From contig CM120643.1 of assembly GCA_051362555.1 (NCBI GenBank), forward strand, positions 29,454,848 through 29,518,847: DNA of 64,000 nucleotides, given 5' to 3'. Under the pieces are notes generated by a model. It ran no database searches. It saw only the letters and a list, made by a program, of their open reading frames with translations, and was not told the DNA's origin. Positions within the stretch are counted from its first letter, which is position 1. Each line of letters starts with the position of its first letter. The position numbers and the translations under genes are program-made. This document shows positions 1 to 64,000 of this stretch, one piece after another. The DNA is from Lingula anatina (taxonomy: Eukaryota; Animalia; Brachiopoda).

Positions 1-1762
1 ATGTTTCGAATGTGCCTCGGATGAGCGGAAATATTAATTTTACCAGCAATCGAACTGCACTAGTGCGCGGTTCAAAGTATATTCTAACTATTCTTACTGC
101 CTTCTTACAGCATTATAAATATTCCTAGTTTTCCAAAACTTCGAAAACAACAAAACTATCTCTTGATCAGCCTTTCAATTATTGATCTCATCACGGGATT
201 GATAGATTCGATGGATTCGACCTTCAATTGATTTTTTAAAATGTTGATATAGTTTAAAATGACTGGCCAGTCATCATTACCAGCGACCATCTTCCGAAGC
301 TCCAATGGAAATGTCACCATTAGAATGGTAAAAATTTATGTAAATTCCACCCAAGCTTAAACGTATTTCCTGCCCTTTAAAATTTTGAAAAATAGCTTTT
401 AAAATGGTAATTTTTCAAAATTTGCCATTTTCAAAAATATTTTTAAAAACTGGCCAAAGTTACTTGTTATTTGCATTCATTACATGAGAAAGAACATATA
501 CTGAGCTTTTAACACCAATTTGTTTAGTTGAGTCTTTAACACAAAAAGAATGATCATCGTGGCTTATAAAGTGAATTATAAGATAATGCTATATTCTTTT
601 TTATTTATTATTCTAAATATTTTTTGAGTAAAAATCTGATGTACTGAAATATCTTTTTAGAGGGAACTGGAATGTAATGTCAAATCCACCATATGTTTTA
701 TCTTCAAAATACACAAGAGCTAGGATTTCATACCAAAATGAAGTCATGCTGACCAACCATATATCATAACTCTTATATGAGAATTTATTGCCAGGGACTT
801 TTCAGATGCCTGTTTACATGCTTTGCTTGTACATGCATTTTGAATTCTGTAATTTACCCATTTAGTGTTTTGAAAAAGCAATCTTATCATTTGGTACCTG
901 AACGTCTGTTGTATAAGTGTATAATTAGGAGTTGGGCGAATATTGCCTGATCAATACGAGCAGGTCTGACGTCGGACGAGGCGATGATGACCGCACCGCT
1001 TTGTTTTGACTCTAATACATACTAGGCATACGTCAAATACTGAAATTCACAATCGACACAACTTAAGATCTGCACTTAGTAGTTTGTGGCAGTGTGTTGG
1101 TATCTAACAGCTTTCTGTTAAGTACATCCTAGGGTTTTACTTTGATATCATAGATGGGATATGATAATTATTAAAAGTGGTAAAATCTTGACTATGTTCT
1201 ACCGGCATCAACTATGGTCTGGACAGGTTTATAATCGAGTCAAAGGACTGATCATTAAGCCGACTGAAGTACTCATTGTACATAACGTTTTAGTAGCAGT
1301 GTTCTTTAAATGTTTCCCCCACCTCATGACAATGAATTTATACTGTAATATAAACTGTAATGTGACATGTTCTGTGGAACAGTAGAAAGCGTCGGTGATG
1401 GCGACATTGTACAAAAGACTCCATAGAAAAGACGTGCATATTGAGTGAATATCTATAGGGGTATCTGTAAATGTCTAGTAACAGGAGCATTCTGTGCCCC
1501 TGACAGAGGAAGCATTGTCTCTCTGTATACCCTATAATAGAAATATGAAGTGGTATAATACACTAATAAAGCTATTTTGTGCAATAAATTACTCGCATTC
1601 CAAACTCTCTTAAGATACGGAAAAGAAAACAATGGTACCAGAGAGTTTTTCTTCTGACATTATCTTAGTAGAAATTGTTTTTGTCAGTCACAATCCATTT
1701 TCTTTGTCAACCATCATATGCGGTATTCAATATCCAGTAATCATTTCAAATTATAAGTGCCG

Positions 1763-2396
1763 TTACATAATAAATATTTCCCAAACGAAGACACCCCCGG
1801 CAACAGTAAACGCTATGTGCGCTAGCGAAGTAGTACTGCTAAGCAGATCCCCGCCGGTAGAGGAGGGCGGGTTGCTAGGCTTGACGTCGTGCATTCCTGG
1901 AGGAGGTTTGCCTAATTGATTAGTACTTCCGTCAGATGCACAGGAGTCCTTAACCGAACCCATCACAGTGACCTGGTATACGTTGCCCGCAAAGGTGATT
2001 CGTTCGTTTCTGGCCTTCAGCCTCTCGGTGAAATCGTCTAGGAACGAGGCAAACATCTGGAAACCTTCACGATAACTGCTGATTGTCTTCGTTAACCTGA
2101 CCTTAAAGGTGAAGACGGAGACTACTGTTGAAATCGTTGGACTTTGAAGTACCTCTCTACACACCCCGCGGCGGCCTGGAAATTTCCACACCCCTTTACT
2201 GGCAATTTCGAAAATGTTGAGACCGAAGAGATAAAATAAGTTTAGGGCACAGATCCCTTTAGCTGCAGTGGCGTTGAAATCGTTTTCCGGAACCAACGCA
2301 AAATGGATGGGAAAATCAATGTTGAACAGGTATCGTATTGGAGTAAAACACTGGTCATCTTCTGTGTCTTCACAAGGTAACTGGAACGTGGAATTT

Positions 2397-2440
<44 letters not shown>

Positions 2441-3794
2441 TATATATAGCAGTTATATATAAGAGAAAAAAAAGGGGAAGCCCATCTTCAAACATGGAAT
2501 AAGATAGGACGCCCTCGAACCGTTTGTAACAATGTGTTTTCAGATCACTATCAATAGACGGATTAAGCAATTCAATCATAAGACACGGTTGTCGACATAG
2601 CGCATGCCTTATTGAGGTAATTAAAATTGCAAATCAGTATGAAACTGTTTTTATATGTTTTTGTTGGATCTAAAGTGCACTTTCTGGTGGCAATTAGGTG
2701 TTGCTACATAATCTTTTTAAAATTAAAAATTTTGTTTGTATATACGGTTCACACTCTTATCAAAATCACGTCATGCAAGAGTAAACAATCTTTACAATCA
2801 TATTCTGTCCCTGTGATAAAAAATATATTATCGCAAGAGAATAATTGACATTGTATATTTACAAAGCAATATCTGTACATAAACTGTATGCCCACATATC
2901 AACGACTTACATGTTCCTGATCTGTGAAGTCTTCACACGGTTTCTTATATTGCACCCCAGTTGCGTCGAGCAAGACGGAATATCCCAGTGAATCGAATGA
3001 TCGAGATCTTTCTAGAGAATTGAAAAATACAATTTTTTGAAATCTATGTAGTGATAAAAAGGGTCCTCGAGGATTTTAGCGGACACCTTATATCATAAAT
3101 ATTTGCTGGTATTGGCTCAGTTAATTTTTCTTAAGCTATTGAAAAATAAAATTTTATTTGCTTTTAGGATCGATGGTAATGGAAGAGTCAAAAAAGATTT
3201 TTATTATCATGGAAATGACAAAATGTGGGCAAGTCTTAAACAGTTGTAGCTTCACACGATACTGATGCTGAGCAACCTCAAGATTTATTTTAACTGTATG
3301 CCTGAAATAAAGATTTTGTAGTTTATTGTGAACATTTGCTAAAACTGCCGACTTCAAACTTCGTCACTCCATACCATCATCCGCGAAAATGAAATTTGAC
3401 AGACATTAATAAACATCGCTGTAATTCCCGCAGAATATCTTTCCTGGCAATTCAACAAGGCATCAAAGCTGTCAAATGTACACACAAAAAGCAGAAAATA
3501 ATGGTCCACAAAAAAAAGGTTACTGGAGATTCTGATGCAAAAATACCTGATGCTTATCAGCCAAGTCAACATTAAATTTTAATTGTGCACGAAATGTAAT
3601 ACGGATGTAAATATAATGTGTTAGGATTTAGGCCCATGAGTGTTCAAATTCACACTATGAAAATGCCAGAATGAGAAAATACAAAAATTCACAAAAGTGC
3701 ATAAATTCAAGAAAAAATAAATGATAATGGTATCAAGCTTGTTTTCCAATTTGAGCTGTATGTCATACCTAAGAATCATTCTTGTAAGTTACAA

Positions 3795-3851
<57 letters not shown>

Positions 3852-6800
3852 AAAAATAAACAATCTGGATTTCCAACAGAATCTGTATTTCAGTCCTACG
3901 TTTCTTTTCTGTAAGTTTGAGAAGAGTAAGTGACATGATTTTCCTTTTAAAAATGAAAAATGGTCACTATGGAGGCAGTGGCCATGATAGGTTTTTTTCA
4001 ATTTTTATGCAATATTAATGTATAAAAAGCATAATCACCCCGATTCTTAAATCATGCACTGCAAGTAACATGGGTATTTAGAAAATGTGACCAGCAGGAG
4101 TCTTCAGGCCTATGAAACTTCAAAGTCACACCTTGAAAATACCAAACTGTAAACAAGAGATAACTGCACTGAAGTGAGTTACTTTCCATTTTAACACCTT
4201 TTTTACATAGGGCAAAATAACCCATTTACTTTCATTTTAATATGATCAACTAAGAACATTGCTGAGATGGGAAAACATCAATAGAACAATTTTGAATGTC
4301 CCATTTGCTCCATTCTGAGATTATGAACATAGTGAAGACTTGAATCTTGAATCTGACAAACTGCTATGAGTTTATTTCCATTTTTGACTTTATTACACAA
4401 TACACGATAACAGATTCACCATCATTTTAATCAACTGACAATATTATTAAGATATAGAAAAGGACAAAGGAACACTTTTACGTATCTAATTAGTTGAATG
4501 ATGGGAATGTTTACATGCCTAAGGATTGAACCTGAGGAAAAAAAACATTTATATACAAAACAGGCATAACTTATCAAAACTGAACCGATCAAGCTTATTT
4601 TTGATTTTGATCTGTATATAAAATCCATGATTCAGTCTGGCCAGTTTTAAATCTAAACATGATACGGTTTTCATTTTATGCCAGTAGTTAAAATATGCTG
4701 ACAAAAGTAAGAAATGCATAGCTTTTGCAAAAATGGTCTGATCAAACTTATTTTTTTACTTCGACCTGTATTTCAGTAAAATTGATCACTCATGTGAGTT
4801 TCAGGACAATCGACCTATCGGTTTTCTTTGAAATGTGTTATCAGTACAGCAAATATGCTGAAAAAAAAGAGAGAAAAAAAAACAGCATTACATTTGAAAA
4901 ATGGCCTGATCATGCTGCTTTTCGAACTTGACTTGCGCTTTATTAAAATTCATCAGTTCTGTAAATTTGAAGACAAAAGATAATTCGGTTTTCCACTTAT
5001 AATGTTATTACTGAAAGTGCACAGCGACGACGCCGCCGCCGCCGCTGCCGACGACAGACGCTAAGTGTATCTATACGGACTTCATAAAAAGTTGCGAATA
5101 GTGGATGCATTACATGTACGTAAGCTTTGTTTTGGCGAGAAACTATTAATTATGTTCGCAGGAAACAAACTGAATAAAAGGACTGGACTTTCCACGATGT
5201 GCCGTTATAAAGTGGCGCCGGTGTAACGTGACACAGAGTCCGTCGAAACATAGAGTCCGCGGACCCCCGGTTTCAGAAACCGGGAGTCCTCATTAAAAAC
5301 ATAGGGTCCCTCTAGTGTGACAGAGAGTCCGTGTAATATAGGGTCCCCCGGACTCTCTATTACACGGACCTTCTGTCACGTTACAACTATAGCAAAACTC
5401 AGAGTCCGTGCTTGTCCTCTAATTTAAATATTTATACATGTATTAAGTGTTCAAAAGAATAGAAATCAATATTCGTATTGTATTACTACTGAACACGAAA
5501 AGGCGTTGACAATAAGAGTTACCGTGTTTCGGGTTTTCGGCAAAGCTTCCTTCGTGGTACAGTGGCAGAGATGCAGAGATGGAATAGAGGCTGTCCAGCA
5601 GCTGATATGGATATGGTGAGTAAACAGGTTCGTATCACACAGGAGCCCCATTTCAGAGTATTTATATAAACATATTCTTAAACTATAATTGGTCCTTTTT
5701 ATCGATATACCAATGTTATTTTTTTATTTTATCATAATATTTAGTGAATACTTTTCGATGGTTAATCTCATTTTACGCTGGGTGTATTTTACTGCATTCA
5801 CTAGATAAACCAACGTAAAAGCTAAACCCATCTAAAAATATACACCCGTGTATTAATGGGTACGCCTCAGGGAATTATAACTCTTCACACACGAGACCTA
5901 TATATTTATGGAGGGTTCATCTTACTCGCAGTCAACTCACGATGGATCCTAAAGCGGTGCGGTTGTATTTATTAGAGGGAAAGTACCAAGCTGGGGCAAC
6001 GTTGAACGCTAAAAGATGTTTGAGACGCACCGCTAAAAAACATTACAAGGTAAACAAAATACTAGCTGCGTATATTTAACACTGTTTCAGACTGTCAATT
6101 TGCAGGTTGTCATATACTTACATAATGCAAGAAGCATTGGTAAAAAAGTGTTCATTGGGTGTATACAAAGACACTGTAACTGCATGATAACACAAGCATT
6201 TTTTAATTTCGTATCAACCTTTTCGTCTCTATCTCATGGAGCGCGCATAGCGTATTTCTTAATTTCCCTTTTTTTCTAGCTACAAGATGGAATACTATGG
6301 TACAGAACTGAAAAGAAAATCAATAATGTTGAGGATGGAGGAACCACGGTCACTAACGGAAAATGGAGGAAAGTTGTGGAAAATTCTGAGGAGAAGCACA
6401 CAATAATAAAGCAATTACATGACGAAAGTAAGGACGCAACTTATGTTCAGACTTATTATATTTTAAAATTATTTGGTTGGCATTATATGCTTTTAGTATT
6501 TTGCATTATCTTTAATGTCTCTTTTAATGTTTTAATGTACGTGGTCACATGGGAGTCACAAAGACTCTCCTCAAAGTGCAGCAACGTTTCTTTTGGCATC
6601 GCATGTCAGATGATGTAAAAAAATACATAGCTAGGTGCCATAGATGTCAAATGCAAAATCCAAAAGCTAAGAACACTACCCCTCCTCTCCGCCCAGTACC
6701 AGTGTCTAGTTGTAAGCCATGGAGCCAGGTAGCTACCCCTTTTTAATAATTACACATTAAAATATAGAAAAAAAGCTTAATAAAGATTACGAAATGGTTA

Positions 6801-8165
6801 TCCATCAATTATTATACATGACAGGCCAAAATTTAACACACCCGCAATGCCTTTTTCCTTTAACACAGATATTACTTTATATTCATGTTATTATAAGATA
6901 TCTATTACAGATTGGAATTGACCTTGTGGCAATGGAGGAATCGTACAACGGAAACAAGTACTTCTGTTCAGTGTTGTGCTATTTGACAAAACATGCTTCG
7001 GTAAAACCTTTTAAGAGCAAATGTGCCACTGAAGTAGCTTCATGCCTCCTTGATCTCATGATGATGTGAGTGTTTTATTTTATAGTGCTAAAACTTCTTC
7101 ATTTTACCTGTGAATCATCTATGCATCTCGTCATTATTAAATAACATATTGAGATAATATATTAAACTCATGTTATCTTATATTTTATTTACTAATGCTA
7201 TCGATTACCTGATTTAGATTTGGATTCCCGAGTGTGATCATCTCTGACCAGGGTCGGGAATTCAACAACCACCTCATTGATGAGATTTGTAAAACAACTA
7301 AAACAAGAAGACAAATAACCTCTCCATATCACCCACAGTCAAACGGCTTAACTGGTGAGTCGATCTGCTTCATACTAACTAAATCGGCGATCTTTTTTAT
7401 TATTTAATAAATTTAGAACTTTCCCTATTAGTGCCAGTTCGAAATTTTAACGCAAACACATAGTAAATGTTACATATTTTTTTCTAATTCGCTTTTTTTA
7501 AACGCCTTTACAGTGTTTTTTTATTTTACTCTATAAGGTTTATAGTACCTCACCTTATAGTACCTCACGTTCTATACTGATTTCTATTGGCATTGATGAT
7601 GCTATTTTACTTTATTGCTCTTCAAACACAGAGAGATTCAATCAGACCATTCAAAATAGTATGGCAAAGTCATACGACGACCCAAAAAGGTGGGACGATA
7701 CCCTAGCGGGCTGTGTATTTGCCCGCTACAAGATTCCACCAAGACGAGTCTCTATTTCTTGATGTTTGGAGTGTATGTATTTTAATCGCATCAAATTGAA
7801 ATATACTCTTATAAATCAATAAAAGAAAAAAATAGAGATTCACTTTTATTAAAAGTTGCAGTTGTAAACAATTATTTTTATTTCTATGTACATTCACTGA
7901 TAGATGAAGACTGTTTTTTTTGTACACAGTGCTGACAATATGACAGATCAAATGCCAACGACATTTTGAATAATAACTGCCAATACACTTAATTTCAGGG
8001 AACCAAGTCTTCAAACTGATGAAGAAGTTGGTGAAATTGTGGAAGATGTGCATTCCAGGGTAGAAACCATTAACTACCTTAACAATATTGTCAGACAAGC
8101 AGCACAAAGGAACATCCGTACTGCCCAAGAAAAGCAAAAAAAAAAAAAAAAAAATAAAAATAAAA

Positions 8166-8208
<43 letters not shown>

Positions 8209-10760
8209 AACGACCTGAGACACCAGAGTGAAGTAGGAATTAATTTCTTGTTAATGATATACTAAGGATTAAAAACTTAAGTAATGTCTTATTTTCACAG
8301 AAAATCAATATGTTTATCAAATATATTGACATTGTGTAATTTCCTTTAAGGTACGTAGTATCAATGGTGTGTGGCATATATTCTTTTTTACCATCGATAA
8401 TACATACCATTTTAAATATTTTTCACGAAGGACTTTCAGGTTGGAAGCAAAGTTTTAAAGAAAAACCTCAGAAGGGAAGATAGAAAGGGAGGCAAATCTG
8501 CCCCAAGGTACATGGGGCCATACACAATAGTGGCGAAGAAGCCAAACGGCACGTATATTCTGGAAAATTTACAAGGGAAAAAGTTTAAGAGGGCTGTGGG
8601 TGCTGGTCAACTAAAGCAGTACAGAGAAAATAGGTGATTTTTCTTTTTAAAAATTATAAAATGTAAAAAACATCTTTTATCTAATCTATAAAAACAATGT
8701 TAGCTATTGAAACATCAACTTTATATATATTGTCATTGCTTTTTCATTACCAATTTGGACGGCATTTACAGCACGTTGATTTTTCTTTATTTCAGAGCTG
8801 AAGGCGAAGCTGAAACCAGTTAAATATTAAAGAATGACACAAATGAGTATTTTGTAAAACAAAGATTGTAAACAATAAACATCCAGGCTTTCTGTATTCT
8901 TGTCTTTTTAATTCAATACATTTTATTTTTTATTGATAATTGGTTACAATTATATTGCACCAATATAACTATTACTTCAATGAAATGTATAAAGCGTACA
9001 TATTGCAAAAAATAAGGAATATAGCCGTATTAGTACGGATTAAACTCCATTTTCTATTGCCTAAAATGCAACAATGAGGGGGCCCTCCGATTCAAAGCGG
9101 ACTGTGTTCTGCCGGACACTCAGTTTTAAAACATAGGGTCCGCCGGACTCTGAAAGGGCCGGACTCTTCGGCACGCTACACCGGCGGCAAGACACGTAAT
9201 CACGTAACTTCGACGCAATCAATTGGAAACAAACCCTTCCTATGATTAAAGTTATAGCTTCAAAGGAGTAGCTCACTCCTAATACCATTGTCTTTATACT
9301 ACTTTTATTTTAATTTCTATTAGATTTAATTTTATCATTTTGAATTTTCATGCTCAGTACATGTATTTGCTTTTAAATAATTATCTTCGTCACGTATACA
9401 TCCACTAAAAGGTCTTACTAGCACTCGTTTTTTTCATTATTTGATGCACGTGCTTTTTCACATTTTCCTTTTTTTATAAAAACTGGAACTTACCTGAGTC
9501 AGAACAGGGTGTAATGTCCAGCTCAAAACGCTTTGGTAGTCTACATAGCCAGCAGAAGATATTTCTTCCATAATAGTCTGATGACCACATCGGAAATCGC
9601 GTGATGGATATCGGTCCTGACGAACAAAGTTCCTCGTGCTCTGGGTCGGCGTCTATGCCACACTGAGGAGTCTCGACGCGTCCACTTGATGTTGAAACAA
9701 TTGGCATGTGGTCAGATGGAATGCACGGTCTGCCTGGAGTGTTGGTTGGAGGATCAAATAACAAGGCACACCCTTGCGTTCGTCTGACCTGTTCCACAAC
9801 ATCCTCAGCACGGGTGAAGTTGAAAAATGTATCAACACCAAATGAAAAAACGCTGGCGCATGTTGCGTAAAAATCCCATTGTTGGACAGTTGCTATACCG
9901 TGGCACACTGCACAGTGTTTGTTATGAAATGTCAATTTAGTTGCTAAGTCAGACACGGGAACAAGGCGGTCAGTTTCACTGGTATTTCGCGGCCCTTCGC
10001 ATTTAGATCGCACGGTGTCATAGGGCCATTCCTCTGGGCATGAAGTCACCATCCAGAAGTGTTGGCTCTGAAGTCCTCTGAAAAGTGCTGTAGACTGCAA
10101 GAGGCATTCGATGTTATTTGGGTTTAAGCGCACTCCCGCCGATGGCAAAGGCTCTTTGCAGTCAAAACAACAGTCTTGAAACAAAGTGCAAAATTCGTCG
10201 CAGAAGCACCATGTCTGAACAACTAAACTACCTGCGCAGAATCTTTTGGGCAAGCTAAAAGGAAAGGACGAGCAATTCCACTGAGTCGGTGTTGATTCGC
10301 TAGATGTTGTCGGGTCCCATGTGAAAGTTATGCCAGACAGATCCCTTTTTCCTCGGTCTCCACTTGTCTCTCTTCTCGTATCGATTGGAAAGGTAGCAGT
10401 TCTTGCATTCCAAGGTAAATTTCTCTCGTCGGTGAACACTCTCTCACGCAGGACTACTGTTACCGGTTCTGCCACATCGCTGTTTTCTACGCCAGAAGAA
10501 TTGGTGAAATTGGCTCTTGTCGAGGTGGGTAGAAAGTGTAATGGTGAATCCCTGTTGAAGTCATTCTGAATAGAGACTTCAGCTGAATGACGGCGAGTTA
10601 AAACCGATCCAGGTGAGATAGTATCACCGGGGATGGTTTGGTTGACTAACGCGTTGGACCGTCCCTTCGAATCGTCGTGTGGGTCCACGCCTAACACTCC
10701 TCGCAGAAACAGAAAAAATAATGCAAATTGCCGGAGTTTACTTCGCAATGGTGAACCCAT
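1763..10760 (-). CDS. 3-exon somatomedin-B (SMB)-domain cell-surface protein, ~661 aa; ectodomain resembles invertebrate SMB-containing adhesion/Methuselah-like GPCRs but ends in a hydrophobic GPI-signal-like tail with no 7TM
   Basis: Exons 10760-9494 (donor GTAAGT), 3011-2911 (acceptor TCTCTAG, donor GTAAGT) and 2380-1763 (acceptor TTCCAG, stop) join in frame with phases 1 and 0. Signal peptide-like FALFFLFLRGVLG; furin-like RGKR; SMB motif WCFCDEFCTLFQDCCFDC; Cys motifs FHNKHCAVCHG and RNIFCWLC; C-terminus SSTGGDLLSSTTSLAHIAFTVAGGVFVWEIFIM*. Confidence 0.75.
2399..2437. repeat. (AAT)n microsatellite
   Basis: Direct reading; lies next to the acceptor of the last SMB-gene exon. Confidence 0.95.
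3650..5062 (+). repeat. Unclassified dispersed repeat ending in a (GAC/GCC)n tract; second copy at ~33190-35050
   Basis: Colinear homology with 33190-35050 (e.g. AATGCCAGA.TGAGAAAA, AGAAAATGTGAC.AGCA, TTGCTCCATTCTGAGATT, GACGACAGACGC). Contains (TA)n at 3798-3849. Confidence 0.7.
5222..9180 (+). mobile_element. Ginger1 DNA transposon (Gypsy-integrase-like transposase), full length, in intron 1 of the SMB gene
   Basis: Termini TGTAACGTGACACAGAGTCCG ... CGGACTCTTCGGCACGCTACA (imperfect TIR, TGT...ACA), flanked by a 4-bp CCGG duplication (5218-5221, 9181-9184), the target reported for Ginger1. No RT, RNase H, gag or LTR inside. Confidence 0.9.
5942..8823 (+). pseudogene. Intron-containing Ginger1 integrase/transposase (HHCC, DDE, GPY), inactivated
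   Basis: Exons 5942-6049, 6280-6427, 6541-6728, 6911-7065, 7218-7354, 7632-~7770, ~7999-~8140, 8431-8633, 8796-8823. Motifs LHDE/GHMG/CHRC, IGID, ISDQGREF, SPYHPQSNGLTERFNQT, RYMGPYTI. Lesions: acceptor AC instead of AG at 6539-6540, frameshift/deletion near 7725-7740, poly-A/(AAAT)n expansion at 8136-8210. Confidence 0.85.
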
Positions 10761-10849
10761 TGCAAAGACCGCAAGCTACCACCGCACTGTTTCCAATATC
10801 CAGTTTGCACGTTCTAAACAAACTTTTATAGTTGATAGCACGCTATGTA

Positions 10850-11960
10850 ATAAATGGTGGTAAGATGTTTATGAAACAATTTGCATAAGGTCCATATCGA
10901 CAGTCGCTATAAGCTGAGCAACAGATGAAAACAAGGAATGGTAATCTGTGACGGATTACAGATTTAACACGTGGGGGTAAATAATCACGCAAATTAAATG
11001 TTTCGATACTTCAGATGGTAGATCGTAGTGAATGACGGAAGAAGTTAAGAACTCTTGTATGTTCATTGTTTGCATGAAATTTTTCAGGAAATTTATCTTT
11101 GCATGTAATACACTGAGATCATAAGTAGTTTAAAAGATATGCCAGGCAATGCTCTTGAATGTCACAAATACGTAGGTGGTGCCTTCGGGGAACAGAAAAA
11201 TTCACAGCACCACAAGTCTCACAGGACCAAGGAACACCATAGATCGCATTCCCAGTAAGGGACATACGATGTCGCAAAGTGTGCAAGAAGCACAAAAAAC
11301 AAGTAATTGTTTATATTTAAATATTACGTATTAATTTGGATAAAATTTCCATTAGAATCTGTTGCAAAATAGGCCAAGAAATGGTGCTACTGTGGGTGCA
11401 TGAAATAAATGGCGGTAAGATGTTTATGAAAAAAATTGCATAAGATGCCATATGGACAGCCGCTATAAGCTGAACAACAGATGAAAACAAAGAATAATCT
11501 ATGACGGATTACAGATTTAACACTTGGTGGTAAATAATCACACAAATTAAATGCTTAAATACTTCAGATGGAAGATAGAACTCTTGTATTTTCATTGTTC
11601 GCAGACAAGCCGCACTTTACATAGAAACAAACTGTTTTAACGAAATCATTATTTGAAAGAAATTTATCTTTGCATGTTATACACTGAGATCATTGGTAGC
11701 TGAAAAGATATGCCAAGTAATCCCCTTGAATGTCACATATCCGTCCGTGATGTCTTCGGGGAACAGAAAAATTCTAAAATCGCCTCACAGTATCAAGAAA
11801 CACCAAAGATCGCAACCAGTAAGTGACATACAACGTCGCAAAGTGCGCAAGAAGCACATACAGCAAGTGATTGTTTACATTTAATCCTATGTATTTATTT
11901 TGATAAAATTTCCATAAGAATCTGCCGTAAAATAGGTCAAGAAATGGTGCTACTGTGGGT
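10850..11960. repeat. ~555-bp tandem duplication upstream of the SMB gene; diverged third copy at ~13190-13640
   Basis: GGTAAGATGTTTATGAAA at 10859 and 11414; both units end AAGAAATGGTGCTACTGTGGGT; GACGGATTACAGAT and GGGAACAGAAAAA recur at 13203 and 13469. Confidence 0.85.
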
Positions 11961-12371
11961 TTTACTGATTTATTAAGCCTTTTTTATGAATTTGGTATGA
12001 GGACACAATAGCTAGAACATATTTGCTAAAAACTGCACTTTATAAATCGTGTTTCAAATCAATATGAGAATAATCGTTTAAATCAAACCCAAGGAAAAAC
12101 GTTTTCAATTTTCTGCGTGTCATCATCATAGACATGCATTTAATTGTTCTCATGGGCAATTTTGTCTACTCACTAAGTAACACTTTAAGCCCCTCCACCT
12201 TATCGCCTTATCGAATTCAGTGAATAATGTTCTCCACATGCAACGGCTGAATGCAGAATCTTGTGATCACCTTAGAGGAAGTTTCAAATTAAGGGGACCG
12301 GGATAGGAGGGGGTTAAGAGAATGATTTCATGATAATAAATGATTTACGCAACCAGCTTGCCCATGCAATG

Positions 12372-12555
12372 ACTCATCCAAGAATGGAGCTTTGTTCCAC
12401 AGAAACTTTTTCAGACATTAATTATCTCAATGAGGAGGCCTTGTGAAGCACGTGTGGTTTGCAGGGGCGCACACACACAAAACTGAACATCTCAATGAGG
12501 AGGCCTTGTGAAGCACGTGTGGTTTGCAGGGGCGCACACACACAAAACTGAACAT
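12372..12555 (+). mobile_element. Tc1-family transposase 3'-end remnant with an internal 65-bp tandem duplication
   Basis: Translates IQEWSFVPQKLFQTLIISMRRPCEARVVCRGAHTQN (Tc1 C-terminal EW..IP...L..SM.RR..A...A.GGHT). Unit at 12424 is repeated at 12489. Confidence 0.65.
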
Positions 12556-13654
12556 ACAGTAGCTCTTTTAGTCATTCTTATGATTGATAATTATTAAGTT
12601 TCGAAGTTAATAAACTAAATATCTTCCTTGTAACTTCTCTTTTTCTTAGTGCTCGGCACTTCTTTCGAGAAAGATATTTCTAAGATATCACAAAACATAA
12701 CCAGAGTATCCAGGCAAGAGAGGATAGTACATGAAAATGATTTGTGATATATACATATAATGACTTATTTTAACATGCAAATGTATTAAACGTATATCAG
12801 TTATTTCTAGAATCGACTTTGAGTACATAAAAAAATTAATAAAAATGAATATGATATTTGAAATAGAACTAAATGCTAAACAATAAAGGTCAACACAGTC
12901 ATCATTATTTAAGGGATATATAATATATAAACATAATAGCTTACTTTAAATTGTCGATTTATTAAACGTATGTCAATTAAGTAAAGAATCAACATTTTAA
13001 TAGATGAATAAATGAATGATTAAAATGAATATAATATGTAAAATTTAATTGAGTGCTAAACAAAAATAGTCAACACAGTCATCATTCTTTGGTAAACAGA
13101 CGACGCGAATGAAGCGATAAGTTAAGGATTACTGAGTGTGTGGACACGTAGACTGCTTTCAAGCCTGCAGAACACAAACATAATTAAGGAACAGAAATCT
13201 ATGACGGATTACAGATAACCCACGCAGGGTCTTATAAACAAGCAAATTAATGGTTCTCGTATGTAAGCCAGTAGATTCTGGTAAACTATGTAAGAAATTG
13301 GAACCTGCAGCGTTCTCAATCTTTGGCAAGCAGAAGAATATGCGAAAATGCATTAAGTTTACGAAATAATTATTTTGACAAAATCTCTCTTTGCATTCAA
13401 TACACGTAGTTTTTCAGACAATACAGGTTATCTCCCTGGGCGTCACAATGCTGGCCGTGGTGCTGTGGGGGAACAGAAAAAAATCCTAAAATCGCCTCCC
13501 AGTACCAAGAAGAAAAACGAGGTCATCACCCCTTGTACGGGTCGAAAAATGTCGCGAAGTGTGCAACAAATATCGCAAAGATAACAGTTAACAAGTGATT
13601 GGTTAGTTCGTTTATATATGTTTCAATATTACGTGTTTATTTTGTTAAGTTCTC

Positions 13655-13775
13655 AGCTCGTCCAATGGCTCATCCAAGAATGGAATTCCTTTCCACAGCA
13701 GTTGCTTCAGACTTTAATAATGTCAAAGAGAAAGAGGTGCGAAGCATGTGTGGTTTCTAGAGGCGGGCATATGAC
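13655..13775 (+). mobile_element. Tc1-family transposase 3'-end remnant
   Basis: LIQEWNSFPQQLLQTLIMSKRKRCEACVVSRGGHM, within ORF 13618..13803. Confidence 0.65.
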
Positions 13776-14530
13776 GGTGAAAATAGCTGTGAATTCAAAT
13801 TAAGCCAATGTAATGGTTGAATATTATCATTTGCAGCTTTAATGTCATTGAACAAAATCGTTCATTGCAATTTCTGCTTATTTAAGTACCCCCTCAGTAT
13901 GAAATTGGAAACCCTAGCAAGCGAAGGTATTAGTACTTCAGCCAGTAGGATGTTGTTAAAGAGGAGGAGCGCAGGTTTAAATTTTAACTTATGTCTCGGA
14001 ACTCCTCTGATTTGGAGTGGGGAATGAAAGGGGAGCTGTCTTGAATTACGACCGACAAGCACTCGATTCCCCCCCCCCTTCCACCATTGTGTGAATAAAT
14101 ATTAAGATATTTTATTTCAGTATTGACGTCCCTTTGCTTACTAGATGTTGAAGGTTTGGTTACATTAAGATTAAATACATTTCAACCTACTACTGTGTGG
14201 TTTCATTAGGATTAACTTAAGATTAACTTACTACAGCGTCATTTCATCAGGATTAACTTTAAGTTAACCTTTCGCTGTGTGGTTACATCAAAACCGAAAT
14301 GGCTGTTTGGTGGCAATTGTTCATGTATATGCATTTGTAATTGTTATTTTCGTGCTATAAGTAGTTACAAGATGTCGCCCGCACAAATCCAATATTTGTC
14401 CAATATAATTTTCAACTGATTTATTTGCTTATTAAGCCGAGACTTATAAATGATTCTAAGAATGTAGACAGGAAAAGATGGAAAGCCTGCGAGCCTACCT
14501 TAATACTGGTTAATACTTCCACGCAGCTAC

Positions 14531-14536
<6 letters not shown>

Positions 14537-14572
<36 letters not shown>
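14537..14572. repeat. (AG)n microsatellite
   Basis: Direct reading. Confidence 0.95.
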
Positions 14573-14579
<7 letters not shown>

Positions 14580-15099
14580 GAGAGAAACAAACTGTGCAAA
14601 GTATCTAATACAGCTGTTTTTATGTTCTTGTGTTTTAGCTGACTAAAGCTATGTTTAATGTATATGTGAAGTACATACGTCGACCATGACAATAAGTTGA
14701 CCATGATCAGTAATGTTTCGAGTAGAACTCACACAAGAATCTGTTGAAATTAAAACCATTTTAGTGTTGCCCTGTGTATGTGTTTGTTTCTAGTAAGTTA
14801 GCGATTGAACCATCCCTATATTCTAACAAACATATATGATATTGACTTTAGTTACTCTCATCTAGTAGGCCTACGTGTCTTTACATTGTCTCAATTTGTT
14901 AGGAGGCTATGATGAAAAGAGAATGGCCTTTTGAAGTTCTTTGGCAGCACCACTGCCAGGCTAGGGAGGTACTAGTATTTCAAGCAATGATGGTATATTT
15001 TATGGAAACAATGTCCTCGTCAAACTATTGGAACGCTAGTGTTTCCAATTCCATACATCATTTACCCAGACCTGCTGGCTGAAGCATTAATACCTTCGC

Positions 15100-15253
15100 T
15101 TTATATATAAATATAATGCATGTAGTAGGACAGGTTATTGCACACAAACATAGCACTTGTCTCAGTCTCACTTTGACCTTCTCACCTTGGCATGACCTTG
15201 GGATCACTTGGGATGGTCCAATCATTATTATTTGTTGCCAAATCCATTCCATT
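15100..15253 (-). pseudogene. Orphan fragment of ACAD-reductase gene: 3' part of exon 7 plus start of intron 7
   Basis: Minus strand encodes NGMDLATNNNDWTIPSDPKVMPR followed by donor GTGAGA; matches 31280-31440 and 62210-62360. Confidence 0.85.
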
Positions 15254-15269
15254 GTGACAAATGTGACAT

Positions 15270-15612
15270 TGAGCGGACATGGCATTCTTCAAACTTGAAC
15301 CCCTCGTACAATTGGTTAACTGAAGGCCACGTTCATAGCAAAAACTAGGGAAATACCGAACAAGGAATGTGTTCGAGTAATTGACAATGTTTCGCAACGT
15401 AAGTGTGCCTCCAATGCAGTGTCGAACCATTTGGAACATATTTTTGAAGCGAACATAACTTTTTAGCAAATCGACCAACCGACTGAAACTTTGGTGACTG
15501 AGAATACGCACACTGAAGTTAAAATCCAGGAAATTTGTTGAAATTGTATGGACCCTTGTTGGATTTAATAATTTTGTATGAATTTTGTGTATTTTTCTTT
15601 TTGGGTCACCCT
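15270..15612. mobile_element. Degraded Tc1/mariner-superfamily (WxPHSPDL-type) remnant, part of the duplicated upstream block
   Basis: Ends in TIR-like TTTTTGGGTCACCCT; homologous to 23670-23950 and related remnants at 20850-21700 and 55690-56581. Confidence 0.55.
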
Positions 15613-15784
15613 ATATTTATTGCTATATACCCGGTTACTTAGTGGCAAATATCGTAATCATAAGTATAAATATTTCATATTAACAATGTTAACTGATTTT
15701 CCTAGCGTTCTGAAAAGAGCCCTGCCTTGGAGTTAGTACGGTACACGTATATGACTTCTAAATACACGTTGAATATACGTTTAA

Positions 15785-15979
15785 GATCACACGCCTCCCC
15801 ACACGTCGTCCCTGAGGGGGGACAGTCATTAAATCTCATCTCCATTGGGACGACACATGGGGAGGCGTGTGAGAGGCGGAGAGACTATTAAAAGATTAGG
15901 CGGTTTTTATTTCATGTACGTCCGCCATATTTAGTCCCCAGGATTTGTAAAGCCTGGCTCATTCGTTGTGAATGCGATC
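15785..15979. mobile_element. Small MITE-like insertion (TAA duplication) with internal hairpin in the upstream region of copy D
   Basis: Absent at the homologous site upstream of copy A (24115-24130, GTTTAAGGGAGTGTTCC). Termini GATCAC...GCGATC flanked by TAA; internal inverted repeat TCACACGCCTCCCCA/TGGGGAGGCGTGTGA. Confidence 0.6.
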
Positions 15980-16604
15980 TAAGGGAGTGTTCCTGTAAGC
16001 TTTTCGTACTAGCTGGGTCGATCTTACTCCCCGGGGTTTCTCGCTAAATTGCATTCAGTTTAAGCGGCTGAAATATCTGGCACGCCTCCTCCTAACTTAA
16101 GTACTTGGGTAAAGTCAGGGAAATTTTGTGGTCCATGATGTTGTTCATGTTGCATTGGCACGCCAGACAATTAAGCTGATTATATTGACTGCACTTTAGG
16201 GAGAACCTCCGCTGAGTTTAATAGATCCTGCTAGTATGAAAAGATTAAGATTAAGGGTATGATGAGTCTAAGAAGACAAGAACCTCCCGCCGATTCCATT
16301 AAAATGGTATGTTAAAATCCAGTGCCAATACTAGCCCACTTCATGTAATATTATGAGAGGGACATACGAGGGTCCTGTTGGGTATTTTACCCGTTGACGT
16401 ATTCACTGTGATTTGTGGACCCTCTCATTCGGAAAACTTATCACACCCTAAACACCACCGTAGCGTCTGTCACACGACCCAAAACCTTGACCCTGGACCC
16501 CTAGACGGCAGATCAGGCGACTTAACCTAGAGTCATTACATAAGAGGCACATAATTCGTTTCAACGCGTCACTCAGAGAGGGCGTCTGATCACCCTTAAG
16601 AACC

Positions 16605-17940
16605 ATGGATATGTTTGCAGAAAAACCCTGGGGTAAGCGCCCTTACTGGGGGGTTGGGTTCAACTACGACCATCAGTGGGTGCTGACAGATAAACAGAGG
16701 GAACTGCAGGGCAAGCTGATGGAGCTGTGCCGAACGACGATGCGACCAAATGCCGTAAGTGACTTTTACATTACAACGCGGTTTTAAATTGTGTCTGTAA
16801 TTTATTTGTTTAAATGGGTTTAATCTAAAACATTAGTGATGTAAAAGAATAAGATGATACTGTATTTTTTTATTTTAAAAAGTGCCCAGACTACATTATT
16901 TAGCGCGAGTGTTTTTAATAACGCACAAGTGAGCCGATCATACAAATGACGTTACGTCATGCTCCAATGTCAAAGGGGCAGACGAAGTTGTGTGCTATTT
17001 AAATTCCATGAAGTAATAATTTTCTTTTTTATTTTGATGACATATGCCCATAGTTGCTGACTCCTAGATTTCCAAATTCAAGTTCACATTAACAATGCGA
17101 TATTGACGATGAATTGGTTATGTACTAATGCCTTTATTATTATTCCTCTTTTCTTTTATACTATTTATTCTGTCATGTTTTTCTAATGGTCGAGTGCATT
17201 TAACGCTTTCGCTGTCTCTGGTAGGAACCAAGCCGATAAGGCTGTCATCCTTTATCATATGAAATCTTGTTAACAGTACGATGCCTGGAGATACACTCTT
17301 GCTTAGCACTACTGACACACATAACTGCACAAAGTATGCTTACTTACTATCTTCTTCGAACCTTGGTCTCATTTTTACGAAGTACATGTATGAATATTAA
17401 AAAAATCTAGTAACGTTGTAAATTTATTTATTAATTGATATATTTTATTTATTTATTTACTTATCTCTGATTATCCGTGTCATGAATTTGCTTTATTGTC
17501 AGTATTCCCAGTGTTTTTAATAGTTTAGATATCGTATAATATAACGCGCATTGAGATATTGATGGAATGGACCATGATTAAGGAGTAGTTTTTTTTAAAA
17601 ATTATTTAAAATCATAACCTTAATGGTAACAGGAAGCAAATGTTTAAGTATGTTGCTGGGTTAATGTGTGGGGGGGTGGGGGCAGAAATAAATAAGCCAC
17701 AGATGAGGAAGGCCCTTCTTAGCCCTTGCTTCCTGATATACATTACATGTACGTTTGACAATGCTGAACAAAACGGTGGGAAGCTGGGCCCCTTAATTAA
17801 CCCCCGGTTCCCACACCATTCAATAAAGCATTGAAGCCCTTGTCTCAAGTTTATTTCACAATACCAATTCTCCATCCTCATCCCTGAATTTACACCTTAT
17901 AATCAGCCAGGTAAGATATGACGAGACATGTGAATTCTCA
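16605..17940 (+). pseudogene. ACAD-reductase copy D: intact exon 1, intron 1 and first ~27 nt of exon 2, truncated at a fold-back junction
   Basis: Exon 1 16605-16754 (MDMFAEKPWGKRPYWG...RPNA, donor GTAAGT); intron highly similar to intron 1 of copy A; exon 2 starts at 17911 and breaks at ~17938. Confidence 0.9.
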
Positions 17941-18700
17941 ATCCCCTAGTAAGGGCGGTTACCCCAGGGTTTCTCTGCAAACATATCCATGGTGCTTCAG
18001 CGCGATCCGACGATCTTTATAAGTGACGCGTTGTGACGAACTAAGTGCTTCGTTATAGTGTCTCTAGCTTGTCACCTGATCTACCGTCCTGGGATCCAGT
18101 TTCAAGGTTGTGGGCCGTGTGACAGACGCTACGGTGGTGTTTAAGGCGTGATAAGATTACTGTATGAGAGGGTCTCGCTGGAGGGGTCGTGATCACAGTT
18201 CACGGAAAATCAAAATCGTCAATTTAAAAAAAATATAGTATATAAAACTTTATTCAAAACTCACTACTTGTAATGCGAGTCAAAATACTGAAAATAATGA
18301 ATTACGAGGAATAATTACTTCGTTTCACGAGAAGTGAAGAATAAAACGACGCAATCATGAGTCAAGGGATAGGTGTGCTGCACGGGCCACGCTATATAAT
18401 ATGAACCTGTTCCGCATCTCAGGAAATAAAAAGTGTCTTTCACCGGTAACGAAAATCCCCTTCGGTCCCTTGTATGACATAATACCACTTGGAGTGAACT
18501 TAGATTCACACTTCGGTTGATTTTAACGTAAATATGTAAATAAAAAAGGCCTGAGATACTTGTCATCTTCAATGTTTATTCGACGGGTACTTGCGAGTCC
18601 TACGTACCGTGTATACCTACCAACTTGAAAGCAGGACTCTGTTCAACACACTAGGTGAATCAGTTGACCTTTTACATGATACATAGATGTTTACGATGTC
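17939..18700 (-). pseudogene. Copy E: inverted promoter, 5'UTR and first ~50 nt of exon 1
   Basis: ATG at 17990 (-), MDMFAEKPWGNRPY* (TGG>TAG); upstream sequence homologous to the promoter of copies A and C. Confidence 0.85.
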
Positions 18701-19839
18701 CAACATACCTCGTGTGTGGGTGCCTGAATTCGACATGTGATATTTGACACTAGGTGACCGGGTGTGACAGAAATGATAGTCCCCGGGGCTCAATGTGATT
18801 AGTAGTGGTTATGGTTTGTTGGAGTATTGGGGTTAGTATACGGGGCAAATGTTTCCTTATAAAGTAACTGGGAACGGACTACGCCCGGTACTTAAAGGAA
18901 TATCATTACTGTCACAACAGAATGAAAACAGTAAATACAAGTTAAATATTGGGAATATTTATGTGACCTTGAATTTCACCAATACCTACTCTCCGCTATG
19001 AACAGTTCTTTACATGTGTTATACATGTATCTACAAAACTGGCAGAAATACACTCATAGAACGTTTGGAACAAAAATGATGTAATGGCAATCTTTCTGTT
19101 ACCTTGAAATTGACCTTTGGCCTACTTTTGACAACGATATGCAGTTTGCTCATTTTCTAGCCCTTATGTCTCCAAAACTGGCAGAGATACACCCATAATC
19201 ACAATGGAACTTGAATAGGAAGTCATATGCGACCTTGTTCACATTTTGAGGTTTAGATAATATGGATTTGAACTCTAGTAGCGCTGAAGCGCTATGCTAC
19301 TTACATATTCCTAATGTCCGTGTAACCTGTTGTGGTGAATTTACTATTGAACATTATGTAAAATTGAATCGAAATTGACAATTAACCATTTTGTGCATCA
19401 CCATTTGCTTTTATGTTTTGTGTAAAAGTGGGTCTCAAATTTCTTCGAAATCACTGCAATATTACAAGAATACCCCAAGAAGCGAAGGATGGGCCTGCGT
19501 GTAGCTTGTCTCTTTTCGAAATGACTGAGGAACTAGTGCTAGACTCCAATTTAATATAAAAAACTAACGGCGCATTTGTGCCAAGGTTAAGACGTTTACT
19601 TTCTTATGTATCCACAAATAGTGTAACCTCCCAACAACATAGAATAACATATGTTTACCGTCCCGCCAGCCATTAATTTGTGCAAAACTGTAAATAAGAA
19701 CTTTGCTGCTGACTTTTAGGATGATGAGTCATATTGAATATTCGATGTGTATTTTTATCCCTTAGGCATATCATTTAATACAGGCAACAATTTGACATAC
19801 TGCTTAAAATATTAGGATAGTGGGGTTTTATAATAAAAA

Positions 19840-21805
19840 GGCGCTTACCCCAGGGTTTCTCTGCAAACATATCCATGATGCTTCAGCGTGATCCGACGAT
19901 CTTTATAAGTGACGCGTTGTGACGAACTAAGTGTTTCTTTATAGTGTCTCTAGCTTATCACCTGATCTACTTTCTAGGAATCCAGTGTCAAGGCTGAGGG
20001 TCGTGTGACAGAAGCTACGGTGGTGTTAAAGGTGTAATAAGTTTACCGTATGAGACAGTACCATTGGAGGGGTCGTGATCACATGTTACAGAAAATTAAA
20101 GTCATTAAAGCAATAATAACTCTTCCTTTGAGATTCAAAATTCCGCAAGAAATACATTGTAAACAACGCATGGAAATATATTATATTGCATTTTACAACT
20201 AAAACAGCTGTTATTATAGTAAAACTAAAATATGTGCTTGTCAGTAGGGCTTTCGATGCCTTTCTTCCCGTCGTCAAGGTATCCGTTGCCAATGACATTG
20301 GGGTGTCACGCGGATTCTCGTGTTCATTCGAGACCAAAATAACATATGGCGCCAAACCTGTGATGCAATCCGCAGACGTAAGTTGCGAGTTAGTGTACAG
20401 TGCGTCGGATAACGAAAAGCCCAGAATTCGCAGTTTGTTGGATTTTAACATGAGCATGTAAATGGAAACAGCCGGAGGCTCTTGTCCTCTTAGAACCATA
20501 GTTTTATCGAACTAGCAGGGTCTATACCCGGTATATCTCAGCGGAGGTTCTCCGTAAGGCGCAATAAATTTACTCAGCTAAATTGTCTGGCATGATCTTT
20601 CGTAAATCAACATAAAGAACATCATGGACCACAGAAGATATATCGATCCATCTAGTGCGATAATGTTGTAGGAACACTCCCTTAAACGTTTATTCAACGG
20701 ATATTTGGGAGCCATACTTAAACCTCACTAACTCCTAGGCAGGACTCTTTTCAGAACGCTAGGAATATATGATATGGAATATATGTATATAAATATGTTA
20801 ACGATGATTGACACTATTTAACCGGGGATAATAGCAATAAATATAGGAAAGAAAAGAAAAAAAAAAAAGATTAAATCCTACATTGGTCCATACAATTTCA
20901 AGAAATTTTAACTTCAGTGTGTGTATGCTCATTCACCAAAGTTTCAGTCGGTTGGTCGATTTGCATAAAAATCAAGTTCGTTTCAAATATATGTTCGACA
21001 TTGCATTGGAGGCACACTTGCATACGTTGCGAAACATTTCAATTACTCGAACCCATTCCTCGTTTGAGGGGGTTCAAGTTTGACGAATGCGGTGTCCACT
21101 CAATGTCACAATTGTTGCTGCTCATGCAGTCTTTCTTGATATCGCTTTTCGGAAGTGCTGCGGAAATTTTGGACATCACTTGGATGATGCAAGGAGATAC
21201 ATGTAGATCGAGATGGACAGTGGTTCCATTTAGAAAGGACCCCCCCCACACACACATACATCAGATGACCCCCTAGCCTGGGTTAGAGAGCAATTTCTGG
21301 AATAGCTGTTCAGTAGGAATTGTGACGTTGAGTGGGCACTGCACTCACCTGACCTGAACCTCCCAAGATATTAGTGGTCTGCCTCTGGTCAGCAGGGTGC
21401 GTCGTATTGATATAACGGTAAGGCAATTTTACATTCAGGGAGACCCAAAAGAAGCAGAACATTCAAAAATGATTAAATCTTAATTTTAAGAACTTTGCTG
21501 GACTTAAACTTCAATGTTTGTATGGCCATTCCCGAAGGTTTCAGATATCTTGGTCGCTTTGCATAAAAGTTATGTCCTTTTTTAAAATATGCTCCAAATA
21601 CCCCCGAGGCATTGGATGCACACTTGCATATGACACGAAAAAAGTGTACATTTTCAAACACATTCCTCCACAGATAAAAATCTGGGGAGGTTTAAGTCCG
21701 ATGAATGCATGTGGCACTGGTGTGTTTGTGTGTGTGTGTGTGTGTGGGGGGGGGGGGAGTACTATTACGCAAGGCACCACTTGATAGTGGAGAGGCTCCG
21801 ACTCA

Positions 21806-21845
<40 letters not shown>

Positions 21846-22560
21846 CTCTGGCTTTGCTGCAGTTATAATGTATATGTAGCACAGCGACATCATCATTAAA
21901 AGATTGAGGACACGGTTGCTGAGTTGATTCACAGAGCAGTTCTTTGGAAAAAAAATAGTCTCAGATGCCTTTTCCAAGCCATAGGGTACATTTTAGTGGT
22001 TATACTTATACCATATAAAGGTACCCTCATCTGTAAATATACACCTGTCTGAATGTACGTGTGTTGTTTTCTAACCAGCATAATGAATACATCAACCTTA
22101 TTTTATAATGCACATGAAGTCTGACAGCTGTCTGTGTTATTCAATATAGAAAGGGGTGAGGTGTATCAGGTAGACAGTAGTCCCGGCGTGTTCAGCCGTC
22201 TTCGTCTATTGCTGGGGCTGGTTGGCACCCCACGAGTAACAGTAATCCGTTTCCATTGTTTTGTACATGTAACAATCGTCTCAGATATTGACCACGATAA
22301 TTTCGGCGAATACAGACCAGTGCCTATTGTCATTGGCTTTTACATTTCTCTTTTAAACCATTTTTTATAAAACGTGATGAAGTATTTTCTTATCTTATAT
22401 ATAAAAAGGTGCGTGAACGTTAATGACAAGCAAACATTCACACATACATACACACACATACAGTACATAACCGATCGAAGCGACAAAGACTTCACTGTTA
22501 AGCATAGGCGCATGGGTGGTCGTAACAGTTGGCTTATTGAACGAGGGGAGACAGCTATTA
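19840..22560 (-). pseudogene. Copy F: first ~37 nt of exon 1 plus ~2.7 kb upstream region, an inverted paralog of the region upstream of copy C
   Basis: ATG at 19876 (-), MDMFAEKPWGKR. 19880-22560 is the reverse complement of ~54160-57550 (e.g. 22134-22520 vs 54920-55370) and lacks the 54180-54908 MITE. Confidence 0.85.
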
Positions 22561-22839
22561 TAAACTCCACATCGAAACAGGCAGATCCACTAACACTCCT
22601 CGGAACGACAGAATATGCCATTACTGTTCTAAAGACAAAATTGAAGATGAAAAACACTTTCTCACAACATGCCCCCTATACAACGACCTGCGAACAATAT
22701 TATATAAGGTATTTACAAAACACTATACACATTTTGGCCTAAATACAAGTGATGAAAAATTTACTAAAATTATGAAATGTCAAGAAGAAGAAACCGTTTC
22801 TGCACTTGCTCAGTTTCTCTCCTACGTTTTCAAGTGTAC

Positions 22840-23950
22840 CGCCAATACAGCGTTAGGCCATTTTGGTACATATTATTAAAAAGAGCATTACTTTTACCAA
22901 ATCGACCAACCGACTGAAACTTCAGCAAATTTCTTGAAATTTATGGACCCTTAATTGTAGGCTTTAATAATTTTTTATGAATTCCGTGTTTTTTTCTTTT
23001 TGGGTCACCCTGTATCTCAAAGACAATTTGTACCAGAAAAACCTCATATGAATGGTGAACTGTGGGGAGCAATCACAGTAAAACCTCGAAGGAGGAATGT
23101 GTTTGAAAAATGTACACTTTTTTCGTGTCATATGCAAGTGTCCATCCAATGCCTCGGTGGTATTTGGAGCATATTTTAAAAAAGAACATAACTTTTATGC
23201 AAAGCGACCAAAATATCTGAAACCTTCGGGAATGGTCATACAAACATTGAAGTTTAAGTCCAGCAAATTTCTGAAAATTTGATGGACCTTTGTAGGATTT
23301 AATAATTTTTATATGTTCTGCCTTTTTGGGTCACTCTGTATGTAAAATTGCCTTACCCTTATATTAATACGACGCACCCTGCTGACCAGAGGCAAACCAC
23401 TAATATCTGGGGAGGTTCAGGTCAGGTGAATGTAGTGCCCACTCAACATCACACTTCCTACTGATTGGACATTCCAGAAATTACTCTCTAACCCAGGCTA
23501 GGGGGTCATCTGATGTGTGTGTGTGTGCCTGGGGGGGGGGGTCCTTTCTAAATGGAACCACTGTCCATGTCGATCTTTGTCCTTGCATCATACCAAAGAT
23601 GTCAAAAATTTTCGCAGCACTTCAAAAAAGCGATATCAGGATAGACTGCATGAGCAGCAACAATTGTGGCATTGAGTGGACACCGCATTCTTCAAACTTG
23701 AAACCCTCAAACAATTGGTTAACTGAAGACCACCTTCATAGCAAAGATTAGGGAAATATCGAACGAGGTATGTATTCGAGTAATTGACAATGTTTCGCAA
23801 CGTATGCAAGTGTGCCTCCAATGTAGTGTCGAACCATCTGGAACATATTTTTGAAACCAATGTAACTTTTTAGCAAATCGACCAACCGACTGAAACTTTG
23901 GATTTAATAATTTTGCATGAATTTTGTGTATTTTTCTTTTTGGGTCACCC
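22840..23950. mobile_element. Cluster of degraded Tc1/mariner-superfamily fragments upstream of copy A; inverted relative to 21060-21660
   Basis: Repeated TIR-like TTTTTGGGTCACCCTGTA; transposase remnants YLKDNLYQ and EWTPHSSNLKP. Confidence 0.55.
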
Positions 23951-24971
23951 TATATTTATTGCTATATCAACGGTTACTTAGTGGCAAATATCGTAATCAT
24001 AAGTATATATATTTCATATTAACGATGTTAACTGATTTCCCTAGCGTTCTGAAAAGAGCCCTGCCTTGGAGTTAATACGGTACACGTATATGACTTCTAA
24101 ATACACGTTTGAATATAGGTTTAAGGGAGTGTTCCTATAAGCTTTTCGTACTAGCTGGATCGATCTTACTCCCCGGGGATTCTCGCTAAATTGCATTCAG
24201 TTTAAGCGGCTGAAATGTCTGGCACGCCTCCTCCTAACTTAAAGTACTTGGGTAAAGTCAGGAAAATTTTGTGGTCCATGATGTTGTTCATGTTGCTTTG
24301 GCATGCCAGGCAATTAAGCTGATTATATTGACTGCACTTTATGGAGAACCTCGGCTGAGTTAAATAGATCTTGCTAGTATGATAAGATTAAGATTAAGGG
24401 TATGATGAGTCTAAGAAGTCAAGAACCTCCCGCCGATTCCATTTAAATATTTACTTTAAAATCCACTGGTGTGCCAATACTAGCCCACTTCATGTAATAT
24501 TATGAGAGGGACATACGAGGGTCCTGTTGGGTATTTTACCCGTGGGCGTCACTTTTTTATTTCCCGAGGCACGTGACACGTTCATATTATTTTACCTGAT
24601 ATGTGAAGCACCCCTTTCGAGTGTCTTTTTATCCTCTGCCTTGCATTAATCGAAGTCATTGTACCGGTGACTAGTGATTTTCTGGATTTTCGATTCGCAT
24701 TACCAGTAGCGAGATATGAATAAAGTTGTATTTACTGTGATTTGTGAAATTGATGACTATAATTTTCCGTGAACTGTGAAAACGACCCCCCAGCGGGACC
24801 CTGTCATACGGAAAACTAATCACACCCCAGCATCTGTCTCACGATCCAAAACCTTGACCCTTGACCCCTAGACGGCATATCATGTGACTTAACTTAGAGG
24901 CATTACATAAAAGGCACATAATCCGTTTCAACCAGTCACTTATAAAGATCGTCGGATCGCGCTGAAGCACC

Positions 24972-27900
24972 ATGGACATGTTTGCAGAAAAACCCTGGGG
25001 TAAGCGCCCTTACTGGGGGATTGGGTTCAACTACGACCATCAGTGGGTGCTGACAGATAAACAGAGGGAACTGCAGGCCAAGCTGATGGAGCTGTGCCGA
25101 ACGACGATGCGACCAAATGCCGTAAGTGACTTTTACATTACAACGCGGTTTTAAATTGTGTCTGTAATTTATTTGTTTAAATGGGTTTAATCTAAACCAT
25201 TAGTGATGTAAAAGAATAAGATGATACTGTATTATTTTATTTTACAAAGTGCCCAGACTACATTAATTAGCGCGAGTGTTTTTAATATGGCACGAGTGAG
25301 TCGATCATAATATGACGTTACGTCATGCTCCAATGTCAAAGGGGCAGACGAAGTTGTGTGCTATTTAAATTCCATGAAGTATCAATTTTCTATTTATTTT
25401 GATGACAAATGCCCATAGTTGCTGACTCCTAGATTTCCCAATCCAAGTCATGCTCCAATGTCAAAGGGGCAGACGAAGTTGTGTGTTATTTAAATTCCAT
25501 CCATGCGCATTAATTTTCTTTTTTATTTTGATGACATATACCCATAGTTGCTGACTCCTAGATTTCCTAAGTTCACATTAACAATGCGATATTGACGATG
25601 AATTGGTTATGTACTAATGCCTTTATTATTATTCCTCTTTTCTTTTATACTATTTATTCTGTCAGGTTTTTCTAATGGTCGAGTGCATTTAACGCTTTCG
25701 CTGTCTCTGGTAGGGACCAAGCCGATAAGGCAGTCATCCTTTATCATATGAAATCTTGTTAACAGTACGATGGCTACATCACTTAGCCCTGAAGATACAT
25801 TATTTGTACTTGCTAAGCGCTTCTGACACACATAACTACACATAGTATGCCAACTTACTATCCTCTTCGAACCTTGATCTCATTTTTACGAAGTACATGT
25901 ATGAGTATTCAAAAATCTAGTAACGTTGTTAATTTATTGATTAATTGATATATTTTATCTATTTATTTTTTTTTATCTCTGATTATCCGTGTCATTAATT
26001 TACTTTATTGTCAGTATTGGCAGTGTTTTTAATGGTTTAGATATCGTATAATATAACGCGCATTGAGATATTGATGGAATGAACCATGATTAAGGAGTAG
26101 TTTTTTTAAAAAATAATTTAAAATCATAACCTTAATGGTAACAGGAAGCAAATGTTTAAGTATGTTGGTGAGTGGAGGGGGGGTGGGGGTGGGGGCAAAA
26201 ATAATTTAGCCACAGATGAGGAAGGCCCTTCTTAGCCATTGCTTCCTGATATACATGTACGTTTGACAATGCTGAACAAAACGGTGGGAAACTAGGCCCC
26301 TTAATTAACCCCCGGTTCCCACACCATGAGTTAAACATTGTGGCCCTTGTCTCAAATTTATACCACAATACCAATTCTCCTTCCTCTTCCCTGAATTTAC
26401 ACCTTATAATCGACCAGGTAAGATATGACGAGACATATGAATTCCCAAGAGAAAACATGGACGCCATGGCGGAGCTGGGGCTGCTGGGATTGATTGTACC
26501 GAAGGACCTCGGTGGGCTGGGCGAGAACCACGTGTGTGCCGCCATGGTGGTGGAGACTATTGCCCGTTATGGGTGTCCCAGTACTGCTATGGTTTACTGT
26601 AAGTTAGGCCAAGTATAGGCCGGTGTGAACGGAATCCTGGTCCGCCTTAGGAATAGTAGTCCTAAATATATATAGGACTTCTATTCCTGGTGGACCTGCA
26701 TTCCGTTTACATAAGTCGGTGAAATGGAGGTCCGCCCTATTTTTATGTCCGTCCCTTTATATTACAACTAGGTAAAGGCCAGTGACATGAATAGTATGCT
26801 GAAGTGAGCATATATAATTAGTCCGTAAAATCGCAGACTTACCTGTTCGTCTCTCTGGCGTAGTGGTTAGGCAGTGCAACAATGTGCATCCAGAACAGTT
26901 TCTTAAAATAGACAAATGGGAGTACGAATCCCTATAAGGCTGAAGTTGCGTTTTTAAATTCTGCGTGATTTTGATATCTTTGCCATGTTTGTGGGCCATT
27001 TTACTTTGCCACGTCGGATAATTTTGATTGGTTACAGAAGCACCCAATTTGAAATTTTATCTGACAAATGAACAGGTCTACTAAAATGAAAATAAATTTA
27101 TCAAAACTTCATTTTTTTTTATTTTTCATTATTAATTTTTTGAATATCAAAATAATAAAGGTAACGACATAGGTCATTTTAATTCACACATATTATTATT
27201 TATCATATGTGACTTCCGATTAAGTGTGAGAGAAAAAGTCTAATCGGACATATAGTCCTAGTATAAATCAAGAAAACAGGTCCCATCCGGACTGGCACTC
27301 CTTGCCATGCGACTTGCATTCCTTAGTAAATGTTGTCCCACGGACGTTAAATCCTAGTAACGTATGTCCTAGGACATCCATTTCTAGAAACGCTAGACCT
27401 AGGACTACCATTCCGTTCACACTGCAACGTTCTGTTTGGAGAAATAAATTGGAATATCGCCCAGTGTCATTTATTTTTCATCTTGACAATATGAAATGCA
27501 AAAAGTAAAAAGAAGAAAAGATATTCTTCAGAATAAATATCCATTACCAACTTTTATATTGTTCACCAATTTTGTTAACTTAATATAGGGGTGAAAAAGA
27601 CTTTTAAAACAATCTTATATTAAAATTATTAACTCGTAGGACCCTCAAAACAACATTTTAGCTGTCTCTTTCATTTAACATTGGATTCCGGTATGTCATT
27701 TTAGGTATGCACGTTGGAGCAGTGGCTACTCTCCTATTCCGTTACGATAACAGCGAACTCATCAAAAATGTCCTCCAACGTTTGGACAAAGACAAGCTGG
27801 TGGGGACTGAGTCTTTTAGTGATCCCGCTACGGGTAAAAAGGCACATTATCTTTCTATCCGTGTATATAGTTATTTTATTATTATTTATTTATTTTTTGC

Positions 27901-28145
27901 GGACTACACTCGTGAGAAAATAGGTTTTATTTAAGTTAACATAAGTCGAAAGAGTCATAGCTGTTTGATTTCCATTCATTTTTCGTTTATCACATTATAT
28001 TATCTTTTCCACCTTTTTATACAACACGCATACTTTGCCATACGGCTTATGTGGTATTTCAAATACCCAGATCAGCAAAACCTTAATAATATTGATTAAA
28101 ACGTTTTCGGTTGAAGATATATCCGTTCTTAATGACATTATACGT

Positions 28146-28207
<62 letters not shown>

Positions 28208-31200
28208 ATCTCTTAGGTGGACATTTTTGGTACCCACTGTCCTCAAAGAACCGGTATACCAAGGATGGCAGGTTCCAAATGTTAAAGTACGCCTCCTGGA
28301 CAACCAGCGCCGGATTTGCTGACTTCTACGTCGTCCAAACCACTAGCCCGGGCTTTGGCAGCGACTATTCCGACCTTTCCATATTTCTGCTTTTCAAGGT
28401 GGATGTAGTTAAAATTCCAATTTTAAAAGTGATATTTGGCTGGAATCTGAAAAGGTGTAATTAGAGTTACCGCAAGCCAATATTAATAGGTGGTTAAAGA
28501 TTATGCCTATTAATTTTGTCTTTAATTTTTTTTTTGTTTATTTTGTTTATTTGAAAATGCATAGTTCACACGTGCACTAAAATGTTTTCCATGTACGACG
28601 GCTAATAAACCCATACGATATAGACGTTATTATGTAAAAATACATAAAGTTTACAGTCTCAATTGAATAATTTAGCCAATGTGCTAACTCATCAAACCAT
28701 AGCGTTTATCCATTACAAAAAATGTTACCTTTAAACTATAGGACGAAGTTCGTGCACATGCTGACGACTGGAAATCCCTAGGTCTCCGTGGTAACCAATC
28801 TGGCGTACTTATAACAGAGGGCGTGCTTAGTCAAGACAGGCAGGTTGGAGAAATCGGTAATTCAGTCATTCATCCTTGTGCGAAATGGCATAATAAAAAT
28901 GCGGTTATTCTCAATCGGATGCATAAGTAACAAATATGGGCGAAATATAATGTCTTGTTTATGAATCTAAATTCTGTTATTCTATTAATGTCTTTCTGAT
29001 CATTTAATTCACACATGAGCGTAGTATCTCTAAGCTATGAAGTTCATCAGTTTAGTTGTGAAGACTCAAGCATACAGACGCGTAATATGGCTAGTGGTAG
29101 TGTAAAACAAGTTGGAGGAAAATCAAAGGGGAAGTTGTTGTTGCACAAAATCGACAAACACATTTTTCAGAGCAACCGCGACCGCCATTTACTTTCTTAC
29201 TTATTACTGCTCATGCATCAAGGTATCAGAATCTCCTCCGAGCGCAGCCGAGAATTAATTACAGCTTTGGAAGTAACTTGCCCTCGCTGCCAGTAATTAC
29301 GCCGCCGGGTATCCAGGGCATAGACCGTGATCACAAGGTTCCGAAAATAGATTTTTAGATTTTTAGAAAATAGATTTTCCATGTGAACGGAGCCTTATTC
29401 CTGTAACACCTATGACAATAATGGAAAGTCTTATCCTTATGCATTAATACGGTTAAATGATACAATTAAAATTGTAAATGAAAATTCTTCTGGTGAACCA
29501 TATATAAGACAAAAATGGAGGGCGTGCAACTACAGCTCGTCTGTGTAGTGATTTGCGTGCAAGACCATAAGGTAAATATTTATGAAGAGGCCTGTTAAAT
29601 ACTTGGGTTTGATACCTACCTTTAACACGACCTTACCCCCCCCTCACCTCCCACCTTCACCTCGGATAACTTATTGTACCTAACTCTATATTGGTGTTTT
29701 TAATGTATAATGTTCTATATTATGTGATTATTACACTAACAACATTGTTTTTCGTTTTGTTTTTTAAGCCTCAAAATGCCAAAATATCAAAGGAATATAA
29801 CAGAACATTATATATAATTTCAAATTCCAAACTGTCTTGATTTGTTTTAAATCATCTATCCAAGAGCAACTTTCCATTGAGTTTGGGGTCATTTTGCAAT
29901 TCCTGCGAGTGTAAACCGAAAAATTAATCTAAGAACGGAGATCCTGTGTTTTGTGTAAAGTGATTTTTCCCTCATTTAAAGGCCTAAGAAGGTCAATGAC
30001 AGATGTAAAAATTTGCGTTTACTACAAGAAAAATACACGTAATAAAATAAATGAAGAAAAACTATGGGAACCATGTTTTTTTTATTACTTCATTAATACG
30101 CATATAAACACCGTAAAATATTAAAATAAAATTAAATAAAGCAAACGTTTATTATGTCTTTGAATCTAGCATATCTTTATATCTATTTATTCATGTCATT
30201 TCTCGGTGTAAACTAAATAGGACATGCGTCACAAAATTGTTAGGAACGCACGTCCCATTAGAACGTGCATTATAACACGCAGGACTTGCATTACATGGGG
30301 GCCTTCGTCCTAAGGACATTGAATCCTAGTAACGTATGTCCTAGGACTTCCATTCCGAGCAGTGCATGCCCTAGGACGTGCACTCCTGCCACACTGGTGC
30401 ACCCTTTACGCAACTTCATTTCAACATTTTTGGTGGGATATTTTCAACATGTTCTGGTGAAAGTTCTGGGTGGAATACAATTTTAAAAAGTCATCTCTGT
30501 CATGTATTTCATAGGTGAGGGTGCAGCTATAAACGATGAAGTTGGCAATCCGTGGTTCTTGCTACTGACTGCCTCCTGTTGGAACGGTATAGCCTTTGGT
30601 TGTATCGATGTTGCTTGCAAACATGCCACAGAAAAGGATCACGCTGACAACGGACTCCGAGTTTGCGACTATCCCACAATCCAGGTACGATGACGTCATC
30701 TGCACGTTTTCTGAATTCACGTGCGTTTACTTGAATTCTAACTTGAGTGGTCCTCTGTAGTTCTGCGCATGGGGCGGCTTAGCTTTTAAGCTTTAATTTA
30801 AAAATGTCGTCCTCTTGCAATTTTGATGTTGATTTTCCATATCTATAGACAACGCAAAATATCATCTCCCGTGTTGGTCAGTAAAGATGAAGTCTTCGAC
30901 GCTGTCTTTGTCCTGTTGGGCTACAATTTAACTCAATTGGAATAAGCACGCAAAAGCTACATAAGTACAATACAATATTGATTAATTATTAGCCTAACAA
31001 CGTGTACGAAAAAATGTACTGTACAAATCCGTTGATAAAGATACGTCGATTGAATGATGTCATTTGAAAGTTTAGAGGCTGCTTTGTACTCTATAACTCA
31101 TCTTCGGGATATTTTATTGTGCTACAAAAGAAGTATATTTCTGGGGCACTGCCAGTACTTCCTGACCTGCGAAGTGTATTTCTCAACAACAATTATGATT

Positions 31201-33231
31201 TACTCTATTCTAGGACTACTTCGGAGAGTGCATCATAGACACTAATGCCTGCCGAGCCTTTGTTTTCAATGTGGCCCATGGAATGGATTTGGCAACAAAT
31301 AATAATGATTGGACCATCCACAGTGATCCCAAGGTCATGGCAAGGTGAGAAAGTCAATGTGAGGCTGAGAGAAGTACTATGTTTGTGTGCAGTAAACTGT
31401 CCTACTGAGTACTACATGCATTCCATTTATATATAATAAGAAAATCATTTGAAAAACGTTTCAACATCTCAGTGTTGAAAACATTTATACTTATTTCATT
31501 CATTTCAGTCGCTTAAAAACAATTCTGGAAATATTCTAGAAAGAGCTGAAATTGTTAAGGACTATTTTTATTCCCAACTAAACGATATAATACTAAAACA
31601 TGGTGCCTATAATCGCTTCAGAACAGACTTCCTGCACTGGGGCTGGCAGATAAAGTTTGCAGCGGCCAAAAATGTCGGACATGTTTCCGATGTAATGCTT
31701 CACGCCTGCGGTGGTTCTGGATACAAAACAGAATTGGGTGAGTTTCAGTTCGAAATAAATAAGATGCACGAGCATTGCCTGAGCATAATATCTCCTTTCA
31801 AAAGATGAACATCTTTCGAATCCATCTACGCGGTCGACAAGAATGAAGTCTTTTCAGGTTGTGTAGGACATGGAATGGTATTCTTGTTTTATTCAAGAGA
31901 CTGTCTGAATTATACGTAATGCTATCAAACTAACAATCATTGAACTATCTACCTATGGGGAGCAAAATTTAATAACATGGCTATTCTTGCTCTTCTTTGA
32001 CTTATTGCAGGCATTGAGCGTCTTCTCCGAGACGCTAAGGCCGGCTGGGTGATGGGTGTGAGCAATGAGATCATACGGCAGTGGGTAGGAATCACGGCTC
32101 TCATGGGCACGGAGCAGCTGGATTTATGGTAGGTTGAGTTGATTTGCCAAACAATAACACCTTAGATGGTTAAATATAGAACCCGCGACCAAAACTTGGC
32201 TCCAACATAAAAATCATCCTCCATTTTTGACCGCCTTTCGACAGAAATATTAGATATTGTTACGCCTTCGCGGCCGAGTGCCTTATGAAGGTACAAATAA
32301 CAATGTACTTACTGGTGTCTCAGAGTATAAGCACAGAGAGAGTCAAGAACACAAAGCCAAATAGCCAAAGAGATCAGCCCCAAGAGAAGAGCAAAAGAGA
32401 GCGATTTATTTCACGTTACACCTTATATACTAGTTCAGATAGTACACGTTTACCAATCAGAACCAACTATACAGTGAACAGTTTTACCTTTAGGTTACCA
32501 ATCACGGGAGAGATTCAAACTTGCACACCGGACAACACTTTACTTACAGAGACATCTACCGGTAGCAATATAAAACAATCTCATCTAACACACTACATCG
32601 TCACAATATACCCGTCAATGAAAACTTGAAAATCTGACCGTCTTCTGGAAGACCCAAAAAACGGCCTAAATCCGCCCCCTGAATATGTTCTCAATAAATG
32701 AGTCGGACGTGATAAGATATCGAATTAACCTACCCGTATCTGGCAGAATTTTTGTCAGTTTCTCGCGTGTCAGTTTTAGTTCCTACTTCTGCTTTGTCTA
32801 CCTCGAGGGCCTGCCAAGGAAAGTAACATACTTTGCTTCTGCAATTCCCGTTTTATTTCCTTTTTCATTATCCCGTAGAGTTATTCCTCTATCTTTCAAC
32901 CCACGTGTGCTCGGACTATACCCTCCATCTTGGTTTGCAGTGACAGCCGGGTCTTCTTCTAAACAGTAGTATTCATCCATATGCAAATTGAGGCAAGTCC
33001 CAGAATCCCACGTATTGGAGAGTAATGGCGAGAAGTTTTGACGAAAAAAAATGCTGCGCTTTTTTTCTCTCAGTGATCTTAAAAACATGTCCTTTGATCT
33101 TTATTTTCTCAACGGTTTCGTTTGAGGTATGCCTTGGGGTTCAGGATAAAACAGGCAAAGTTTCAGAGAGACGCCTATTTAAGCGTCTACATACTTAGTT
33201 AATGCCAGATTGAGAAAAATGAAAATTTCAC

Positions 33232-33262
<31 letters not shown>

Positions 33263-35013
33263 CATGAATCCAATAAAAACAATAATCCAATAGAGCTGGT
33301 TTTCTTATTTGAGCTGTATGTCAAGAAGAGTAAGTGTCATGATTTAATTTTCTTAAATGGTCACTATGCAGGCTGTGTCCAAAACGGGGTTTACTTCAAA
33401 TTTGATGCAATATTACATAAAGCTTAACAGTATAATGACCATCAATTTTTGATAATAAAATAAAAGTATCATGGGTATTCAGAAAATGTGACTAGCAAAA
33501 ATCTTCAAGTCCATTTGTAACCCTCAAGTTTAGGTGTTTTTATCTCTCGTTAGGTTCGTCAAGGCTTTGGTGTCGTGCGCCTTTGCCGGAGACGAACTCA
33601 AAACGAAACAACCGAAATGATTACTCTATTAGTTTATTATGCAGGTTAGAAGTGGCCTGAGCGTCGGTCTTACAGTCGCTCGCTGATCTAAGGACTCCGT
33701 CAGCTTCGTATGTCCTTTCTCTCTCTCAATCTATCTCATCCAGCAATGAGACGACCTTTTATACTTGGCGGGGGAGAGCTCGTTAAAGTTTCATCAGACT
33801 TTGATACGTTTGATGTCGTAAGGACCGCTATTGGCGACTCTGTGTCTGCCCGAACGTCCTTTCTGGACTTTTCTCCTTGATACTCTTAAGATATCTTAGC
33901 GATTACGATCATCAAATCGATATCTGAGCCTGATTATCCTTTAATGAGTCGACCCTACCGCTTCCCTAACACAACTACTATTGTTCTTTGTTGGTGGCCT
34001 CTGATAAGGATCCACCATCATTAACCTTTTGTCGGTGAATCCTGATATGGCATTATTAACCCCGATACTCACAGTGCAATCTAATTTGCACGTTACACAT
34101 GGAAGTTCAGAGTCAAACCTTGGAAATGGCAAAATGTAAACAAGAGATAACTATAATGAAATGGGTTTATTTCCATTTTCAACACTTTTTTACATAACAC
34201 AAACTAATCGGTTTACTGTTATTTTTACATGATCAACTAAGAAAATTGTTGACATAGGAAAAATATCAACAGAACAATTTTAAATGTCCAATTTGCTCCA
34301 TTCTGAGATTCTGAACATACTGAATGATTGAATCTGACAAACTATAAAGATATGAGTTTATTTCCATTTTTGACACTTTATTACACAATACACAATAACA
34401 GGTTTATCATCATTTTATATAATCAACTAACAATATTGTTAAGATGCAGAAAATGTCAAAAGAACACCTTTACATATCTTATTAGTTTAAAAATTAGATT
34501 GTTAACATGCCTAAGAATTAAATCTGAGGAAAAAAAAACACTTATTAAAAAAAAAAAAAAAATTTACCGATTAAGCTTATTTTCGAATTTGATCTGTATT
34601 TTAGTAAGACTGATAACTCCTGTGAATTTCAAGACAATTGGCCAATCGATTTTCCACGAAATGTATTATCAGTGTTGCATACATGTATGCTGAAAAAAAG
34701 TGTAAAAACAGCATGACTTTTGTAAAAATGGCCCGATCATGCTGATTTTCGAACTTGACCTGCGTATTATGAATGTTCATCCGTTTAGTAAGTTTTAAGC
34801 CAAAAGGTAAAAGGGTTTTCCACTTATCATGTTATTGGTGTTGCACATATGCTCAAAAAGTGAGAAAAAAATCATAACTTCCATAAAAATGGCCCGGTCA
34901 TGCTGTTTTTTTTAACTTGACCTGCATATTATAAATATTCATCAGTTCTGTAAGTTTCAAGCCAAAACCTAAATTGGTTTTCCACTTATTGTGTTATCGG
35001 TGAAAGTACACTG

Positions 35014-35044
<31 letters not shown>

Positions 35045-36962
35045 AGACGCAGGTGATGGCTATATGTACAGACACATCTGCCAACTTTTTGTCAAATAAG
35101 AGCTACTGCTTTTAATTCATATTCTTTATGCACACAAATCAAACGCCCCATGAAAATACATACTTACATAGTTAAATTCAATTTGTAGGTCACAGAGAAC
35201 AAACAAGCGCCTTCTTAACTACGAGTTAAAGAAGCTGAAACCGGAGGTAAAGAAGGAGCTTGCGCACAAAATGCTGAGGGAGTGTGAGCAAGAGCTCGGC
35301 CAAGACAGCGGCACTGCGCCAAACCAAGATACTGACTTCGACGACCCTTTCTCCACATCTGCCGCCCTGCCTCTTGGCCCTTTCAAAGACCCCGCCGGTA
35401 AAGTCCACCTTGCTGCTTTAAACGCCGATACGTTTACCACCCTTAAGCTAACAGAGGTAATCCAAGAAGCAGACAATGTCCAGAGACTAAAATTCGCCCT
35501 GCCTGACCCAGAAGCCCACTCAGGTTGTCTGCCCGGTCAGTATGTGCAAGCACGTGTCAATGTTGGCGGGAAATTCCACGAGCGTTATCTGTCGCCCATG
35601 AGTGCTCCCACTGCGTTTGGTGTGATGGAGTTTGGGCTGCGCCTTGAGACGCATGGTGCGTTCTCCCTCGCTGTTAAGAATATGAAAATCGGTAGGTGCA
35701 CTTATCTTTTCTTATAGGACATAAAAGTGATATTAATATTATTGCTCATCATACTTAATAGGTAACATATTGGATGGCGCTGTCTTAATTATAATTAAGG
35801 TGATCTCTTTAAACTGATATGTGTATGGTTAGACATGAATACCCACGGTTTACTTTTCTTAAGTCTCGGTCACAAACGGCCGTATGGGCTCTTACGGGCT
35901 GGACGCGTCCAAATTTTGCGCAGAAACTCATGTCCCGCGCAGGGTCTTTTTACGCAATTTCGAGTTCGCAGACAGCGAAAGCTGTAAGCACGTACCGAGG
36001 ATGTTGGACATGTTCAAAAGATTCTACGTACAGCCTACGAACAGGGAGGCCGTAAGCGTAACTTGCTCCCCTCGCACGGAGTTAACAAGAAATACGCGCG
36101 TTGTGCAAGACGCACGTCGCAAGCAATGAAGAAGCAAGTGCCCTCTTACTGCGACCTCTACGGCCTCCGCAACACCCAAAAATCGCAGGGGACGAACAAT
36201 CCTGAAATTCGTGCGTCCGGTTGTGACCAAGGCTTTAAGCATGTGGAACGTTGTGCTTCATTTAAGTCATACGCCTGAATATTAATATTGTAGAATATAC
36301 GAAAAACGTTACGATGATATTCAAACTGATTTTTTTATTTTTTTTCAATAGACATAATGTGAAGCTACATTTTTGACAACGTTTGTTATATTTTATGCCA
36401 TGGAAAAAGCTACCAAAATACAATATACACTTACCTTATTTCAGGAGACACTCTAGAATGCCGAGGTCCATGTGGAGGTTTTGAATATTCCGCGGGAAAA
36501 CTGGATACTTTGACCATGATAGCCACCGGAGTCGGAGCCACGCCTGCCATACAACTTATCCGCAGCATCGCCAACGACCTCTCCGACACAACCAAGGTCA
36601 AGTTCTTCTACCACGCCAAGACGCCGAAGCAGCTATTATGCCTTGAGGAGCTTAGAGCATTTGGGAAACACGACAGTCGTTTCGATTTCACCTTCTGCGT
36701 TAGTGAGTGCGACGATACCTGGACTGGGACCGAGGGACTCATCGACGCCACCACTTTGAAACCGTTCCTGCCACCCGCCAACGGCAAGACCAACAAGACC
36801 ATCATCTGCACTGGTCCAGTAGTCGTAATCACTACCCTGTCTGCCCTTCATGAGCTTGGATACAAGAGCGACGACATCTACATCTATGGTCCGTTTGGAG
36901 TCGAGCTGATACGTGCCGTGTATGGCCAAAAAGCCAAACTTGCAACACATTTGCCCTGCTAG
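24972..36962 (+). CDS. Copy A: ACAD-fold flavoprotein fused to cytochrome-b5-reductase-like (FNR family) domain, 11 exons, 770 aa
   Basis: Exons 24972-25121, 26418-26598, 27705-27833, 28217-28398, 28742-28856, 30515-30684, 31214-31344, 31622-31737, 32011-32128, 35189-35691, 36445-36962; all GT-AG, phases compatible, 2313 nt open. ACAD motifs: ELGLLGLIVPKDLGGLG, SFSDPATG, SWTTS, LGLRGNQS, HACGGSGY, IERLLRDAK. Reductase motifs: FALP, PGQYV, RYLS, GAFS, GPCG, MIATGVGATP, CTGP. Kozak GCACCATGG. Confidence 0.9.
25323..25570. repeat. ~125-bp tandem duplication in intron 1 of copy A
   Basis: TCATGCTCCAATGTCAAAGGGG at 25323 and 25448; single in copy D. Confidence 0.85.
26624..27421. mobile_element. 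Non-autonomous Ginger1-like element in intron 2 of copy A
   Basis: TIR TGTGAACGGAAT ... ATTCCGTTCACA; left flank CCGG, right flank degenerate CTGC; empty site GCCGGAAACG in copy C (58711) and copy B. A related right end lies at ~30300-30393. Confidence 0.7.
28149..28204. repeat. (TA)n microsatellite just upstream of the exon 4 acceptor of copy A
   Basis: Direct reading. Confidence 0.95.
29270..29398. mobile_element. Right half of a Harbinger-type MITE related to 52913-53169
   Basis: GCCAGTAATTACGCCGC...GTGATCAC...CATGTGAACGGAGCC followed by TTA. Confidence 0.6.
32258..32605 (-). mobile_element. Solo LTR (348 bp) in intron 9 of copy A
   Basis: TGTTACG...CGTCACA termini with a perfect ATAT 4-bp duplication; AATAAA on minus strand (~32405-32410). 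Confidence 0.7.
33516..34097 (-). mobile_element. Solo LTR (582 bp) nested in the dispersed repeat in intron 9 of copy A
   Basis: TGTAAC...GTTACA termini, flanks CATT/CATG; absent in the homologous repeat at ~4110; minus-strand TATAAAA (~33757-33763) upstream of AATAAA (~33633-33638). Confidence 0.75.
35862..36234. mobile_element. PIF/Harbinger-type MITE in intron 10 of copy A
   Basis: TIR AGTCTCGGTCACAA / TTGTGACCAAGGCT, TTA duplication; empty site in copy B (~47595-47610). A related fragment lies at ~42010-42240. Confidence 0.8.
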
Positions 36963-38869
36963 ACTGTATGTTAATTGTTGCACCGTTGCAAAACTGAGGA
37001 CCACAATTTGGCCTTCCATTTAAGATCCCATATTTTGTCATCCTAGTTTATATTCGTAGTTGTCTTCTAAAACAAACATTGGCTTAAATATTAACCACAT
37101 TTTGCATAATTTGTTGTTTAAGCGAAGTACTTCCAACCAATTTATCTCACTCCTTTTTGTGAAAAGGGATCCCAGGACTTATTTTAAACACCTTCACAAA
37201 TGAGACTTGAATAGTTGCAATTTTAGATCACTATAGTGATTTAAGTGGAGTCAATCAAGTGAAATTGCCTCCATTCAGAACAAACTGGATATGTTATTTC
37301 CCCGAGGAAGATGCTCTAGTTTATGAAGACTTTATACAGACATCAAAATATTGGATTGTATTGGACGTATACAACAAGGGCAATATTAGCCGTTGATTGA
37401 AGAAAAATCACAACTTTATTCTTGTAACACAGCTAATGAAATTATATAACAAGTATTTTCAGATCTTTATGAGCTGCACAAGAGCTTGGTTTACAACTTC
37501 CTATGGCTTCAAGCAACCCGTTTAAATGTTTATATTTATATTGAGGAGGCATCCTTTTGGTACATATATATGTAACATGTCACGTGTAGCCCGGGAGGTG
37601 ACAGGAGTGGTAGTCCTAGGAGTGGAAGTGTGGGCTCCCACACGTTTTAACGTTAAAGGTACAGGTAAGGGTGAGGATTGAGGTAAGCATATAGGACAAA
37701 TGTCACCTGGTCAAGGTAATGGGTGGAAAGTTCCAAGCGGACTACCATTCCTGTGACGAAACTGGGGGGCCTTAAAACAAAAAATGCAATGCCCATATAA
37801 TTATACAGTTTAGGATTACCTGACGTAAGTGGGTCAAAATGTAGGGCGAGGCTTGCCTGTACATTGGGTACCGGGCTCTCTATCATGGGGGAATCTCTGT
37901 CACGTACGTCACACCGGTGACAGCCACATAAGAACACACTTTACTGCATGTCATTAATATCATTATAAACATAAGTATAGGCCGCTTATAGCAATTATGT
38001 AACAGCATGAAGGTATTTTAGTACTCAATTAATAGCAAACCGTAGGTTTGGGAATGGTGTTGGGTAAATAAAGGGAAATAAAATAATAATGAAAAGCAGC
38101 CCTATAGTCATTGTCAATTTTAAAATTGAAACGACCAAATGACCAACAGGCCTATATAGTAAAGGAAAAATCCCACTCCATTAAAAAGAGCAAAAACTCG
38201 ATTGTGCTCGAGTGTGGTGTTTTAACGCAGATACCATCTTTTATATCATCTAACAATCATACATTTAAAGATATATGATATGATATAATACGAAATAGAG
38301 GATCTGGCGAGGCACTCTACATATGAAAATACAGCAGTCAAAACAACTGGATAATTTCACCCTCCTGACGTAATTACTGTTGGTGTTTGTACACTTTTCT
38401 GTAAAATAAACCTTATATAGTCTATATAAATCATGAGACAAAAGCCATTTATGTAGAAACTTGCACTCATGCAACCGCACATACACACGCTCACACATGG
38501 AAACCCACTGTGCCTGCTGACGCACGTACCTGTAAACATCACACCCTCCTAAACACACTTACACACGTGGCATAGATCTATTAAAATGTACCTCACCAGA
38601 AAAAACCCTAGCAAAATGAAGATTTTGCAGCAATATTGCTGCAAACTTAAAGTTTTCGGTAACGAGTGCGTGAATAAATATATTACTGCTAATTGCAGTA
38701 AATCTTCTGCAAATTCGTTGCAATTTTGTAGCAAGCCTGATGTTGCTCTTGGGGATATTATGCACACATAGAAAATGAAACATAATCCTTAGCAAAATAT
38801 CAGTCTACATGCCCATACAATCAGAAACATTTAACTTATTCTATTTCATTTGTCATTTTCATAAAAAAT
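36963..38869 (+). repeat. 3' flank of copy A, inverted repeat of the 3' flank of copy B (45126-46870)
   Basis: Colinear reverse-complement homology to ~38869/45126 (AGTCTACATGCCCATACA...TCATTTTCATAAAAAAT). Confidence 0.9.
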
Positions 38870-39009
38870 GTGGCACAAATCTGGCGATCTCGATGACCAA
38901 GATGGCTGCCCGATCCATTGGTTTTGGATTTTATATGTTAATCTATTTAAAATGTTCTTTGTAAACCGGCATATTTATCGTGCAATGTAAAATTGTATGT
39001 TAATTGCCC

Positions 39010-40320
39010 CTATGTTAGGTGACCTACCACATGTCCCAAATAGACCACACTGGCTTGACAAAATTCACTTTTTGCCAAATTAACAGTCAAATGTGCTTCC
39101 TTTAATCTCTGAAGCACTTTACACAGCAGAAGGTGGTGCTGTTCAAAGGTGTCACTGTACACCACAATATCGTTTATGTATACATCCACACCATCAGTAT
39201 CTGCTAAACATTCATTCATCATAAGTTGATACGTCGCTGGAAAATTGTTCATACCAAAAGGCATGACCTCGTACTGTTAAAGACCCTTTTGGGTGATGAA
39301 AGCTGATATTTCTTTGCCCTTTCTGCTAGGGGGACATACCCGTATCCTTTCAATAAGTCACATTTTGTGATGTACTTTGATTTACCGATCGTGTCAATAC
39401 AATCAGTCATTCTAGGTATGGGATAAGAATCAGTTTTTGACAGAAAATTCACTTTGCGAATGTACAAAACCTCATAGACCCATCGGACTTTGGTGGCAGA
39501 ACCCAGGGTGAAGCCCAGCTGCTCTGACTTACTTCAATAATAACATTTTCCAACATGCATGGCGCCTCTTTGTCCATCGCTTCAGCATTATGAGGATTAA
39601 CACGATAAGGATGTTGCTTTACAGGAATTGCATCACCAACATCAACACCATGCTTGGCTATGTGAGTCTTGTTAGGCACATCAGGCAATACACACTTGTA
39701 CTCCAACAAATATGTTCACAGTTCACTTGACTCTAGAGGGGACAGATGACTCAACTTTGCATCGATATTTGCCAAAATATCTGAATTGCAAAGCCTCACA
39801 GGTATTTTTTCTTCTAGTTCAACACCTGGACTAGATTCTGATACAACACCAGGCAAAACTTTATCTGACCTCTGGTGATATGCATTTAGCATGTAAACGT
39901 GACACAGCTGAGTAGCTTTACGCCGATCGGGGGTTTTAACAACATAAACAACCTCATTTACCCTCTTCAGAATCTCATAAGGACCCTGGTATCTAGCTTG
40001 CAAAGGACTACCTGAAATAGGTAACCACCACAAGACCTTGTCACCTGGGCAAAAATTGCGATCACAAGCAACTTAATCATACAACCTCTTCATCTTGACC
40101 TGAGATGACTTAAGGTTCTCATGAGCCAACTCACAAGCTTTATGCTATCTTCCCTTGAACCTGGACACATATTCCAACAAACTAACATCCTCTGCATCTT
40201 CCTGCAACCACTTTTCTTTCAACAACTTCAATGGGCCTCGAACAGTATGTCCAAACACCAGCTCAAAAGGACTAAAGCCTGACGACTCCTGTACAGACTC
40301 TCTAACTGCAAACAACAACA
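39010..40320 (-). mobile_element. Ty3/Gypsy LTR-retrotransposon pol fragment, Gmr1-type (integrase upstream of RT), degenerate
   Basis: Minus strand reads integrase C-terminus (LLFAVRESVQESSGFSPFELVFG...RYQGPYEI), then RT (PVKQHPYR, SSWASP, DSYPIPR, DLLKGY, MPFGMNN, VYINDIVVYS, YLGHVVG); stops and frameshifts. Confidence 0.85.
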
Positions 40321-40321
40321 A

Positions 40322-41600
40322 AGATTATATATATATTACTAAAACTACTCCTTATGGTGCATTCCATTAAAATCTCATTGCGCCTTAAAAATATCTAAAA
40401 ATATTAAAAACACTGACAATACTGACAATAAGTGAGTAAACGACACGGATAATCAGATAAAAATATATGCATTAATAAATCAATACATAAAATATATTAA
40501 TAAATAAATTAATTAAAAATGTTACTAGATCTAGATTTTGGAATTCTCATACCTGCCCATGTGAAAATGAGACCAAGGTTCGAAGAAGATAGTAAGTAAG
40601 CATACTTTGTGCAGTTATGTATGTCAGTAGTGCTAAGCAAGAGTGTATCTCCAGGCATCGTACTGTTAACAAGATTTCATATGATAAAGGATGACACCCT
40701 TATCGGCTTGGTTCCAACCAGAGACAGAGAAAGCGTTAAATGCACTCGACCATGAGAAAAACCTGACAGAATAAATATTATAAAAGAAAACAGGAATAAT
40801 AATAAAGGTATTAGTACATACAGTAACAAATTCATCGCATCGATATCGCATTGTTAATGTGAACCTGGATTTGGAAAACTAGGAGTCAGCTACTATGGAT
40901 ATAATTATGACATCAAAAAGAAAATTGATACACATGGATGGAATTTAAATTCGTCTGCCCCTCCTGACATTAGAGCGTGACGTAATGTCATATGTATACT
41001 CAACTTACTCATGCTTTGTATGATGCTATTTTAAAAACTCGCGCCTTTGAATGTAGTCTGGGCGCTTTTTAAAGTAAAAAAGATTACAGTATCGTTTTGT
41101 TGTTTTACAACACTAGTGGTTTAGATTAAAGTCATTTACACAAATCAATTACAGACACAATTTAAAATCGTGTTGTAATGTAAAAGACACCGCATTGGTC
41201 GCATCGTCGTTCGACACAGCTCCATCAGCTTGGCCTGCAGTTCCCTCTGTTTATCTGTCAGCACCCACTGATGGTTGTAGTTGAACCCAATCCCCCAGTA
41301 AGGGCGCTTACCCCAGGGTTTCTCTGCGAACATATCCGTGGTGCTTCAGCGCGATCCGACGATCTTTACAAGTGACGCGTTATGACGAACAAAGTGCTTC
41401 TTTATAGAGTCTCTAGCTTGTCACCTGATCTACCGTCTAGGGGTCCAGGGTCAAGGTTTTGGATCGTGAAACAGATGCTGTGGTGTGATTAGTTTTCCGT
41501 ATGACAGGGTCCCGCTGGGGGGGGGGGGGGGGTCGTTTTCACAGTTGACGGAAAATTAGGGTAAAGGTTGTGTATCGTGCTATTGGTATCATTTGATTAA
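40322..41600 (-). pseudogene. Copy G: B-like promoter, exon 1 with destroyed splice donor, and part of intron 1, truncated at the Gypsy fragment
   Basis: Exon 1 41333-~41190 (MFAEKPWG...), first ATG mutated to ACG as in copy B; GTAAGT donor deleted; 40322-41180 is a direct repeat of 52640-53720 lacking the 52913 MITE. Confidence 0.9.
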
Positions 41601-42239
41601 CATCAGAGGTCGTGGAGGTAGAGGAAAGTCTGTCTTGCGAGTTGCAAGGGTCAGATTATATGTCCTTTCAAGCAGAACGCTTATTGCAAGGAGCGATGGA
41701 CGTGGAAATTGTACTCATTTCTTGAGTTTGTCTTGCTTCTTGTGTACGTGGCACACACTCACCACTTACGAAGGGAATACAACGCACGGCGAAAGTAGTG
41801 CTCTTTTGCGTCAGTTTTGCTTCACACTTGCCTCACACGTTTGTGGTGACGTACTGACGGCGTACGCCAGTTTTGCTTCCCGTTTTCCTTTTTTTCTTAT
41901 TCCTCCTCCCTTTTTTCTACTATGTAAGCTTCTTTCTATTGCCTTTTGGAGGCATATCAGAAACTAAATTGAGAAAAAATTTGAAAATTTTGAAAATTGT
42001 TGTACACGTTACACAGTCGATGTTCATTGTAAAGACACAGGCGTTCGTCGTGAGCACGCCTTTCATACACCAGGCGTGGGGGTGTCGCACGTGCGAAGCA
42101 TTCCCGGTGTGCTCTCGACTTTGTTCGTTAGTTGTGAGGGCGTGCGCCTTACTCAATGGTACTTGTTCATTCATTGCTTGAGACGTGCATCTTGCACAAC
42201 TCGCGTCTCTCTTGCTAACTCCGTGCGAGGGTAGCAAGT

Positions 42240-42452
42240 TACTAAAATTCGCACTGCCTGACCCAGAAGCCCACTCAGGTTGTCTGCCCGGTCAGTATGT
42301 GGAAGCACGTGTCAATGTTGGCGGGAAATTCCACGAGCGTTATCTGTCGCCCATGAGTGCTCCCACTGCGTTTGGTGTGATGGAATTCGGGCTGCGCCTG
42401 GAGACGCATGGCGCGTTCTCCCTCGCTGTTAAGAATATGAAAATCGGTAGGT
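42240..42452 (+). pseudogene. Orphan 3' part of exon 10 (reductase FAD-binding subdomain)
   Basis: LKFALPDPEAHSGCLPGQYVEARVNVGGKFHERYLSPMSAPTAFGVMEFGLRLETHGAFSLAVKNMKIG plus donor GTAGGT; near-identical to exon 10; preceded directly by a Harbinger-MITE fragment. Confidence 0.9.
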
Positions 42453-42759
42453 GATTTAATTGGGTAGTGTTCCTTTGGGCTTGTCAGTGCTTGGTTTAGG
42501 CAAATCTTGGTTCTGTCAAAAAAGTATCCGTATGTCGGCAACAACTGCATAGAAGAATTTGAAATTTTGCATGCAAGCGGTCAGTTTTGCAGTGCGTAAA
42601 ATGAGCTAAGTAGTGCTTTACAAATTTGTTAATTTGTGGCGGAATGGCGCGAAAACGATAGACATTACCAGACAGATTATAGCCCCAAACGGAGGTACCC
42701 ACTGTAAACAGCAAAACATCGTCGTCTGTTTCTCTAATGAATTGGGGGCCATGACCGCT

Positions 42760-43670
42760 TCTGGGTAGAACACTGAAACCACGTGGCTTTCTTTATTGAG
42801 GTCAGATGTCACCTGTACCGCCCAACTAGTCAAAACAGCCCGCACGAAAATGCAGTAGTATCGAAGTAGCAAAGAAGCATTAACGCAGTAGTGGTGTGGA
42901 GCATATTTGCATTAGAAATGCAGTATACCCTACTGCAATTCTACTTCAAAAATTACATAGGGTTGTACAGAGGAGGAGGAGCATTAATGCAGTAGAAGAG
43001 CAGCATAATAGAAGCAAGTTTCAAATATGCTAATTACATGTAGCTCCCAAATCGAAGCAGATTTGAGGCATATTTGCAGTATGATTGCAGTAGTCTACTG
43101 CGCTGGAGCATCTACTGCGTTTTCGTGCGGGAGGGTTTACAGACATCCAGAAGAGGCCTACGATGAAGCATGTGCCGCGTCTAAAGTGACACGGGTCATT
43201 GACAGCGTCAGTATTTGGAGTGGATACCACATAGGTGCCAAAACACCAATGGTAGTCATCGACGAAAACCTGAACCAGATTAAATAAAGGAATAATCTGG
43301 GGACAACTGGACTATCATTTGATAGGGGGCAACTTAAGAACAATTTTAGGTTGCACGGTGAGATTGCCGGTTCTCACAGAGCACTTTTAATAGCAGATTA
43401 CTTACAGAACCTAGGGAATGAGCAGCTACCTTGTTCATCAAAATTGCCATTTTTGAACCAAATAGACAATATGTGGATAGGACATTACTTGCCGAATCAA
43501 TGGCCTACATGTCCTACAACAAAATTGGACAGATTTTAACCGATGCCTGGAATGTTATTCCAGATTTAACTCTAAAAATCTATCCCAAGGAATGCCTTGC
43601 CACTTGAGAGCGCTGGTAGCAGCCAGAGGGGGTCAGTTGTAACAGCAACCGTTACTGTGACTAGACACTG
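42760..43670 (+). mobile_element. Degenerate Tc1 transposase, interrupted by a MITE
   Basis: RVYRHPEEAYDEAC...SVSIWSG...TPMVVIDENLN; AGSHRALLIADYLQ...LPFLNQIDNMW; AARGG. These match the Tc1 RVWR, GGSVMVWG, HRA, SPDLNPIENLW and GGHT blocks. Confidence 0.7.
42839..43131. mobile_element. EnSpm/CACTA-type MITE (CCC termini, 2-bp TSD)
   Basis: TIR CCCGCACGAAAA(T/C)GCAGTAG, AG duplication; inverted family copy at 58815-59099. Confidence 0.85.
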
Positions 43671-45914
43671 ACATGAGGGTCCTTTGTGGAGCGTGTAACT
43701 CTTTTACAGACAATAATTTGGAAAATATGGAGATACAAAATATCTCTTTATATGGTTGTCGTATGACATAGAATAGGCAATGTGTTTTTGTTTGCTTCTC
43801 TGGCGAATTCAGTTAATGAACTGATGTCACAATGACATCAAAGATATAATTAAAAGTTATTAAAACACGGTTTTAATCCTTATTTTCATTTATCAGTCAG
43901 CATAAAAGGAAAAAACTGATGAAAAATGATTTTGAAAAAGAATATTCCATATTAAATGTCACGTCTGTATATACGCCTACGTATATAATCTATAATATGT
44001 CTAACATCTTCGTTAATAAAATACTTTCGTGTTGAAGTTTTGAAAACTGTCTATATACAGTATCACTAAGCAATCCTAAACTTATTCTATTCCATTTATC
44101 ATTTTCATCAAAAGCTACAGACTTGACATTTAATATATGGAATATTTATATCCAAAGATAGTCCTAGGTAAAAATGCATTTTTTTTAATTTAGACCTCAT
44201 ATTAGATATGTGAATGAAGAATTGTGTAGTCAGGAGTGTCTTTACCAATTAACTCACTACCATGTCTGTTGCACTGCTGCATTGTGTAATATGCAATGGT
44301 TTAATTGGGTAATGCTCTTTTGAGCTGATCAAAGCTTGGCTTTGACGAAGTATGGTTCTGTCCAAAGGGTATCCATTTGTCGGCAACTACTGCACAGAAG
44401 AATTTGAAATTTTGCATGCAAGCGGTCGATTTGGCAGTGCGTAAAATGAGCTAAGCAGTGTTTTACAACATTGTTAATCAATGCCAGAATGGTGCGAAAA
44501 AAACGGACATTGCCAGGCAGATTATTGTGTCCCACGGAACGGTCTGCACAGTATTGTAGAGTTATACCCAGACTGATGTAGCTACCCAGATGCCTGCCCA
44601 ATGTATCGAAATCTGAAGATCCTTTGTGAGGCGTTTAGCACTTTTACAGATTATAATTGGGAAAATATGAAGATCCAAAATATCGCTTTTTATGGCTGCC
44701 GTATACCTTAAAATAAGCAATGTATTTTTGTTTGCATCAATGACGAATTCAATTAAAGAACTGATTACGTGTTCACAGTGACATCAAGATGATTATTAAA
44801 ATTTATTTAAAAAAAAATTTAAGCCTTATTTTCAAGAGTCAGAAATTAGCACAAAATTGATGAATGATAATTTGGAATAAATATTTCATATTAAATGTCT
44901 GTATTGATTTATTATTTCATTTGCAGGTACATTCTAGAGTTCACTGATATATGTCTAATAAAGTAGCACGTTAATGTAAGATATTGCATGTATATATCAT
45001 AAATAATCTGCAATCTTCACTTGATTTCCCTGAACACGTTCCTGCTGTATCTAAGTGACCCCTTCTTGTTTGAGAGGTATATTTCTGAGACATCATATAA
45101 CATGTTCAAGGAAATGCTAAAATATATTTTTTATGAAAATGATAAATGAAATAGAACAAGTTAAAGAATTCTGAGTGTATGGGCATGTAGACTAATATTT
45201 TTGTAAGGGATGTGTTTTCAGTTTCTGTGTGTGCATGATATCCCTTAGCACAGTATTAGGCTTGCTGCAAAATTGTGTGAGGGTGTGAGGTTAACAGGTA
45301 CGTGGGTCAGCAGACACAGTGGGTTTTCCTGTGTGAGCGTGTGCACGTGGATATGTGATTGCGTGAGTGCAAGTTTCCATATAAATGGCTTTTGTTACAT
45401 GGTTTGTATACAACTGTAGATTAAATAATGTTTATTTTAAAGAAACTTGTATCAACACCAACAGTAATTACGTTAGGAGGTTGAAATTGTCCAGTTGTTT
45501 TGATTGCTGTATTTTCATATGTAGAGTGCTGCACCATACCCTCTTTTCCGTATTATATCATACCATATATATTTGAATGTATGAATATTAGATTATATAA
45601 AAATCATATCTACGTTACAACACCACACTCGAGTACAATTGAGTTTTTGCTCCTTTTAATGGAGTGGGTTTTTTTCCCTTTATTATATAGGCCTGTTGGT
45701 CATTTGGACGTTCCGATTTTAAAATTGACAAGGACTGCAGGGTGGTTTTTCATTATTTGTTTACTCTACACCATTCCCAAACCTACGGTTTGCTGTTAAT
45801 TGAGTACTAAAATACCTTCATGTTGTAACATAATTGCTATAAGCGAGCTATACTTATGTTTATAATGATATAAGTGACATGCAGCAAAGCGTGTTTTTAT
45901 GTGGTTGTCACCTG

Positions 45915-46257
45915 TGTGACGCACGTGACAGAGATTCCCCCATGGTAGAGAGTCCGGTTCCCATTAATTTGTACAGGAAGCCTTGCCCTAGATTTTGACC
46001 CACATACGTCAGGTTAACAATAAACTGTATAATTATATGGGCAGTGCATTCTCGGTTTTAAGGCCCCTCAGTTTCGTCACACCGGTGTGGTAGGAATGCT
46101 AGTTCGCTTGGAACCATAGTTCCACCCATTACTTTGTCCAGTTGATATTCGTCCTATATACTAACCTCTTACTCCAATTAACCCTAACCTGTACTTTTAA
46201 CGTTATAACGTATGCTACCCCGCACTTCCATTCCTAAGGACTACCACTGCTGTCACA
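45915..46257. mobile_element. Two adjacent Ginger-like MITEs joined at CCGG sites; shared with the copy A flank (~37590-37917)
   Basis: TGTGACG...CGTCACA (45915-46081), CCGG, TGTGG...TGTCACA (46086-46257), CCGG; the outer CCTG at 45911 is CCGG in the copy A homolog (37914). Confidence 0.6.
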
Positions 46258-46870
46258 CCGGGCTGCATGTGTTATTTTACATATATATGTACCAAATTGA
46301 TGCCTCCTCAATATGAATGTGAACATTTAAAGGGTTGCTTGAAGCCATAGCAAGTTGTAAACGAATCTCTTGTGAAGCTCATACAGATCTGAAAGTACTT
46401 GTAAGATAATTTCATTAGCTGTGTTACAAGAATAAAATAGTAATTTTTCTTCAATCAACAATCATATTGTCATTGTTGTTTACCTCCAATATTTTAATGT
46501 CTGTATAAAGTCTTCATAAACTAGAGCATCTTCCTCGGGGAAATAACAAATCCAGTGTATATTTTGAATGGAGGCAATTTCACTTGATTGACTCCACTTA
46601 AATGTTTTACAATAGTGATCTAAAATTCAAATTGCAACTGTTCAAGTATCATTTGTGAAGGTGTTTAAAATCAGTCCTGGGACCCCTTTTCACAAGAAGG
46701 TGTGAGATAAATTGGTTGGAAGTACTTCGTTTAAACAACAGATTATGCAAAATGTGGTTAATACGTAAGCCAATGTTTGTTTTAGAAGACAATTACGAAT
46801 TTAAACTAGGATGACAAAATATGGGATCTTAAAGGGAAGGCCACATTGTGGTCCTCAATTAACATACAGT

Positions 46871-49800
46871 CTAGCAGGGTAAATGCGTCGCAAGTTTGGC
46901 TTTTTGGCCATACACGGCACGTATCAGCTCGACTCCAAACGGCCCATAGATGTAGATGTCGTCGCTCTTGTATCCAAGCTCATGAAGGGCGGACAGGGTA
47001 GTGATTACGACTGCTGGACCAGTGCAGATGATGGTCTTGTTGGTGTTGCCGTTGGCGGGTGGCAGGAACGGTTTCAAGGTGCTGGCGTCGATAAGTCCCT
47101 CGGTCCCAGTCCAGGAATCGTCGCACTCGCTAACGCAGAAGGTGAAATCAAAACGACTGTCGCGTTTCCCAAATGCTGTAAGCTCCTCAAAGCACAGCAG
47201 CTGCTCCGGCGTCTTGGCGTGGTAGAAGAACTTGATCTTGGTTGTGTCAGAGGGGTCGTTGGCGATGCTGCGGATAAGTTGTATGGCAGGCGTGGCTCCG
47301 ACTCCGGTGGCTATCATGGTCAAAGTATCCAGTTTTCCCGCGGAATATTCAAAACCTCCACATGGACCTCGGCATTCTAGAGTGTCTCCTGAAATAAGGT
47401 AAGTGTACATTGCATTTTTGGTAGTTGTTTCCATGGCATAAAGAATATACACACATTTTCAAAATATAGCGCCCAACAATTTGTGTCTGTCAATGAAAAA
47501 AAAAAAACAGTTTGAATATCATCGTATTTTTTTTAGTATATCTACATTATTAATATTCAGACTTATGGTTTAAATGAAGCGCAGCGATCCACATGCATAA
47601 AAAAGTAAACGGGGAGTGTTGACTTTTAACCATACACATATCAGTTTAATGAGGCTACCTCTATTATAATGAAGAGAGCGTCATCCAAAATGTTAACTAT
47701 TAAGTTTGATGAGCAATAATATTAATATTACTTTTATGTCCTGTAAGAAAATATAGGTGCACCTACCGATTTTCATATTCTTAACAGCAATGGAGAACGC
47801 GCCATGCGTCTCTAACCGCAACCCGAACTCAATCACACCAAACGCACTGGGAGCACTCAAGGGCGACAGATAACGCTCGTGGAATTTCCCGCCAACATTG
47901 ACACGTGCTTGGACATACTGACCGGGCAGACAACCCGAGTGGTCTTCTGGGTCAGGCAGGGCGAATTTTAGTCTCTGGACTTTGTCTGCTTCTTGGATAA
48001 CCTCTGTTAGCTTAAGGGTGGTAAACGTATCGGCGTTTAAAGCAGCGAGGTGGACTTTACCCGCGGCGTCTTTGAAAGCGCCAAGAGGCAGCGCGGCAGA
48101 TGTGGAGAAAGGGTCGTTGAAGTCGGTGTCTTGGTTTGGCGCTGTGCCGCTGTCTTGGCCCAGCTCTTGCTCACACTCCCTCAGCATTTTGTGCGCAAGC
48201 TCCTTCTTTACTTCCGGTTTCAGCTTCTTTAACTCGTAGTTAAGAAGGCGCTTGTTTGATCTCTGTGACCTACAAATTAAATTTAACCATATATGTTTAT
48301 TTAAATAAAGCGTGTGACTTGTATGCATTAAAATATGAATTAAAAGCAGTAGCTTTTATCTGTCTTTTTTCAATTCAAACCTTGATTGGTGGCACAAACG
48401 AACTGAACACCAAAAATCTTGGTTAAATAAGATAAAGTTGCTAATGGTCTAAAATATTAGTCATTTCTTACTTTCTTTTATGATACTGGCGATACATTTT
48501 TTTAAATGGACCACATGAATCTTTCTACTTGAGACAAAACGAGTACATTGTGTACGCAAGATTTTGATTTTTATGTTGTAGCCAAGTTTTGGTTGCAGGT
48601 TCTTTATGTAACCAGCCCCTGGTGTTATGGATTGGCAAATCAACTCAACATACCAGTAATCCAGCTGCTCCATTCCCATGAGAGCCGTGATTCCTACCCA
48701 CTGCCGTGTGACCTCATTGCTCGGACCCATCACCCAGCCGGCTTTGCCGTCTCGGAGAAGACGCTCAATGCCTGCAATATGTCATTAATTATATATGTTA
48801 CTTAACATAGGCAGTTAGGTCAAGGATTGTTAGTTTGATCGCATTACGTATAATTCAGTTAGCCTCTTGAATCAAACGGGGATACTATTCCATGTCCTAC
48901 ACAACCTGAAAAGACTTCATTCTTGTCAGCCGCGTTTAAATGGTTTCAAGTGATGTCCATCTTTCGAAAGGAGAAACTTTGCTCAGGCAATGCTCGTGTA
49001 TCTTGTTTATTTCGAACTGCAACTCACCCAATTCTGTTTTGTATCCAGAACCACCGCAGGCGTGAAGCATTACATCGGAAACATGTCCGACATTTTTGGC
49101 CGCTTCAAACTTTATCTGCCAGCACCAGTGCAGGAAGTCTGATCTGAAGCGATTACAGGCACCATGTTTTAGTATTATATCGTTTAGTTGGGGATAAAAT
49201 AGTCCTTAACAATTTCAGCTCTTTCCAGAATATTTCCAGATTTGTTTTTAAGTGACTGAGATGAATGAAATAAATGTAAATGTTTTCAACATTGAGATGT
49301 GGAAACGTTGTTCAAATGATTTTCTTGTTATATGTATCTGGAATGCGTGTAGTAGGACGAGTTACTGCTCTGAAACGTAGCCCGTTCCTAAGTCTCACTT
49401 TGACCTTCTCACCTTGGCATGACCTTGAGATCATTGTGGATGGTCCAATCATTATTATTTGTTGCCAAATCCATTCCATGAGCCACATTGAAAACAAAGG
49501 CTCGGGAAGCATTGGTTTCTATGATGCACTCTCCGAAGTAGTCCTAGAATAGAATATATATATAACATAATTGTTGTTGAGAAATACACTTAGCAGGTCA
49601 GGAAGTACTGGTAGTGCACCAACAAGTTACTTCTTTTGTAGCACAATAAAATATCCCGAAGATGAGTTATAAAGTACAAAGCAGCCTCTAAACTTTCAAA
49701 TGACATCATTCAATCGACGTATTTTTATCAACGGATTCGTACAGTACACTTTTTTCGTACAATTATTTATACTTCGCCTGAAATACAATCTCGCTCACGT

Positions 49801-52800
49801 TTCCTGTAACTCGTTAGGCGAATAATTGATCAACACTTATGTACTTATGTACTTATGTAGCTTTTGCGTACTTATTCCATTTGAGTTAAATTTTAGCCCA
49901 ACAGGACAAAGACAGCGTCGAAGACTGAAGACTTCATCTTTACTGACCAACACGGGAGATGATATTTTTCGTTGTCTATAAATATGTAAAACCAACATCA
50001 AAATCACAAGAGGGCGATACCTAAGCTGCCCCATTCGCAGCACTACGGATGATCACTCAAGTTAGAACTCAAGTTTACGCACGTGAATTCAGAGAGACGT
50101 GTAAATTACGTCATCGTACCTGGATTGTGGGATAGTCGCAAACTCGGAGTCCGTTGTCAGCGTGGTCCTTCTCCGTGGCATGTTTGCAAGCAACATCGAT
50201 ACAACCAAAGGCTATACCGTTCCAACAGGAGGCAGTCAGCAGCAAGAACCACGGGTCGCCAATTTCATCAGTTATGGCTGCACCTTCACCTGTACAATTA
50301 ATGAAAGCGATGACTCTAAAATTGTATTCCACCCAGAACTTACACCAGAAAATGTCGAAAATGTCCCACTAGAAATCTTTAAACGAAGCCGCGTAATGGG
50401 TGCACCAACATAAAATAGAAATAAAAAACAAAACAAAAAACAAAACAAAAAACAAATGTTATCTTAATCAATACACCCCTATCTAAAACCGTTCAAAAAT
50501 TGATGATTAATATATCAAGTTATTAATTTCTTATCTTTACCATTAGGCGAGAAACTCAAAATTTTGTCAACAATTTTGGTTAATGTCTGAATTACCGAGT
50601 TCTCCAACCTGCCTGTCTTGACTAAGTATGCCCTCTGTTATAAGTACGCCAGATTGGTTACCACGGAGACCAAGGGATTTCCAGTCGTCAGCGTGGGCAC
50701 GAACCTCGTCCTATAGTTTAAAGGTAACATTTCATGTAATGGATAAATGCTGTGGTTTGAACAGTTAGCACAGTGAATTATTCAACAGAGACTACTTTTT
50801 AGGTAAATTTTACATGATAAAATGTTTATATCGTATCAGTTTATTAGAGGTTTATTAGCTGCCGTAAAACATTGTTTTAGTGCACGTGTAAATTATGCAT
50901 GTTCAAAAAAAAAAAAAAAAAAAAAACGAAAATGTTTTGAAGGCAAATATGCATAATCGTTTTTTAACCACCTATCAATATTGGTTTGCGATAAATCAAA
51001 TGATATCTTTTCAAAATCCGGACAAATATTAAAGTCGAGATTGGAATTTGAACTATACCAACCTGGAACAGTAGAAATATGGAGAGGTCGGAGTAGTCGC
51101 CGCCAAAGCCCGGGCTAGTGGTTTGGACGACGTAGAAGTCTGCAAAACCGGCGCTGGTTGTCCAGGAGGCGTACTTTAATATCTGGAACCTGCCATCCTT
51201 GGTATACCGGTTCTTAGAGGACAGTGGGTACCAAAAATGTCCACCTAGAAAACATCATAATTATACATGTATGATACGCGTAATGCCAATTATTAACGAC
51301 CAAATCTTCAATCGAAATAGTTTTAATCGATATCATTCAAGTACTACTGATGTTCTAGGCATGTGTATTTAAAATACCACATCAGCTGTATGACAAAGCA
51401 TGCGTGTTGTATAAAAAGATGGGAAAGATAATGTTATGTGATAAACGGAAAATAAATGGGAATCAAACAGCTACGACTCTTTCGATTTATGTAAACTTAA
51501 ATAAAACCGATTTTCTCACGAGTGTAGTCCCCAAAACATTTAAATAAATAATAATTAAATAAATATATACACGGATAGAAAGATAATGTGCCTTTTTACC
51601 CGTAGCGGGATCACTAAAAGACTCAGTCCCCACCAGCTTGTCTTTGTTCAAACGTTGGAGGACACTTTTGATGAGTTTGTTGTTATGGTAACGCAGTAGG
51701 AGAGTAGCCACTGCTCCAACGTGCATACCTAAATTGACATATCGGAAGCCAATGTAAAATGAAAGAGACAGCTAAAATGTTGTTTTGAGGGTTCCAACGA
51801 GCTAATAATTTTGATTGTTTTTAAAGTAATGTTAACGCTTTATTAGTTAACAAAATTGGTGAACAATATTACAGTTAATAATGGCCATTTATTCTGAAGA
51901 ACATCTTTTCTTCTTTCTAATCTTTGCATATTATATTGCCCCAGATGAAAAAGAAATGACACTGGACCATATTCCAATTTATTTTATCAACTAGAATGCT
52001 TTTCCGGCCTAAAGATGGCGCTATACTTACAGTAAACCATAGCAGTACTGGGGCACCCATAACGGGCAATAGTCTCCACCACCATGGCGGCACACACGTG
52101 GTTCTCGCCCAGCCCGCCGAGGTCCTTCGGTACAATCAATCCCAGCAGCCCCAGCTCCGCCATGGCGTTCAAGTTTTCTCTTGGGAATTCATATGTCTCG
52201 TCATATCTTACCTGGTTGATTATAAGGTGTAAATTCAGGGATGAAACTGGTGAATGTAAATCTCTTTACAACTTCTTGAATCTATGTGCATGTTGTTCAT
52301 TTGCGAATATCCATGGGCAACTGTTGGTATTATGATTTAATCTGAGCGATAATTCGCAGACATGAACCACAAAGGACCATAACGCTTAACTCACAGGTGT
52401 GGGAACGGGAGGATAATTAAGAGGTCAGTGATGAGACCTGAAAATGATATACATGGCAATTAATCGGGGGTTAATTATGGGGCCAACCCCCCCCCCCCCC
52501 CCCCCCAACCTTTTGTTCAGCATTGCCAAACATATATCGGGAGCAAGGGGGCAAGAAGGGTCTTCCTCTTCTGTGGCTAATTTATTTCTGCCCCTCCCCT
52601 CCCTCCAACATACTTACATTTGCTTCCTGTTACCATTATGATTATATATATTACTAAAACTACTCCTTATGGTGCATTTCATTAACATCTCATTGCGCCT
52701 TAAAAATATCTAAAATTATTAAAAACACTGACAATACTGACAATAAGTGAGTAAACGACACGGGTAATCAGATAAAAATAAATGCATTAATAAATCAATA

Positions 52801-53870
52801 CATAAAATGTATTAATAAATTGATTTTAATTAAAAACGTTACTAGATCTAGATTTTTGAATTCTCATACCTGCCCATGTGAAAATGAGACCAAGGTTCGA
52901 AGAGGATAGTAAGGCTTCGTTCACATGCAATGTCTATTTTCTAAATTCTATTTTCTATTCGCGCTATCTTATGATCACGGTTTGTACCCTGAATATCCCG
53001 CCGCGTAATTACTGGCAGCGCGAGCCAGTTACTTATAGTAACTTATAGTAACTGGCTCGCGCCGCCAGTAATTACGCCGCGGGATATTCAGGGCACAGAG
53101 CGTGATCATAAGACATACCACGAATAGAAAATAGAATTTAGAAAATAGACATTGCATGTGAACGAAGCCTAAGTAAGCAGTTATGTGTGTCAGTAGCGCT
53201 TAACTTAGCTAAGATTTCTTATGATAAAGGATGACACCCTTATCGGCTTGCTTTTTACCAGAGACAGCGAAAGCGTTAAATGCACCCGACCATTAGAAAA
53301 ACCTGACAGAATGAATAGTATAAAAGAAAAGAGGAATAATAATAATAAGGGCATTAGTACATACAGTAACTAATTCATCGCATTGTTAATGTGAACCTGG
53401 ATTTGGAGATCTAGGAGTCAGCTACTATGGATATAATTATGGCATCAAAAAGAAAATTGATACACATGGATGGAATTTAAATTCGTCTGCCCCCCCTGAC
53501 ATTAGAGCGTGACGTTATGTCAAATGTATACTCAACTTACTCATGCTTTGTATGATGCTATTTTAAAAACTCGCGGCTTTGAATGTAGTCTGGGCGCTTT
53601 TTAAAGTAAAAAAAATTACAGTGTTGTTTTGTTGTTTTACAACACTAGTGGTTTAGATTAAAGTCATTTACACAAATCAATTACAGACACAATTTAAAAT
53701 CGTGTTGTAATGTAAAAGATACTTACGGCATTTGGTCGCATCGTCGTTCGACACAGCTCCATCAGCTTGGCCTGTAGTTCCCTCTGTTTATCTGTCAGCA
53801 CCCACTGATGGTCGTAGTTGAACCCAACCCCCCAGTAAGGGCGCTTACCCCAGGGTTTCTCTGCGAACAT
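46871..53870 (-). CDS. Copy B: ACAD-fold flavoprotein/cytochrome-b5-reductase-like fusion, 11 exons, 768 aa from the second ATG
   Basis: Exons (-) 53870-53727, 52211-52031, 51728-51600, 51244-51063, 50710-50596, 50289-50120, 49543-49413, 49143-49028, 48771-48654, 48269-47767, 47388-46871; exons 2-11 have the same lengths as in copy A, all GT-AG, no stops seen; first ATG is ACG (53876-53874). Confidence 0.9.
52913..53169. mobile_element. Almost fully palindromic Harbinger-type MITE (257 bp) in intron 1 of copy B
   Basis: TIR GGCTTCGTTCACATGCAATGTCTATTTTCTAAATTCTATTTTCTATTCG, TAA duplication, empty site in copy G (GATAGTAAGTAAGCA, ~40590). Confidence 0.9.
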
Positions 53871-54179
53871 ATCCGTGGTGCTTCAGCGCGATCCGACGAT
53901 CTTTACAAGTGACGCGTTGTGACGAACTAAGTGCTTCTTTATAGTGTCGCTACTTTGTCACCTGATCTACCGTCTAGGGATCCAGGGTAAAGGTTGTGGG
54001 TCGTGCTCTTGGTATCATTTTATTAACATCAAATTTCACAAGAGAAACGGTTCTGACTGAACAATTCAACTGTATCGATATTCTGACATTGCTTATATTC
54101 CGCCTCTTCAGGTTACTCTGATTCAGGGGGTGACACTTCTATTGTCCAGTGTGTGAAGCTGCCTCCCCTCATTCAATAA

Positions 54180-54908
54180 AGGCCCAGTCACAATCTCGGC
54201 GATCTGTCGGGGATTAGTTTTGGCCGGGGGTCGTCGTAGAAAATAAAGAATCCTTCAACAATCCTAGCAATAATCCTAATAAAAGTGGAGCAGTCACATT
54301 GACTGAGATTTTTTCAAGGATTTTGACCCGGTTTTGTCGAAAAATCGTGGGATTAGCCTCCGATCGCCTCCGATTACATCTCCGATGATGCACTGCAGCA
54401 AGAGCATCTCAAACTTTTAGCGATCCGGTCGGAGGCGCCCTTATATACACGTCGATTTACTACGATTCCACCGTACGATTCGTCGGAGACGATCACATAA
54501 AGCGTACGAATCGTCGCAGGGCGCCTCCGATTCAGTCGGAGGGCGCCGGAGACTACTCGCAGACATTGAATCTCAACCTGATTTTCCAATCCCACACAGA
54601 ATATTGCGACTAGTCTCAGATTATTCGGAGGACGCCTCCGATTAATCGGAAGGCATCGTAGGTCATCGGAGATTGTGTCTGGGATGCCCAAAATGGGTGA
54701 CAAATCTTGCGAGCAATCTTAAAATGTAAGGTTCAAAGTTGGGGACTGCGACGGGTGTGGCGATGTCTAAAAAATCTGCGACAGCCCGCAGGCGTCCGGA
54801 GAGCGCCTCCGACGGGTGCAAAATCGTGAGATCTGTCTCAAGATTTTGTTCAAATTTCCCGGGTTTTACCCATCCCCGACGCATCGCAACTGATTTGTGA
54901 CTGGGCCT
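54180..54908. mobile_element. PIF/Harbinger-type non-autonomous element (729 bp) between divergent copies B and C
   Basis: TIR AGGCCCAGTCACAA / TTGTGACTGGGCCT, TAA duplication; empty site at ~22530-22540 in the inverted paralog. Confidence 0.9.
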
Positions 54909-54993
54909 TAAGCCAACTGTTACGACCACCCATATGCCTATGCTTAACAGTGAAGTCTTTGTCCAAGAGACCGTGCGCTTCGATCGGTTATAT

Positions 54994-55028
<35 letters not shown>

Positions 55029-55689
55029 TCTGTGTGTTTGTGTGTTTGATTGCAATTAACGTTCAAGCACCTCTTTGATATATAAGATAAAATACTTCAT
55101 CACGTTTTATAAAAAATGGTTTAAAAGTGAAATGTAAAAGCCAATAAAAATAGGCATTTGGTCTGGGTTCGCCGAAAGTATCGTGGTCAAGATTTGAGAC
55201 AAATGTTACGCTGTACAAGGCAATGGAAATGGATTACTGTTACTCGTGGGGTGCCAACCAGTCCCAGCAATAGACGAAGACGGCTGAACACGCCGGGACT
55301 ACTGTCTGCCTGACGCACCTCACCCCTGTATATTGAATAACACAGACAGCTGTCAGACTTTATGTGCATTATAAAATAAGGTTAATGTATTCATTATGCT
55401 GGTTAGAAAACAACACACGTACATTCAGACAGGTGTATATTTACAGATGAGGGTACCTTTATATAGTTATCAGCACTAAAATTGATACTATGGCTTGGAA
55501 AAGGCACCTATGACTATTTTTCCAAACAAATGCTGTATAAATCAACTTAAAGCGAATGGTATTACATGCACCATTTAATGAAGAAACCGTTGTGCTACAT
55601 ACACATTGTAACTGCTGCAAAGACAGAAATAATAATAAACAGTCGGAGCCTCTCCACTGTCAAGTGGTGCCTTATGAATAGTAACCCCC

Positions 55690-56581
55690 CCCCCCCACAC
55701 ACACACACACATCAGTGCCACATGTTGGGTGGGCACCGCATTCACCAGACTTGGACCTCCCCAGATTTTTATCTGTGGAGGTATCTCAAAGACAATATGT
55801 ACCAGAACAACCTTACTTGATTGGTGATCTGTGGGGAGCAATCACAGCAAATTTCAGGGAAATCTCGAAGTAGGAAAGTGTTTGAGAAATTGACAATTTT
55901 TTGCGACATATGCAAGTTTGCATCTTATGACTAGGAGGCCATTTGGGGCATATTTTTAAAGAGAACATAACTTTCGTGTTAAGTGACCAAGATAACTAAA
56001 ACTTTGGGGAATGCTCATACACATATTGACGTTTATGTCCAGCAAAACTTTGATGGGCCTTTGTCAGATTTAATAAATGTATGGGCTCTGTTTTTTTTTT
56101 TTTTATTTTTTATTTTTTTATTTTTTTTTTTTTTTTGGGGGGGGGGTGTCACCCTGTATGTTAAAGTGTCTTACCCTAATATCAGTAAGACGCACCCTGT
56201 CGACTTTTTTAACTGGAACCACTGTCCATCTATCCCATTGCATCATCCCAGTGACTGCCACAAAGCGATATCAGGAGAGATTGAGCAGCAACAACACAGC
56301 ATTCTCCAAACCTGAACCCACTCAAACAATTGGTAAACTGAAGACAGCAAGTAATTGACAATTTTTGGCGACGTTTGCAGGTTTGCCCCAATGCAGCGTT
56401 AGGCCATTTGGAGCATACTTTAATTATGGATACGTTTTTAGCAAATCGACCGAGATAACTGAAACTTTGGGGAATGATCATACACATACTGAAGGTAAAA
56501 TCATTTCTTGACATTTGATGGACCTTCGTAGGATTTAACAAAGTTTTTGAGTTCCGTTTTTTTTCCTTTGGGTCACCTTGC
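55690..56581. mobile_element. Degraded Tc1/mariner-superfamily remnants
   Basis: WAPHSPDLDLPDFYLWRYLKDNMYQNN-like transposase remnant (~55730-55812); TIR-like GTCACCCTGTA (56147) and GGGTCACCTTG (56570). Confidence 0.65.
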
Positions 56582-57449
56582 ATTTAATGTTATAATCCCC
56601 GGTTACATAGTGTCAAATGTCGTTAACATATATGTATATATATTCCATATCAACAATGTCCACTGAATTTCCTAGCGTTCTGAAAAGAGTCCTGCCTTGG
56701 AGTTAGTGAGATTTAAGTATTACCCCCAAATATCCGTTGAATATACGTTTTAGAGAGTGTTCCTACAATCTTATCGTACTAGCTGGATCGATCTTTCTCC
56801 TCGGGGATTCTCCCTAAATTGCATTCAGTTTAAGTGGCTGGAATTTAAATGTCTGGCATGCCCCCCTTGTAGCTTAAAGTGCTTGGGTAAAGTCGGGAAA
56901 ACATGTAGACCAGCTTTTTAAGATGACAAGAGCCTCCGGCCGTTTCCATGTACATGCTTATGTTAAAATCCAACAAAGTGCGAAAAGCAGCCCACTTCAA
57001 GTGACACTATGCGGGCCATACGTGGGTCCCTTTACGAATTTTTGTAACCCGTGAAAGCCACTTTTTATTTCCCAAGGCACGTGAGATGTTCATATTATTT
57101 TGCCTGATGTGAGAAGCACCCCTTTCCAGTGACTCGTGAATGTGTCTGTGTCTTTTTTATCCTCTGCCCTGCATGAATCGAGTTCATTACACCGGCAATA
57201 AGTGGGTTTTTGAGGAATTTTGATTCGTTACATGTACCAGGAGTGAGATATGAATAAAGTTGTAATTACTATGATTTGTGAGATTTATGAATTTAATTTT
57301 CTGTGAACATGTGATTACAACCCCTCCAATGGGACTGTCTCATACGGTAAACTTATCACACCTTTAACACCACCGTAGCGTCTGTCACACGACCCACAGC
57401 CTTGACACTGGATTCCTAGAAGGTAGATCAGGTGATAAGCTAGAGACAC

Positions 57450-57520
57450 TATAAAGAAGCACTTAGTTCGTCACAACTCGTCACTTATAAAGATCGTCGG
57501 ATCTTACTTAAGCACCATGG
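57450..57520 (+). promoter_or_regulatory. Predicted core promoter of copy C: TATA box, Inr-like element and strong Kozak
   Basis: TATAAAG at 57450, TCACTT ~30 nt downstream (57481), GCACCATGG at the start codon; the same layout is conserved in B, E, F and G, with a CATAAAA variant in A. Confidence 0.5.
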
Positions 57521-60500
57521 ATATGTTTGCAGAGAAACCCTGGGGTAAGCGACCTTACTGGGGGATTGGGTTCAACTACGACCATCAGTGGGTGCTGACA
57601 GATAAACAGAGGGAACTGCAGGCCAAGCTGATGGAGCTGTGCCGAACGACGATGCGACCAAATGCCGTAAGTGTCTTTTACATTTCAACACGAATTAAAA
57701 TTGTGTCTGTAATTCATTTGTTTAAATGGCTTTAATCTAAACCATTTGTGATGTAAAACAACAAAGTGATACTGTAATTTTTTTAAAAATTTATAAAGAG
57801 CCCATACTACATTCAATAGCGCGAGACTACATTCAAAAGAGTTTTTAATATAGCATCATACAAAGCACGAGTGAGTCGAGCATACAAATGACATTACATC
57901 ACGCTGTACATAATGTCAAAGTTGCAGGCGAAGTTGTGTGTTATTTAAATTCCATGCAGGTGTATCAATTGTCTTTTTATTTTGATGCCATATATCCATT
58001 GTAGCTGACTCTTAGATGTCCAAATTCAGGTTTACATATTGACGATGAATTAGTTATGTACTAACCCAGCAGACAAACGACATTGATTCACGTTGAATCA
58101 ACGTTAATTTTGGTGGATCACCGTTGAATCAACGTAGAATCAATGTCGTTTGCCTGCTGGGAATGCTCTTATTATTATTCATCTTTTCTTTTCTATTTTC
58201 ATTCTGTCCGGTTTTTCTAATGATAGAGTGAATTTTAACGCGAATTTTCGCTGTCTGTGGAAGGAACCAATTCGATAAGGGTGTAATCCTTATCCTTATC
58301 TTGATCGTTTCAAAGCAATATCGTGTCTGTATGCACAGTGCATATGGAATCATATTAACAGTACAGATAACTACATCACTAAGCCCAGGAGATACACCCC
58401 TTACTTTTACTTGCTGAGCACTGCTATATATATATATATATATACAGGGGGTATATATATATATAATTCTCAAGTCTCATCACTGAATTAACACGTTGTA
58501 ATCGACCAGGTAAGATATGACGAGACATATGAATTCCCAAGAGAAAACTTGAACGCCATGGCGGAGCTGGGGCTGCTGGGATTGATTGTACCGAAGGACC
58601 TCGGCGGGCTGGGCGAGAACCACGTGTGTGCCGCCATGGTGGTGGAGACTATTGCCCGTTATGGATGTCCCAGTACTGCTATGGTTTACTGTAAGTTACG
58701 CCAACTATATGCCGGAAACGCATTCTAGTTGATATAATAAATTGGAATATCGCCAATTTCTTTTTTTGTCTGGGGCAATGAAATGCAAAAAAATAGAAAG
58801 AAGAAAAGATATATCCCGCACGAAAACGCAGTAGATACTCCAGCGCAGTAGACTACTGCAATCATACTGCAAACATGCCTGAAATCTGCTTCGATGTGGG
58901 AGCTAATTAGCATATTTGAAACATGCTTCTATCATGCTGCTAACCTACTGCATTAATGCTCCTCTCTGTACAAATTTATGTACTTTTTTGGAGTAGAATT
59001 GCAGTAGGCTATACTGCATTTCTACTGCAAATATGATCCACACCACTACTGCGTTAATGCTTCTTTGCTACTTCGATACTACTGCATTTTCGTGTGCGGA
59101 TATTCTTCAGAATTAGTATCCATTATCAACTTAAATATTGTTCTCCAGAATTTTTTTTACCTTTATAAAACATTGGAAAAATGACTTTAAAAACAACCTC
59201 TTGTCAAAATTATTAACTCGTTGGAACCCTAAAACAACATTTTAGCTGCCTCTTTCATTTTACATTGGATGCCTATATGCCATTTTAGGTATGCACGTTG
59301 AAGCAGTGGGAAGTCTCCTACTCCGTTACCATAACAACGAACTCATCAAAAGTGTCATCCGACGTCTGGACAAAGACAAGATGGTGGGGACTGTGTCTGC
59401 TAGTGATCCCGCTACAGGTAAAAACGCAGAGCGAGGTTTATCGATTTATTAATCTCTCTATTCAAGTATTTATTTAGTTAATTAATTAATGTATTTAGTT
59501 AGTTAATTATTTAATTAATTAATTAATTAATTAATTATTTTTGGGGACTACACACATGATAAAATAGGTTTTGTTTAATGTTTCATTCGTTAAAAGAGTC
59601 ATAGCTGTGCGACTTTCATTTTTTGGTTTTTTATATTATCTACCCCGCCTTTTATAACACCTATAATTTGCCATACAATTGATGTGGTACAGAGCATCAG
59701 TAATACCTGAATGATATAGACAAAAAAGCAACTGAAGATTTAGTCTTTCTTTATTGGCATTATATACGTGACATGTACTTATGATATCTCCTAGGTGGAC
59801 ATTTTTGGTACCCACTGTCCTCTAAGAACCGGTATACCAAGGATGGCAGGTTCCAGATGTTAAAGTACGCCTCCTGGACAACCAGCGCCGGATTTGCAGA
59901 CTTCTACGTCGTCCAAACCACTAGCCCGGGCTTTGGCGGCGACTACTCCGACCTCTCCATATTTCTACTGTTCCAGGTTGGTATAGTTCAAATTCCAATC
60001 TTGAAAGTAATATTTGTCCGGAATTTGAAAATATATCATTTGATTTATCACAAACCAATATTAATAGGTGGTGAAAGAACACGATTATGGCTATTTGTCT
60101 TCAAAATTTTTTTTGTTTGTTTTGGTTTTTGAAAATGCATAATTCACACGTGCACTAAAACAATGTTTTACGGCAGCTAATACGATCGATATACCATGTT
60201 ATCATGTAAAATATGCAAAAAAGCACAGTCTCTGTTGAATAATTTATTCATTGTGCTAACTCATCAAACCACAGCCTTTACCCATTACATAAAATGTTAC
60301 CTTTAAACTATAGGACGAGGTTCGTGCCCATGCAGACGACTGGAAATCCCTAGGTCTCCGTGGTAACCAGTCTGGCGCACTTATAACAGAGGGCTTGCTT
60401 AGTCAAGACAGGCAGGTTGGAGAACTCGGTACGTCAGACATTCATTTTTGTGAGAAATTGCATAATACATGCACCATTCTTCTCAATCGGATGTATTAAG

Positions 60501-63500
60501 AATGAATAAGGGCGAAATGAAACGTCCCATTCATGAATCTAAATTCCGCCCCTTATAATTTAATTTCTTTTTGACATTTTAACTCACACATGATCGAGCG
60601 TCAGCCATTTATAGAGCTGACATAAATTGTACAGGGGCATTCAACGCTTCCCCCCTTAATCCTCATGGTATATATGTACGTTAACCAAAATCGTTGACAA
60701 AAGTTTAAGTTATAAGTTTCTTAAGTTATCAGTTTCTAAATTTTAAGTGTCTCACCTAATGGCAAAGATGAGAAATTAAGAACTTAATATAATAATCATT
60801 ATTTTCGAACGGTCTTAGATAGGGGATGTATTAATTAAGAGAGAGTTTGCTTATTTAATTTCTATATAATACAGGTACACCCATTATGTGGCTTCATTTA
60901 AAGATTTCTAGTGGGACATTTTCAACATTTTCTGGTGTAAGTTCTGGGTGGAATACAATTTTTGAGTCATCTCTTTCATTAATTGTACAGGTGAAGGTGC
61001 AGCTATAAACGATGAAATTTTCGACCCGTGGTTCTTGGTACTGACTGCCTCTTGTTGGAACGGTATAGCCTTTGGTTGTATCGATGTTGCTTGTAAACAT
61101 GCCACGGAGAAGGACCACGCTGACACCGGACTCCGAGTTTGCGACTATCCCACAATCCAGGTACGATGACGTAATCTGCACGTGTTTCTGAATTCACGTG
61201 CGTTTACAGTTGAATATTCAGATTCGAGTGATCCTCCGTAGGACTATGTATGGGGCAGCTTAAATATCGTCCTCTTGCAATTTTGATGTAGATTTTCCAT
61301 ATTTTTAGACAACGCAAATATCATCTCCCGTGTTGGTCAGTAAAGATGAAGTCTTCAGTCTTCGACGCTGTCTGTGTCCTGTTGGGCTAAAATTTAAGTC
61401 AACTGGAATAAGCATGCAAAAGCTACATAAGTAAAATGCAATATTAATTACTTTTTCACCTAACAAGGTACAGGAAACGTGAGCGAGATTGATGAGATTG
61501 GTAAACAGTTTAAATGTAAGGCAAAATATTAATAAATAATAATAATAATAATAATAATAAATTTATTTTAAGTCTAAAATCCATTTAAAATGTTCAGTAG
61601 ACTTAACATAAAATATCATAAATAATACTACATAAAATATCATAAATAAAATCTAGGTAAAACAGCCATTATTCCATACAATTAAATGCAATTAATACAA
61701 GATTTATACAACCAATTAACAGTTAATCAAAATATTTCCTAAAAAGGTATGTTTTGAGTTCTTTTTTAAAATGTTTGGTAGACTGAATTGCTCGGATTTC
61801 CAGCGGTAATAGATTCCATTCCTTTGGACCTTCAGCTTTAAAAAATATATCACCGTAGGTTTTTAATCGCATTTTTACTGGGTTGAGTAGCAATTGGTCT
61901 ACTTTTATTCCCAACTACACGATATAATAATTGTTATACAATGTTCTGAAGGGATAAACATCCGTTGATAAAGATACGTCGATTGAATGATGTCATTTGA
62001 AAGTCTAGAGGCTGCTTTGTACTCTATAACTCATTTTTGGGATATTTTATTGTGCTACTAAAGTATATTGTTGGGGCACTTCCAGTACTTCCTGACCTGC
62101 CAAGTGTATTTATCAACGAAAATTATGATTTAATCTATTCTAGGACTACTTTGGAGAGTGCATCATAGACACAAATGCTTGCCGAGCCTTTGTTTTCAAT
62201 GTGGCTCATGGAATGGATTTGGCAACAAATAATAATGATTGGACCATCCACAGTGACCTCAAGGTCATGCCAAGGTGAGAGGGTCAAAGTGAGGCTTAGA
62301 CAAGTGCTATGTTTGTGTGTAATAACCTGTCTTACTACATGGAATCTATTTATATATAATAAGAAAACCATCTCAATGTTGAAAATGTTCACACTTTTAT
62401 TCCATCTCAATCGCTTAAAATGAATATATTCTGGAAAGAGCTGAAATTGTTAAGGCCTATTTTTATTCCCAAATAAACGATATAATACTAAAACATGGTG
62501 CCTATAATCGCTTCAGAACAGACTTCCTGCACTGGGGCTGGCAGATAAAGTTTGCAGCGGCCAAAAATGTCGGACATGTTTCCGATGTAATGCTTCACGC
62601 CTGCGGTGGTTCTGGATACAAAACAGAATTGGGTGAGTTTCAATTTGAAATTAACAACATACACGAGCATTGCCTGAGCAAAATGTCTCCTTTCGAATGA
62701 GGGACATCGTTTGAATACAATTAAAGGCAGCTGACAAGAATGAAGTCTTTTCAGGTTGTGTAGGACATGGAATGGTATTCTTGTTTGATTCAAGAGACTG
62801 GCTGAATTATACATAATGCGATTAAACTACCAACCTTTGAACTTCACTGTAACTACCTATGTTAGGTAACATATAAAATTAATGACACAAATCTTCATTG
62901 ACTTATTGCAGGCATTGAACGTCTTCTCCGAGACGCTAAGGCCGGCTGGCTGATGGGTCCGAGCAATGAGGTCACACGGCAGTGGGTAGGAACCACGGCT
63001 CTCATGGGAATGGAGCAGCTGGATTACTGGTAGGTTGAGTTGATTTGCCAATCCATAACACCAGGGGCTGGTTACATAAAGAACCTGCAACCAAAACTTG
63101 GCTTTAACATAAAAATCAAAATCTTGCGTACACAATGTACTCGTTTTGTCTCAAGTTGAACGATAATTGTGGTCCATTTAAAAGAAATATGTCGCTAGTA
63201 TCATAAATAGTAAGAAATGACTAATGTTTTAGACCATTAGCAACTTAATCTTGTTGACCCAACATCTTTGGTGCTCGGTTCGTTTGTGCCACCAATCACA
63301 GTTTGAATGGAAACAAGACAGTCATGAGGAAAGTTGGCAACTTTCTTTCTTTCAAATAAAAGCTACTGCTTTTAATTCCATTAAAATAAACATACATACA
63401 TTTTAAAATTTAATCTGTAGGTTACAGAGAGCAAACAAGCGCCTTCTTAACTACGAGTTAAAGAAGCTGACACCGGAAGTAAAGAGGGAGCTTGCGCACA

Positions 63501-63923
63501 AAATGCTGAAGGAGTGTGAGCAAGAGCTGGGCCAAGACAGCGGCACTGCGCCAAACCAAGACACCGACTTCGACGACCCTTTCTCCACATCTGCCGCCCT
63601 GCCTCTTGGCGCTTTCAAAGACGCCGCGGGTAAAGTCCACCTCGCTGCTTTAAACGCCGATACGTTTACCACCCTTAAGCTAACAGAGGTTATCCAAGAA
63701 GCAGACAAAGTCCAGAGACTAAAATTCGCTCTGCCTGACCCAGAAGCCCACTCAGGTTGTCTGCCCGGTCAGTATGTGCAAGCACGTGTCAATGTTGTCG
63801 GGAAATTCCACGAGCGTTATCTGTCGCCCATGAGTGCTCCCAGTGCGTTTGGTGTGATGGAGTTCGGGCTGCGCCTGGAGACGCATGGCGCGTTCTCCCT
63901 CGCTGTTAAGAATATGAAAATCG
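57517..63923 (+). CDS. Copy C: ACAD-fold/reductase fusion, exons 1-10 (exon 11 expected beyond the window)
   Basis: Exons 57517-57666, 58510-58690, 59289-59417, 59795-59976, 60314-60428, 60991-61160, 62144-62274, 62517-62632, 62912-63029, 63421-63923; lengths identical to copy A, GT-AG, open frame. Confidence 0.88.
58065..58161. mobile_element. 97-bp EnSpm-like MITE (CCCAG termini, AA 2-bp TSD) in intron 1 of copy C
   Basis: TIR CCCAGCAG(A/G)CAAACGACATTGATTC; empty site TATGTACTAATGC in copies A and D. Confidence 0.85.
58815..59099. mobile_element. EnSpm-like MITE, same family as 42839-43131, in intron 2 of copy C
   Basis: CCCGCACGAAAACGCAGTAG...CTACTGCATTTTCGTGTGCGG, AT flanks; empty site GAAAAGATATTCTTCAG in copy A. 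Confidence 0.85.
61528..61915 (-). mobile_element. 5'-truncated L2/CR1-group LINE 3' end in intron 6 of copy C
   Basis: ORF2 C-terminus RLKTYGDIFFKAEGPKEWNLLPLEIRAIQSTKHFKKELKTYLF, then 3'UTR, AATAAA and a (TAT)n tail; absent in copies A and B. Confidence 0.8.
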
Positions 63924-64000
63924 GTAGGTGCACTTATCTTTTCTTATAGGACATAAAATTGAAAGGAACATTATTGCTCGTCAAACATAATAGTTAACAT

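What the first reader, a model, noticed from the sequence alone, without database searches (positions are those of the whole stretch)
24972..36962. Animal gene encoding a fused ACAD-fold oxygenase-like domain plus flavin reductase: candidate self-sufficient group D flavin monooxygenase
Seen: the spliced ORF joins an ACAD-fold domain to a cytochrome-b5-reductase/FNR-like domain in one 770-aa protein, conserved in three intact copies. Manual alignment to MCAD puts Gly at the catalytic Glu376 position (RDAKAGWVMGP/VSNE vs RDAKIYQIYEGT). The helix-G alternative (IVD/LCAD Glu) and the conserved neighbouring Arg appear as F and L (PWFLLLTAS). Established: ACAD-fold proteins lacking these Glu include group D flavin monooxygenases (DszC, HsaA, nitrososynthases KijD3/DnmZ, which have a similar RD.RAG.FM.P and W..LG.R pattern) that need a separate NAD(P)H:flavin reductase. 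Inference: the fused reductase supplies reduced flavin in cis, giving a cytosolic single-chain oxygenase; no mitochondrial presequence or PTS1 is evident. It could act in N/S-oxidation, aromatic hydroxylation, detoxification or secondary metabolism. I know of no characterised animal enzyme with this architecture.
Basis: partly seen in the sequence, partly recalled or inferred. Interest (0 to 1): 0.9.

Follow-up and report, generated by a model that had tools for sequence, protein, structure and literature searches.

The report
Animal one-chain candidate trimethylamine oxygenase
This brachiopod gene fuses an acyl-CoA-dehydrogenase-shaped domain that lacks the usual catalytic glutamate to an NADH-type reductase domain, and because its bacterial counterparts sit where trimethylamine monooxygenase normally sits, it likely gives crustaceans, worms, brachiopods and corals a previously unrecognised way to oxidise trimethylamine to the protein-stabilising osmolyte TMAO.

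Summary
The gene is real: 11 GT-AG exons, 770 aa, no internal stop. RNA reads join the ACAD exons to the reductase exons. The closest proteins are from Lingula anatina (94%). The same fusion occurs in an annelid, many crustaceans and corals. Corrections: only two copies are complete in the window, and the helix-G residues were misread by one position.

They lie directly upstream of TMAO demethylase (tdm) in 73 of 73 testable actinobacterial loci, usually with an HpaC-type flavin reductase. In a 301-genome sample the same 10 genomes hold both genes, and none holds the known trimethylamine monooxygenase Tmm. Two loci carry dimethylamine monooxygenase alongside, which favours the Tmm step.

Best reading: a self-sufficient ACAD-fold flavin N-oxygenase, TMA to TMAO. 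This is inferred, not assayed. This copy has private changes at predicted pocket positions, so its own substrate may have shifted.

This scan noted the bacterial half at least 13 times on other DNA, but not the animal fusion. Ten literature searches found neither.

The parts
24972..25121 (+). Copy A exon 1 (start codon; aa 1-50)
   Evidence: RNA joint 25121>26418 GT..AG, 126 reads in 3 of 4 runs
26418..26598 (+). Exon 2, ACAD N-terminal domain
   Evidence: Pfam PF02771 E 2.9e-13
27705..27833 (+). Exon 3 (invariant S149, D150)
28217..28398 (+). Exon 4 (invariant H156, W181, T183; family-specific HFWYP loop)
28742..28856 (+). Exon 5
30515..30684 (+). Exon 6, helix G (E261, W266, F267; no catalytic Glu or Arg; private D264N)
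   Evidence: RNA joint 6>7
31214..31344 (+). Exon 7
   Evidence: RNA joints 6>7 and 7>8
31622..31737 (+). Exon 8
   Evidence: RNA joint 7>8
32011..32128 (+). Exon 9: G407 at the ACAD catalytic Glu position, M406; private P408V, V412I, T413I
35189..35691 (+). Exon 10: end of the oxygenase domain, linker, FAD-binding domain of the b5R-type reductase (R563-x-x-S566-P, G587-x-x-S590)
   Evidence: 9>10 joint in RNA, with run X5 loose ends matching the copy A junction
36445..36962 (+). Exon 11: NAD-binding domain, conserved C-terminal tail, stop codon
   Evidence: RNA joint 35690>36444 GT..AG, 97 reads in 3 of 4 runs
46871..53870 (-). Copy B: complete 11-exon paralogue, 93% identical to A, same exon lengths
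57517..63923 (+). Copy C: exons 1-10, open; exon 11 lies beyond the window
16605..17941 (+). Truncated duplicate: exon 1, intron 1 and 31 nt of exon 2
41195..42446 (.). Rearranged fragments: exon 1 (minus strand, 41337-41195) and the 3' part of exon 10 (plus strand, 42241-42446)

Best explanation
The gene encodes a spliced, transcribed 770-residue fusion of a catalytic-Glu-less ACAD-fold domain and a cytochrome-b5-reductase-type domain, which likely works as a cytosolic single-chain flavin monooxygenase oxidising trimethylamine to TMAO. Shown: gene structure, fusion, transcription across the junction, loss of both ACAD catalytic Glu positions, intact reductase motifs, and the place of the bacterial orthologues in methylamine gene clusters. 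Inferred steps: (1) the C-terminal domain takes hydride from NADH (acidic residues follow the specificity strand; b5R rule recalled) onto FAD; (2) reduced flavin, or its electrons, reaches the ACAD-fold domain in cis, replacing the separate HpaC-type reductase of bacteria; (3) the reduced flavin reacts with O2 to a C4a-hydroperoxide; (4) the distal oxygen goes to the amine nitrogen, held by conserved aromatic residues (H156, W158, F267, W404) and E261. No tdm-like partner was seen in the window, so TMAO would be the end product (osmolyte or TMA detoxification). Rough odds: oxygenase of small N/S compounds 0.8; TMA as the family substrate 0.65; TMA as the main substrate of this copy 0.55.
For: The neighbour gene passes the NCBIfam TMAO-demethylase cut-off (1170 and 1175 bits against 1100). 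It starts within 500 bp downstream, same strand, in 73 of 73 genome loci with at least 1 kb of downstream DNA. In 301 sampled Actinomycetota genomes the same 10 hold both genes, and Tmm is in 1 other genome. In 251 class-level genomes: ACAD-like 24, tdm 21, both 20, Tmm query 0. Tmm is in 1 of 48 ACAD-bearing genomes, with both plasmid controls positive. In Paracoccus the order is tmm-tdm-dmm; L153 reads dmmA-dmmB-dmmC-ACAD-tdm and L147 dmmC-ACAD-tdm, and Tmm is in 0 of 160 loci. Flavin reductase is in 54 of 61 long genome loci. A 30%-identical relative lies next to sfnG and ssuD. ACAD-fold group D enzymes oxidise DMS and DMSO with a separate reductase (PMC13352529, passages). The fused eukaryotic proteins form one side of a branch (SH-aLRT 99 in both trees), and many keep the bacterial pocket motifs. 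Crustaceans contain TMAO (PMC9511220 and PMC4584349, passages). dN/dS between copies is 0.24-0.32.
Against: No enzyme assay exists. DmmC is also missing from 48 of 48 ACAD-bearing actinobacterial genomes, and a TMAO-permease-like gene is in 41 of 80 loci (177 bits, under the 690 cut-off), so those cells could import TMAO and use this enzyme on dimethylamine; only 2 of 160 loci separate the two steps. Tmm is rare in the phylum anyway (1 of 301), so its absence is weak as an exclusion statistic. The 80 genome loci are close kin (82-100% identical) and not independent. In the metagenome set only 12 of 55 loci have tdm directly downstream, and 7 of 11 long loci have it at all. Fold searches rank true ACADs (Z 43-46) above group D oxygenases (Z 34-39). 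b5R domains normally keep their FAD bound (recalled), so flavin hand-over is unproven. Copy A carries D264N, P408V, V412I and T413I, and all Lingula copies differ from the family motif at several pocket columns. Amphipods have FMO genes that authors assume make TMAO (PMC9511220). I found no data on TMAO in Lingula.
Confidence: 0.55

Rival explanations
1. Same two-domain oxygenase chemistry but another substrate: dimethylamine (standing in for Dmm), DMS/DMSO, or, in these diverged Lingula paralogues, other amines or thioethers handled in detoxification.
For: DmmC absent from 48 of 48 ACAD-bearing genomes. Known Tmm also oxidises DMS, and group D Dms1-3 oxidise DMS and DMSO (PMC13352529 passages). 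Animal duplicates repeatedly change pocket columns, and coral and Lingula copies all deviate. Three tdm-less bacterial members sit by mgs/gmaS genes only.
Against: L153 and L147 have Dmm genes directly beside the ACAD gene and tdm. A PhyH-family dioxygenase in 58 of 80 loci could cover the dimethylamine step (inference). No sulfur-assimilation genes recur in the 160 loci.
Confidence: 0.25
2. Copy A is a decaying or impaired duplicate in an unstable cluster; the function lies with copies B and C or another paralogue.
For: 26 private substitutions, four at or near conserved pocket columns. The window holds at least six gene fragments. The apparent counterpart in the public Lingula annotation is split into two models, P0232 and P0234.
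Against: Open 770-codon frame with all splice sites canonical; dN/dS 0.24-0.29 against B and C. In run X5, 15 reads join exons 9>10 in a variant form and 7 loose ends match the copy A junction and not B or C. Other family members tolerate V, L or A at position 408.
Confidence: 0.08
3. An NADH-driven reductase: the b5R domain feeds electrons to an ACAD-fold active site that reduces a substrate such as an N-oxide or an enoyl compound, without oxygen.
For: A fused NADH-oxidising domain fits any reductive direction, and the fold is closer to ACADs than to known oxygenases.
Against: Reducing TMAO would compete with the co-located demethylase for its substrate. The bacterial partner is most like monooxygenase reductase subunits (StyB, HpaC, HsaB models). 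There is no acid/base at either ACAD catalytic position.
Confidence: 0.07
4. A non-canonical acyl-CoA or acyl-carrier dehydrogenase or lyase, using E261 as an alternative base, with the reductase domain as a built-in electron sink.
For: E261 is E or D in 92 of 92 homologues. The best sequence and structure hits are ACADs; databases annotate it that way.
Against: None of 135 recurrent neighbour families matched ETF, acyl-CoA ligase, hydratase or thiolase. Every NCBIfam ACAD model scores far under its cut-off (best 228 against 600). No mitochondrial presequence.
Confidence: 0.05

Closest known systems
Group D two-component flavin monooxygenases with the ACAD fold (DszC/TdsC, HsaA, C2 of p-hydroxyphenylacetate hydroxylase, DnmZ, Rv3094c, Acinetobacter Dms1-3)
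   Same: ACAD fold without the catalytic Glu; bacterial members paired with an HpaC-type reductase gene; heteroatom oxygenation is known in this group (PMC13352529).
   Different: Identity is only 17-24% and named family models are far under cut-off. Met replaces the His recalled for DszC and C2. The animal form is one chain with an unrelated, b5R-type reductase.
Tmm, bacterial trimethylamine monooxygenase (class B FMO; NCBIfam NF058570), and animal FMO3/FMO1
   Same: Same gene position before tdm (against 36, 76) and the same inferred reaction.
   Different: Unrelated fold and sequence; Tmm binds FAD and uses NADPH in one active site (PMC13352529), whereas this protein would need a separate reducing domain.
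Acyl-CoA dehydrogenases (MCAD, IVD, SCAD)
   Same: Best structural matches, Z up to 46.5, rmsd 1.8 A.
   Different: Both catalytic Glu positions and the helix-G Arg are lost; no ETF context; no presequence.
NADH-cytochrome b5 reductase (FNR family)
   Same: The C-terminal domain superposes at TM 0.87-0.89; FAD- and NAD-binding motifs conserved in 36-39 of 39 fused proteins.
   Different: No membrane anchor; fused behind an ACAD fold; ends in a conserved tail of about 25 residues specific to this family.

Membership tests
Group D flavin monooxygenase | Acyl-CoA dehydrogenase fold | tested here: met
Group D flavin monooxygenase | No ACAD catalytic glutamate | tested here: met
   G/A at 407 in 92 of 92; W/F/Y mostly at 266
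Group D flavin monooxygenase | Reduced flavin supplied by a separate NAD(P)H:flavin reductase | tested here: inconclusive
   Reductase gene adjacent in bacteria; in the animal protein a different reductase is fused; flavin transfer not testable
Group D flavin monooxygenase | His stabilising the C4a-hydroperoxyflavin just before the ACAD Glu position (recalled for DszC and C2, not universal) | tested here: not met
   M406 invariant in 92 of 92; the equivalence of positions is recalled, not from a call
Group D flavin monooxygenase | Groups with characterised members by sequence or structure | tested here: inconclusive
   5Z8T 'flavin-containing monooxygenase' Z 39.1 and Foldseek rank 2, but ACADs rank higher; HsaA, DszC and SfnB models far under cut-off
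Group D flavin monooxygenase | O2- and reduced-flavin-dependent monooxygenation | not testable with these tools
   needs an assay
Acyl-CoA dehydrogenase | Catalytic Glu at either known position | tested here: not met
Acyl-CoA dehydrogenase | ETF or beta-oxidation gene context; mitochondrial targeting in animals | tested here: not met
   0 of 135 recurrent neighbour families; no N-terminal extension
Tmm / class B FMO | FMO fold and NF058570 match | tested here: not met
   P0001 and P0107 do not match NF058570 at E 1e-8; the fold is ACAD
Tmm / class B FMO | Position in a tdm methylamine cluster (works-like test) | tested here: met
   bacterial orthologues
Tmm / class B FMO | Oxidises TMA to TMAO | not testable with these tools
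   needs an assay or knockout
NADH-cytochrome b5 reductase-like domain | FAD_binding_6 plus NAD_binding_1 with RxxS/TP, GxxS, GxGxxP and CG motifs | tested here: met
   Lingula copies have C-T-G-P where 35 of 39 have C-G-G-P

The most novel reading that the evidence does not exclude
Invertebrates from corals to crustaceans and brachiopods make TMAO with an FMO-independent, soluble, single-chain enzyme: an ACAD-fold trimethylamine monooxygenase shared with bacteria and fused once, before cnidarians and bilaterians split, to a b5-reductase domain. It would be the first animal ACAD-fold monooxygenase I know of, and possibly the soluble trimethylamine monooxygenase activity reported long ago in calanoid copepods (Strom 1979/1980; recalled, not seen here).
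Probability: 0.5. Interest if true: 0.9.

Novelty: new variant of a known kind. Interest (0 to 1): 0.8.

Why it matters
TMAO is a main protein-stabilising osmolyte and piezolyte of marine animals, and in invertebrates its synthesis is assigned to FMOs by analogy with mammals (for example PMC9511220). A second enzyme, now annotated as 'uncharacterized', 'acyl-CoA dehydrogenase' or 'b5 reductase', would make that question directly testable with one recombinant protein. It would also close the missing first step of methylamine catabolism in many soil and marine bacteria that have tdm but no tmm, and would supply a self-sufficient N-oxygenase scaffold.

Tried and rejected
No whole genome is held for the window, so FMO content and other paralogues in this animal were not examined. 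No indexed RNA holder was listed; runs came by species label, and run X1 gave almost no exon coverage. Reads are mostly 90-99% alike, so most cannot be assigned to one copy. Joints 3>4 and 4>5 were not among the rows shown (187 rows hidden); 2>3 and 5>6 appeared only as joints with other letters between. A guessed accession for Tmm (NF053775) was the wrong family. A class-level tdm search around G001 found only the centre genome, 1 of 151, under a too strict threshold, and was not used. The FMO-like gene in G005 is not Tmm (122 bits against 675). The careful tree did not finish; both trees are quick SH-aLRT trees. The root rests on two long outgroup branches, so gene transfer from bacteria to animals is not established; 31 near-redundant rows were dropped. 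Fold searches did not separate oxygenase from dehydrogenase. No complex prediction was run. Literature: 10 full-text searches returned no paper on this family or fusion; subscription papers are not covered and no supplements were read. PMC13619132 (passages) does not mention an ACAD-like partner. Aromatic hydroxylation and secondary metabolism were set aside because no such genes recur beside the orthologues.
Full report
Observation. Exons taken by coordinate splice to 2313 nt, 770 aa, with every intron GT-AG and no internal stop. The window holds a complete inverted paralogue B (53870-46871; 93.2% identical), a paralogue C cut by the window edge after exon 10, and at least six fragments. dN/dS between copies is 0.24-0.32. 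'Three intact copies' is therefore two complete and one open as far as seen. Pfam on single exons and on the 94%-identical RefSeq protein P0001 gives ACAD N and C domains plus FAD_binding_6 and NAD_binding_1. The P0001 model has pLDDT 84.9 and pTM 0.84 and matches both b5 reductases and ACADs.

Transcription. On copy A coordinates, joints 1>2, 6>7, 7>8 and 10>11 appear with GT..AG ends in 3 of 4 runs. On copy B coordinates the 9>10 joint, which links the ACAD part to the reductase exons, appears in 4 of 4 runs (10, 33, 32 and 13 reads), about as deep as the other joints, with even coverage over both domains. Reads are mostly 90-99% alike and so come from other individuals or copies. In run X5, however, loose ends match the copy A junction at 25 of 25 letters and differ from B and C. 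The refutation 'transcripts stop before the reductase' is not met.

Distribution. The closest proteins are Lingula anatina LOC106180161 and its tandem neighbours. Fused 760-790 aa homologues are named from Owenia, Montipora, Porites, many decapods, a stomatopod, krill, an amphipod, an isopod, barnacles and an ostracod. The ESM Atlas cluster has 142 members, all eukaryotic, commonest Arthropoda. Only the best 120 of 1140 hits were listed, so the range is a lower bound. Unfused proteins of about 467 aa, 55-60% identical, occur in Actinomycetota, Cyanobacteria and Proteobacteria. Fused proteins form one side of a branch (SH-aLRT 99) with coral, spiralian and crustacean subgroups. The root is unresolved.

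Active site. Alignments to solved ACADs put M406-G407 against Y-E, and W266-F267 against the helix-G columns that end in the conserved Arg. Across 39 fused and 53 bacterial proteins, position 407 is always G or A; M406, F267, H156, S149, D150, W181, T183 and W275 are invariant, and E261 is E or D. Reductase motifs are kept. Structure search does not decide function: ACADs score Z 43-46, group D oxygenases 34-39.

Bacterial context. Among the best 80 of 565 genome loci, the next gene is TMAO demethylase: present in 76 of 80, and directly downstream in 73 of 73 loci with enough DNA. A flavin reductase is in 57 of 80, a PhyH dioxygenase in 58, mgsC in 41 and an amine permease in 41. Among the best 80 of 296 metagenome loci, mostly short, the tdm N-terminal query hits 28 and the reductase 39; among the 11 long ones, 7 and 5. 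In unbiased samples the two genes coincide: 20 shared of 24 ACAD-like and 21 tdm among 251 genomes, and the same 10 of 301. Four of those 10 overlap the first sample, and one is the centre genome. Three of the four tdm-less cases still sit beside mgs/gmaS genes. Conversely, 139 plasmids carry tdm, no plasmid carries a close ACAD-like gene (4 hits near 30%), and both tdm plasmids that I opened carry tmm. No ETF or beta-oxidation family was among 135 recurrent neighbours.

Which step? The canonical route is TMA to TMAO (Tmm), to DMA (Tdm), to MMA (Dmm) (PMC5520151, passages). DmmC is also absent from the 48 genomes, so the gene could fill either gap. Two loci discriminate: dmmA-dmmB-dmmC-ACAD-tdm and dmmC-ACAD-tdm, while Tmm is in 0 of 160 loci. 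Cyanobacteria-like loci read PhyH-ACAD-copper amine oxidase-tdm-amt, four enzymes for four steps if PhyH takes DMA (inference). For Gram-positive methylotrophs it has been proposed that one monooxygenase does both steps (PMC5023230, passages), which may apply here too.

Transfer to the animal. The function is carried over by orthology, by bacterial-type pocket motifs kept in many animal members, and by the reductase fusion replacing the reductase gene. Crustaceans hold TMAO (PMC9511220, PMC4584349; passages). Against this: animal duplicates repeatedly alter pocket columns; copy A has private D264N, P408V, V412I and T413I; its apparent public counterpart is split into two gene models; and FMOs are an alternative source of TMAO. 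A soluble TMA monooxygenase in Calanus is recalled only (one search found no paper).

Novelty. Ten searches found no paper on the family. Of the papers opened I saw the abstract plus passages of PMC13352529, and passages only of PMC5023230, PMC9511220, PMC13619132, PMC7997507, PMC5520151 and PMC4584349. Earlier notes of this scan reached the same reading for the bacterial genes (13 findings, 8 shown). I had reached mine before looking, and they are not independent support. No note covers the animal fusion. Verdict: a real gene, a new variant of a known kind, with a specific and testable function at about even odds for this copy; interest 0.8.

Noticed in passing
L042:11838-12695, L155:4722-5669 and 58 of 80 loci L001-L080: A PhyH-family 2-oxoglutarate dioxygenase follows tdm where Dmm is absent, and is not seen in the two short loci that have Dmm (L147, L153). 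It is a candidate new dimethylamine demethylase, relevant to the DMA bottleneck described in PMC5520151.
   Followed up: partly
L156:32-8639, L157:6908-15515: Cyanobacteria-like operon PhyH - ACAD-like oxygenase - copper amine oxidase - tdm - ammonium transporter: a possible complete route for using TMA as a nitrogen source.
   Followed up: partly
L172, L173, L174: A divergent actinobacterial subclade (62-66% identical) lies beside mgs/gmaS genes without tdm in the stretch read; it may act on another methylamine.
   Followed up: partly
L006:12644-13618: The actinobacterial partner reductase is a flavin reductase fused to a cyclic-nucleotide-binding domain.
   Followed up: no
L182:3832-6182: A 30%-identical ACAD-fold relative lies directly after sfnG in a Methylocystis plasmid sulfur cluster, on three plasmid records.
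   Followed up: no
window 15100-20100 and 40300-42450: Several inverted and truncated pieces of the gene (exon 1 four times, parts of exons 2, 7 and 10) show a rearrangement-prone cluster.
   Followed up: partly
window 46912-46972: Runs X4 and X5 hold reads from a further, more distant paralogue that match only a 60-nt piece of the last exon.
   Followed up: no
window 9474-10775, minus strand: A 433-codon open frame for a cysteine-rich, probably secreted or membrane protein; no Pfam match at E 0.001.
   Followed up: partly
window 32200-35100 (intron 9 of copy A): The intron is 3 kb against about 0.39 kb in copies B and C, and is filled with repeats that are abundant in RNA reads from elsewhere in the genome.
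   Followed up: no
P0098: A 688-aa unplaced protein joins the ACAD-like domain to a DUF1989 piece; either a true fusion with tdm or an assembly artefact.
   Followed up: no

What the first reader, a model, noticed from the sequence alone, without database searches (positions are those of the whole stretch)
35189..35691. Domain junction lies inside one exon; possible chimera of a bacterial-type ACAD-like domain and a non-animal-type b5 reductase
Seen: nine introns interrupt the ACAD part, but the ACAD C-terminal helix, the acidic linker (QELGQDSGTAPNQDTDFDDPF) and the first half of the reductase lie in a single 503-nt exon, so the fusion does not look like exon shuffling. The reductase runs GPCGGFEYSAGKLDTLTMIA without the insertion animal CYB5R1-3 carry between GP.G and MIAGG, resembling fungal/plant/protist CBR1-type enzymes (cf. 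SDTTKV, WTGTEG). The ACAD part (YWGIGFNYDHQWVLT, HFWYPLSS) does not resemble the standard animal mitochondrial ACADs. Inference: the fused ORF arose earlier, possibly via horizontal transfer, and gained introns afterwards.
Basis: inference. Interest (0 to 1): 0.7.

Follow-up and report, generated by a model that had tools for sequence, protein, structure and literature searches.

The report
Animal one-piece trimethylamine oxygenase candidate
This brachiopod-type gene joins a bacterial-type flavoenzyme to a cytochrome-b5-reductase-like domain, the same fusion occurs in corals, a chiton, a worm and many crustaceans, and because its bacterial relatives sit beside TMAO-breakdown genes it is likely a self-contained enzyme that makes the osmolyte TMAO by a route so far untested in animals.

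Summary
In detail: an 11-exon, 770-aa gene; the 503-nt exon 35189-35691 spans the domain junction and RNA reads splice into it. It is about 94% identical to Lingula anatina proteins and lies in a tandem array. It is not a recent or brachiopod-specific chimera: the same fusion occurs in stony corals, a chiton, Owenia and many crustaceans, coral fragments show the same exon borders (including the junction exon), and both halves group animals together, with unnamed non-animal-looking fusions outside. The ACAD-fold half is 43-61% identical to a stand-alone bacterial family, lacks the usual catalytic glutamate, and in bacteria sits beside TMAO demethylase (same 10 of 301 genomes) and a flavin reductase, in genomes where no Tmm was found. 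Best reading (about 50%): a self-sufficient flavin N-oxygenase, trimethylamine to TMAO, whose fused reductase replaces the bacterial partner. Bacterial origin is probable but ancient and unrooted. No activity was tested.

The parts
24972..25121 (+). exon 1 (codons 1-50)
   Evidence: RNA joint 25121-26418
26418..26598 (+). exon 2, Acyl-CoA_dh_N
27705..27833 (+). exon 3
28217..28398 (+). exon 4 (residues 154-214); same borders in coral fragments
28742..28856 (+). exon 5
30515..30684 (+). exon 6
31214..31344 (+). exon 7
31622..31737 (+). exon 8
32011..32128 (+). exon 9; holds Gly407, the position of the catalytic Glu of short/medium-chain ACADs
35189..35691 (+). exon 10 (flagged, 503 nt): helical tail of the bacterial-type domain, acidic linker, FAD-binding half of the reductase
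36445..36962 (+). exon 11: NAD-binding half of the reductase, family-specific C-terminal extension, stop
46871..53876 (-). complete 11-exon paralogue, 718 of 770 residues identical, open frame
57517..63923 (+). third paralogue, exons 1-10 (window ends in intron 10), 555 of 598 residues identical, open frame
15186..19876 (.). gene fragments: part of exon 7 (-), whole exon 1 (+, 16605-16754), two partial exon 1 copies (-)
41190..42446 (.). gene fragments: exon 1 copy (-, 41190-41339) and 3' part of exon 10 (+, from about 42241)

Best explanation
The gene encodes a 770-residue fusion of an ACAD-fold domain and a b5-reductase-type domain that likely works as a self-sufficient flavin monooxygenase, with the reductase predicted to use NAD(P)H to supply reduced flavin and the ACAD-fold domain predicted to oxidise trimethylamine to TMAO. 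Shown: the gene, its splicing, the two folds, Gly in place of the usual catalytic Glu, the presence of the fusion in cnidarians and protostomes with shared introns, and the operon context of the bacterial relatives. Inferred: that the bacterial protein fills the Tmm step, that the animal protein kept that substrate, that the fused reductase replaces the separate bacterial flavin reductase, and that the ACAD half came from bacteria into an early eukaryote (about 60%) and was then inherited and often lost.
For: Bacterial relatives: TMAO demethylase (NF053776 over its cut-off) in 75 of 80 genome loci (64 of 64 with 12 kb or more) and 34 of 80 metagenome loci (12 of 16 long ones); flavin reductase PF01613 in 61 of 80 and 16 of 80. 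In an even draw of 301 Actinomycetota genomes the same 10 hold tdm and this family, adjacent on one strand each time (one of the 10 is the centre genome). None of these 10, nor 4 further carriers, matched PF00743, and Tmm NF058570 rang in 1 of 301, not a carrier. In 2 loci the dimethylamine monooxygenase genes dmmABC are in the same cluster (L129, L138), leaving the trimethylamine step as the open one. Position 407 is Gly/Ala/Ser in 35 of 35 eukaryote-type rows and 49 of 49 stand-alone rows where solved ACADs mostly have Glu. 96 positions are at least 90% the same in both groups and the window protein keeps all 96. ACAD-fold two-component monooxygenases do heteroatom oxidation (DMS to DMSO; PMC13352529, passages read). 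TMAO rises with depth in amphipods (PMC10077225 section 20) and the hadal amphipod Hirondellea gigas has the fusion.
Against: No activity is shown for any member. By fold the family is closer to true ACADs (4kto Z 44.2, rmsd 2.1, 371 aligned) than to solved monooxygenases (5z8t Z 37.3, TdsC 36.9, DnmZ 34.2). A conserved Glu261 lies five residues from the other known ACAD base position and could act as a base. The 80 genome loci are related Actinomycetota, many from few studies, so they are not independent. dmmC is in only 2 of 160 loci and was not found in 5 carriers (no control rang), so in most carriers the dimethylamine step is open too. Tmm is rare in the sampled phylum anyway (1 of 301), so its absence says little by itself. 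Cyanobacterial-type loci mostly lack an adjacent flavin reductase. 4 of 16 long metagenome loci lack tdm. The fusion is also in freshwater and land crustaceans (Procambarus, Cherax, Hyalella, Armadillidium), which does not fit a purely osmotic role, and published work credits crustacean TMAO to FMOs (PMC9511220, passages). Some animal paralogues have diverged at pocket positions.
Confidence: 0.5

Rival explanations
1. It is a self-sufficient flavin oxygenase, but its main substrate is another small amine or sulfide (dimethylamine, dimethyl sulfide, dietary amines), in bacteria or after divergence in animals.
For: Most carriers lack dmmC near the gene (2 of 160 loci); Tmm itself and group D enzymes oxidise DMS (PMC13352529); tandem expansion in this window and several paralogues per decapod genome suit substrate spread.
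Against: dmmABC sits beside the gene in L129 and L138; the tie is to tdm, whose substrate is TMAO; PhyH dioxygenases and amine oxidases in the loci offer other candidates for later steps.
Confidence: 0.27
2. It is a dehydrogenase or reductase, not an oxygenase: an acyl-CoA-type dehydrogenase with a built-in electron acceptor, or an NADH-driven N-oxide reductase.
For: Nearest solved folds and sequences are true ACADs; conserved Glu261; MOSC proteins occur in 9 of 80 metagenome loci.
Against: No Glu at the usual position in 84 of 84 rows; no ETF or fatty-acid gene family among the recurring neighbours that were identified; no NCBIfam ACAD model near its cut-off; destroying TMAO next to tdm would be futile.
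Confidence: 0.15
3. Origin rival: the gene entered the brachiopod lineage, or several animal lineages separately, by recent transfer from bacteria.
For: About 60% identity to bacterial proteins; patchy named distribution.
Against: Animal sequences are one group in the ACAD tree (SH-aLRT 99; 99/98) and the reductase tree (86/95); coral fragments share intron positions 50, 153, 214, 430 and 598; no bacterial fusion was seen among 120 listed hits.
Confidence: 0.04
4. Origin rival: the ACAD half is old vertical eukaryotic heritage (or reached the animal stem from another eukaryote) with heavy loss, not a direct bacterial gift.
For: Unnamed non-animal-looking fusions branch between bacteria and animals in both halves; with an outgroup, bacteria versus fusions is unresolved (57/62 and 84/58).
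Against: The family is spread over several bacterial phyla in dedicated operons; the one named next-nearest relative is bacterial (Sporosarcina); 60% identity is high for a split as old as eukaryotes (inference).
Confidence: 0.3

Closest known systems
Group D two-component flavin monooxygenases with the ACAD fold (DszC/TdsC, HsaA, HpaH C2, DnmZ, Dms1-3 of Acinetobacter baylyi)
   Same: ACAD fold (Z 34-37); no catalytic Glu; bacterial relatives paired with a flavin reductase gene; heteroatom oxidation is documented for the group (PMC13352529, passages).
   Different: 15-21% identity only; here one chain with a fused FNR/b5-reductase-type domain, in animals; activity untested.
Tmm (NF058570) and vertebrate FMO3, class B flavin monooxygenases
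   Same: Proposed reaction, trimethylamine to TMAO; the bacterial relatives occupy the place beside tdm.
   Different: Unrelated fold; no FMO domain in the fusion.
Acyl-CoA dehydrogenases (SCAD, MCAD, IVD; NCBIfam Rv1679/FadE16 model is the best score)
   Same: Fold and Pfam domains PF02771, PF00441.
   Different: At most 24% identity to solved ones; Gly407 for Glu; best NCBIfam score 182 bits against a cut-off of 600; no mitochondrial-type leader evident; fused reductase.
NADH-cytochrome b5 reductases of the Cbr1 type (yeast 7rom, Physarum 2eix)
   Same: PF00970 + PF00175 over cut-off; TM 0.87-0.89 by target; short loop without the CYB5R3 insertion.
   Different: 27-28% identity; altered FAD and CGP motifs; about 25 extra conserved C-terminal residues; the best-scoring outside reductase domains were in protist multidomain flavoproteins.

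Membership tests
Acyl-CoA dehydrogenase | ACAD fold | tested here: met
Acyl-CoA dehydrogenase | catalytic Glu at the SCAD/MCAD position (role recalled) | tested here: not met
   Gly407; Gly/Ala/Ser in 84 of 84 rows
Acyl-CoA dehydrogenase | catalytic Glu at the IVD/LCAD position (position recalled) | tested here: inconclusive
   aligned residue is Trp266 by the profile alignments, but a conserved Glu261 lies five residues away
Acyl-CoA dehydrogenase | score over a curated NCBIfam ACAD cut-off | tested here: not met
   best 182 of 600 bits (Lingula P0166)
Group D flavin monooxygenase | ACAD fold without the dehydrogenase base | tested here: met
Group D flavin monooxygenase | dedicated source of reduced flavin | tested here: met
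   separate PF01613 gene in 61 of 80 and 16 of 80 bacterial loci; fused reductase domain in the window protein; flavin hand-over itself not tested
Group D flavin monooxygenase | close kinship to a characterised member | tested here: inconclusive
   Z 34-37 at 15-21% identity, below true ACADs
Group D flavin monooxygenase | O2- and NAD(P)H-dependent oxygen transfer | not testable with these tools
   needs enzyme assay
Tmm / FMO class B | FMO-like domain PF00743 | tested here: not met
   not among the Pfam hits of P0166
Cytochrome b5 reductase (FNR family) domain | FAD_binding_6 plus NAD_binding_1 over cut-off | tested here: met
Animal CYB5R1-3 subfamily | insertion between the GP.G and MIAGG motifs | tested here: not met
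   16-residue gap against rat and pig CYB5R3; CYB5R1 and 2 not examined
Recent horizontal transfer into brachiopods | nested in bacteria apart from other animals; own intron set | tested here: not met

The most novel reading that the evidence does not exclude
Corals, brachiopods, some worms and molluscs, and most crustaceans make TMAO with a single-chain, non-FMO enzyme built before the cnidarian-bilaterian split from a bacterial ACAD-fold trimethylamine oxygenase and a eukaryotic b5 reductase; it would be the overlooked source of the piezolyte in deep-sea crustaceans and the easiest handle on the uncharacterised bacterial Tmm substitute.
Probability: 0.4. Interest if true: 0.88.

Novelty: new variant of a known kind. 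Interest (0 to 1): 0.7.

Why it matters
TMAO is a major osmolyte and pressure protectant of marine animals, and its synthesis in invertebrates is assumed to be by FMOs (PMC9511220, passages) with the share of own synthesis open (PMC10077225, passages). A second, unrelated enzyme in shrimp, crabs, krill, hadal amphipods and reef corals would change that picture and bear on marine methylamine and possibly DMS cycling. Being one chain with its own reductase, it can be tested with a single expression construct, which would also test the many bacterial operons with the same domain. The evolutionary part is less striking than first proposed: an ancient, not a recent, acquisition.

Tried and rejected
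No genome of the window is held. No listed run was indexed as holding the RNA; raw reads of the same species label were laid instead. No match of the bacterial protein in plasmids at 1e-60 or of the fusion alignment in viral contigs. NF053775 was a wrong guess for Tmm. The PF11927 search of 5 carriers had no ringing control. The FastTree with all 93 rows rooted inside animals on long branches and was set aside as probable long-branch attraction; the careful mixture tree did not finish and the quick tree was used (45 of 93 rows, no outgroup); one search used 32 rows and left out long rows (ostracod, P0336, P0337, Hyalella, P0204). Support labels printed were shifted by re-rooting and are not used; (18 of 21 rows) replaces them. 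No stand-alone Cbr1 or CYB5R sequences were on hand, so the reductase tree has only three protist-type outside rows and cannot place its origin. GC3 does not differ between the halves (0.56, 0.61, 0.57). Structure searches found no close solved relative. Paper searches with no relevant hit: 0; 0; 0; 0; and PMC7240134 and PMC4158864 (passages) gave no TMAO data for corals or brachiopods; the library lacks most subscription journals and no supplements were read. No complex prediction was run.

Full report
Gene. Eleven exons between 24972 and 36962 give 770 codons without a stop; all ten introns are GT-AG. The flagged exon is 35189-35691 (503 nt, phases 2 and 1). RNA reads of runs with the same species label splice 32128 to 35189 (20 reads, 15 starts, 1 of 4 runs) and 35691 to 36445; introns 1, 6, 7 and 8 are listed as clean joints, 2 and 5 with differing letters between, 3 and 4 were not in the rows shown. 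Reads may come from alleles or paralogues. Pfam gives ACAD domains up to about residue 418, FAD_binding_6 at 516-613 and NAD_binding_1 at 623-724. An AlphaFold model of the Lingula relative P0166 has both folds, a low-confidence linker (468-484) and no fixed domain arrangement (pTM 0.57). The protein is 723 of 768 and 720 of 769 identical to two Lingula anatina RefSeq proteins. The window holds a second complete copy on the minus strand, a third running off the end, and fragments; RefSeq lists several copies on one 255-kb scaffold, so the array is not peculiar to this assembly.

Distribution. A profile of 19 fusions listed 120 hits of 1373 (7997 candidates scored): 65 carry the reductase, 54 are stand-alone 462-498 residue proteins, 1 is a partial barnacle model. 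Named fusions: six genera of stony corals, the chiton Liolophura, Owenia, Lingula, and decapods, a stomatopod, krill, amphipods including Hirondellea gigas, an isopod, barnacles and an ostracod. The ESM Atlas cluster has 142 members, all eukaryotic, mostly arthropod. No named insect, nematode, deuterostome, sponge, bivalve or gastropod appeared; that is 'not found', not absence. Five unnamed fusions look non-animal (P0004, P0207, P0213, P0346, P0362); their hosts are unknown.

Introns. Gene-call fragments in coral clusters stop or start where Lingula has introns: residue 50 (P0319, P0320, Acropora cluster), 153 and 214 (P0329, Porites cluster), 599 (three of three Pocillopora-cluster fragments examined), and P0282, from an unnamed cluster that groups with corals, spans exactly 432-599, the junction exon. 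Crustacean-like fragments share 110 and 214 and add one near 672. This is indirect evidence from protein fragments, not genomic alignment. P0004 reads through 54-677 and P0362 through 402-673, without the animal introns there; either could be a transcript or a gene.

Trees. ACAD half, 45 rows, quick mixture tree: stand-alone proteins against fusions SH-aLRT 99, animals 99, corals 100, crustacean-type 99, with the non-animal-looking fusions between. With five outgroup rows (32 rows, LG+G4): animals 99/98, all fusions 84/58, bacteria 57/62, so the root and any donor are unresolved. Reductase half, 18 rows: all fusions 100/99 against three protist-type domains, animals 86/95. One fusion event, older than the cnidarian-bilaterian split and probably older than animals, is the simplest reading.

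What the bacterial relatives do. The window's ACAD half is 43-61% identical to 49 stand-alone rows and 28-32% to the next subfamilies. Named carriers include Actinomycetota, cyanobacteria, Alpha- and Gammaproteobacteria. Their recurring neighbours are TMAO demethylase, a PF01613 flavin reductase, APC permeases (one over the TMAO permease cut-off), PhyH dioxygenase, copper amine oxidase and N-methylglutamate pathway-like genes; counts are tdm 75 of 80 and 34 of 80, flavin reductase 61 of 80 and 16 of 80 (many loci are short, and the first set is closely related). In 301 Actinomycetota genomes tdm and this family occur in the same 10, side by side. No FMO-like gene was found in 14 of 14 carriers tested; Tmm rang in 1 of 301. 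In L129 and L138 dmmABC is in the same cluster. The aerobic route Tmm, Tdm, Dmm is established knowledge (names from NCBIfam and Pfam; order recalled). The open step where dmm is present is trimethylamine to TMAO.

Chemistry. The Glu of the ACAD active-site loop aligns with Gly407, and no row of 84 has Glu there. The window protein keeps all 96 positions that are at least 90% the same in eukaryote-type and stand-alone rows, among them several family-specific Trp and acidic residues that could bind a small cationic amine (inference). The fold is nearer to true ACADs than to solved monooxygenases, so this would be a separate origin of oxygenase activity; Glu261 keeps a dehydrogenase reading alive. 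The reductase resembles yeast and Physarum b5 reductases, lacks the CYB5R3 insertion and has a conserved C-terminal extension. Free-flavin reductases in the FNR family are recalled, not tested. Replacement of the separate bacterial flavin reductase by this fused domain is the economical explanation of the fusion.

What is known. I read passages of PMC13352529 (group D enzymes oxidise DMS; Tmm is class B), passages and section 20 of PMC10077225 (TMAO rises with depth in amphipods; diet versus synthesis open), passages of PMC9511220 (amphipod TMAO credited to FMOs), and passages of PMC4158864 and PMC7240134 (nothing on this). Ten paper searches (listings only) showed no description of the family or the fusion. 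Earlier notes of this scan reach the same Tmm-substitute reading for the bacterial family; I had noted it before seeing them, and they are not independent support. None covers the animal fusion.

Verdict. Real feature; old fusion with a bacterial-type half; likely a one-chain amine oxygenase. New variant of a known kind; interest 0.7.

Noticed in passing
window 15186-63923: Tandem and inverted array of the gene: two complete copies, one running off the window, and at least six exon fragments, with large duplicated flanks (84-94% identity).
   Followed up: partly
P0419 (Rigifila ramosa): A different ACAD-fold protein (23% identity) fused to a Cbr1-type reductase: apparently an independent fusion of the same two folds in a protist.
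   Followed up: partly
P0416 (Fabomonas tropica), P0132 (unnamed): Flavoproteins with a fumarate-reductase-like front (label inferred) and a b5-reductase end are the best-scoring outside relatives of the reductase half; P0132 also resembles the stretch just before the FAD domain.
   Followed up: partly
L081-L126: Cyanobacterial-type clusters: this ACAD family, a shortened Tdm (605-665 aa, under the NCBIfam cut-off), PhyH, copper amine oxidase, Amt, glutamine-synthetase-like gene and MOSC, mostly without an adjacent flavin reductase; suggests trimethylamine use as a nitrogen source.
   Followed up: partly
P0098: A record joining the bacterial ACAD to a DUF1989 part of Tdm; may be a frameshift or assembly join of the adjacent genes.
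   Followed up: no
window 38950-40100, minus strand: Reading frames resembling a broken retroelement pol region (resemblance recalled, not searched).
   Followed up: no
window 32200-35100 (intron 9): Interspersed repeats heavily covered by RNA reads from elsewhere in the genome, mostly antisense in stranded runs.
   Followed up: no
alignment: Some decapod, barnacle and coral copies differ at pocket positions conserved in bacteria, hinting at paralogues with other substrates.
   Followed up: no
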